A stretch of 42,894 nucleotides of DNA from an uncultured bacterium (lineage in GTDB: Bacteria > Hinthialibacterota > Hinthialibacteria > Hinthialibacterales > Hinthialibacteraceae). Positions 1-42,894 of the stretch are shown here, piece after piece. The position numbers and the translations under genes were made by a program. The notes beneath the pieces are model-generated. The model worked only from the letters and a program-made list of their open reading frames with translations, made no database searches and was not told the origin of the DNA. The stretch is from NCBI GenBank assembly GCA_964449065.1, contig CAYVAZ010000005.1, positions 1 to 42,894 of the forward strand, in the 5' to 3' direction. How positions within the stretch are numbered: position 1 is the stretch's first letter; each line of letters opens with the position of its first letter.

Positions 1-66
1 ATGCAGCGAACGATTAGAAAAATGGGCATATCATAATGTAGTGCGTAACGTGAGTTGTTAATTATA

Positions 67-1095
67 CTATTGTTTTTCCCATTGTTCTACATCCAATTGG
101 CTGTTTTGGGCTTGCACAGGCCCGATGTATTCGGTGGCAACCACAATATCGTCGAACCAGACTTTACTGACGCGGCCGCGCGGGGCTTTGGTGATGTAGA
201 CGTAGGTCCAGATGTAGTTAATGAGAAGTTCCTCGGAGGTTCGCCATTGGAAGCCATTGAAGGTGTTATCGGCTTCGGCATCCGGCTGCCACCAGCCGCC
301 CGCCCAATTGCCGTTGGGAAACCCATTGCCGACGTGGCTTACAATTTGGCCGTCTACTTCCCAAAGTTTTCCATCGATCCAAAAGGCTTGCTCACCGTTT
401 GACGCATCCACAGGGTCATTGAGTTTGACCATCATTTCGACACAAATCCATTCGCCTAGTTCCACATTCGGGTGGGGTACGCCTGACAAAAAAGGCGTTC
501 CCCAATAGTTGCCGTCACCGTGCACATTCATGCCTTGCCAATAGGTGTAAAAATCCCACTGCCAGTCACTGCCGTGGGGTTCGATACCGGTAGTAAACCG
601 TTTTGCGCCGTCGGGTCTTTCCCCGGCACCGCCCTGCGGCCAGGGGGTGGAGGGATTGAAGCCTCCCAAATGCGTGCCGAAGTGATGGATGGGAGCGCAC
701 TCAGGATCGAATTTGACATAGGTGCGGGCAAAGATTTGTTTGTATCCGGGCTGGAGCCTGCGGTAGAGTTGCGCGCCGGTTCCCTGCCCGGCGGTATGGG
801 TAATCAATAAGGATTGTTTGCCGCCGGATGCGGTGGGAACATCATCCGAAAAGGACATGTTTTGTTTGTCACTTGCCGTTTCCCAACGGGAAGCCATTGC
901 GTTGATGGATTCTTCTTCAAAGTTTTCCACGAAGATTACGTTGGGATCGGTATCGATCCCCTGATCGCCGGGATACTTAGAAGCGATGCCATTTTGTATT
1001 TGCGGCAAACGTGCTTCTTGAGATGAAACTACTAGAGGATAAACGCTTATCATAATCGAGCAAAACATGCATCCTAATGTTATGTTTCTATACAT
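67..1095 (-). CDS. Secreted protein, probable polysaccharide-lyase-like/ConA-type beta-jelly-roll domain, with C-terminal VxxWxxx tag
   Basis: Start re-called at ATG 1095 (MYRNITLG...) behind AAGGA; the longer ORF-track start lies inside a REP palindrome. N-terminal hydrophobic signal ends VSS-Q. Motifs FVENFE, IFARTYVKFD, GEWICVEMMVKLN, AFWIDG and VWFDDIVVATEYIGP resemble lyase-like jelly-roll proteins (from memory, not searched). Confidence 0.6.
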   Translation of the reverse strand: MYRNITLGCMFCSIMISVYPLVVSSQEARLPQIQNGIASKYPGDQGIDTDPNVIFVENFEEESINAMASRWETASDKQNMSFSDDVPTASGGKQSLLITHTAGQGTGAQLYRRLQPGYKQIFARTYVKFDPECAPIHHFGTHLGGFNPSTPWPQGGAGERPDGAKRFTTGIEPHGSDWQWDFYTYWQGMNVHGDGNYWGTPFLSGVPHPNVELGEWICVEMMVKLNDPVDASNGEQAFWIDGKLWEVDGQIVSHVGNGFPNGNWAGGWWQPDAEADNTFNGFQWRTSEELLINYIWTYVYITKAPRGRVSKVWFDDIVVATEYIGPVQAQNSQLDVEQWEKQ

Positions 1096-1131
1096 TTGAA
1101 TTTCCTTTTCGATTTTTTTTAGTAGAAGAAA

Positions 1132-1158
1132 TAGGGGCACATTGCAATGTGCCCCTAC
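1132..1158. repeat. REP-like perfect palindrome TAGGGGCACATTGCAATGTGCCCCTA(C), copy 1
   Basis: 26-bp perfect palindrome in an intergenic gap. The identical core recurs at 25772-25799. GTAG...CTAC ends are typical of GTAG-family REP elements. Confidence 0.8.
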
Positions 1159-1190
1159 CTACGAATTGCCCAAGAAAGAATTTAAATCGT

Positions 1191-2426
1191 TTAAAATTCC
1201 GCGAAGCCGTTGATCGAGGCATCGCTGAACGGTCCGTCTATCAACAGCAATTGCGTACCGGTAACGTCTTCAATGGTGACAATCAATCCGAGTTGGCTGT
1301 ATGAGATTCCTTTGATGACGGCTGCCCCGCGGTCCGGGTTTAACTGAACAAATAAATCGCCGTCATTGTTGAGGCGGCCAAAATCTTCTTGACGGTAGAG
1401 CCGGATAGAGCGGGCGGCTCCGTTTTCACCTGCGGTAACAATAAAGGTATCACCAGTTGTCAAGCTGACTTGACCGGTGTTCATCCCTATTGGCGCATTC
1501 ACGTTTTGAGGAAATACGGCGATAACTTCCGCGTCAAATCCGCTCTCTTCGATTTCCAAAATGGGTTCGCTGGGCCGGGGCGTAGCCGTCGGGCGTGGTG
1601 TTGGAGTCGCCGTCGCGGCGGGTGTCGGTGTTGCCGTGGGAGCCTGCTGCGGCAGCGATACTTTGGATTTTGCAAACCAGCTGATTGTGCCTTGATTTTC
1701 CAGACGCATAAAAGCTTCGATATTGCCGTCTTCATCCAGCGTGCGGTATCCCCGGTCCGTAATGGCAATATCCACAAAATCACCGGATAAATCGGCTTTG
1801 GAGGGCAGCGGAAGCGCTTTGCCGAAGTTGAGAACGATACCGTCTTCTTTAAAGACATAATATCCTTCATCAACAGGCTCAAAATCCACGACTTCATCGG
1901 TACGGAAGGTTTCAAAACCGTGGTTAACCGCGGTGCCGAAAAAGGCCATGGATCCATCTTCATAAAGAACGGTATAGCCCTCATCGTCATCCGTTAGTTC
2001 CATATCAACCGCGCCGTCTTTTTCTAGGAAACCGCGAAGTTTGGCATCGCCCACGGTGACGATGGTGCCGTCTTCACGCAAAAAGTAGAAGCCGCTGTTG
2101 GCAGTAAGTTCCATGTCCACAACATCCTGGCGGGAACTGACAGGATGACCGAAGACAATCGCGTCTCCAAAGGAATGGACGGTACCATCCTCTTCCACCA
2201 CGTAATACCCCATGCCGCTATGCGTTAGGGTTAAATCGACGGCATCGGCGTTTTGGGGGAAGCCGCGGTTGACAGCGCTGCCGGAAAACTGGATTGTTCC
2301 ATCATCCAATAAAACGTAAATCGAACGCTCGCCCTCGGCAATTTCAAAATCCACCGCTTCTCCAACGGCTTGACCGGAGAAGACTCCTATGATGACTAGC
2401 GATATACAACTATGTATCCATTTCAT
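1191..2426 (-). CDS. Secreted protein: six ~38-aa repeats (probable six-bladed beta-propeller), Pro/Thr linker and C-terminal domain
   Basis: Likely start ATG 2426 (MKWIHS..., AAGGA 8 nt upstream); alternative start 2435. Signal peptide present. Six repeats of consensus [AV]VD[FM]E[LI]T...GYY[VF]L.EDG.[IV]..FG.A...G. Linker PQQAPTATPTPAATATPTPRPTATPRP. Ends SINGFAEF. Confidence 0.7.
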   Translation of the reverse strand: MKWIHSCISLVIIGVFSGQAVGEAVDFEIAEGERSIYVLLDDGTIQFSGSAVNRGFPQNADAVDLTLTHSGMGYYVVEEDGTVHSFGDAIVFGHPVSSRQDVVDMELTANSGFYFLREDGTIVTVGDAKLRGFLEKDGAVDMELTDDDEGYTVLYEDGSMAFFGTAVNHGFETFRTDEVVDFEPVDEGYYVFKEDGIVLNFGKALPLPSKADLSGDFVDIAITDRGYRTLDEDGNIEAFMRLENQGTISWFAKSKVSLPQQAPTATPTPAATATPTPRPTATPRPSEPILEIEESGFDAEVIAVFPQNVNAPIGMNTGQVSLTTGDTFIVTAGENGAARSIRLYRQEDFGRLNNDGDLFVQLNPDRGAAVIKGISYSQLGLIVTIEDVTGTQLLLIDGPFSDASINGFAEF

Positions 2427-2437
2427 AATCAACATCC

Positions 2438-2968
2438 TTAATTGGTGATTTCAAACCGGTCATACACAAATTCGATGCGTTCCATGTAGCGGGTCGAGCC
2501 ATCTACATTAAGCGGCGGGAAGGAAAAACTGCGCGGCCATGCGTTTAAAACGTTGATGCGTAAAGCCCGTGATCCGCGGGAATCAATGAGATCAATTTCA
2601 ATTCTGCGCTTTTGGAAGTCGCCATCAATTACATCATCACGCCAATCACGCATTTGCTCATCAAACACACCATGCAGGACCAACGGTGGATAAGAGGTGG
2701 CCCCGGAACTTAGTTCATTGCCCTGTAACGTAACCGACGTTTCGTTTTCCAAGCCTTCGATCATAAATACTTGTCCGACCTGCGCGAGGCCGATGATCTC
2801 GAGATCAATGGTGGCGGTTTCGGGTATTTCTCTCTCGTCGAATGGGTCAAAATCCGACGGAGTAACACTGTCTCCTTCCGAACCGGTTTGTTGACCGATG
2901 GCCCAAGCACCGGTCAATACCAATGCGGCAAGCGCCCCAAATAGAAAAAGCCGTTTTGATTTGATCAT
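2438..2968 (-). CDS. Phage T4 gp19/Afp1-like tail tube protein with N-terminal signal peptide
   Basis: ATG 2968 with AGGAG RBS. Body shows the gp19-family pattern LEI.G...I.GLE.E...G...Y..L.L.G.....W...V..G...+R.I.I.L.D..G....R....NAWP.....P.LN......E.IE..Y..FE. N-terminus MIKSKR-LFLFGALAALVLTG-AWA is a Sec signal. Confidence 0.75.
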   Translation of the reverse strand: MIKSKRLFLFGALAALVLTGAWAIGQQTGSEGDSVTPSDFDPFDEREIPETATIDLEIIGLAQVGQVFMIEGLENETSVTLQGNELSSGATSYPPLVLHGVFDEQMRDWRDDVIDGDFQKRRIEIDLIDSRGSRALRINVLNAWPRSFSFPPLNVDGSTRYMERIEFVYDRFEITN

Positions 2969-3018
2969 TCTTGTTCTCCTTACAGAAATATTTTCATGTT
3001 TATACATTACATAAGAGT

Positions 3019-3048
3019 ATGATACTGTAAATGGAAGAGATGTGTCTA
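3019..3048 (-). promoter_or_regulatory. Candidate sigma70 promoter for the tail-tube/propeller operon
   Basis: Minus strand TAGACA-N18-TATCAT, about 50 nt upstream of ATG 2968. Confidence 0.35.
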
Positions 3049-3151
3049 CATCCTTATGTGAAATGTTGTCATGACTTCATCACAGAACTCATTTAAAAAA
3101 AACAAGAATTCTGGTATTGTATTACCAATGCGGTTTTAAAAGGGAGTGATC

Positions 3152-4591
3152 ATGGCGAAAGAGAAACTCAACGTTCTGGTTTTAATGGGGGATGACCATG
3201 CCACATACGCGTATGGGGCGTATGGCCATCAAACGCCAAAGACACCGAATTTGGACGCGTTTGCGGCAAGCGGCGTACGGTTCAGCCGGGCCTTTTGCAA
3301 TTCGCCGGTGTGTACGGCAACACGGCAATCGTTGTTAACAGGGAGGCTGCCGCATTCGATTGGCGTAACCCAATTGCGTTCCGCGCTCTCAGCGGATACC
3401 ACAACAATTGCTGACGTACTTCAGGCGAATGGTTATATCACAGCCGCGTACGGCAAGATGCATTTTAACAGCACTTTAAAACACGGCTTTGAGCACCGGC
3501 TATATCACCAACAGCACCGCGAATATCTCAAAGAAAATCCACCAAAGCCGGTGCCGGATGATATAGAAGCGCTCCCGCAATGGCGGCCGTTTCGCGATCA
3601 CGCGCGGGTATGGCTCAACAGCATGAATATCCCCTATGGGGCGTATGATAAAGATATGCTCAATACCTGGATTGCGGAACAATCCAGCCAATTTTTGATT
3701 GATCACAAGGATGACACGTTTTGCTTATTCAGCAGCTTTAACCAGCCGCATTCGCCGTTCCGCTATCCGATTGAATATGCGAAAACGTATAATCCAGCGG
3801 ATATGAAAGTCCCAGAAAAGGGACCGGAGGACGACTGGCATATCCCCGATATTTATTACGATTTGACGCATGAAGAGAAGCAAGGAATCAACGCGGCTTA
3901 TTACACCGCGGTGGCGTATTTGGATAGAAATATCGGTATTGTGCTGGATACGCTGGAAGAAACCGGGCTCGCTGAGAACACGATGGTGGTGTATATTGGA
4001 GATCACGGCTATGCGCTGGGGCATCACGGCCGGTTTGAGAAACATACCTTGTTTGAAGAATCGATTCATTCACCGTTGGTATTTCGGGTACCGGGTATGA
4101 GCAAGGCAGGTCATGTTGCAGAGCAACTGACTGAATTCATCGACATCTTCCCAACGATAATGGAAGCAACCGGTTGTCAAATTCCTAGCGAAGTGGAAGG
4201 CAACAACCTGCTCCCCGCCATCCAAGGTGATGACTCCCCCAACCGGGAGATGGTGTTTTTGGAGTATTTTGAGAATGAAGAAGCGGGAATCCGGACCGAC
4301 CGCTATAAATACATTTACGGCAGCGGCAAACGCATGAGGCAGGATGGGTATTATTCCAGCCGCGATCCGCACAAGCGGTATCAATTGCTGTATGATCTGC
4401 AACAAGACCCACAAGAGCATCACAACCTTGCAGAGGATAAACAATATGCGGATAGGATTGATCAATTTGAGGCGGAGATGATCCGGCGGTTTGAAGCGAC
4501 CTCACCAATTAAAGATCGAATGCCTAGTGATTTGGGTGTTCATGATCAGTTGGATTTTTATTTGAAGGCGTGGGATTCGTATATAATGTGA
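3152..4591 (+). CDS. Formylglycine-dependent sulfatase (S1 family), probably cytoplasmic
   Basis: NVLVLMGDD, CTATRQSLLTGR (C-x-A-x-R signature), GKMH, PHSP and GDHG...HG..EK motifs. GGGAG RBS before ATG 3152. No signal peptide. Confidence 0.92.
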   Translation: MAKEKLNVLVLMGDDHATYAYGAYGHQTPKTPNLDAFAASGVRFSRAFCNSPVCTATRQSLLTGRLPHSIGVTQLRSALSADTTTIADVLQANGYITAAYGKMHFNSTLKHGFEHRLYHQQHREYLKENPPKPVPDDIEALPQWRPFRDHARVWLNSMNIPYGAYDKDMLNTWIAEQSSQFLIDHKDDTFCLFSSFNQPHSPFRYPIEYAKTYNPADMKVPEKGPEDDWHIPDIYYDLTHEEKQGINAAYYTAVAYLDRNIGIVLDTLEETGLAENTMVVYIGDHGYALGHHGRFEKHTLFEESIHSPLVFRVPGMSKAGHVAEQLTEFIDIFPTIMEATGCQIPSEVEGNNLLPAIQGDDSPNREMVFLEYFENEEAGIRTDRYKYIYGSGKRMRQDGYYSSRDPHKRYQLLYDLQQDPQEHHNLAEDKQYADRIDQFEAEMIRRFEATSPIKDRMPSDLGVHDQLDFYLKAWDSYIM

Positions 4592-4612
4592 TGGCTAAAG
4601 TGTTGCAATCAA

Positions 4613-5026
4613 CTATTTTTTCAGTTTGCTTAAATTGAGCCAATGCATTGGTAGGCTTTTCATGTCTTTAAAATCTGGGTCGGTAGATACGAATAATTCA
4701 CATTTATTTGCTAATGCAATGGCTATATGTAACGCATCCATCGCTCTTAGATTCTCCTTTAAAGCGATGTCAAACGCTGAAGTAAAAACCGTCGATGGTG
4801 ATGGAAGAAAGTGAACTTCATCAAAAATACTTTTGTAAGACTCAATGAGATTTGTTTCTTGTAAACGATGAGGTTTAAGAAGAACTTCAAGCCTCACCAG
4901 GCTTGAGTAGGCCAGCGTCCATTCTTCTTCAAGTATATTGAGTTGTTGATCAATGAATGATTGATACGTTTCGATTTATTCACACGAAGTAATCCAAACC
5001 GAAGAATCGATATAGGCAATCTTCAA
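4613..5026 (-). pseudogene. PIN-domain (VapC-like) toxin interrupted by an in-frame TAA at codon 17
   Basis: TTG 5026 gives MKIAYIDSSVWITSCE, then TAA at 4978-4976. The same frame continues IETYQSFI...SSLVRLEVLLKP...LRAMDALHIAIA...FVSTDPDF. PIN acidic residues lie on both sides of the stop. Confidence 0.8.
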
Positions 5027-5030
5027 TTCT

Positions 5031-5258
5031 TCACCCTCTGATTTCATGCAAATCTTTCAGGATTTCTTCATAAGTACGACGCGGTATGTTTAAGGCTCTC
5101 GCTTTATCAATTTCTTTTTTAATTTCAGACCACTTGCCTTTACCGGAATCAGGAATGCTACCATCACAAAATTCAATGATTATTTCTTCTCCCTTTTTAA
5201 GAGAGGGAGATTTGACTTTCAATAAGCCTTCTGCTGAAACTTCTGCTGTCAAATACAT
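5031..5258 (-). CDS. Putative antitoxin (75 aa) of the PIN toxin
   Basis: GAGGAG RBS. Lies directly upstream of the PIN gene. N-terminal beta-type segment resembling AbrB-like antitoxins; C-terminus ILKDLHEIRG. Confidence 0.65.
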   Translation of the reverse strand: MYLTAEVSAEGLLKVKSPSLKKGEEIIIEFCDGSIPDSGKGKWSEIKKEIDKARALNIPRRTYEEILKDLHEIRG

Positions 5259-5342
5259 TGATATCTCCTCATTTAATTATCATCTAATTTTATCTTATAA
5301 CAAAATGATAATCAAATAAATATTTGCCGAGTATCATCATCG

Positions 5343-6749
5343 TTAAAGCATAGGATAATACTTGCTTGCGTCCTCCAGAATGAGTATCCAGTCTTGGCCG
5401 TAGCCGTTGGTTGGCGGGGTGTAGGTTTGGAAGCCTGTGGCATCCGCGGTGTGGATATGATATGACACTCCATAACGGGGATCAAACCAGGTTTCTTTAA
5501 CGCTTTGGCCGCTGATTCGGCTGATATCGATGGAGAATTTCTCTCCGCGGGGTGAGTAAATAAAGGCAAATGAGTTGTCGTTCGCTAAAGCCGCGCGGAT
5601 TTTGGCTCCACCGGTTGTAGGGCCATCGAGAATGAAATCTTGTGCGGGTACCAGTTTGGTGAAGGGTTTGGATTCGAAAAGCTTGCGCACGTGTCCCATC
5701 TGAAACGCTCCGGGATGATCAAGGGCTTCATACCAGGGAATGTTTGCTTCAATCACCCGGGGTTTATCCGGCTGCCACATTTGCCAGATATTGTTGTTGC
5801 CGTAAGTGTGGCCGCAGGCTCCCGCTAAGAGTGACCAATAGGCAGCGGTGCGGCAGTCATCATCGGTAAAGCGGTGATGGGGCGGATTGCCTTTCAGATA
5901 AAAACCGACCACGATGGATTCGTAACGGGGCTCGCCATCCAAAGTAGGTTTTGTGGGAGTCAGTTTATAGTCGTGTTCTGTGAATAATCCCGTATCATGA
6001 TCAATGGCAGCGTGGGAAGATTGAAACATGTTGAAGTCGAGCCAGTCTTCGTTATGAAAGTAAGGGGATGACAATCCCGGGCCGCGTGGATGGAAGGTGA
6101 TAAGGTGTCTGCCATCGTCACCGTCTCTCAATCCTGCTGCCATCGCGCTAATGATTTCATGCTCTTCATCCGAATCGATGTTTTCATCGCCGCCGAGTAT
6201 CCAGATGATGGGTTTGTCTTTGTAGCGTTCGCCCAAATAGCGGCCAAATAGTTCTGCATTTTCTTTGTTAAAAATGGATTGATCATAACGGCGGGCGGTT
6301 TTCCAATACGAACCCCATGTCGGCAGCATGCCTACATACAGACCGAGTTCTTCTGCTTTGTTGACGATGAAATCAACGTGCCTGAAATAGGCTTCATTTG
6401 GTTGAGTTGGATCTTTATCGATGAGAGGAACATCGCCATACGGATTGGGGTCGGTTAAGCCTTCCAACTGAGCCAAGACGACGGCTTGGATAACGGTGAA
6501 TCCTTTTTCGGCACGGTTGGTTAAGTACTGCTCTGCTTCTTCGCGGTTTAAGCGGTGAAAGAGTTCCCAAGCGGTATCGCCTAAATAGAAGAACGGTTCG
6601 TCGTTTTGGTATTGTAAATAACGGCCGTTATCTGTCACTTGCAGGGGTCGAAGAGATTGCGCGAAACCTTGTATTGATACGGTGAGTATGAGTATAACCA
6701 AGTGAAAACATCTTACAATTTGGATTCCATTCATGTTCGATCTAAGCAT
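5343..6749 (-). CDS. GH140-like glycoside hydrolase (DUF4038 plus C-terminal collagen-binding-like domain), secreted
   Basis: PFFYLGDTAWELFHRL, KGFTVIQAVVL, IIWILGGD, LITFHPRG, DFNMFQS, LDGEPRYE, GHTYG and WFDPRYG...DWILILE. Signal peptide ends GFA-Q. Confidence 0.88.
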   Translation of the reverse strand: MLRSNMNGIQIVRCFHLVILILTVSIQGFAQSLRPLQVTDNGRYLQYQNDEPFFYLGDTAWELFHRLNREEAEQYLTNRAEKGFTVIQAVVLAQLEGLTDPNPYGDVPLIDKDPTQPNEAYFRHVDFIVNKAEELGLYVGMLPTWGSYWKTARRYDQSIFNKENAELFGRYLGERYKDKPIIWILGGDENIDSDEEHEIISAMAAGLRDGDDGRHLITFHPRGPGLSSPYFHNEDWLDFNMFQSSHAAIDHDTGLFTEHDYKLTPTKPTLDGEPRYESIVVGFYLKGNPPHHRFTDDDCRTAAYWSLLAGACGHTYGNNNIWQMWQPDKPRVIEANIPWYEALDHPGAFQMGHVRKLFESKPFTKLVPAQDFILDGPTTGGAKIRAALANDNSFAFIYSPRGEKFSIDISRISGQSVKETWFDPRYGVSYHIHTADATGFQTYTPPTNGYGQDWILILEDASKYYPML

Positions 6750-6836
6750 GAAAATCCCCCCATTCTATACGTTGTTATACATTCATTATTACGGGGCTGT
6801 GTATATTTAGGGAGGGATGCGGCAGAGAAAAACAAC

Positions 6837-6865
6837 GAAAGCCGCGCAAGAAATACGCGGCTTTC
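6837..6865 (-). terminator. Intrinsic terminator downstream of 6890-7786
   Basis: GAAAGCCGCG/CGCGGCTTTC 10-bp stem followed on the minus strand by GTTGTTTTT. Confidence 0.7.
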
Positions 6866-6889
6866 CTTTCAATATTTAGGTTGAATTCA

Positions 6890-7786
6890 TTAATACACGG
6901 ACCATTCTCTTACAGTTACTGGAGGCTGTGCTCCTTCTTCGGTACCATCGGCCGTGACTGGTACACCGAGAGCCCATTGGATTGCACGTTGAAACATAAT
7001 CGCTCCATCCGGCGATAATGCAACCAAAGCTAAATCCATACTGGTAGGATCAAAGGCTTGCACGTTAGGAGAAAAGCCTAAGAAAACGCGCCGATTTGGT
7101 GCCGGTTCCGCGCCGGCAGGAACCGGGGCATCATCATCGCCTTTATATCCGGATGCTCCTTCTTCCACAACAACCAAGTTGTACCGTTCGGGATCCACAA
7201 TAAAACCTGTCTTCGTTAATGGAATTCCTATTGGGGCCAATGAATCCAGTGCCATTCCAGATAAAATTCCATTATCTGTAAACGTAATCAAAACGATTTC
7301 ATTCATCTCCCACAAGCCGGTAATCGGGTGGGTATTATCGATCACTTCGATTTCAAAATCACCTGCCGCGTTGCTGCGTCCTGATTCCGGCGTGAGCCAG
7401 AGTCCGCCGGGACGGTCGACGCTGCCACGCATGAGCACATCTTCCGTATCTAAGATGGGGATGTTTTTATCAATATATTGATCGGCGTCCGCGGAATTAA
7501 CGGATTCATGAATAAAGACCAAATCGAAGTTGGCTTCCGCATCGGAGGCATTGTCTTCCGTGCCCTGCACGAAGGTGACATCATATCCCAATCCAGGAAT
7601 CACAACTTCGTTGTTTGCTTCATCAAAAAGTGATATGCCATCCGTCAATAGTAAAATATAAACTAAATTGATCAGCGTATCCGGGTCTCCCCCACCTACC
7701 ATATAGACGCTTTGCGCTTTTACTGCTTTTGAAAAATGCCCAAATAACACTACACTCAAGATAATATAAAACACGGCTTTCTTCAT
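6890..7786 (-). CDS. Secreted acidic protein of unknown function with C-terminal VREWSVY tag
   Basis: AGGAGAGG RBS. Signal peptide MKKAVFYIILSVVLFGHFSKAVKA-Q. Very acidic. Elements LGYDVTFV, FDLVFIHES, HPIT and FQRAIQWALG are compatible with a class I glutamine amidotransferase-like fold (weak). Confidence 0.65.
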   Translation of the reverse strand: MKKAVFYIILSVVLFGHFSKAVKAQSVYMVGGGDPDTLINLVYILLLTDGISLFDEANNEVVIPGLGYDVTFVQGTEDNASDAEANFDLVFIHESVNSADADQYIDKNIPILDTEDVLMRGSVDRPGGLWLTPESGRSNAAGDFEIEVIDNTHPITGLWEMNEIVLITFTDNGILSGMALDSLAPIGIPLTKTGFIVDPERYNLVVVEEGASGYKGDDDAPVPAGAEPAPNRRVFLGFSPNVQAFDPTSMDLALVALSPDGAIMFQRAIQWALGVPVTADGTEEGAQPPVTVREWSVY

Positions 7787-7816
7787 TTTTCCTCTCCTCT
7801 ACATTGAAATTGCAAT

Positions 7817-7834
7817 TATTGAATCGATTCAATA
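7817..7834. promoter_or_regulatory. Perfect 18-bp palindromic operator TATTGAATCGATTCAATA (LacI-family-like); second site at 7912-7925
   Basis: Perfect palindrome with central CG, 30 nt upstream of the start at 7786. Near-identical TTGAATCGATTGAA at 7912-7925. Confidence 0.6.
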
Positions 7835-8049
7835 TACAGATATCCTAGCAGAAAGTCTAGCATTTTAATCAAATTTCATGCGATATTTCACTTAATCTCT
7901 CTACAGATTATTTGAATCGATTGAAAAAGAGGGGGGCATGGTGGTTGTATTTACCACATTGATTCAGGTAAAATTACTTTTCTCTAATCCTTTTTGTATA
8001 TCTAAGAACAGATATAGTCTGAATATAAAACTTAAATAAGGCTAAACCG

Positions 8050-9159
8050 TTGCGAATTTTACACATATATAAAGATTATTATCCCCCGACCTGCGGCGGG
8101 ATTGAGATTGCGATCAACCGAATTATTGAATCCACGCGCGATGAATGCGATGAAATCTCTGTTTTGATTTGCAACCGCAAACCGGGTACGGAGTTTGCCG
8201 AGGTGGAAGGGACTCCGGTGTATAAAGCGGGCGAGTGGGGGCGGTTTTTATCAACACCGGTTTCGCCGGCGTTTCCGTTTTTGCTGCGGAAACTCAAAGC
8301 AGAAATTTTGCACTATCACATTCCCAATCCCACAGCGGTGATCTCGCATTTGATGATGAGGCCATCCGGCAAAGTGGTGGTGCATTACCACAGCGATATC
8401 GTGCGGCAAAAGAATTGGATGCCTATTTACCAACCCTTTCGTCGGCGTTTTCTCGCTCAAGCGGACCGAATTATTACCACATCTCCAAATTATTTAGACT
8501 CTTCTGAGGATTTGCAGCCGTTTCGGGACAAGACTCGCGTTATCCCGTTCGGCATCCCCTTACACCGGTTTACTCGCAGCCCGGAACTCAATGCCAGCGC
8601 GCAAACCATCAAAAAGCGGTATGGAGAACGGTTGGTATTGTTTGTGGGAATCTTGCGGTACTACAAAGGGATCGAGTATTTAATTCGGGCGATGAAGCAT
8701 GTAGACGCGAAATTGTTGATCGTAGGTACAGGTCCCCTCCTTCCGGACTTGATCGAACAAGCGGAGCAATCGGGGTTTAAAGATAAAATTGTGTTTGTGG
8801 GGCAGGTGGAATCGGTAATCCCCTATTATTTTGCATCCAGCGTGTTTTGTTTGCCTTCCATCTATCGTTCCGAGGCGTTTGGATTGGTATTAACCGAAGC
8901 CGCGGCATGTGGTTTGCCGTTGATTTCAACGGATATCGGTACCGGAACTTCCTATATCAATCTGCATGAAAAAACCGGATTGGTCGTGCCGCCGTGTGAT
9001 GAACATTCGCTTGCGTATGCTATCAACTTCATTTTAAATGACCCGTTTAAGCAAGAGCAGTATGGATCGGCCGCCCGCAAGCGTGCCGAAGAACTTTTTT
9101 CTGTAGAAAAAATGGGACGAGACATCTTAAATCTGTATAATGAAATTCTCAAAGAATAA
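8050..9159 (+). CDS. Glycosyltransferase family 4 (GT-B)
   Basis: MRILHIYKDYYPP..GGIE, HYHSDIVRQK, LFVGILRYYKG and PS..RSEAFGLVLTEAAACGLPLIST (E-x7-E motif). TTG start. Confidence 0.93.
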   Translation: MRILHIYKDYYPPTCGGIEIAINRIIESTRDECDEISVLICNRKPGTEFAEVEGTPVYKAGEWGRFLSTPVSPAFPFLLRKLKAEILHYHIPNPTAVISHLMMRPSGKVVVHYHSDIVRQKNWMPIYQPFRRRFLAQADRIITTSPNYLDSSEDLQPFRDKTRVIPFGIPLHRFTRSPELNASAQTIKKRYGERLVLFVGILRYYKGIEYLIRAMKHVDAKLLIVGTGPLLPDLIEQAEQSGFKDKIVFVGQVESVIPYYFASSVFCLPSIYRSEAFGLVLTEAAACGLPLISTDIGTGTSYINLHEKTGLVVPPCDEHSLAYAINFILNDPFKQEQYGSAARKRAEELFSVEKMGRDILNLYNEILKE

Positions 9160-9242
9160 TAAAAAAGCATTTAAAATCATGATTATTTATGGTATTATAT
9201 ATAGAATAATGATTTTGGGGAACATCAGAGTATTGGGACAGC

Positions 9243-10757
9243 ATGATAAAATACAATAATATTTTAACGGTTTTTTGTTGTTTAGGTTTGGCATCACTTA
9301 CACATTCCGCTGAATTGCACACTTCGGTAAACGATTTATCGCCCGTTCAGTTTGTGTACCCAAATGCCAATGGGAGCCGTTTGGGTGCCGGTGTCGCGAA
9401 AGTAGGAGATTTCAACGGCGACAATGAATTTTTAGACTTCGCTATAGGCGCGCCCGGATTTAACGGCATACTGAATGGGCGCATTCAAGACAAAGGGGCC
9501 GTGTTTATTGTTGACGGTAGATCTGTTTTATCTGGGAACCCGACGATTGATCTTTCCCATTCTGACACCAAGCAAACAATTATTACCGGTACACAAGACA
9601 TACCAATCGGTTCATCAATCTCAAACGCGGGTGATATCAACGCCGATGGATTTGGTGATCTATTGATAGGATCCCAAACCGGCAAACAAGGGCTTTTGAT
9701 TTACGGCCAATCCTCACCGCCAAAGCAAATTATTCCCGAACAATATCAAGAGTATGGTGTGGTAATTAAAGATACAGGATTCAGCACTTCTATTGCGGGA
9801 GATTTTAATGGAGATGGGTTTCAGGATGCCGTTTTTGGTTCTCCGTCCGCGGAAGTAATTATACAAAATAATCAGGAACTTGTCTTTGGAGGATTTACTC
9901 TCCTATACGGTAACACGGTACTCCCAAAATTGATCCAAGCCTTTATTCCTTCACCTCATCATTTTTACAACCGCGATACTCCCAATACTTCGTATGCCCG
10001 TTTTGTCTCAGGGAATACCGATATCAATACAGACGGATTCAGCGATATCATCATCACGGCATTTACGGAGGCCGGCGAAAAAGAAAACAAAGCCTATGTA
10101 GTATTCGGTTCTCCGGATGCGTTTTCAAGCGGCAAAGCGAAATACGGTTTGATCCTGCGCGGTATCCATGAATTCGTTTCTTCATGCGGTGATGTGGATG
10201 CTGACGGCTTTCCGGAATTGATAGCCGGTTTGCCGAACAACGAAACCCTTTTATTGAAAGGCAAAGCCAATTTGCAAGGTACCATCAATTTGAATGACTC
10301 CCCTTCACAATGGGGAATGGTGATACGAGGAGCGGACCGGGTTTACCATGCGGGAGATTTGAACGGCGACGGGTATCAAGATTTGGTCGCGGCCATGCCT
10401 CATGCCAAAGTTGACAATCAAGTAATGACTGGACAAGTGGTATTTTTATTTGGAAGACCGCAACTGCCTGAGGTTGTGAATATAGAAGAATTACGAAATG
10501 GCGGTTTGACTACAATTGATTATGTTTTGGTCAATGGACTTCAAGCTTTTGATACATTTGGAGCCAGCGTAGCAGCGCTGGGAGATATTCAAAATGACGG
10601 TTTTGGGGATGTGTTGATCGGCGCCCCCACTCAACCGCTGCCCGGTGATTCCAACCCGCAACGTTCCGGCGGGGTCTATTTAATCCAAGGTAGAGACTTG
10701 TTTTATGGTCTGCAGACGTACCGCAGTTCGTTCTCTCAGCGGGGCAAAAAGCAATAA
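9243..10757 (+). CDS. Secreted FG-GAP/integrin-alpha-like beta-propeller protein
   Basis: Signal peptide and about seven GD[FIVL]N.DG[FY].D....G[AS]P...G.V...[FY]G calcium-binding repeats. Confidence 0.88.
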   Translation: MIKYNNILTVFCCLGLASLTHSAELHTSVNDLSPVQFVYPNANGSRLGAGVAKVGDFNGDNEFLDFAIGAPGFNGILNGRIQDKGAVFIVDGRSVLSGNPTIDLSHSDTKQTIITGTQDIPIGSSISNAGDINADGFGDLLIGSQTGKQGLLIYGQSSPPKQIIPEQYQEYGVVIKDTGFSTSIAGDFNGDGFQDAVFGSPSAEVIIQNNQELVFGGFTLLYGNTVLPKLIQAFIPSPHHFYNRDTPNTSYARFVSGNTDINTDGFSDIIITAFTEAGEKENKAYVVFGSPDAFSSGKAKYGLILRGIHEFVSSCGDVDADGFPELIAGLPNNETLLLKGKANLQGTINLNDSPSQWGMVIRGADRVYHAGDLNGDGYQDLVAAMPHAKVDNQVMTGQVVFLFGRPQLPEVVNIEELRNGGLTTIDYVLVNGLQAFDTFGASVAALGDIQNDGFGDVLIGAPTQPLPGDSNPQRSGGVYLIQGRDLFYGLQTYRSSFSQRGKKQ

Positions 10758-10866
10758 GACCGGATTGAGTTCATATCCTTCAAAATTTCCTTAGATACAA
10801 CAGCACTCAACTTTCAACCAATTCCAAGTATAATCGCATTTTTATTAATCAAACGGCGGGATAGCT

Positions 10867-11922
10867 ATGAGCACAACGATGAACGAAACGCAAGATGTCC
10901 ATATCGTGAAGATCAATCCATTGATTTCACCACGGGAGATGAAAGAAGCGTATCCCATGAGCGAAAAGGCTACGGAAACGGTTCTGGAAGCGCGGAATAC
11001 CATCAAGAGAATGCTGCGGGGAAAAGAAGACCGCTTTTTGATGATCGTGGGGCCGTGTTCAATTCATGATGCCGGGATTGCGGAAGAATATGCCCAACGG
11101 TTGGCCGCTTTGCAGCAGAAAGTGAAAGACCGGATTGTTTTGGTAATGCGGGTTTATTTTGAAAAACCCCGTACCACTGTCGGGTGGAAGGGATTGATCA
11201 ACGACCCGTATTTGAACGACAGTACAGACATCGAGCATGGAATAACCACCGCACGCAAGATTCTTCTAAACATAAACGATTTGGGACTGCCGGCCGCGAC
11301 CGAATTTCTCGATCCGATCGTGCCGCAATACATTGCGGAATTGGTCACTTGGGCCGCGATTGGCGCGCGTACCACCGAATCACAAACCCACCGCGAGATG
11401 TCAAGCGGTCTTTCGATGCCGGTTGGGTTTAAAAACAGCACAGAGGGCAATTTGCAAATTGCTATCGATGCCCTGCACTCTTCCAACTATCCGCACAGTT
11501 TTCTCGGGATCGATCAGGAGGGGAAAGCCTCGATCATCAGTACCAGCGGTAATGTTTGGGGCCATATTATTTTGCGCGGCGGGCGTTCCGGTCCAAACTA
11601 TGATCGCGAAAGTGTTGAACAAACCAAAACATCATTAGAAAAAGCACAAATCCCACCTTATGTCATGATCGATTGCAGCCACGCGAACTCCAGCAAAGAT
11701 TTCACCAAACAGGAAACCGTCCTGCAATCCATCATCGAACAGAAACAGTCCGGTCAAGACTGCATATTCGGCGCGATGCTGGAAAGCAACATCCACGAAG
11801 GAAAGCAAAATATTCCTGCCGATTTGTCAGAATTGAAGTATGGCGTTTCGGTAACAGATGGCTGCATCAGTTGGGAAACGACGGAACGGATCATTCAAGA
11901 AGCGTATAAAAAGTTGGGGTAG
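10867..11922 (+). CDS. aroG: 3-deoxy-7-phosphoheptulonate synthase, class I-alpha (AroF/G/H family; isoenzyme not determinable)
   Basis: GPCSIHD, MRVYFEKPRTTVGWKGLINDP, IGARTTESQTHRE, DCSHANS and YGVSVTDGCI. Confidence 0.96.
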   Translation: MSTTMNETQDVHIVKINPLISPREMKEAYPMSEKATETVLEARNTIKRMLRGKEDRFLMIVGPCSIHDAGIAEEYAQRLAALQQKVKDRIVLVMRVYFEKPRTTVGWKGLINDPYLNDSTDIEHGITTARKILLNINDLGLPAATEFLDPIVPQYIAELVTWAAIGARTTESQTHREMSSGLSMPVGFKNSTEGNLQIAIDALHSSNYPHSFLGIDQEGKASIISTSGNVWGHIILRGGRSGPNYDRESVEQTKTSLEKAQIPPYVMIDCSHANSSKDFTKQETVLQSIIEQKQSGQDCIFGAMLESNIHEGKQNIPADLSELKYGVSVTDGCISWETTERIIQEAYKKLG

Positions 11923-11929
11923 ATCCCCC

Positions 11930-12766
11930 TTATTTTGATTGCCAGTTTTTTACATTTGAACCACTGTTCTTCAACATAATTTCAATGTGGAAAAGGATTG
12001 GCCATCGTTTACCAGTAACAAATAACCGTTCGTTATCTTTGTCATAGGCGATACCGTTCAATACATCCGGCCGGGGAAAGCCGCCGATTGGGGGCAAGAG
12101 ACCGCTTAAATCGATGATGGAGTTGACCTTTCCGCTTGCCGGATCAATCCGAACAATTGTGTCCGTCATCCATACGTTGGCATAAACTTCTCCTTTGATG
12201 TATTCCAACTCATTCAATTGGCGGATTGGATTGCCGTTCAACGTGACTGTTACATCGCGCACCAATTCAAACGTATGGGGATTGAGAAAGTGAAGCGTAT
12301 CCGTACCATCGCTCATGATGAGGTATGTACCGTCATGTGTAATCCCCCAGCCCTGCCAAGGGTAAGCGAACCGCCGTAATTCCGCAAACGAAAATTGATC
12401 GTAAACAAATCCGGTATTGCTGAGCCAAGTGAGTTGAATTAACTTGCCTTCAAAGAGGGTTATGCCTTCTCCAAAGAACTTGTTTTCCAAATCGTGTTTT
12501 TGCAGCACTTCTCCGGTTTCCAACTCAACCCAGCGGAGGGAACTTTCCCCAAACTGGCCGGTACCTTCATAAAGCATCCCGTTTTCATAAACCAATCCTT
12601 GCGTAAAGGCATTGCGGTCGTGATCATATTGATTGACCACACGATAGGTATAAACCGGAATATCCGGTGGAGTTTGTTGAATGGTGACTTTCTTCGCCGG
12701 GATATCACCTTGCGGCAGATTGAGCATGAGATATCCAAAAAAAAGTAAACAAGACAAACTGTGCAT
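11930..12766 (-). CDS. Glutaminyl-peptide cyclotransferase (bacterial/plant five-bladed propeller type), exported, with appended C-terminal VKNWQSK tag
   Basis: HD..AFTQGL, LYEGTG..G.S, FGEGIT, QLTW, GWGIT, LNELE, ANVW and DVLNGIAYD...LFVTGKRWP. Hydrophobic N-terminus. Confidence 0.93.
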   Translation of the reverse strand: MHSLSCLLFFGYLMLNLPQGDIPAKKVTIQQTPPDIPVYTYRVVNQYDHDRNAFTQGLVYENGMLYEGTGQFGESSLRWVELETGEVLQKHDLENKFFGEGITLFEGKLIQLTWLSNTGFVYDQFSFAELRRFAYPWQGWGITHDGTYLIMSDGTDTLHFLNPHTFELVRDVTVTLNGNPIRQLNELEYIKGEVYANVWMTDTIVRIDPASGKVNSIIDLSGLLPPIGGFPRPDVLNGIAYDKDNERLFVTGKRWPILFHIEIMLKNSGSNVKNWQSK

Positions 12767-12782
12767 CGATACAAATCCTTTA

Positions 12783-13307
12783 TTAATCCACTTTTCCCAT
12801 GGATTTTACATCATAGGACGGTTTTTGTCTGTACCACAACCAGCCGGCCAACATGTAAAACGGAACTTCATACAAAACAATAATCCACAGTTTCAATAAG
12901 GAACGTGTGAGGTTGCTCCACCCCTCCGAATGGGGATCGACGGCGACTAAATTGATGGGGCAAAACATCCAGTCGGTCCATGGCCAAAACAACGCGACTC
13001 CCAGTCCGTTGGTCGGGTTTTGATCGAGCATGGAGTCAACCAATAGATGAAGCATACCGCAGCCGAATGCGCAGAGCCATGCTTTAAGGCGTTCTGAAGA
13101 AAAGAACATGCAAACCAGGGAAGCAACAAAGACCACAAAAAATATATTGTGAGTGACCACCCGGTGAATGTCGTTAAAAAAGGGAAACAGGATAAACAGA
13201 AAATCAATATCCGGGATGATGCCGCCAATAATGCAAGCGGGGAGGATCGTTTTTGGTGTGAGTCTTGCCGTGATATAGGATACCGAACCGTGTCCTAAAA
13301 TTGTCAT
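12783..13307 (-). CDS. Membrane-bound metal-dependent hydrolase (YdjM family)
   Basis: M...GH, IPDID, HRVVTHN, HLLVD and G.ALFWPW motifs. Start re-called at ATG 13307. Confidence 0.85.
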   Translation of the reverse strand: MTILGHGSVSYITARLTPKTILPACIIGGIIPDIDFLFILFPFFNDIHRVVTHNIFFVVFVASLVCMFFSSERLKAWLCAFGCGMLHLLVDSMLDQNPTNGLGVALFWPWTDWMFCPINLVAVDPHSEGWSNLTRSLLKLWIIVLYEVPFYMLAGWLWYRQKPSYDVKSMGKVD

Positions 13308-13536
13308 GCTTTGCTGAGTCTCCACAGAAGTTTTTATACCGTCAGAACTTTTGATTATAATAGAATTGCACCGAAACGTTATGGAGGTGTTTAATTTGCT
13401 TCTTTTAACCCATGAACCCTATTCTGAAAAATTAAGAGCCGTTAGAAAAAGAAAAGGGTCTGATGTGTGATTCAGTTTTCGGTTTGCCTGAAGTGGTGGC
13501 AAAACCAAGAGTAGTTGTCAAAAGAACGTTTGTTTT

Positions 13537-13561
13537 GGGAGGGCGAGGCTCCCGCCGAGCC
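13537..13561. repeat. Possible second REP-type element GGGAGGGCGAGGCTCCCGCCGAGCC
   Basis: GC-rich island with GGGAG/CTCCC inverted arms in an AT-rich intergenic stretch. Resembles a dispersed intergenic repeat I recall from Planctomycetota genomes. Single copy in this window. Confidence 0.4.
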
Positions 13562-13751
13562 AGATGAACTGTTCGAATCAATCAGAACGTATTTTTGGCA
13601 ACATCGCTTTAAATAATGAAAAAGCCCCAAATGGCCCCTAACATACCCCAAGGCAACACCCTGTTAATAGTTGTGGGTAAACCTCAGCCAATCTTGGGGA
13701 GGGAATTCGCATCCATCAAGATTGAATTGCGAAAAATCAAAGAATTTTGAA

Positions 13752-13907
13752 ACAAGTAAAGAAACACAAGTAAAGAAACNNNNNNNNNNNNNNNNNNNNN
13801 NNNNNNNNNNNNNNNNNNNNNNNNNNNNNNNNNNNNNNNNNNNNNNNNNNNNNNNNNNNNNNNNNNNNNNNNNNNNNNNACAAGTAAAGAAACACAAGTA
13901 AAGAAAC
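13752..13907. repeat. 14-bp tandem repeat (ACAAGTAAAGAAAC)n spanning a 100-N assembly gap
   Basis: Two exact units at 13752-13779 and two at 13880-13907, with N run at 13780-13879. Confidence 0.85.
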
Positions 13908-13954
13908 GCATTTACAGTATGCGGTAACCATGCAATACTGTATATCCTTTTGAC

Positions 13955-13988
13955 AAAAAAAGGCCCCGGAGAGGAGGGACCTCCGGGG
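13955..13988 (-). terminator. Intrinsic terminator downstream of smc
   Basis: Minus strand CCCCGGAG-GTCCCTCCT-CTCCGGGG-CC-T7. Confidence 0.8.
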
Positions 13989-14062
13989 AAAGAGATGCAC
14001 GGGCGCACATTACTGTGCGGGTGGAGCCGTTGGAGCGGCTCCATCTTTGTATACAGGAAAAC

Positions 14063-17000
14063 TTAAGAAACCAAAGCAGGTTCTTCTTCCTGCTCGGTTT
14101 GGTTTTCAATTACTTGCGGCGTGTTTTCATCCGGTACCGCTTTTTTGTGTTTGTCATCAAACTTCATGGAATAAATGGTTGAGACTCCTTCTTGCGGCAT
14201 GGTAACGCCGTAAATGGCATCGGCCACGCTCATGGTACGCTTATTGTGGGTAATCATGATGAATTGTGACCGGTCTAAAAACCCTTGCAATAACGTTGTA
14301 AACCGGCCGATGTTCACATCATCCAGCGGGGCGTCAATCTCATCCAAGAAGCAGAAGGGGCTGGGCTTAATCTCGTAAATCGCAAAGAGCAGCGAAACCG
14401 CCACCATTGCTTTCTCCCCCCCGGAGAGGAGGGTGATGGATTGCAGTTTTTTGCCCGGAGGCTGCACTTCGATTTCGATACCCGCTTCCATCGGGTCGCC
14501 TTCCATGAGGCGGATTTCGGCTTTGCCGCCATTGAAGATTTTGCGGAACATGCGGTTGAAGTTTTCCTGCACTTGGGTAAAGGTTTCCATAAATAATTCT
14601 TTGGTGGTGCCGTGCAATTCCTTAGCGGTTTTGAGCAAGTCTTCTTTTGCTTTAACCAAATCGCTCTGCTGTGCTTCCAAAAACTCGCATCGTTCTTTTA
14701 CCTCTTCATATTCTTCAATCGCAAGTTCGTTCACCATGCCCAACTGTTCAAGGCGGCGGCAATAGAACTCTACTTTTTCATTCAATTCATCAGTGGTGCG
14801 TTCATCGCGTTCCAGTTCTTCTTGGTTGGTGAGTTTGCTGTAAGCCTCACTCATCCGTTCGTTCCAGTGTTCTTCTTCAACTTTGAGACGAATATTGTCT
14901 TGTTCGGTTTTGTTGAGTTCATCGCGCAGTTTTTCATGTTTTTCGGCGGTTTCGGTTTCGTCTTTGCTGACTTTTTGGATGTCGGCGCGCATTTCTTGGT
15001 TGACGGCTTCACATTTTTGCACTTCCTGCCAAAGTTGATCGCGTTCGCCGCGCAGGCGTTCCATGGTTTGCTTGGTTTCGGCGATGGCGGATTGCGCTTC
15101 CAAGCGGCGCTCTTCCTGCTGTTGGATGGTTTGCTTTTTCTCTTCGATTCCCTTTTCGAGTTCATCGAGATGGCGTTTGCGCATTTCGATATCGCCCATC
15201 CAGCGTTCGCAGTCTTTTTGTTTTTCCAGCAAATACATACGCTTCTCGGAAATTTCATCGGATTTGGCGCGGCGCTGGGTTCGGAATTCCGCAATTTGCG
15301 ATTGCCATTCTTCTAAATCGCGGCTGAGTTCACCGTAATTGTTTTCCAATTCGGATAATTGTTCTTGACGCTGCGTTTGGGTTTGGTTGCCGCTCTGCAA
15401 ATTGGTTTGTAGTTTTTCTTGTTCTTTCAAAATGTTCTGGTTGGATGTTTCGATATTTTCCAACTGGGATTGGGTTTGTTTGTGTTCGTGCTGAACGGCT
15501 TTGAGATCATTCTGCTTTTGCAGCAGCAGATCGCGGACTTCGTCGCGCTGACGGTTGAGACCGCTGAGTTCCTCTTGGACGGCAGTGATGTTCTGTTCCA
15601 ACTCTGTACGCTCGGCATGTAACTTTTGCGCCTTCTCATCCAAGCGTTTAATTTCTGTGGTTCGGTCTAAGATTTGAGAGGCTTTGGAGAACCCTCCTGT
15701 GATGGTGCCGTCGCTCTCAATGACGTCACCTTCCATCGTAAGTAAACGAAACCCCGGGGGCAATACAGATTGAAGCCGGAATCCTTCTTCCAGGCTCGGA
15801 ACCAAATAGGTTGATTTCAGCATGTTGCGAATGACCGGCTGAAATGAGTCATCGCAGCGAACCAAATCAGACGCGTTTTGCAGATTTTGAATTTCCACGG
15901 GTATTTCTACATCGGCCAGCAGTTCGTTCCATTGCAAAGGCAGAAAGGCTACCCGTCCCTTTTTTTCTTCACGAAGGCGGTCAATCGCGGCTTGTATGGC
16001 TTGCGGATTTTCTGCAAGGACGGCCTGAAGTTTCAGCGCCAACGCGGCATCGACGGCTTGTTCATATCCCGGCAGGACTTGGATGCGTTCGGCCACGTTG
16101 CATAGCAAATTAGAGAGAGGCTTCTCATCCCCGCGTAACAGGTAGCGCACCCCTTCTTCAAAGCCTTCAAGATTGGCTTGCAGCGCGCGGAGTGACTCCA
16201 AGCGGGAGTGGGCTTTTTGCCATTCGCGCTCGCATTCATTGAGGTCTTGCTTCCATTTTTTCTCGGACGCGTTCTTCTCTTCCAGACGGGCAAGAATTTC
16301 ATCGTAGTGGCGCTGTTGTTCGCGGGTTTGACGTTCAACGGTTTCTTCATCGGCGGTGAGTTTGGCAACCTTTTCACGCAGGGAAGAAATCTGTTCCATA
16401 ATGCGTTCGTTTTCATCAATGAGTTGAGCCAAGCGGTTTTGGATGTGTTCGCAATCGCGTTCCCACAAACGTTGTTGGTCTTGCAGTTCGCGAATTTGCT
16501 GTTCGAGTTGTACGCATCGCTTTTGTTTTTGTTGGCCCTCGGCTTCCATTTCTTGAAAGCGCCGGTTCATCTCATCCAATCCGGTTTGCAGCGAATGGAT
16601 GGCGGTTTGCAATTCATTGATCTCGTTTTGCAGGGCTTCGGCTTGCTGTTCGGCGTGTTTGATTTTTTCTTGCTCATCTTGCGAGCGCGTCATATCCGCT
16701 TCGGTTTCACTCTCGAGTTTGGTTTTCATTTGGCCGTATTCGGTTTCGCGGTCGCTCAAATGCTGCAAATGGCTTTCCATCTGTTCGAGGCGCGCGTTTG
16801 CGGAAGCATAAGACTCGCGCTGGGTGCGGTTGATTTCGTCTTGCTCTTGCAGTTTGGCTGTGAGTTCGTTTTTCCGGGTACGGACGGTTGATAATTCTCC
16901 AGCAATGACTTGTACCTGCGCTTGCAAGCCTTTGAGTTTGGAGGTGTTGTTTTCCAAGTTCTCCAGCAATGTCTTTCCGGAACGGTGATGCAGAATGTAT

Positions 17001-17677
17001 TCGCATTGCAGGAGTTCATGCTTGTATTTTTTTGCCAGCTCCGCCTGCTTAGCCTGGCGTTCCAGAGAACGGCGGCGGCGCTGCAATTCATTGAGGATGT
17101 CTTCAACCCGCAACAAGTCTTGTTCGGTACGGTCCAGTTTGCGTAAGGCTTCCATTTTGCGGTGCAGAAAGCGGGATACGCCTGCGGCTTCTTCGATAAT
17201 CTCACGCCGTTCCTGCGGTTTGGCGTTGACAATCATATCCACACGGCCTTGCTCTAAAATCGAGTAGCAGTTGGTGCCGATCCCGGAATCCAAAAAGATA
17301 TCGGTGATATCTTTGAGACGGCATTTGGTTTGGTTTATGAGGTATTCGCTTTCACCATCGCGGTGCAGGCGGCGGGTAATTTCAACTTCGCGATACGAGA
17401 TAGGAAGATAATTATCGGCGTTTTCAAAGACAATGGTTACTTCAGCCATCCCTGCGGCGGCACGGTTGGATGTGCCGTTGAAGATCATATCACCCATAAC
17501 ATTGCCGCGCAGACGGCGGGGATTTTGCTCGCCCAACACCCAGCGGATGGCATCGGATACGTTGGATTTTCCGCAACCATTCGGGCCGACAATACTGGTA
17601 ACCCCCCGGTCAAAGATAACTTCGACGGGATCAACAAAGGATTTAAATCCAGAAATTTTTAATTTTTGTAAATGCAT
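14063..17677 (-). CDS. smc: Chromosome segregation protein SMC
   Basis: GFKSF, Walker A GPNGCGKSN, long coiled coils, hinge (GRVAFLPL; GTITGG), signature LSGGEK and Walker B FLDEIDAPLD. 1204 aa. Confidence 0.97.
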   Translation of the reverse strand: MHLQKLKISGFKSFVDPVEVIFDRGVTSIVGPNGCGKSNVSDAIRWVLGEQNPRRLRGNVMGDMIFNGTSNRAAAGMAEVTIVFENADNYLPISYREVEITRRLHRDGESEYLINQTKCRLKDITDIFLDSGIGTNCYSILEQGRVDMIVNAKPQERREIIEEAAGVSRFLHRKMEALRKLDRTEQDLLRVEDILNELQRRRRSLERQAKQAELAKKYKHELLQCEYILHHRSGKTLLENLENNTSKLKGLQAQVQVIAGELSTVRTRKNELTAKLQEQDEINRTQRESYASANARLEQMESHLQHLSDRETEYGQMKTKLESETEADMTRSQDEQEKIKHAEQQAEALQNEINELQTAIHSLQTGLDEMNRRFQEMEAEGQQKQKRCVQLEQQIRELQDQQRLWERDCEHIQNRLAQLIDENERIMEQISSLREKVAKLTADEETVERQTREQQRHYDEILARLEEKNASEKKWKQDLNECEREWQKAHSRLESLRALQANLEGFEEGVRYLLRGDEKPLSNLLCNVAERIQVLPGYEQAVDAALALKLQAVLAENPQAIQAAIDRLREEKKGRVAFLPLQWNELLADVEIPVEIQNLQNASDLVRCDDSFQPVIRNMLKSTYLVPSLEEGFRLQSVLPPGFRLLTMEGDVIESDGTITGGFSKASQILDRTTEIKRLDEKAQKLHAERTELEQNITAVQEELSGLNRQRDEVRDLLLQKQNDLKAVQHEHKQTQSQLENIETSNQNILKEQEKLQTNLQSGNQTQTQRQEQLSELENNYGELSRDLEEWQSQIAEFRTQRRAKSDEISEKRMYLLEKQKDCERWMGDIEMRKRHLDELEKGIEEKKQTIQQQEERRLEAQSAIAETKQTMERLRGERDQLWQEVQKCEAVNQEMRADIQKVSKDETETAEKHEKLRDELNKTEQDNIRLKVEEEHWNERMSEAYSKLTNQEELERDERTTDELNEKVEFYCRRLEQLGMVNELAIEEYEEVKERCEFLEAQQSDLVKAKEDLLKTAKELHGTTKELFMETFTQVQENFNRMFRKIFNGGKAEIRLMEGDPMEAGIEIEVQPPGKKLQSITLLSGGEKAMVAVSLLFAIYEIKPSPFCFLDEIDAPLDDVNIGRFTTLLQGFLDRSQFIMITHNKRTMSVADAIYGVTMPQEGVSTIYSMKFDDKHKKAVPDENTPQVIENQTEQEEEPALVS

Positions 17678-18021
17678 CCCCGTGCCTCATTGATAATCTC
17701 AATCATTTTTATCATATTAACATGTATGAAGCATGACGTTAACGCCACAACAGCATGGCAATGAATATACGGTGAGAGAGCAATTGTGTCAATAGGAAAA
17801 ACTGTATAAAGTAGTCTACACACAGTTCATCCACAAGATATAGTGTTATATTACATTAAGTTTAACTTCTACGAATAATTGAAGTTAGGTAAGATAACTT
17901 CAAAAAGCCTCTCATAAGTTATCCCCAGTGTAATTTTTATTGGAATATTTTTTTGCGTTATAAAATTGGTATGCTCTTTTTGGTTTAGATATACGTAAGT
18001 ATAGATATAAAAGAGGGAAAT

Positions 18022-18048
18022 GGTGGGTCATAACAAAAAGACCCACCG
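18022..18048 (-). terminator. Probable terminator hairpin downstream of ftsH
   Basis: GGTGGGTC/GACCCACC stem 28 nt past the ftsH stop, with a pyrimidine-rich tail on the minus strand. Confidence 0.55.
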
Positions 18049-18075
18049 TAAATTATTTGCGTGCAGTTGAAACGA

Positions 18076-20106
18076 TTATGTTGATGGTTCTGGATTTAGA
18101 CCGAAAGGGGGAGGGGATGAGCCTTCTGCGGGCTTACGCTTTTTCTGTTTAATATCTTGCTTTTCTCCCTCTTGAGCAGCATTTGCTACAGGTTGTTCTT
18201 GTGAATCATCCGCAGTTTGTTCTGAAGAAGAGGCTGAATCATCTTCCGAAGAGCCGCCGTTTCTTTTGTTTTTCACATAATCAACTAGTTTTTGAACTTC
18301 ATCGGCAGATAAGACTTCTTGCTGTAAAAGTCGGTCTGCCATTTCATCCAATATATCATTATTATCTTCCAGGATTTTCTTGGTCCGGTGGTAACATTCA
18401 TCAACGAGGTAGCGCACTTCTTTGTCGATTTCAAACGCGATTTCTTCGCTGTAATCTTTGTCTTTGTAAAAATCTCTGCCTAAAAACACTTGGGTTTCAT
18501 TGGCACCGAATGTCAGGGGGCCCAGTTTTTCACTCATACCAAAATTACAAACCATTTTATGGGCCAAATCGGTTACACGCTCTAAATCGTTTTGAGCGCC
18601 AGTGGTGACATCGCCAAAGATCATGCTTTCAGCAACGCGGCCGCCCAGTAAAGTAGCCATCCGGGCAAGCAGTTCGCTTCGGCTGGTTAGATAGCGTTCT
18701 TCAACAGGTAAATGCATGGTGTAACCAAGCGCACGCCCCCGAGGCAAAATAGACACTTTGTGTACCGGGTCGATTTCAGCAATTTCAAGACCGACAACAG
18801 CGTGACCCGCTTCATGGTAGGCGATAATTTTCTTCTCTTTTTCGGACATGCTTCGGCTTTTCCGTTCTGGACCTGCGGTCACCCGTTCTACCGCCTCTTC
18901 AAAGTCTTCCATCTGTACGGTCTCATGACCTTTTCGGGCAGCCAACAAAGCCGCTTCATTCACGCTATTGTATAAATCCGCGCCGGAAAATCCGGGAGAG
19001 CGTCTGGCGATAACAGTTAGATCGACATTTTTACCGACCACGATATTTTTGGTGTGGACTTTGAGGATGCCTTCACGGCCGTTGATATCGGGCAAGTCAA
19101 CAATGATTTGGCGGTCAAAGCGTCCTGGGCGGAGAAGGGCCGGGTCCAACACATCGGGGCGGTTGGTTGCCGCAATCAAAATGACTTCTTCGTTGGTATC
19201 AAAACCATCCATCTCAACCAATAATTGGTTCAAAGTTTGTTCACGCTCATCATGGCCGCCGCCAACACCAGCAAAACGCTGGCGCCCGACGGCGTCGATC
19301 TCATCCATAAAGATGATGCAGGGGGATTGTTTTTTTCCCTGCTCAAAAAGGTCGCGCACACGGGAGGCGCCAACACCCACAAACATTTCGACGAAATCGG
19401 AACCGCTAATGCTGAAGAAAGGCACATTGGCCTCACCGGCAACGGCTCTGGCGAGTAGGGTCTTTCCGGTTCCAGGAGGGCCATGTAAAAGAACACCATG
19501 AGGTATTTTGCCGCCCAGTTTTTGGAAACGGCCGGGATCTTTCAGGAACTCAACAATTTCTTTGAGGTCTTCCTTGGCTTCGTCACAGCCCGCGACATCA
19601 TCGAAGGTGACTTTATTCTTGTTCCCTTCGGTATTTAAGCGGGCGCGGCTTTTGCCGAAGGACATGGCTTTGCTGCCGCCGATTTGCATTTGCCGAAAGA
19701 TAAAAAACCATACACCCAGTAATAATAGCAGGGGCAGCAAGGTGGTGGTAAACATAGCGGTCCACCAACCACTATCGGGATTGCTTTTATAGGTGAAACC
19801 GGCATCTTTGTTTTCTTGATAATAATCTTGCAATTGCGCGTCGATGGCTTCGACCTGGTTCCGCAGATTTTTCACAACATATTGTTGCGGTTGATCCCCC
19901 GTGGATGGCGTAACGTAGTTGCCTTCTATCTTTGTGTCATATAAAATGGCACTTTTAAGGGTGATATTTTGGGTGCTTTCACCTCTTAGAATATCGCGAA
20001 ATTTGGAGAGTTCCCACTCTTTTTCATTTTGCGGACGCATGAGGCCAACGATAAAGATGATGATTAGCAATAATAAACCGTAGAAAATAAGTGTGCGGTT
20101 AAACAA
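18076..20106 (-). CDS. ftsH: ATP-dependent zinc metalloprotease FtsH
   Basis: Two N-terminal TM helices, [36 protein letters not shown] and HEAGH. TTG start with AAGGA RBS. Confidence 0.98.
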
Positions 20107-20273
20107 TGGACAGTTCCTTTAACACCTTTATGATTTAACTTCCATTCGCAAGATGTGCCGGATAAAAAAACACTCGAGCGGCGGTTTAAATGTGTAACGC
20201 ATTACCAAAAGGGGTGAGACCTGCTGGAAATGATGAAGAGCCGCCGGAAAAAATGCGAATGAGTCAGCCTTAT

Positions 20274-20301
20274 ATAATAAAAATTTAAATCCATGTGTCA
20301 A
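20274..20301 (-). promoter_or_regulatory. sigma70-type promoter of ftsH
   Basis: Minus strand TTGACA-N16-TATTAT, implying a 5' leader of about 160 nt. Confidence 0.6.
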
Positions 20302-20330
20302 GCAAACTGGCTTAATTGTAGGGCTTCTCT

Positions 20331-22076
20331 TTAAGGAGTTTCATTTGAATGGCAATTTTGGATACGATTCAGCAATTGATCATGCCGGTCTTTTATGAAC
20401 TCTTGTTGGGTTACGATTCCGGTGATTTTTACGTTTTGGATGTTTAACCTCCTGAATTCCGGACAGAGTTGCTTAAAAAGCCGGCTTTCATCCTCTACAG
20501 AAAACCGTTCTCCTTTTACATAATCGCTGGTTTGAATGAGTATGGGATGTGCCGCTAAATAGGCGCTTTTGTATTGGGATAGGCGGGATATTTCGATGGC
20601 ATAGACCGGTTGGCGGTGAAGGGTTTGGTGGTAGAGATGGGCACCGCTTAGACGGGTTGGTTCAATCGGCAATTCCAGTAAGGGGCCGTGAACATTTTGG
20701 TATAAAGAATGAGTTTCCGGTAAAAAATGCATTTTTGGCAGGCGCCATTCTGTTTCTACTAAAAATAGACCAAGAACAACACCTATGATTCCGTATTGCA
20801 ATAGATTTTTGCTTTTTGCAAGAACAGCATGTTGAATCCAAATCAATCCCAACAAGCTAACCGCCAGCCAAACCACGAAGACAAAGCGGGCATAAACCCG
20901 CATGGATGTTAGACCGGGAATTATCTCAAATAGCATCGCAGGGGCTGGGACGGCCAGCCCAAAGATTCTTACCGGACGGTCAAACACTTGAATGAATGGT
21001 CCTAATGCAATGATAAAAAAAGCAACCATGAGCAAGAATAGAAACCGTTTGGCAGATGCTGAGAGCGGCAGCCGCTTCCAGTTCCATACAGCAATCAGAA
21101 AAAAAGCGAGTTGCAGCCATCCCGGATGCAGCCGGAACTCAGACCCGACAATGTTTTGCGATGAAAAACTATCCAACAGCCAAAGCGGCGTAACACTATG
21201 GATAAGTGTGATCGACCAAAACGCCGAATACATCATGGAGACAGTATCCGGTTCGGCCGGGTAAACCGGATTGGGGTTTGGAGGTGAGAAATACAGATAG
21301 AGCAATGGAGCAATTAACAGAGCAGGAAGAAAAATGACATACAGCATCTTGAGGAATGAGTATGTAGATTTGTGGGAGAGGATATCCGTACTGATTCGAA
21401 GCGCCATATAGATTCCTATGAATAACCCGAAATACCAGTTGCTGAATAAGGCCAGTATCCAAGACCATACAAATACCCCATATCCAATTGCCGTTTTGGA
21501 ATGCACCCAGCGTTCGAGTAAATAAAACGAGCAAAGCAGCCATGCAGTCGAAAAAAGATTGAGATGTTCGAAATGGTTCCAGCGGAATGGATGGAAGGCT
21601 GCGATGAACCCCAACGCCATCGCAGCTGGGCGGTTGAGTCCAAACGTTTTCCCCCACAAGGCGGCAAACACGCCGGTTAGCACTGTCCAAGCGAAAAAAA
21701 GAACATTGTACGAAACCACCGGGCCAAAGATTGCTGTAACCGGAGAAGCGATGATGCCGTTTACGATGGAGAGTGTGTGAAAGCGAAGATCACACCCCCA
21801 GGGATAAAAGATGAGGTCACACCAAAGCGGGGAGACATGACGCTCGAACAGGGCATAATACACCCACCAAAGGTTCCATAGATTGGTGCCTTTGTCTCCC
21901 AATGGAACGGATGCCAAATGTCCGGTAGGATGAAGGCATAAGGGATAGCAAAGAATGGCCGAAACCAGCGTGAATACCAATGTGAAAAACGCTCCATCCG
22001 AGCGGATGAACTGTTGCAGCAGACTGGAGTTGTGCGTTGCCGCCGCGTTGGGATTGGTGTGGTTTGGGTTGTTCAC
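20331..22076 (-). CDS. Multi-TM GT-C-like membrane glycosyltransferase (YfhO-like); start uncertain
   Basis: First loop GD...NLWNLWW, FYPWG..L..H, about 11-13 hydrophobic segments, MRVYARF and a C-terminal LELP...LYHQTLHRQP domain. Start is GTG 22076 or TTG 21980. Confidence 0.7.
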   Translation of the reverse strand: MNNPNHTNPNAAATHNSSLLQQFIRSDGAFFTLVFTLVSAILCYPLCLHPTGHLASVPLGDKGTNLWNLWWVYYALFERHVSPLWCDLIFYPWGCDLRFHTLSIVNGIIASPVTAIFGPVVSYNVLFFAWTVLTGVFAALWGKTFGLNRPAAMALGFIAAFHPFRWNHFEHLNLFSTAWLLCSFYLLERWVHSKTAIGYGVFVWSWILALFSNWYFGLFIGIYMALRISTDILSHKSTYSFLKMLYVIFLPALLIAPLLYLYFSPPNPNPVYPAEPDTVSMMYSAFWSITLIHSVTPLWLLDSFSSQNIVGSEFRLHPGWLQLAFFLIAVWNWKRLPLSASAKRFLFLLMVAFFIIALGPFIQVFDRPVRIFGLAVPAPAMLFEIIPGLTSMRVYARFVFVVWLAVSLLGLIWIQHAVLAKSKNLLQYGIIGVVLGLFLVETEWRLPKMHFLPETHSLYQNVHGPLLELPIEPTRLSGAHLYHQTLHRQPVYAIEISRLSQYKSAYLAAHPILIQTSDYVKGERFSVEDESRLFKQLCPEFRRLNIQNVKITGIVTQQEFIKDRHDQLLNRIQNCHSNETP

Positions 22077-23724
22077 TGCCGCTTTGCCTCAAGATATTGT
22101 TTGGGGCGATTCCCCCGAACTGGCCGCTGCCGCCTATCGTTTGGGGAATCCCCACCCGACCGGATACTCATTGTATATGCTGCTGCTTCATGCTGTACAG
22201 TGGCTGCCGGTAGGAACGGTTGCATACCGTTCGCATTTGTTTTCGGCGATGTGTATGTCGGCAGCGTGTTCGGTTTGGATGATTGTGCTGCTTCGGTTTT
22301 TATCCGCTTCCTTTCGACGTAATGATCTTTCCGCTCTCGTTGCCGCGAGTGCCGCAACCATTGCGTTTGCGTTGACTCCCACCGCCTGGTCGCAAGCGAT
22401 CATAACAGAAGTGTACGCGTTTTTTATCCTGCTGTGTGCCGTGAATGTGGTTGTTCTTCAGCGGGCTTGGAACCGTCCGCTTCAATGTACCGCATCCATG
22501 CTGATGATTTTATCCACTCAAATCATCCACCACCGCTTGGCTCTGTTTTTGGTGGCCATGACAGGTCTCTTATGGATATACCGCTGCGTTGTTGTGCAAG
22601 AGAAATTGAGGCCATCCGCATTACAAATAACCGGTAAGGTATTGTTGGGGCTTTCTCCTTTCCTGCTGCTGTTGTATTTTCCCATACGCGCTTCATACGA
22701 TCCGTTTTTAAATTGGTACAATCCAAGCGACCCGGCGCGCTTTTGGGATTACATCAACGGAAGCATGTATCAAGATGTCTTGCGTTCGGGGCTTCAACAT
22801 TGGGATACACTCGTCAATTCCCAAACGGTTGCGCGGCACATTTTTATTTCATTCTGCGCGTTTGGTTTGCTTGGATTTCTCATCCTGTTTGGTTGGGGCG
22901 TTCTTATTTACCAACAGTTACGTTTAGGCATCCTTTGCATCTTTCTGTATTTAATCTACTTGCTGTTTGTCATGCTGTATAAAACCGGGGACTGGCAGGT
23001 TTTTTTGCTGCCTTTGTTATTGATTCAAACCGTGCCAATGGCTTTTTGTGTGATGCAGGTGTTTCAATGGATTGAACCGCGTTCTTCCATGTATTTCATC
23101 CGGTTTGGTTATGCATTATTTATGATTTTTTCTGTTATTCCGATGTTTGTGCCGGATGAACCTCAACGTTTTGATTTAGCATTATCGAGACCGGTTCATC
23201 AGCAAGAATTGCAAAAGCGGTTTGCGCTGCGTCAGGATACTTCGGCGAAAGTGTTTGCAGACCAAGTATGGAAGATTGTACAGGCGGGCGATAGCGTTGT
23301 CACAGGATTGGATCAAGTAACGGCGGACAATGAATTTTTTCCCCTGGCGTATCAGCACGTTGTTGAAGGCAAAGGGGACGAAAACCCGTTAATCGCGGCT
23401 AACTTCATGCGCTATGATTGGTATCGTAGTCAGCTCAACCGGAGGTATGATCTTGATGTTCCCATGAAAGGGAACGAATTGGCGCCATCCCGGCAAGCCT
23501 ATTTGGAAGAGATATGGAAAACGGTGATTCATCCCTTATTACAGCGCGGAGGTATTGTGACCCCATCACCTAATTTACCGCCGGATTGGTATGCGAGAGT
23601 TCACATCGAAAACTATGAAATCAAAATGCCGCGGGCGTGGGTATCGCAAACCTACCGCATGTATTTGCCAAAATCGTATGTTCAGCGTTTGACACTTAAA
23701 GAAGAGCAGGACTCAAAAAATTGA
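22006..23724 (+). CDS. DUF2723/TMEM260-like GT-C membrane protein (putative protein O-mannosyltransferase)
   Basis: WGDSPEL.AAAY.LG.PHPTGY.LY, WSQAIITEVY and LLLYFPIRA...LNW.NP are DUF2723 motifs. Multi-TM. Start ATG 22006 (ORF track gives 21955). Confidence 0.85.
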   Translation: MNCCSRLELCVAAALGLVWFGLFTAALPQDIVWGDSPELAAAAYRLGNPHPTGYSLYMLLLHAVQWLPVGTVAYRSHLFSAMCMSAACSVWMIVLLRFLSASFRRNDLSALVAASAATIAFALTPTAWSQAIITEVYAFFILLCAVNVVVLQRAWNRPLQCTASMLMILSTQIIHHRLALFLVAMTGLLWIYRCVVVQEKLRPSALQITGKVLLGLSPFLLLLYFPIRASYDPFLNWYNPSDPARFWDYINGSMYQDVLRSGLQHWDTLVNSQTVARHIFISFCAFGLLGFLILFGWGVLIYQQLRLGILCIFLYLIYLLFVMLYKTGDWQVFLLPLLLIQTVPMAFCVMQVFQWIEPRSSMYFIRFGYALFMIFSVIPMFVPDEPQRFDLALSRPVHQQELQKRFALRQDTSAKVFADQVWKIVQAGDSVVTGLDQVTADNEFFPLAYQHVVEGKGDENPLIAANFMRYDWYRSQLNRRYDLDVPMKGNELAPSRQAYLEEIWKTVIHPLLQRGGIVTPSPNLPPDWYARVHIENYEIKMPRAWVSQTYRMYLPKSYVQRLTLKEEQDSKN

Positions 23725-25628
23725 ACCTCATCCATACCAATCAATTCTATCAATGGGAAACGCGGTTGGCTTTGGTGCTGATTGTGAGTACGCCGCTGTT
23801 GATTTCAACGGCGACATACGATTCGTTTCTGCTGCCGAAATTTGTGGGGATGACGGTGTTGGCTTCACTTTGGTTGTGGATGCATTCTATGCAGACCACT
23901 TTATTGAACAGGATGCCGAGTGCTTTGGATAAACCGTTTCTCGCAATGGGGATGGTATTTGCTGCATCGGTATTGATCAATTTCACATCGGCGTTGCAGA
24001 TTGAAGCGCTTTTGATTTGCGGCGTGTTTGTGGGATTGTTTTACGCGTTCCGCAGTTTGTGGAGCCGGGGGCTTTCGGAAGAGAAAGTCGCTTTGGCGCT
24101 ATTGGTAACGGCAACCATCCTCTCGATTTATGGATTGTTTCAAGACGCTTGGGCGCAAACCGGGCAGCAGGATTTCTTCCCCACATCAGGGGGGGTGCGC
24201 GATTGGCGCGCGCGGGTAATTGCGACATTGGGCAATCCCAACTTTTTGGGCGGCTATTTGGGGGTGAGTCTCCCAGTTTTGATCGCGTATGCTCTGCGGC
24301 GTGAACTTGCCGTTTGGCAATATGGATTATGCGCAATTGCATTGATGTTAATTGTGGCATGTATGACGGTCACGTTTTGTGTGGGTGTGACGGTTGGATT
24401 GATCATCGCGGTCATCACCGGGATATTGATGATGTTATGGACTCGCTCGGTTCCCACATTTTCATGGGTGCGGGGGATGGTGTTGTTTTTGCTGCTGATG
24501 AGCGCGAATTTGTGGTATACGCTGGATAATCCCTATAACACACATGGAACCTCTTTGTTTTTGGAAGCCAAGTCGTCTCCGCATTGGGCAAGCGGGATGG
24601 GTGCGCGAAATTTTAATTGGCGCACCTCGCTGATCATGATGGAAGAAAACCCGCTTACCGGCATCGGCTTTGGGAACTATTTAACCAAGCATATTCATTA
24701 TCAGGGGATCAACTATCAAAACTTCGGCACTGCGCACGACCGGGATTATGTGATTCCGGTGGATCAGCCGCATTTTCAATTGTTAGAGACCGCAACCGAA
24801 TGCGGACCGCTGGGAGTGTTTGCCATCTGTTGGGTGTTTTGCGCATGGTGGAAGGCTGCATATAAAAGACTAAAACCGAATCATAAACAGAAAATCACTT
24901 GGCAATCGTTTTTAAGCGCGGTGGCCGCGATCGGTCATCCGGTTTCGGTGTTTCCGATTCAAAAGATTCAATCCCAAAAGAATTGGTTTGCCTGGGGGGC
25001 TTTTTTGGGAGTCATCACAGCGGTTGGGCATTCCTTTTCCAGCTTTCCGTTTCATTTGCCGGCGACTTCGTTGGAAGTTGTGGTGTTGGCTTCTTGGTTC
25101 GCCGCGAAGCCAACACAAATACAACCGAAAACCGTTTCTGTTCCGGTATGGAAAATGAGTACGGCATCTGTGGGCGCTTTGATCGTGATTTATCTCGCAG
25201 GGACACACTACATCTCGGATGTGTATTTGCGGTTGGGGAATGAATCGCAGGGGGTGACATCAATCGCGTATTTGAAGCAGGCAGTGCAGTACAATCCATA
25301 TAGCTATCAGAATCACTTCGTCTTGGCAAACCGGTACACGCAGATGGGCTGGTATGATGAAGCGTTGAAATCCTATCAGAACGCATTGCAATATCAGGAA
25401 GATTTAAAGGCGCATGAGTATATGGCGAGAATTCATGCGCTGCAAGAGGATTTTGAAAACGCGATTGAAGAGCAGAAGCGGGTAATTGAGCTGAATCCGG
25501 TGTATCCGGGACATTACCGCGATTTGATTGGGTACATGAAGCAGGCGGGAGTGGAAGACGGAATGGAAAAATTGGAAGCAAAGGCGCAAGAATTGGATGA
25601 AGAGATTCAAGAGAAGTATGGGCGTTAA
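23721..25628 (+). CDS. O-antigen ligase-like (Wzy_C/O-OTase-type) membrane protein with C-terminal TPRs
   Basis: F.LPK, ATLGNPNFLGGYL, R..NW..S..M..ENPLTGIGFGNY, H...LE...E.G.LG, FSSFPFHLP and TPRs ending ELNP. 4-nt overlap with the upstream gene. Confidence 0.85.
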   Translation: MNLIHTNQFYQWETRLALVLIVSTPLLISTATYDSFLLPKFVGMTVLASLWLWMHSMQTTLLNRMPSALDKPFLAMGMVFAASVLINFTSALQIEALLICGVFVGLFYAFRSLWSRGLSEEKVALALLVTATILSIYGLFQDAWAQTGQQDFFPTSGGVRDWRARVIATLGNPNFLGGYLGVSLPVLIAYALRRELAVWQYGLCAIALMLIVACMTVTFCVGVTVGLIIAVITGILMMLWTRSVPTFSWVRGMVLFLLLMSANLWYTLDNPYNTHGTSLFLEAKSSPHWASGMGARNFNWRTSLIMMEENPLTGIGFGNYLTKHIHYQGINYQNFGTAHDRDYVIPVDQPHFQLLETATECGPLGVFAICWVFCAWWKAAYKRLKPNHKQKITWQSFLSAVAAIGHPVSVFPIQKIQSQKNWFAWGAFLGVITAVGHSFSSFPFHLPATSLEVVVLASWFAAKPTQIQPKTVSVPVWKMSTASVGALIVIYLAGTHYISDVYLRLGNESQGVTSIAYLKQAVQYNPYSYQNHFVLANRYTQMGWYDEALKSYQNALQYQEDLKAHEYMARIHALQEDFENAIEEQKRVIELNPVYPGHYRDLIGYMKQAGVEDGMEKLEAKAQELDEEIQEKYGR

Positions 25629-25771
25629 TCAAATTTGGTTAGTATGTAATTCCAAATCTATTCGTCTATCCGGTGGGCTGCCGGAGTAAAAATCCGATGG
25701 ATCGGTTCTCATTCTCCCGCAATTAGAGCAATTCAAGGTTGGATAGACAGAGAATGGGTATTGCACTTGCC

Positions 25772-25799
25772 GTAGGGGCACATTGCAATGTGCCCCTAC
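25772..25799. repeat. REP-like perfect 28-bp palindrome GTAGGGGCACATTGCAATGTGCCCCTAC, copy 2
   Basis: Perfect palindrome between convergent genes, with core identical to 1132-1158. Confidence 0.85.
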
Positions 25800-25907
25800 A
25801 AAACATCTACGCAAATCTGAAATGCTCTAACATTGAAATGAAGTCATAGTAAAAGCGCGGCGCGCCCATTGTTTCACTCTACCATTCAAACATCCAAGCA
25901 TCCCCAT

Positions 25908-27416
25908 TCATGGCATTCTGTGGAAGAGGTTTTTCAGCGTCGGATATATTTCCAAATAGCGCTGGAATTGCTCGCGGTAGAACTGTTGGTGTTCGCTTTT
26001 GGGCTCAAAGGTTCGGCTGATGCGCACTACATTGGCAGCCGCTTCTTGAACCGATTTATAGACTCCTGTAGCTGTACCGGCAAGGAGTGCAACCCCCAAA
26101 CATCCTGCTTCGGATACCGCGGGAACCGCGACCGGGATTTCCATGATATCCGCTTTGATTTGCAGCCAGTATTTGGATTTCGCGCCACCGCCTGTTGCAC
26201 GCAATGTGTGTATATCTCCACCGGCTTCTTTTAACAGATCCACGCACATACGCATTTCATAGGTGAGCCCTTCGAGCAGCGCGCGGGTGACATCGGCTTT
26301 GGTGGTGTTGAGGGTTAATCCTAAAATGGCGCCTTTGGTTTTGGTATCAAAATGCGGCACGCCGGATGTGGTAAAATGAGGGAGCACCAATAATTTGGAT
26401 GGTTTGGTGGCCGCTTCGGAGCACATTAAGTCATACACATCCTGGTAGGTTTGATTGGCGATTTGCTGCTCGTATTTGCCGAACTGATCGCGGTACCATT
26501 TAAACAAACTGCCGCCGGTGAGGTTGTAAACCAATGCCGTGTACAAACCGGGGCAGGTGTGATGATACGCGCAGATGTTGTTTCGCAGAGTCACTTCATT
26601 GATCATGAGTTCGGTAAAGGCCGGTGCGATGCATTCGACTGTGCCGATACCATACGCGGCAACTCCAGGCTCTGTGACGCCTGAGCCCATCATCTGGCTG
26701 GGCTGGTCGTGTCCGCCGGTCACGACTTTCACACTGCGGGGAAGACCGATTTCATCGGCGATGGCATCTTCTACCGTCCCGACCAATGTACCGGACGGTT
26801 TGAGTTCGGGAACGATATCGCGGTTGAGGCCTGCAAATTCAAGATACTCATCCACCCAGTCGGCCTTGTTAACATCAAAATACATGGTGCGGGCGGAAAA
26901 GGTATAATCGCTGGTGGGGGGGATGCCCAGGCGGTACATGACCAAATCTTCAAACCCCAATAGTGCTTTGGTGTTTCGCAGCACATCGGGCTTGTTGTCG
27001 CGAATCCACTGCATTTTGAGCGCCGTGTAGAGCGCGGCAAGAGGCTGCCCGGTTTTATGGAAAATTTCCGCGCGGCCGAATTTTTCTTCCCACTTTTCAA
27101 CATAAGGCTCGGTGCGGCTGTCAAAACTGATCAACGCGTTGTGCAAAACATTGCCGTCTTTATCGACCGGAGTCACCGCTTCCCCCTGGCAGGAAACCGC
27201 TAACGCGGTAATGGGATCGTTCTTGGTTTCAGCCGCCACTTTGGCAATGCAGAATTTCACGTCTTCCCAAACGCGGTTGCCGTCCAATTCCGCCCAGCCG
27301 GGCTGAGGTGAATGCAGCGGGTATTCACGGTATGCGGATGTTAATTGTTCTCCATTTTCATTAAACGCAACGGCCTTGCAGCCGGTGGTGCCTACATCAA
27401 TTCCTAACAAACTCAC
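25908..27416 (-). CDS. FGGY-family carbohydrate kinase (xylulokinase/L-fuculokinase-like)
   Basis: LGIDVGTTGCKA, SCQGE, D.R, GGHDQ, GGGAKS..W.QIKAD and E..C.G.A. GTG 27416 behind GGAGG. Confidence 0.92.
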   Translation of the reverse strand: MSLLGIDVGTTGCKAVAFNENGEQLTSAYREYPLHSPQPGWAELDGNRVWEDVKFCIAKVAAETKNDPITALAVSCQGEAVTPVDKDGNVLHNALISFDSRTEPYVEKWEEKFGRAEIFHKTGQPLAALYTALKMQWIRDNKPDVLRNTKALLGFEDLVMYRLGIPPTSDYTFSARTMYFDVNKADWVDEYLEFAGLNRDIVPELKPSGTLVGTVEDAIADEIGLPRSVKVVTGGHDQPSQMMGSGVTEPGVAAYGIGTVECIAPAFTELMINEVTLRNNICAYHHTCPGLYTALVYNLTGGSLFKWYRDQFGKYEQQIANQTYQDVYDLMCSEAATKPSKLLVLPHFTTSGVPHFDTKTKGAILGLTLNTTKADVTRALLEGLTYEMRMCVDLLKEAGGDIHTLRATGGGAKSKYWLQIKADIMEIPVAVPAVSEAGCLGVALLAGTATGVYKSVQEAAANVVRISRTFEPKSEHQQFYREQFQRYLEIYPTLKNLFHRMP

Positions 27417-27445
27417 AGCAAGTCCTCCCAAAATAGTATTCGCAT

Positions 27446-29281
27446 TTATGTATCATTATGGCGGATTTGTGGAATTAACCGAAGCACCGCGAAGATAGAA
27501 AACAGCGCAATTCCCCCCAACGCAACCGCCGGTTCATACTTTTGATAGATTACATATCCCGTGCTGAACAACGCTCCATAAACCGCCGCACAGCCGAAAA
27601 AGACCGCAAGCAACGCCGGTGTCAGGCTGAAATCCGGTGGAGGAGCTTGGGTGGTATCCACAATCTTTTTCCAGCCGCGTCCCATCGGACGGATTTTGTT
27701 GTAGTAGTTTTGCAGCACTTCTACTTTGGTTTTTGGGGTAATGAATGTGAATAAAACCCAAACCACAGTCGTCACCGCAACGCCAACACATAACTGTTCC
27801 CAACTTTTCAGAGGATCCATATTCAATTCCGGATACTGTGCGTTGAGTTGAACAACATGCTCTGCATGGTAAAACGTGAAATACACCGCCAAGCTGGATG
27901 CCGAAAGCATCGCCATGATTTCCGACCAGGCGTTGATGCGCCACCAGAACCAACGCAATAAATACAGCAATCCGGTACCCGCACCGATTTGCACGAGCAG
28001 GTTGAATGCCTGGAGAGCGTTGGTGAGATATAGCGACATGGCTGCCGCCAGCAGCATGAGAATGACGGTGATTACGCGCGCCACAAACACATAATGCTTT
28101 TGCGATTTGTTGGTGGCGATAAAGCGCTTGTAAAAGTCATCGACAATGTAGGAGGCCCCCCAGTTTAGATGGGTGCTGATCGTTGACATATAGGCCGCCG
28201 CCAGCGATGCGATAACCAATCCCAATAGGCCCGCTGGGAGAAAGACCAGCATGGCCGGATAAGCGATATCATGCAGCGGTTTTTGGGTGCCGTCCGCTAG
28301 GGTTTCAACTAACATGGATTCATCCACATTGGGGAGTTGTGTTTTGATATCCATAATATCGGGATACACAATAAGTGAACACAAAGCAACGATGATCCAC
28401 GGCCAGGGGCGAATCGCATACATCGCGATACAAAACCAGAGTGATGATAACATGGAGTGTTTCTCGTCTTTAGCGGCCAGCATCCGTTGGGCAACATAGG
28501 CTCCACCGCCGGGTTCGGCGCCGGGATACCACGCGCTCCACCATTGCACAAACAAGGGGACAAAAAAGAGCGGGAGAGCGGCTTCCCAATTGGAGAAATC
28601 GGGCAGCATCGGCAATTTTCCGGCAATGGAACCGTTGGTGAGTAATTCATCCAGCCCGCCGACCTTTTCTAACGCATACAATGCCGCATACACGGAACCA
28701 ACCATCGCAACAATAAAAAGAAGTAAGTCTGTGATGACCACCCCCCACAGGCCTGCCGTGCAGGAGTACAGCACCGTAATCACTCCACAAATGGCGAGGG
28801 TGGTGAATTTATCGATCCCCAAGGTCACGTTGGCGATTTTCATCGCGGCGAGGGTTGTCGACCCCATAATCAATACATTGAGCAGCACGCCCAAGTATAT
28901 CGCACGGAATCCACGCAAAAATTTCGCGGCAAAGCCGGAATAGCGCAGTTCGTAGAATCCCAAATCCGTCAACACGCCGGAGCGGCGCCACAGATGGGCA
29001 TAGACAAATGTGGTCATCAACCCGGTGATTAAGAATGCCCACCATACCCAGTTGCCGCTGACTCCGCCGGAACGGACAATGTCGGTAACAAGGTTTGGGG
29101 TATCGGCAGAGAAAGTGGTGGCGACCATGGATGTGCCTAAGATCCACCAAGGCAAAGACCGGCCGGAAAGGAAATATTCATCTAAGTTCTTCCCTGCCCT
29201 TCTTGTATACAGCACCCCAATCAGCAGAATAAAAACAAAATAGCCCGCGATAATATACCAATCGATTCGTTCGAGTTGCAT
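27446..29281 (-). CDS. Sodium:solute symporter (SSS family)
   Basis: YFLSGRSLPWW, SMVATTFSADTP, ELRYSG, AQRMLAAKDE and AAYMSTISTHLNWG. About 14 TM helices. GGAGG RBS. Confidence 0.93.
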   Translation of the reverse strand: MQLERIDWYIIAGYFVFILLIGVLYTRRAGKNLDEYFLSGRSLPWWILGTSMVATTFSADTPNLVTDIVRSGGVSGNWVWWAFLITGLMTTFVYAHLWRRSGVLTDLGFYELRYSGFAAKFLRGFRAIYLGVLLNVLIMGSTTLAAMKIANVTLGIDKFTTLAICGVITVLYSCTAGLWGVVITDLLLFIVAMVGSVYAALYALEKVGGLDELLTNGSIAGKLPMLPDFSNWEAALPLFFVPLFVQWWSAWYPGAEPGGGAYVAQRMLAAKDEKHSMLSSLWFCIAMYAIRPWPWIIVALCSLIVYPDIMDIKTQLPNVDESMLVETLADGTQKPLHDIAYPAMLVFLPAGLLGLVIASLAAAYMSTISTHLNWGASYIVDDFYKRFIATNKSQKHYVFVARVITVILMLLAAAMSLYLTNALQAFNLLVQIGAGTGLLYLLRWFWWRINAWSEIMAMLSASSLAVYFTFYHAEHVVQLNAQYPELNMDPLKSWEQLCVGVAVTTVVWVLFTFITPKTKVEVLQNYYNKIRPMGRGWKKIVDTTQAPPPDFSLTPALLAVFFGCAAVYGALFSTGYVIYQKYEPAVALGGIALFSIFAVLRLIPQIRHNDT

Positions 29282-29375
29282 TGGCTTCCCCTCCTAACGG
29301 AATGATAGCACCCTAATTCAACCGCAAAACGGAAGAAAATACAAATCGTATGGATCAATTCGGGGACGGCAAACT

Positions 29376-29402
29376 AAAAAAAGCATGAGATAATCCCATG
29401 CT
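29376..29402 (-). terminator. Intrinsic terminator downstream of pilin-like gene 29497-30039
   Basis: Minus strand AGCATGGGA-TTA-TCTCATGCT followed by a T run. Confidence 0.7.
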
Positions 29403-29496
29403 CAAACGCATTTATTATGAGAATTTATATCAATTCAATTTCCGTTTGATTGAATCTCACTTAGAAGATTTTCGGTTTACCAAAACAAAAGTCGTG

Positions 29497-30039
29497 TTAT
29501 CTGCGAGCGGCGAAAGGATAGCCCTTTTTGTATTCGCCGTAGGTGAAGTGCAGAATGTCTCCATTGCTTTGCAATCCATTGGAGGCGTCAAAAATAATGT
29601 TCGGTTCATGAACCGAACTGGGTCCCACACTGGTCATGAAAAATGCGACATTCCAGGTTTGGTCATAGATAGCCGCGTTTTGAATTCTACCGTGATGGGT
29701 TGCGCCTGGTTCGGCATGGTACTGACCAAGAAACCACTCGTTGTACCCCGGAAAATCTCTACCTTTTACGAAGATATCTGCAATAGAACTGGAGAAATAA
29801 GCAATCGGTGAAGTGACAAACTTATGCTGCGCGGGATTCCCATCCAAATGAGGCGGCCAAGCGTTGTTATCTAACTTATACATGGTATAGGCCTCACCCA
29901 AGCCTTTCATTTCTGCCTGAGCACGGGCATGTTTTGCGCGCATTTGGGCATTTAAAAAATTCGGGACGGCGATAGCGGCTAAAATACCGATGATAGCGAC
30001 AACGATCAGCAATTCGATTAGGGTGAAACCTTTGTTCAT
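29497..30039 (-). CDS. Type IV pilin/pseudopilin-like protein (prepilin N-terminal cleavage/methylation domain)
   Basis: Start re-called at ATG 30039 (AAGGGA RBS). MNKG|FTLIELLIVVAIIGILAAIAVPNFLNAQ; Y.LDNN..P; TSPIAY; SVGP; FDASNGLQSNGDI. Confidence 0.9.
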   Translation of the reverse strand: MNKGFTLIELLIVVAIIGILAAIAVPNFLNAQMRAKHARAQAEMKGLGEAYTMYKLDNNAWPPHLDGNPAQHKFVTSPIAYFSSSIADIFVKGRDFPGYNEWFLGQYHAEPGATHHGRIQNAAIYDQTWNVAFFMTSVGPSSVHEPNIIFDASNGLQSNGDILHFTYGEYKKGYPFAARR

Positions 30040-30073
30040 TTGACGATCCCTTAATTTTGTGATATGGCGCCGA

Positions 30074-30102
30074 ATGGTAAAGAAGTAAGGAAAGCAAGTC
30101 AA
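30074..30102 (-). promoter_or_regulatory. sigma70-type promoter of the downstream pilin-like gene
   Basis: Minus strand TTGACT-N17-TACCAT, about 35 nt upstream of ATG 30039. Confidence 0.5.
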
Positions 30103-30154
30103 GAGGGTAATGAATGAAACGTATACCATTAGCACAAAACTAACGGCGTGTAAA

Positions 30155-30199
30155 CAAAAACAGGTTACAAGAGGATTGAATTCTCTTTCGTAACCTGTT
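30155..30199 (-). terminator. Intrinsic terminator between the two pilin-like genes
   Basis: AACAGGTTAC/GTAACCTGTT arms at 30159-30168 and 30190-30199, followed by a T-rich tail on the minus strand. Confidence 0.65.
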
Positions 30200-30220
30200 G
30201 CGTTTCGATTCCGCTAGATA

Positions 30221-30772
30221 TTAGCTGCCGACGCGAACGATATCTCCGATACTGCGCAATCCGTTAGACGGCTGGTAAATAAAGAGTGGAGTGTGTTCCA
30301 CATCCGGTCCCATGCTCCAAATGTAGTATACAGTACCACTATGGGTACCCGGCAATTCGATCACTTTACCCTGTTTCGCTAACGATTCCAAAGAAGGATC
30401 ATTTGCCATCCGTGCCGGAGGAACAACCGGAAAATAATCCGCATGATATTGTCCGTGGCTCCACTGTAAGGTCCCAATTCCAACTGTGGTTTCTTTTTGA
30501 AAGGGATCGGTTGGCGGTGTGGAAATATATGCGACCGGTGTGGTCATCGGGTTGTTTTGCCATTCCGGATGTCCCGGTTTGTGCGGCGGGAAAATGCCGT
30601 TATCCATGCGGTACATGGCATAGACATCCAACCATGAGCGCATTTCCGAGTTGCATTTGGCAATTTGCGCGCGTACTTGCGCGTTCAAAAAGTTTGGTAC
30701 AGCAATGGCAGCCAAAATCCCTATAATGGCGACAACAATCAGCAATTCAATCAAAGTAAAACCTTTTTTCAT
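30221..30772 (-). CDS. Type IV pilin/pseudopilin-like protein, paralogue of 29497-30039
   Basis: MKKG|FTLIELLIVVAIIGILAAIAVPNFLNAQ; YRMDNG.FP; TTPVAYI...P.DPF; WSMGPD; YQPSNGLRSIGDI. GGGGGAG RBS. Confidence 0.92.
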   Translation of the reverse strand: MKKGFTLIELLIVVAIIGILAAIAVPNFLNAQVRAQIAKCNSEMRSWLDVYAMYRMDNGIFPPHKPGHPEWQNNPMTTPVAYISTPPTDPFQKETTVGIGTLQWSHGQYHADYFPVVPPARMANDPSLESLAKQGKVIELPGTHSGTVYYIWSMGPDVEHTPLFIYQPSNGLRSIGDIVRVGS

Positions 30773-30941
30773 CTTCGTCTCCCCCAGAGGCGTTGTGTTA
30801 CAACTAATTAAATAGTACAGAATTTACACCGGAAAAACAAGAGGGATTTAGAAATAATGAAGATAAAAACGGATTATCGAAAGAATTGTGAGAAATTTAT
30901 TAAAAAACAAAAAGAAATTTCATTACTATTTAGGTTACAAA

Positions 30942-31301
30942 TTAAGTTACAGTAGGAACTTTCTTTTTGGCTTTGGGTTTGTCATCATCCAAAGTAGCAC
31001 CCATCACATCGATGCCGGCATTGGTCATTTGGGGTTTGTGGTTGATGAGGACATCCAATTCATCATGCGGACGGGGTATCACGTGAGCTGCAATCAGTTC
31101 GCCAACCCGGCGGGCGGATGCCGCGCCGGCATCGACCGCGGAAGAGACATCGGCCACTTCGCCTTGGATTTTGACTACCGCCGCGGCAGGGTCAGAAAAT
31201 TCGATTTGAGTAAGAACAGTATCAGCGGCTTTTAGAGCGGCATCGGCGGCTTCAATCGCACCGACCAATCCACGGGTTTCAATCAATCCAAGTGCGGTCA
31301 T
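30942..31301 (-). CDS. Bacterial microcompartment shell protein (single BMC domain) with C-terminal extension
   Basis: ALGLIETRGLVGAIEAADAALKAA...V.I.GEVADV..AVDAG...HVIPRPH. About 30-aa tail ending KPKAKKKVPTVT. AAGGA RBS. Confidence 0.92.
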   Translation of the reverse strand: MTALGLIETRGLVGAIEAADAALKAADTVLTQIEFSDPAAAVVKIQGEVADVSSAVDAGAASARRVGELIAAHVIPRPHDELDVLINHKPQMTNAGIDVMGATLDDDKPKAKKKVPTVT

Positions 31302-31385
31302 GTTTCTTTATCCTTTTTTTATGATAGCAAAATTGTAGTTCAATTCATCCATTCTGGAAACGGGCATAATCCACTTTTCAATATT

Positions 31386-31883
31386 TTATGATTCCAGATA
31401 CTTTGTCATTTTAACATGAAGACAAACTCCTTCTATCAAAAAGGGTTCAGACACGATGCGCCAACCTTGTTTTACGTAGAATTTTTCGTAGCCAACGCGG
31501 GCGTTGCACCAAAATAGGGGGATACCGGTTTCATCAACTATCGTCTGTTCTGCCAAGTGCAACAACTTGGCACCAATTCCTTTTCCCTGTACTTTGGGAT
31601 GCGTTGCCATACCCCGTAATTGATAGGCCGGTTCATTGTCATATTCCGACCGCATCATCGTCAAGCAGCAATAGACTCGATTCTGCAGAAATGCTGCAAA
31701 ATGGTGTGTGGTCTCATCATAATCGCCATCAAATTCCGGGGATGTACGGTTCGTACCTACGATTAACACATCATAGCGAAGTTGAATAATTTCAGTAAGT
31801 TTTGCCTTGCAGAAAACGAAAATACCAAGATCGTTGAGATCAACATTTGTGGATGGTGAAGGATGATTTTGATAATCGTTCAT
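31386..31883 (-). CDS. GNAT family N-acetyltransferase
   Basis: LRYDVL, YQLRGMATHP..QGKGIG..LL and WCNAR....FY.KQGW. Confidence 0.9.
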   Translation of the reverse strand: MNDYQNHPSPSTNVDLNDLGIFVFCKAKLTEIIQLRYDVLIVGTNRTSPEFDGDYDETTHHFAAFLQNRVYCCLTMMRSEYDNEPAYQLRGMATHPKVQGKGIGAKLLHLAEQTIVDETGIPLFWCNARVGYEKFYVKQGWRIVSEPFLIEGVCLHVKMTKYLES

Positions 31884-31885
31884 GG

Positions 31886-32257
31886 TTACCGGGGAAATAC
31901 AATGTCAACCACTTTGTTCATACTTTCGATAACATCTTTTACCAACTTGATCTGCATATCCTGCTGCGCCCGGCACAAGATGACCAGTTTTTCAACTTTT
32001 TGCGGGGGATCATTATTGGCGCGGGCTTCTTCAACCAAGGCTTCGGTTTGCGCTAATACGGTTTGGCAATAATCCAGATGAGAGCGCAGAGTATTCATCA
32101 TTTCGAGCGTGGACTCGATAAAGGGGTTTTTATCTTTTTGCGACTCAAACAATGTCGATACCGCTATTTCAAAGTCATCAAAATAGGGATTGCCTTCACG
32201 GCAAAAGCGCTGCTGTTTTCCATTGTTTGAATTGCTTCCGTTGCTGTCATGATCCAT
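31886..32257 (-). CDS. Hypothetical alpha-helical protein (123 aa)
   Basis: Clean ORF ending 2 nt before the GNAT start, GGAG upstream, helical/coiled-coil composition. No recognised family. Confidence 0.55.
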   Translation of the reverse strand: MDHDSNGSNSNNGKQQRFCREGNPYFDDFEIAVSTLFESQKDKNPFIESTLEMMNTLRSHLDYCQTVLAQTEALVEEARANNDPPQKVEKLVILCRAQQDMQIKLVKDVIESMNKVVDIVFPR

Positions 32258-32372
32258 CTCGAATTTTTACTCCATCCGTTATGTACTTGTCATGGTATAT
32301 TTATATATAAGATAGCATGCTGAAAAGGGTTAGACATACCTTACATCATTCGGTATGACTGTTAAGTGGATT

Positions 32373-33083
32373 TTATGTATCGTTTAAACGATCCAATAAA
32401 TGCAATGCTCTTAGTGAAAGCTCTTTTTGGATTGTATTTGTTATTTTAGCCAGTTGTATCGCAGTAGGTAATAGCGACAAACGCTTTAACACGAAACCCG
32501 CCGATTTTGCCATCGAAGGATAGCCATTCGCATCCAAACAATGGAGCAATTCTTCTGACAACGGATGGTTGTGTGCGTCAGAGATTCCGCGTAACCATAA
32601 GAAGGGATCTTCACGCTGGGCCGCCATGACCGCGACCGCGTAGGATTCCATATCCACCAACGACGCGCCGGTGGTTTGATGCAGTTCGGCTTTTTGCTCA
32701 GGAGTAGACGCGATTCCGCTATGGCACAACAAGATATCCTCACAGCATTCAATTTTGCACGGATAAGTTCCCTCGATTTCATCATGCTGAAAATATTGAA
32801 CCCGATTCCCCACAAAACATTCCTTCAACCCGCAACGGTCAGAGAGCGCACCGGCAAAGCCGTAGGAAATCCAAACCGCGGGAGTCATCGGTTGCACCTG
32901 CTGTAAGCGTTCCATCATGCGGTGAATGCCGACACCCGATGTGAGAATGGTAATATTGAAGGGAGAATACCGCCCGAAGGTAACCGGGTCGTTGGGTGTG
33001 GGAACCGAAATTTGCAAACGCTTACAAAGCGACTTCACTTCTTGCGGAACCGCGGCGCAAAAGATGATGTGGGGATGGCTCAT
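32373..33083 (-). CDS. Nucleoside phosphorylase superfamily protein (PNP/UDP/MTAN fold, HpnG-like)
   Basis: AVPQE, SGVG, ISYGFAGAL, K..L...TGASLVDMES and LRGISD. Confidence 0.8.
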   Translation of the reverse strand: MSHPHIIFCAAVPQEVKSLCKRLQISVPTPNDPVTFGRYSPFNITILTSGVGIHRMMERLQQVQPMTPAVWISYGFAGALSDRCGLKECFVGNRVQYFQHDEIEGTYPCKIECCEDILLCHSGIASTPEQKAELHQTTGASLVDMESYAVAVMAAQREDPFLWLRGISDAHNHPLSEELLHCLDANGYPSMAKSAGFVLKRLSLLPTAIQLAKITNTIQKELSLRALHLLDRLNDT

Positions 33084-33190
33084 GTTTGTTTCCGTAATCT
33101 TGTGATTGTCTATTTCATTGTACTATGAATCTTTTATAATGCGTATATTAAAGTTGCAACGATTCAATTCATTGTGAAGGATGTGACATC

Positions 33191-33379
33191 ATGTCTACCG
33201 TACTCATTAAAGAAGAAGCCCACAAGATGGTGGAACAAATGCCGCCCGACTCGACCTGGGAAGATTTACGCCGAAAGATTTATGAGCATGAATCGATCAT
33301 GCGCGGATTAAAAGATTGTGAAGAAGGTCGAACGAAAGATCAAAGCGAAATCATGAAGAAATATGGTTTATCAGCATGA
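33191..33379 (+). CDS. Putative antitoxin (62 aa)
   Basis: KEEA..MVEQMP.D.TWEDL...I.RGL.D.EEGR. ATGA overlap with the RelE/ParE gene. Confidence 0.75.
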   Translation: MSTVLIKEEAHKMVEQMPPDSTWEDLRRKIYEHESIMRGLKDCEEGRTKDQSEIMKKYGLSA

Positions 33380-33678
33380 AGATTGTTTGGTCTGAAAACG
33401 CTGAGATAGAACTTGATGAGATTTATGAGTACATTTCATTGGACTCGGAGTCCCGTGCTTTACAGATGATTGAAAGAATAAGAGACCGAAACAAACAAAT
33501 TGCTCAGTTCCCATATTCAGGAAAAATGGTTCCTGAATATGAACAGAATGAAATACGTGAAATAATTGAAAGTCCTTATAGAATTATTTACCGTATAAAA
33601 GAAAATCAAATAGAAATATTAAGTGTCTTTCATTGTTCCTTGGGAAAACCACCTGCTAATCGATTATTAGAGGAGTAA
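33376..33678 (+). CDS. RelE/ParE family toxin
   Basis: MKIVWSENA..ELDEIYEYI..DS...A, FPYSG.MVPE, IREII..PYRIIYRI and IEILSVFH. Confidence 0.9.
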   Translation: MKIVWSENAEIELDEIYEYISLDSESRALQMIERIRDRNKQIAQFPYSGKMVPEYEQNEIREIIESPYRIIYRIKENQIEILSVFHCSLGKPPANRLLEE

Positions 33679-33682
33679 ACCA

Positions 33683-34774
33683 TTGTTTGCAAATAGAAAA
33701 AAAGAATTTGCCGCGAAATTGTCACGGCTGCGCGGGGAGATGGAAAAGCACAGCATCGATAATGTGTTGATCACCGAGGCGCATAATTTTTCGTGGCTGT
33801 GCTGCGGGGCGGAAAATTTTGTCTTCTTTGCGGCATCGCAAGGGGCTGCGCCGCTGATGGTAACACTCGATAAAGTGCTGCTGGTTTCGAACAACATCGA
33901 ATCGGTTCGCATGTTCGCGGAAGAGATGCAGGACTTAGATGTGAAAGACTGCCATCATCTATGGCACCTCTGTGGGGATGAGATTCAAGAGCACCTCAAA
34001 CAGCACGTTACCGGCTCATGGAAAAAAGATACCGAAATTGCCGGTATCTTCATCGGCATTCAAGATCCGTTGATGGAGGATGAAATCGCGCGCTACCGCT
34101 GGGTGGGAGAGAATGCCGAAGAAGCACTGCGCATCACCTGCCGGCAAATCAAACCGGGGATGACAGAATACGAAGCGGCGGGGCTTTTGGCAAAAGCGGC
34201 TTATGAACGAAGAATTTACCCTGCCCTGATTCTCATCGCTTCGGATGAGCGGGCGTATAACTTCCGCCACCCCATCCCAACCGGTAAAGAGATAGAAAGC
34301 CACGTGATGGTGGTGCTGTGCGCGCGGAGGTACGGACTCATCACCAGCGCGACGCGTATGGTGGCATTAGGCACGATCGACGAAGAACTACACCGCAGGC
34401 ATGAGGCGGTCTGCACGGTAGATGCCGCCCTCAACTTGGGCAGTAAACCGGGGATCACATTAGGCGAAGTACTGCAAAAAGGGATCGAAACCTATAAAGA
34501 AGTGGGATACGGTGATGAATGGAAACTTCACCACCAAGGCGGTACCGCGGGTTACATTGGGCGGACCAGCAAAGCGATTCCCGGCAATCCCAAACAGATC
34601 ATGGCCAACCAAGCGGTGGCATGGAACCCCAGTATCGCCGGAACCAAAAGCGAAGACACCGTTTTGATCAAAGATGACGGATACGAAATTCTTACCCCGG
34701 CGAAAGAATGGCCGATGATCCAAGTGACGGTTGACGGCCAAACCATGGACCGCTGCGGATTCTACATCCCCTAA
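33683..34774 (+). CDS. M24 family metallopeptidase (Xaa-Pro peptidase-like)
   Basis: Creatinase-like N-terminal domain, EIARYR, PGMTEYE, FRHPIPT, SATRMV, HHQGG..GY and WNPSI.GTKSEDT. GAGGAG RBS with TTG start. Confidence 0.85.
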   Translation: MFANRKKEFAAKLSRLRGEMEKHSIDNVLITEAHNFSWLCCGAENFVFFAASQGAAPLMVTLDKVLLVSNNIESVRMFAEEMQDLDVKDCHHLWHLCGDEIQEHLKQHVTGSWKKDTEIAGIFIGIQDPLMEDEIARYRWVGENAEEALRITCRQIKPGMTEYEAAGLLAKAAYERRIYPALILIASDERAYNFRHPIPTGKEIESHVMVVLCARRYGLITSATRMVALGTIDEELHRRHEAVCTVDAALNLGSKPGITLGEVLQKGIETYKEVGYGDEWKLHHQGGTAGYIGRTSKAIPGNPKQIMANQAVAWNPSIAGTKSEDTVLIKDDGYEILTPAKEWPMIQVTVDGQTMDRCGFYIP

Positions 34775-34809
34775 CGAACCGATGAGTGATGAATGAGGAA
34801 ATGTGAAAT

Positions 34810-35145
34810 ATGGCATACCAAGGCGATTTCACCCGCGTACATAAACCGGTCTTGTATGAGAATAAAGACCATCCCGATGTCGTAGTATTTCCTGGAAGGC
34901 TGCCGCCGAATGAGATCGCGTTTGTCAATATGCTGATCGATGATGTGGACGGCATTGTCGTCATGCGCACGGAAGACCCGGCCATCGGCAAGATGGAGTA
35001 TTGGGTGGCTCCGGATTTGGTGGATGAATTTTTAAAATTGTTCGAGGCCATCAAAGCCCATACCGGCATCGATATGTCGTTGGGAGAGCCGATCGAGATG
35101 TCAACCGAATTGGCTCAATTCTACCAATCGCAAAAGGGGGAATAA
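34810..35145 (+). CDS. Small protein, DUF4911-like
   Basis: EIAFVNMLIDDVDGIVVMRTEDP..G.MEYWVAP pattern resembles DUF4911 (from memory). GAGGA RBS. Confidence 0.55.
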   Translation: MAYQGDFTRVHKPVLYENKDHPDVVVFPGRLPPNEIAFVNMLIDDVDGIVVMRTEDPAIGKMEYWVAPDLVDEFLKLFEAIKAHTGIDMSLGEPIEMSTELAQFYQSQKGE

Positions 35146-35146
35146 G

Positions 35147-35506
35147 ATGATCTGGGATCTGTATCAGCAATATCAAATCAGCCAGTTGGAAAGCAAAGTC
35201 GGAGGACAGAACCGTACCGGAACTTCCTCGAACGAGTATTTGGAACTGCGCGCGCGGCTGGATAAGTTGGCGTTGGTCAACATGGCGGTGTGGTCGCTGC
35301 TGAAAGAACACACCCCGCTCACCGAAGAAGATTTGGTAGAGCGCGTGAAAGAAATCGATCTCTCAGACGGCCAGTTGGACGGCAAGGTACGCGCGGTTCC
35401 GCAAACGTGCCCCAAATGCAGCCGCACACTCTCCAAAAAGCATCGGCGCTGTTTATACTGCGGACATCACATCACCGCGGATGATGCGTTCAGCAGCGTG
35501 ACGTGA
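35147..35506 (+). CDS. Hypothetical protein with C-terminal zinc ribbon
   Basis: EIDLSDGQLDGK followed by CPKC-x9-CLYCG. Starts 1 nt after the upstream stop. Confidence 0.7.
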   Translation: MIWDLYQQYQISQLESKVGGQNRTGTSSNEYLELRARLDKLALVNMAVWSLLKEHTPLTEEDLVERVKEIDLSDGQLDGKVRAVPQTCPKCSRTLSKKHRRCLYCGHHITADDAFSSVT

Positions 35507-35611
35507 GTTTTTTCGTTTCAAAAGAGACTCTTCTGCAACACTCAAAGCACTTTCTATTAAAGTTATTTAGTGTTAGGCTTTATACACCAAACTTAACTAA
35601 CTTTAATAGAT

Positions 35612-36766
35612 ATGAAATCCATAAACAATCCATATAGTCCCGGAGCCGGAACTCCACCACCTGAATTGGCAGGCAGAGAAGAAATAATTAACCATGTAAA
35701 TATCACTCTGGAACGTATCAAACATGGCAAACCAGCAAAAAGTCTTATTCTGTTGGGACTTAGAGGTGTAGGGAAAACAGTACTTTTAAATCAGTTTGAA
35801 ATCATGGCCGAAGACGGTAAGTGTAAAACCGCATTTTTTGAGGTTGACCCATTTTTGTCATTTCCCAATCAAATCACACCTCAGTTATACCGGTTATTAT
35901 TGCAATTAAATCGAATTAAAAAGGTTGGAAACGATATTCAAAAAGCGTTTCGGTTGTTGCGGGGCTTTGCCAGTGCATTTCAAGTCAAATACGAAAGCAT
36001 CGAGTTCGGAGTATTAGATGAAAAAGTCACTGGAGATTTGATCATAGATTTGACGGATCTTTTTGTTGCTATCGGGGAGAGCGCCAAATCGCGGAATACA
36101 ACCGCAGTTATACTTATTGATGAAATTCAGTATGTGACTCAAAACGATTTAAGTGCAATAATTATGGCACTTCATAAAATTTCTCAAAAACAATTGCCTT
36201 TGGTACTGCTGGGAGCAGGTTTACCTCAATTGGCAAAACTCGCTGGAAACGCAAAATCCTATGCGGAAAGGCTTTTCGATTATAAGCATATCGGTCGTTT
36301 GGATATACAAAGTGCAAAAGCAGCCCTAGTTAAACCTGCCAAAAAAGAGTCCGTTCTTTTTCAAGAAGATGCGCTTATAAAGATTGTTGAAGAGACAGAA
36401 TGTTATCCGTTTTTTCTGCAAGTTTGGGGTTTACATGCTTGGGAAGTTGCGCCAACTTCGCCAATTACATTAAATCATGTTAAAAAGGCAACCAAAATTG
36501 CACTAGAAACATTGGATAAAGGTTTTTTTCAAATTCGATTTGACAGGCTTACGGAAAGACAGCAAGAATATGCTAGGGCCATGACTAAAGTTGGACTTCA
36601 AGCCAACTCGTCGGCAGTGGCAAATGAACTGGGATTAACTGTAAAACAAGCTGCGCCAATCCGTGATGAAATCATTAAAAAAGGTATGGCTTATAGTCCA
36701 AGACGGGGGTATGTATCTTTTACGGTTCCAAAATTTGATGACTATATTAACCGAAGAAAGAAATAA
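35612..36766 (+). CDS. P-loop ATPase (AAA_16/archaeal-ATPase-like) with probable C-terminal winged helix
   Basis: NPYSPGAG.PP.ELAGRE, Walker A GLRGVGKT, Walker B ILIDEIQ, YAERLF, YPFFLQ and R..II.KGM.YSP.RG.V.FTVP.F. AT-richer than flanking genes. Confidence 0.88.
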   Translation: MKSINNPYSPGAGTPPPELAGREEIINHVNITLERIKHGKPAKSLILLGLRGVGKTVLLNQFEIMAEDGKCKTAFFEVDPFLSFPNQITPQLYRLLLQLNRIKKVGNDIQKAFRLLRGFASAFQVKYESIEFGVLDEKVTGDLIIDLTDLFVAIGESAKSRNTTAVILIDEIQYVTQNDLSAIIMALHKISQKQLPLVLLGAGLPQLAKLAGNAKSYAERLFDYKHIGRLDIQSAKAALVKPAKKESVLFQEDALIKIVEETECYPFFLQVWGLHAWEVAPTSPITLNHVKKATKIALETLDKGFFQIRFDRLTERQQEYARAMTKVGLQANSSAVANELGLTVKQAAPIRDEIIKKGMAYSPRRGYVSFTVPKFDDYINRRKK

Positions 36767-36777
36767 GAAAGATTCTT

Positions 36778-37056
36778 ATGAGTCCTATCAAGGTTGTCGA
36801 AGCAAGAGCACTAAATGATTATAGAGTGTACCTTCGTTTTAATGATGGGATAGAAAAAGAAATGGATATTTCACCATTTTTGCATGGCCCTGTTTTTGAA
36901 GAGGTCAAAAATAACCCCACTGTTTTTGAAGATATTCGTATCGAAGGCGGTACGATTGCCTGGTCAACCGGGGCTGATATCGATCCATACGTTCTCTATT
37001 TCGGCGGTACAAAAGAAGCCGAAGCATATTTCATGAAACAAATGGCAAACCGTTAA
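36778..37056 (+). CDS. DUF2442 domain protein
   Basis: V..AR.L.DYRV.L.F.DG....D...L.GPVFE......F......GTIAW..GADIDP..LY. Confidence 0.85.
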   Translation: MSPIKVVEARALNDYRVYLRFNDGIEKEMDISPFLHGPVFEEVKNNPTVFEDIRIEGGTIAWSTGADIDPYVLYFGGTKEAEAYFMKQMANR

Positions 37057-37062
37057 GCTCAA

Positions 37063-39654
37063 TCAAGCCGATTGCTTTTCGGTTTGAGTGGAAATTAATG
37101 GTTGCAATTCTCCCGCATCATCCCGTTCATACATCTCCACCCGAACAATTTTTTCAATCCGCAAACTGCTGTTGGTCATTTGCTCGAGGCGTTCGACCAC
37201 CGCTTCTGGCTTGGTGAATTTACCCCCTACATTTTGGCAGGTGTATGCAATCCGCAGCAAACCGTTTTCTTCGGCTATGGATGAAGAGTATAGTTTTAAC
37301 TCATCCACCACTTCAGGATGGTTTAACGTATCCTGCAATTTCGGCAAGAGGTCTACGGCAGGTTGATCCGGCAGGCAGAAGACCGCGTATTCAAACGCCT
37401 GTGCGGATGCGGTTACCTTTTTGGTATTGTTGCCGATTTCCTCAAAAGCAATGAACAAGAGTCCACCGGGGCGGAACGCGTTTAAGTGCTCCAACATGGC
37501 ATCTGTATCATAAGTTTTAATGGTTTGGATATCGACATACTCACCGAGGCTTTCCACACCGACAGATAACGCGCTGGCGAAGGTGATCTTTGCTTTGGGT
37601 GAAAACCCTTGGCTAAAGGCCAGTTCGATTCCGGCACGGCGGAAGACTGATTCCATCATCATCATTAAATCGTGGTGAGAGACAAATGCCGCGCCATCGG
37701 TTTTGGCGTATTTAATGCGGTAGCGGTAGGTGCGGTTGTCTTCGATGTTGGATTTCAACTCAAACGCACTGATGTCAGGAACGATATCGTGTTCCATATT
37801 GTATTTCGATTTGGGGGCGTTTTCGCTGTTGGGTGAATGAACCGTAACCACTTCATCCCCGTCGCAAACTTTGCAGACGCGGCACATTTCGTTCCCGCAA
37901 TGGCGGCTTTCGCTTTCCCGAAAGGTTTTTTCCCACTCGCGCCACAAATAGCGCTTGCTTAAACGCGCGGAGGCAGGGTCCCAAGGTAAGAGATCATCGT
38001 ATTCATAATAGCGTCCGGCGTATTCTTGAATTTCTCTGCCCGCTTCGCGGAAGACTTCTTCCCATAATTTGTAGTTGAAGCATTCGCCCCATTCGTCGAA
38101 ACGGCCGCCCCGTTCATATACTTGCTTGATGAGCCGGCCCACTTGCACATCGCCGCGGGCAATGGCGCCTTCTACCGCGCTTTTTTGGGCATCGTGCCAA
38201 TTGACTTTGATTCCTTTATGGTTGCGCAAACGCGAATACACATACTGCACGCGGCGTTTGATTTCGGCTTCGCTGATTTGACCATACCATTGATAAGCGG
38301 TATGCGGTTTAGGAACAAACGGTGACAACCCGACATGAATGTTGGTGCGGTATTGTCCTGCTTCTTTGAGAATTCCCTTCACCTTCAGGACCATATCCAC
38401 GATACCTTGCAGGTCGTCATCGGTTTCTGTGGGCAAACCCACCATAAAGTAAAACTTGATTTGGGTTTGGCCTTTGGTGACCGAAGCGCGAATTTTGGCA
38501 TAGATTTCGGCGTCGTAGATGAGTTTGTTGATCGCCCAGCGCAGGCGCTCGGTTCCGGCCTCGGGGGCGAAAGTTAATCCCGAACTTTTGACTTTGCCGA
38601 TTTCCTGCGTGACCCGTGCGGGAAAACTATCGATCCGCAATGACGGAAGCGATAAAGATACCCGGTCGGAAGCGAACTCGTTAATCATGCTGCTGCACAG
38701 TTCGGGCAGTTGGGTATGATCGGCAGTGGATAACGAGAGCAGGCCGATTTCATTGAAGCCGGTGTTTTTTAATCCTTCTTTGGCATCATTAATTAAGCGT
38801 TGTGGAGAGCGTTCGCGTACCGGACGGTCAATGTATCCCGCCTGGCAAAAGCGGCAGCCGCCGGGGCAGCCGCGCAGCACTTCTACCGCCAAGCGGTGGT
38901 GGATGACTTTGGTGTTGGGTACTACCTGTTTGGTAGGGTAATAGGCATCTTCAAAATCCATGACGATGCGTTTTTCAACAACTTTGGGAATGCCTGCATG
39001 TTTCGGTTCCGCGTACACGGTTTCTCCAATTCGATTGGTGACCGCTTCATACATTTGCGGGACATACACACCGGGAATTCGCGCCAGTGCGTATAAGATA
39101 TCAAAGCGGGATGCGTTTTGTTCGCGTAACCGGTTTACGCATTCGCAGATTTCCAGCACAACATCTTCGCCTTCGCCTAAGACGAAGGCATCGATAAAGT
39201 CGGCCATGGGCATGGGGTTGTAGGTACAGGGACCACCCGCAATCACGATAGGATCCTCTTCATTGCGGTCTTTCGATTCCATTGCGAAGCCGGATAGGTC
39301 TAGCATAGTGAGAACATTGGTGTACATCATCTCATGCTGCAATGAAAAGCCGACGATATGCATTTCCTTCAACGGCGTTTGGGATTCCTGCGTGGTCAAG
39401 ATTTCGTTATTTTGTTTGAGATGTTCTTCGCGGTCAGGCCAAGGGCAAAAGGCGCGTTCACACCAAATCCAATCCTGCTCGTTCAGCAATCCGTAAATGA
39501 TTTGCAGCCCTAAAAACGACATGCCGACTTCGTACACGTCGGGATAGGCAAACGCAAAGCGCAAACTCGCGTTTGGTTTGGATGTTACCGCGTTCCATTC
39601 TTCGCCGGTATAGCGGACCGGTTTTTCAAATGCGTCTAATCGGGTTGCCGTCAT
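37063..39654 (-). CDS. B12-binding radical SAM protein (TIGR03960-like) fused to a radical-SAM-linked DUF2344/TIGR03936-like domain
   Basis: KP.RY.G.E.N, YPDVYEVGMS.LG, RGCPGGCRFCQAG (CxxxCxxC), TFAPEAGTERLR and YFMVGLPTE. C-terminal F.SH.D......FRRA....FSQGF.P.....FA.AL.VG.ES..EY.D. Confidence 0.92.
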   Translation of the reverse strand: MTATRLDAFEKPVRYTGEEWNAVTSKPNASLRFAFAYPDVYEVGMSFLGLQIIYGLLNEQDWIWCERAFCPWPDREEHLKQNNEILTTQESQTPLKEMHIVGFSLQHEMMYTNVLTMLDLSGFAMESKDRNEEDPIVIAGGPCTYNPMPMADFIDAFVLGEGEDVVLEICECVNRLREQNASRFDILYALARIPGVYVPQMYEAVTNRIGETVYAEPKHAGIPKVVEKRIVMDFEDAYYPTKQVVPNTKVIHHRLAVEVLRGCPGGCRFCQAGYIDRPVRERSPQRLINDAKEGLKNTGFNEIGLLSLSTADHTQLPELCSSMINEFASDRVSLSLPSLRIDSFPARVTQEIGKVKSSGLTFAPEAGTERLRWAINKLIYDAEIYAKIRASVTKGQTQIKFYFMVGLPTETDDDLQGIVDMVLKVKGILKEAGQYRTNIHVGLSPFVPKPHTAYQWYGQISEAEIKRRVQYVYSRLRNHKGIKVNWHDAQKSAVEGAIARGDVQVGRLIKQVYERGGRFDEWGECFNYKLWEEVFREAGREIQEYAGRYYEYDDLLPWDPASARLSKRYLWREWEKTFRESESRHCGNEMCRVCKVCDGDEVVTVHSPNSENAPKSKYNMEHDIVPDISAFELKSNIEDNRTYRYRIKYAKTDGAAFVSHHDLMMMMESVFRRAGIELAFSQGFSPKAKITFASALSVGVESLGEYVDIQTIKTYDTDAMLEHLNAFRPGGLLFIAFEEIGNNTKKVTASAQAFEYAVFCLPDQPAVDLLPKLQDTLNHPEVVDELKLYSSSIAEENGLLRIAYTCQNVGGKFTKPEAVVERLEQMTNSSLRIEKIVRVEMYERDDAGELQPLISTQTEKQSA

Positions 39655-39856
39655 GATTTATCCTATCGGGATTGAAATATTACTAATTTTCTCAACTTTC
39701 AATTCTAGCCCTGCCTCTTACAACGTAAATGGGCAATCCCTATTATGGTATGGAGAAACTTCCACGTAAGTTTCTCCGCGTTTCATCCCACGTATTCGAC
39801 CACTCAAATCAACCCACAGCGCTTACAACCATTTTTTTCGGCCCGGTAAGATTTTT

Positions 39857-39882
39857 TGAAACAATTCGCTTTGCAGGACGTA
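39857..39882 (+). promoter_or_regulatory. ECF sigma-type promoter TGAAAC-N16-CGTA
   Basis: Exact match to the B. subtilis SigW-type consensus, 70 nt upstream of ATG 39952. Confidence 0.55.
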
Positions 39883-39951
39883 CTAAGTAGTAAATTCGAT
39901 AACATATTGAGCGCTCAATAACATCGTAACTTTCATGGCAGGAGAAAAAAA

Positions 39952-40146
39952 ATGAACGCATGGAACCGCGCCCCAAAAAAAAATATAAAATTTATGGAAC
40001 AAAACCACGAGTCCCGGGCGATCAATCAATCAAACGGTATGAATGAAAGCCGAAGTGGATACCGCAGATCTTCAACACGCCCGCAGGGCTATCCAACACG
40101 GTTGCGATACCGTACCGCTGACGCAGATATTCAGTGGTTGGATTAA
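39952..40146 (+). CDS. Small basic, probably disordered protein (64 aa)
   Basis: GCAGGAG RBS 8 nt before ATG. Flanked by a promoter-like motif and a terminator. No recognised family. Confidence 0.45.
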   Translation: MNAWNRAPKKNIKFMEQNHESRAINQSNGMNESRSGYRRSSTRPQGYPTRLRYRTADADIQWLD

Positions 40147-40215
40147 GAACAAAAACACAACTTTCATAGACAGGGCGAGTATTGCAAAATACTTCCTCCC
40201 CTCTATCCTTACTCA

Positions 40216-40250
40216 ATGGAGTTCTCCCCAACAGGAACTCCATTTTTTTT
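40216..40250 (+). terminator. Intrinsic terminator
   Basis: ATGGAGTTC-N10-GAACTCCAT followed by a T run. Confidence 0.85.
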
Positions 40251-40339
40251 GCCCTGGATTATTCATGACTCAACCCTTATTTTTCATCTAAAATTTGACA
40301 CAATAAAATAATCGATAAATTTTATCCGAATGGATTGAT

Positions 40340-41566
40340 ATGAATATACAATTAAACCGGCGATCATTATTGACCCTGATGGCTTGTGGTATGGGTTGTA
40401 CACATCCCACCCGTAAAACTTCATCCTCACCCAGTTTTACGATCCATAGAGACTCTTTGCAATGGATGGAAAAAACCGCCCGACAATCCATAAAGGGGTG
40501 CCAGAAACAAGCGGATAATGGAATCACGATATACACACCGGATGGTGTGGGTAACTATGGCGCATTGTGGACTCGTGACTTTTATTACATGCTGCAAATT
40601 TTTGATGGATTTGATCAAGATAAAGTAAAAGAGGCTATCCAGTATCTCATTAATGGAATTCGGGAGGACGGTGTTGCTCCCGACCGGAGACGCGTGGATG
40701 GAATTCCTGTCTACGAAGCCGGGGGCATGGGAAAACCTGTGGCACTACCGCCATTGGATAACGCGGCATTTCTGGTTTCTTTGGTGTATCTCTATTCTTC
40801 CAATACGGCGGATTTGCAATTCGCGAAAACCGTTCTTAATAGCTTAGACAAAGTGATGCGGGCAATTCCTCGAAGTGAATACGGCCTGGTTTGGAATGAA
40901 TCCGGCGCGCCCCACTCTCCTTATGGGTTTACGGATACCGTTGGTAAAACCGGGGAATTATTGTTCTGCTCGCTGTTAGATTGGAAGGCCTCACGGGAAC
41001 TGATTTGGATAAGCCAGCAATGCCGGGATACGCAAAAAGCAACATACTATTTGCAACGCTCAAAACGCGTCGAATCCAATATCGGCCGATTGGCGGACCC
41101 CAAAACCGGTTTATTCTTTGCCGCATCGCATGATTGTAAACAAATCGATGTTTGGGGAAACGCATTTGCGGTTGCGATTGGATTCCCTCTTCATGGGAAA
41201 GCGAATGAACCGATCGTACGCTTCTTTGCAGACCGGTATGACCACGTTATTGAGAAAGGGCAAGTCCGTCATTTGGTTCAGGGTGAATACTGGGAACGCA
41301 TGCTGCTTCCTATAGAACCGGGAACCTATCAAAACGGCGGGTACTGGGGAACGCCGTCCGGTTGGGTTCTTTCTGCTCTCGCAAAGGCCTATCCACACCT
41401 CGCGGCAAAAACATGGAACGACTTGGTACAAGACTATCAAACCCGCGGCATCCATGAATGGATTAATGGCTCTGAAGTGCGGCTGCCGAAATATGTCGCC
41501 TCGATAACCAACCCGCTTGCTGAAATGCGAAAACTGATTAAACATGGTATCGTTCAAGTGATTTAA
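40340..41566 (+). CDS. Tat-signal (lipo)protein, six-hairpin (alpha/alpha)6 glycosidase-like
   Basis: NRRSLL twin-arginine motif followed by a Cys (GMG-C). Y.ALWTRDF, YGFTDTV.KTG..LF.S, DVWG.AFA and YQNGGYW. Confidence 0.7.
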   Translation: MNIQLNRRSLLTLMACGMGCTHPTRKTSSSPSFTIHRDSLQWMEKTARQSIKGCQKQADNGITIYTPDGVGNYGALWTRDFYYMLQIFDGFDQDKVKEAIQYLINGIREDGVAPDRRRVDGIPVYEAGGMGKPVALPPLDNAAFLVSLVYLYSSNTADLQFAKTVLNSLDKVMRAIPRSEYGLVWNESGAPHSPYGFTDTVGKTGELLFCSLLDWKASRELIWISQQCRDTQKATYYLQRSKRVESNIGRLADPKTGLFFAASHDCKQIDVWGNAFAVAIGFPLHGKANEPIVRFFADRYDHVIEKGQVRHLVQGEYWERMLLPIEPGTYQNGGYWGTPSGWVLSALAKAYPHLAAKTWNDLVQDYQTRGIHEWINGSEVRLPKYVASITNPLAEMRKLIKHGIVQVI

Positions 41567-41652
41567 TCACAACAATCCTGTTTTTCACAACCGATGAATT
41601 TCCAGCATTTTCGTTTAAAATATGAGAAATCTTTTTGAAGAAGGGGAAAATT

Positions 41653-42894
41653 ATGCTTAGCGATACTGCCGCTATCCGTGAATGCGTCAAGAATACCGTT
41701 AACAAAACCACAATTGTGGATATGCATACGCACATTTACCCAGCCACTTTCGGCGGCTTGTTATTGTGGGGAATCGATGAACTGCTTACCTATCACTATC
41801 TAATTGCTGAAGTGTTTCGAGCCACACCCATCACCTATGAAACGTATTGGTCAATGAGTAAGACCGAACAAGCCGAATTGATTTGGGACAGTTTGTTCAT
41901 CAAACGCAGCCCGATTTCGGAAGCCTGCCGCGGTGTGCTGACCTGTTTAGAAGTATTAGGGATCGATTCATCCGAGCGCGACCTCAACAAAATCCGTCAA
42001 TACTTTAAGGAACAAAACGTAGAAGATTATATCGAAACCGTGTTTCAAAAATCAAATGTATCGTATGCCGTAATGACGAACGATCCATTCGATCCATACG
42101 AGCGGCAAAAGTGGCAGGAGGGCGCGGAAATCTCAAACCGCTTTAAAGCCGTGCTGCGGGTCGATCCGGTTTTGCAGGAATGGGAAACCACCGCCGCGAA
42201 AATGAAGGAATGCGGTGTGGAACTTTCTTCTACCTGTGATGAATCGTCTCTCAATGCCATCAAGAAATTTTTGGATGATTGGATCAAACGGATGAATCCG
42301 CTTTATATGGCGGTATCGCTAACACCGGATTTCCGCTACCCGGATGATTCCTCCTGCACCAAAGTAATCGACAACTGCATTCTCCCCTGCGCGCGGGAGC
42401 ACAACATTCCATTCGCGATGATGATCGGTGTGAAACGGCAGGTGAATCCCAGCCTGCAACTTGCTGGAGATAGCGTCGGTAAGTCTGACATCATCAGCGT
42501 GGAAAACATCTTGGCCAACAACCAAGAAAACCGCTTTTTCGTAACCATGCTCAGCCGGGAGAACCAGCATGAGTTGTGCGTGACGGCAAGAAAGTTCCCC
42601 AACCTGATGGTCTTCGGCTGCTGGTGGTTTTTGAATAACCCCAGCATAATTGAAGAAATCACCCGCGAACGGATGGAACTTATCGGGCTCAGCTGCATCC
42701 CGCAGCACTCGGACGCTCGGGTACTGGATCAATTACTCTATAAATGGAAACACTCACGCCGTATAATCGGCAATGTATTGGCGGATAAATATGAAGACCT
42801 AGCGTTAACCGGTTGGAAAGTATCCGAAGAAGAAATTAGACGGGATGTTGAATTGCTGTTCGCGCAGAATTTCGAGAGTTTTGTTGGAATATAG
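41653..42894 (+). CDS. uxaC: Glucuronate (uronate) isomerase, Bh0493-like amidohydrolase subgroup
   Basis: DMHTH, WGIDELLTYHYLIAE, MTNDPFD, GVKR.VNP.L..AGD, FGCWWF and PQHSDARVLDQL.YKW.HSR. ATG 41653 behind AAGGGG. Confidence 0.9.
   Translation: MLSDTAAIRECVKNTVNKTTIVDMHTHIYPATFGGLLLWGIDELLTYHYLIAEVFRATPITYETYWSMSKTEQAELIWDSLFIKRSPISEACRGVLTCLEVLGIDSSERDLNKIRQYFKEQNVEDYIETVFQKSNVSYAVMTNDPFDPYERQKWQEGAEISNRFKAVLRVDPVLQEWETTAAKMKECGVELSSTCDESSLNAIKKFLDDWIKRMNPLYMAVSLTPDFRYPDDSSCTKVIDNCILPCAREHNIPFAMMIGVKRQVNPSLQLAGDSVGKSDIISVENILANNQENRFFVTMLSRENQHELCVTARKFPNLMVFGCWWFLNNPSIIEEITRERMELIGLSCIPQHSDARVLDQLLYKWKHSRRIIGNVLADKYEDLALTGWKVSEEEIRRDVELLFAQNFESFVGI

Follow-up and report, generated by a model that had tools for sequence, protein, structure and literature searches.

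Genes and protein tails of the window

The window, the whole stretch of 42,894 nucleotides analysed here, encodes four proteins on its minus strand (67-1140, 1191-2435, 6890-7786, and 11930-12766) for which a first-pass annotation had proposed a shared C-terminal pattern, [VI]xx[WF]xxx-COOH. The four tails are present at those positions, and all four proteins indeed have hydrophobic N-termini. The pattern itself is real, but it is sharper than first described, and three of the four flagged examples are off-consensus variants. The refined consensus reads [EG]-[PG]-[TS]-x-V-x-[EDN]-W-[SE]-[LVI]-[YF]-COOH.

The canonical tagged protein of the window (6890..7786, minus strand; PSSM, 26.3 bits) is 298 amino acids long and ends in PVTVREWSVY. 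It consists of a type I signal peptide, a GATase1/ThuA-like alpha/beta body, an ADGTEEG...PP linker, and the tail TVREWSVY-COOH, the codons of which occupy positions 6893 to 6916 of the minus strand, beside a stop codon at 6890 to 6892. Searches of Pfam and NCBIfam matched the protein to no family, and its top Foldseek matches were GATase1/ThuA-like chains with TM scores of 0.4 to 0.48.

The other three proteins carry looser endings. A glutaminyl cyclase (11930..12766, minus strand; 7.7 bits) terminates in ...GSNVKNWQSK-COOH, a loose or decayed variant in which 15 residues are appended to a protein spanned by PF05096 from residue 33 to 263 (Pfam, 5.5e-96). In all nine cyclase copies (our own and eight orthologues), a polar linker is followed by a Trp placed 4 to 6 residues before the terminus, and the canonical ending was found in none of the nine. 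An exported lyase-like protein (67..1140, minus strand; 1.6 bits), for which a family search gave no match, ends in ...QLDVEQWEKQ-COOH and appears to carry a decaying variant: Trp is found at -4 in four of eight close copies (at least 61% identity, own copy included) and in 0 of 11 distant paralogues. Finally, an exported repeat ("propeller") protein (1191..2435, minus strand; 1.2 bits) ends in ...DASINGFAEF-COOH, a degenerate F-variant of the tag. Its orthologues overturn the reading of this last tail as a chance match: in 14 of 17, F or Y occupies -4 in exact register, and several of these have clean endings, among them INAFSLY, ITGFSLF, and LSNFSLY; two of the remainder are longer by one residue, and the last ends in an unrelated sequence. 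From the PSSM scores, we conclude that one window protein is canonical and that the remaining three have variant or decayed tails.

The window also encodes two GspG-type pseudopilins on the minus strand, at 29497..30135 (PF07963, 1.4e-08) and 30221..30772 (PF07963, 1.9e-08), each with a weak T2SSG match. The two belong to the same family, which may be a candidate partner family of the tag.

A free tail on exported proteins of three candidate phyla

The abundance of the tail was determined in an ORF proteome compiled in-house for the entire source genome (515 contigs, 87% complete), which was built without a proper gene caller and comprised 3452 ORFs of at least 90 amino acids that passed a dicodon filter. 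An 11-residue PSSM scored 56 of the 3452 C-termini at 10 bits or more, compared with 0.1 expected from a background in which 17 of 614,983 internal windows reached that score, and the number of tagged stop-terminated frames was 61 when truncated ORFs were included. The pattern [VI]xx[WF]xxx-COOH occurred in 87 ORFs in exact register versus 10 to 48 at 27 shifted registers, and in 65 versus 3 to 25 when the count was confined to signal-peptide-like ORFs without further TM segments. Moreover, Trp was found at -4 in 118 ORFs versus 49.5 expected, and at the other ten terminal positions in 21 to 62.

As the first-pass annotation had anticipated, the tail is enriched among exported proteins. By a crude heuristic that flags 1558 of the 3452 ORFs, 53 of 56 tagged ORFs are signal-peptide-like versus 1505 of 3396 untagged ones (odds ratio, 22; p=1.5e-15). 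Of the tagged ORFs outside that class, three in number, one has a Tat-type RRSFF signal. The signal peptides of tagged ORFs are of the classical type I, a lipobox-like sequence being present in 1 of 56. The 56 tagged ORFs fall into 36 unrelated BLAST clusters, 30 of them singletons, and 32 have no Pfam match. Domains found on the carriers include LamG, CBM9, WD40, Kelch plus metalloprotease, GSDH, heparinase II/III, Tat-DUF1501, FG-GAP, and CAP, and one carrier has a T9SS-associated galactose-binding domain. A tagged GSDH protein encoded elsewhere in the genome has the terminus VEQWEKL. In all, the tail marks roughly 2% of the proteome, mostly polysaccharide-binding and -degrading proteins.

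The tail lies outside the fold of its carriers, as had been proposed for it. An AF2 model of the 6890-7786 protein has a pLDDT of 88.3 and falls below 50 only at residues 1 to 5 and 7 to 20, which are the signal peptide, and at residues 291 to 298, which are the tail; as modelled, the tail is detached from the fold. All 15 homologues of that protein retain the tail in exact register with an invariant W, the linker before it having indels of 0 to 6 residues, and the tail is retained in 12 of 16 distinct genes of another tagged family. Judged by this conservation, the tail is under purifying selection. Moreover, the tail alternates with other C-terminal modules: among the 120 closest homologues of one tagged CBM9 protein (50 to 71% identical), 59 have the W-tag, 6 have VPEP-helix-RRRR tails, and most others have an extra domain of about 55 amino acids. 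No CBM9 family homologues were found in G001, G027, G028, G039, or G044, and the LamG proteins of those genomes have other architectures. Taken together, the sequence data make it very probable that the tail is a sorting signal.

The tag was also sought as a DNA pattern in other genomes, with a reversed control. Because genomes within a phylum are kin, the counts that follow are not independent: 26 matches versus 2 in our own genome, 22 to 74 versus 2 to 8 in f1 genomes, 6 to 27 versus 1 to 4 in f2 and f3 genomes, 8 to 30 versus 1 to 7 in f6 genomes, 44 versus 2, 30 versus 3, and 17 versus 1 in three Sumerlaeota genomes, 5 versus 2 in a tag-weak Sumerlaeota genome (ACE_SUM1), and 14 versus 1 in a UBP4 genome. 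By these pattern matches, the tag is common to most of the phylum Hinthialibacterota and to Sumerlaeota and UBP4 genomes, which makes three candidate phyla. The proposal that the tag is lineage specific is therefore withdrawn.

The tail could in principle be nonfunctional, either a chance or compositional pattern or the inherited end of one expanded family, and three of the four flagged examples are weak enough to be within reach of a post hoc two-position motif. The census and its controls refute this reading and leave it almost no credence: observed C-termini far exceed the 0.1 expected, the carriers form unrelated clusters, exact register is kept despite linker indels, and the tag extends over three candidate phyla.

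The expectation that no existing model describes the tail was borne out, as the curated libraries Pfam and NCBIfam do not cover it. We found no published description of the tail. By term search, PMC9324843 does not mention C-terminal, pseudopilin, or sorting, and PMC8092238 does not mention C-terminal, pilin, or sorting. Letter strings of the tail (EWSLY, DWSLY, EWSVY, DWALY, NWSLY, and EWSLF) were met in irrelevant contexts only, and the papers listed for sorting signals concerned Cys-type signals. The tail is short, transferable, and easily recognised, and no fewer than three little-known candidate phyla possess it. Should it prove to be a sorting tag, the secreted or surface proteome of these uncultured degraders would become predictable, and the tail peptide would be a bait for its receptor and might also serve as a minimal, portable tag for export.

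Known terminal signals and PDZ ligands

PEP-CTERM, a surface or matrix anchoring signal, resembles the tag in being a short C-terminal module that follows a flexible linker on many unrelated exported proteins, and it occupies the same position as the tag in close homologues of a tagged protein. PEP-CTERM, however, has a PEP motif, a TM helix, and an Arg cluster, whereas the tag has none of these and ends three residues past the Trp. The TIGR02595 PEP_CTERM model scored above its cut-off in three of three PEP-type tails of the CBM9 homologues, which served as the positive control, and in 0 of 56 tagged ORFs over the last 60 amino acids. Exosortase (PF09721) was found in none of 26 genomes of the tag-rich families f1 to f3, our own included, nor in G001; it is encoded in G027 and in seven of seven f6 genomes.

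The T9SS C-terminal domain is alike in marking folded periplasmic proteins for outer-membrane crossing or surface attachment, and its carriers are of similar types. It is, however, a folded domain of about 70 to 100 amino acids, whereas the tag has 9 to 11 residues, and the models TIGR04183 and PF18962 matched 0 of 56 tagged tails (last 60 residues, E up to 1). A search for SprA (TIGR04189) in three tag-rich genomes, namely G000 (87% complete), G011 (92%), and G039, gave no match; it recovered one positive control, a Flavobacteriia genome, at 2229 bits and missed the other, so its sensitivity is imperfect. NCBIfam models for LPXTG/sortase, GlyGly-CTERM/rhombosortase, MYXO-CTERM, and kin likewise matched 0 of 56, and no TM helix follows the motif. 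The statement of the first-pass annotation that PEP-CTERM/exosortase, LPXTG/sortase, GlyGly-CTERM, and T9SS systems do not fit the tail thus holds. That the tail is a cut-down version of a PEP-CTERM/exosortase, T9SS, or sortase-type signal might be argued from its sharing a place with PEP-CTERM in homologues and from the one carrier with a T9SS-associated galactose-binding domain. The lack of a TM helix and of a basic cluster, the absence of CTERM and T9SS model matches, and the exosortase and SprA results largely refute this idea, and we consider it very improbable. Matches of tagged proteins to "TafC fimbrial protein" were rejected, as they reflect a shared LamG domain only (27 to 53 bits versus a cut-off of 410).

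An aromatic residue at a free C-terminus that is read in the periplasm is also a property of the beta-signal of outer membrane proteins and of YxF, the ligand of the DegS PDZ domain. The beta-signal forms the final strand of a beta-barrel, in which hydrophobic residues alternate and an aromatic one closes the chain. It sits on beta-barrels, whereas carriers of the tag are soluble multidomain proteins with a flexible linker, and the tag pattern, W-x-[LVI]-[YF], has adjacent hydrophobic residues at -2 and -1 where the beta-signal alternates.

Free C-termini whose last residues are hydrophobic or aromatic are ligands of PDZ domains, and the tail might be the ligand of a PDZ protease or sensor (Prc/CtpA type or DegS/DegP type) that controls processing, turnover, or envelope-stress sensing. 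Nine PDZ_2 matches in our own genome and the strict register of the tail to the free carboxylate, which suits a carboxylate-binding reader, would fit such a role. PDZ proteases, however, are nearly universal (14 of 14 control genomes), and the tag is confined to few phyla. Moreover, no PDZ/GspC protein was found in the T2SS operons, faint T2SSC/T2SSB matches (E, 0.07 to 0.17) falling on a 231-amino-acid protein. Finally, alternation with PEP-CTERM in homologues would be surprising for a degron, as would its persistence on some 60 enzymes and binding proteins that are stable. We regard a PDZ reader as improbable.

Pilins and other candidate readers of the tail

A close published likeness is to tails that dock on pilins. 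The PilC/PilY tail comprises the last 10 positions, in which a conserved Trp precedes one charged residue or a pair of them, followed by a hydrophobic residue (PMC13711793), and such tails complete the PilK sheet in trans (PMC13533445). The tag resembles the C-beta of PilC/PilY1 (and MshQ), for which PilK/PilX/GspK is the acceptor, in spanning about 10 terminal residues (PMC13533445; PMC13711793), and it has the layout of a conserved Trp, one or two polar or charged residues, and a hydrophobic end free of the folded body. The spacing also agrees: W is at -5 and I at -2 in both K. kingae PilC2 and our own GspK, and in the tag the Trp at -4 is followed by L at -2 and Y at -1. The PilC/PilY1 tail belongs to one beta-propeller adhesin family that is encoded with a minor-pilin operon, whereas the tag is on about 60 unrelated enzymes and binding proteins per genome, in 36 groups and mostly not beside minor pilins. 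For known T2SS substrates, the authors of the docking study state that beta-strand addition is not needed and that release is required (PMC13533445).

Our preferred interpretation, held tentatively and at slightly under even confidence, is that the free tail of 9 to 11 residues is a C-terminal sorting or docking tag, predicted to be added as a beta-strand to a pilin of T2SS/type IV filament machinery. Sec or Tat would first take tagged proteins across the inner membrane; folding in the periplasm would follow, and there a receptor, predicted to be a pilin, would capture the free tail. Addition of the tail to the pilin as a beta-strand would lead to export or display of the cargo. That the reader is specifically a type IV filament pilin, by analogy with the beta-strand addition of PilC/PilY1 tails, is possible, although we would put it below an even chance; if it is, the newly described beta-strand addition would widen from one adhesin family to general cargo loading.

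Alternatively, the tag may serve sorting or anchoring through a nonpilin receptor of the periplasm or outer membrane, such as a beta-barrel or POTRA-type protein of the outer membrane that acts by beta-augmentation or a lineage-specific noncovalent surface anchor. All of the evidence for a sorting module applies equally here, the pilin-specific evidence is weak, many carriers (CBM9, LamG, and heparinase) are typical of surface-retained proteins, and the signal with which the tail alternates, PEP-CTERM, is itself an anchor. No candidate receptor of this kind was found, however; the layout of the tail is close to that of the published pilin-docking tails, and all tag-positive genomes have large pilin sets. 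We see a nonpilin receptor as a serious possibility that nonetheless falls short of probable.

To our knowledge, no linear signal is known for cargo choice by T2SS and related pilus machines, and that choice has for this reason been a long-standing question. The strongest form of the pilin interpretation, that the tag is the first linear signal of general use in export or display by a T2SS/type IV filament machine, the last nine or so residues of the cargo being donated to a pilin as a beta-strand, seems to us rather unlikely. The donated strand would imitate the terminal one provided by GspK for itself and by PilY1 for PilK, and the cargo would ride the pseudopilus out through a secretin. Such a mechanism, if true, would account for the 50 to 150 or more pseudopilin genes and the several secretins of the tag phyla.

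The GspK of our own genome ends in P-x-I-R-Y-W-K-V-[IL]-R-COOH, a terminus found in families f1 to f3, and this terminus is the last strand of a three-stranded sheet in an AF2 model (pLDDT, 82.7); in f6, the GspK strand has Y at the position where the tag keeps W. Two GspK-class genes were detected, both within T2SS operons. Because C115-type GspK carries its terminal strand in cis, no open acceptor like T4aP PilK, which is without its own last strand, was found among the GspK-class pilins. A separate strandless PilX/PilK class was also rejected, as matches to PF14341 (PilX_N) were only the N-termini of GspK orthologues. C115-type GspK as a marker of the tag was promising within the phylum, where G001 has only a C182-type GspK and a weak match and G027 only a weak match, but it did not hold across phyla: the tag-weak ACE_SUM1 has a strong match, and the tag-rich Sumerlaeota G039 and G042 have only distant GspK-like matches (best E, about 2e-7).

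Pilin genes are numerous where the tag occurs. Our own genome has about 121 N_methyl matches, and tag-positive genomes of the three phyla have 36 to more than 150 pilin matches versus 6 in a tag-negative Poribacteria genome. The tag-poor G001 and G027 have 47 and 51 pilin matches, respectively, and seven secretin matches each. The secretin count was discarded as a discriminator, being 3 to 10 in all 35 genomes. Support from gene proximity is weak for the expanded pseudopilin family, which the first-pass annotation had named as one possible partner. Within 1 kb, 6 of 56 tagged genes have a pilin gene, versus 53 of 1442 other exported-type ORFs (p=0.02); the figures are 6 of 56 versus 99 of 1442 within 3 kb (not significant) and 9 of 56 versus 122 of 1442 within 5 kb (p=0.055). 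Conserved pilin synteny was rejected as a general feature, since among 54 loci of the four window families only one had a pilin gene in its flanks, as did 3 of 17 loci of the C205 family, which was chosen because it adjoins a pilin in our own genome.

TcpF and CofJ reportedly carry terminal export signals that are read by the minor pilins TcpB and CofB of type IVb pili. The tag may be analogous: it too is short, flexible, linear, and terminal on exported soluble proteins, and its reader may be a pilin. The TcpF and CofJ signals, however, lie at the N terminus, each system having a single cargo, and their binding partner is a minor-pilin trimer, whereas the tag is C-terminal and on about 60 proteins.

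A C-terminal tail on exported proteins

The C-terminal tail shared by four proteins of the window is very probably a genuine sorting-type signal. The first-pass annotation had quoted the four endings and proposed that they share the pattern [VI]-x-x-[WF]-x-x-x-COOH, and all four were found in the window as quoted, each on the minus strand. The genome of origin (5.22 Mb, 515 contigs, 87% complete) was scanned as a proteome of open reading frames (ORFs) of at least 90 amino acids. Long ORFs served to train a dicodon coding score, and overlaps were removed greedily, which gave 3452 ORFs covering 73% of the DNA. As the C-terminus is set by the stop codon, the register test is independent of start choice. 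The pattern exceeded chance, as it occurred 87 times in exact register and 10 to 48 times at 27 shifted registers; among signal-peptide-like ORFs lacking a further transmembrane segment, the numbers were 65 and 3 to 25. Moreover, tryptophan stood at position -4 (counted from the C-terminus) in 118 ORFs, against 49.5 expected.

The consensus drawn from the 87 tails was much sharper than the original pattern, reading [EG]-[PG]-[TS]-x-V-x-[EDN]-W-[SE]-[LVI]-[YF]-COOH. An 11-residue position-specific scoring matrix (PSSM) for the tail gave a bimodal score distribution, and at a cutoff of at least 10 bits, 56 of the 3452 C-termini scored as tagged, as against 17 of 614,983 internal sequence windows (equivalent to 0.1 expected). 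Tag-ended frames total 61 once truncated and short frames are counted.

Enrichment on exported proteins, as had been predicted, was pronounced: 53 of the 56 tagged proteins had signal-peptide-like N-termini compared with 1505 of the 3396 others (odds ratio, 22; p = 1.5e-15), by a crude heuristic that flagged 45% of all ORFs. Of the three tagged exceptions, one, a DUF1501 protein, carries a Tat-type RRSFF signal. The signal peptides of tagged proteins are classical type I, with a lipobox-like sequence in 1 of the 56. The tagged ORFs fell into 36 BLAST clusters, 30 of them singletons, and the Pfam domains of the carriers include LamG, CBM9, WD40, Kelch plus metalloprotease, GSDH, heparinase II/III, FG-GAP, and CAP; 32 of the 56 matched no Pfam family. 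The linker region is rich in G, D, T, and P. All of the tests proposed in the first-pass annotation that were run supported reading the tail as a C-terminal tag, undescribed so far, for sorting or docking, and no published description of it was found in the literature searched.

The tail in the four proteins of the window

The canonical tagged protein of the window is encoded at 6890-7786 on the minus strand and scored 26.3 bits by PSSM. Its homologues, 8 of 8 in the phylum and 15 of 15 overall, end in V-x-x-W-x-[VIL]-[YFHQ], with the tryptophan invariant and the register exact, while the linker before the tail varies by indels of 0 to 6 residues. An AlphaFold2 (AF2) model of the protein was confident (pLDDT, 88.3; pTM, 0.86) and showed the tail as an appended, free module: apart from the signal peptide (residues 1-5 and 7-20), only the last eight residues fell below a pLDDT of 50. 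The body adopts a GATase1/ThuA-like alpha/beta fold, a similarity that is weak (TM, 0.4-0.48).

The other three tails depart from the consensus. The "propeller" (1191-2435, minus strand) has an F-variant tail and scored 1.2 bits. A chance match was ruled out by the endings of its orthologues, where position -4 is F or Y, with the register exact, in 14 of 17 (e.g., INAFSLY, ITGFSLF, and LSNFSLY); thus, the propeller tail is an F-variant peculiar to its family and degenerate in this genome. In all 9 copies of the glutaminyl cyclase (11930-12766, minus strand; 7.7 bits), a tryptophan is kept 4 to 6 residues before the end, and none has the canonical ending. Finally, among close copies of the lyase-like protein (67-1140, minus strand; 1.6 bits), 4 of 8 have tryptophan at -4; 0 of 11 distant paralogues do.

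Other features of the window were noted in passing. Positions 2438-3007 (minus strand), flanked by the propeller gene and a sulfatase, encode a protein of 189 amino acids whose N-terminus is signal-peptide-like and which has a T4 gp19 tail-tube domain (PF06841, 3e-11); an exported tail-tube-like protein is unusual. Directly downstream of two pseudopilin genes, positions 30942-31301 (minus strand) encode a 119-amino-acid protein that by eye resembles a bacterial microcompartment (BMC) shell protein, which fits the BMC genes reported for Candidatus Hinthialibacter (PMC9324843). Masked N runs lie at about 13,740-13,850, in an intergenic-looking region, and appear as X in the ORFs at 13664-14044.

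Distribution and known sorting signals

The tag had been proposed to be lineage specific, a view that did not survive comparison across genomes. We used a degenerate DNA pattern, V-x-[NDEQHKY]-W-x-Φ-[YF]-stop, with the reversed pattern as a control, and found 26 matches versus 2 control matches in the genome of origin. Within the phylum (35 species genomes), matches versus controls were 22-74 versus 2-8 in all 20 genomes of family f1, 6-27 versus 1-4 in f2 and f3, and 8-30 versus 1-7 in f6. Neither G001, of family f4 (1 versus 0), nor G027, of f5 (3 versus 4), was tag enriched. As genomes of one phylum are kin, these counts describe distribution and are not independent tests. A strict pattern matched 94 stretches over the species-genome collection. 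Multiple matches within one genome occurred first in metagenome-assembled genomes (MAGs) bearing the label "Candidatus Omnitrophota" or simply "bacterium", then in four MAGs of Sumerlaeota and one of UBP4. With the loose pattern, Sumerlaeota genomes gave 44 versus 2, 30 versus 3, 17 versus 1, and 5 versus 2 and the UBP4 genome 14 versus 1; a Poribacteria genome gave 2 versus 7. Thus, enrichment extends to Sumerlaeota and UBP4. As to the labels, OLB16 was once assigned to Omnitrophota, according to PMC9324843, and one homologue of a tagged CBM9 protein, at 61% identity, is labelled Candidatus Hinthialibacter antarcticus; together these point to Ca. Hinthialibacterota as the probable phylum.

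That the tail fits no known C-terminal signal was upheld by Pfam and NCBIfam scans of the 56 proteins, in which neither the last 60 residues nor the full lengths matched a C-terminal sorting model. Of the top 120 database homologues of the tagged CBM9 protein (50-71% identity), 59 carried the tag, and 6 ended in VPEP-hydrophobic helix-RRRR tails, of which 3 of 3 tested exceeded the curated cutoff of TIGR02595 (PEP-CTERM). Most others (P0054, P0099, P0064, P0105, and about 50 more) have in the tag's stead an additional domain of about 55 amino acids at the C-terminus, ending in ...FYRV(R) or ...MLYARSVR; its carriers include matches labelled Verrucomicrobia. The domain matched no Pfam or NCBIfam model and may be another undescribed sorting domain. 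As tag, PEP-CTERM, and extra domain alternate in these homologues, the tail occupies a "choice-of-anchor" position. Exosortase was found in none of the 26 genomes of f1 to f3, where the tag is most abundant, nor in G001; G027 and all 7 f6 genomes have it. The T9SS translocon protein SprA was not detected in the genome of origin (G000), another tag-rich genome (G011), or a Sumerlaeota genome (G039), by a search that recovered it in one of two Flavobacteriia controls.

Type IV filament pilins as a candidate reader

By analogy with PilC/PilY1, a type IV filament pilin might recognize the tail through beta-strand addition, a tentative proposal that we regard as somewhat doubtful. In two sources from 2026 (PMC13533445 and PMC13711793), PilC/PilY1 lends its last ~10 residues to the minor pilin PilK/PilX, whose beta-sheet they complete in trans, and GspK of the type II secretion system (T2SS) supplies the same strand in cis. 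The tag shares its layout with the PilC/PilY1 tail. C115-type GspK, named for the contig of its T2SS operon, ends in P-x-I-R-Y-W-K-V-[IL]-R-COOH across f1 to f3 and in ...F-L-Y-Y-R-T-[LM]-R in f6, and in an AF2 model (pLDDT, 82.7) this end forms the final strand in a sheet of three. GspK-like proteins of the other phyla likewise have tryptophan-bearing terminal strands. Thus, the tag resembles the element that GspK supplies to itself. In some orthologues (loci L279, L281, L289, L264, and L265), the tag is followed by one or two extra residues (…GWDIYE, …GWELFK, …NWELSK, and …SAFGTFE), so a free carboxylate exactly three residues past the tryptophan is preferred without being obligatory. The spacing from Trp/Phe to the C-terminus in GspK and PilC2 equals that of these longer tags.

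Candidate pilins are plentiful. The genome of origin has about 121 pilin N-terminal matches, seven secretin domains, two T2SS-type operons, a Tad system, and T4P-like sets; it also encodes nine PDZ proteins, but no PDZ/GspC protein was recognizable in its T2SS operons. Consistent with a pilin reader, tag-positive genomes of three phyla are all pilin rich, with 36 to 150 or more matches, while the tag-negative Poribacteria genome has 6. The tag-poor G001 and G027, however, still have 47 and 51. Both GspK-class pilins that were found hold the strand in cis, which argues against a simple form of the proposal, and a strand-less PilK/PilX class was not detected. Moreover, the presence of C115-type GspK does not follow the tag across phyla, and known T2SS substrates do without strand addition, according to the PNAS paper (PMC13533445). 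A pilin gene lay within 1 kb of 6 of 56 tagged genes versus 53 of 1442 others (p = 0.02), a weak association that was not significant at 3 kb or 5 kb; nor was the adjacency conserved across loci, at 1 of 54 for the window's four families and 3 of 17 for one further family. A further case of such occasional pairing, in another phylum, occurs in a Sumerlaeota genome (G042:C5:28428-28555), where 33 bp separate a tagged gene's end from the N-terminal methylation motif of a pilin gene, both on one strand.

The secretion operons have peculiarities of their own. C182-type GspK (G000:C182:8184-9548) has ~30 extra residues (…RMGWALGEVIREEQRR…) beyond a terminal-strand-like PVIRYRKDM, an extension also kept in G001 (L250) and in a Sumerlaeota genome. 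In the same operon, the T2SS secretin (G000:C182:2968-5642, L187) is divided between two adjacent ORFs, one with N0 and Secretin_N (468 amino acids) and one with Secretin (416 amino acids). Finally, contig C57 of the same genome encodes two tandem short secretins, ~365 amino acids each, that lack N-domains.
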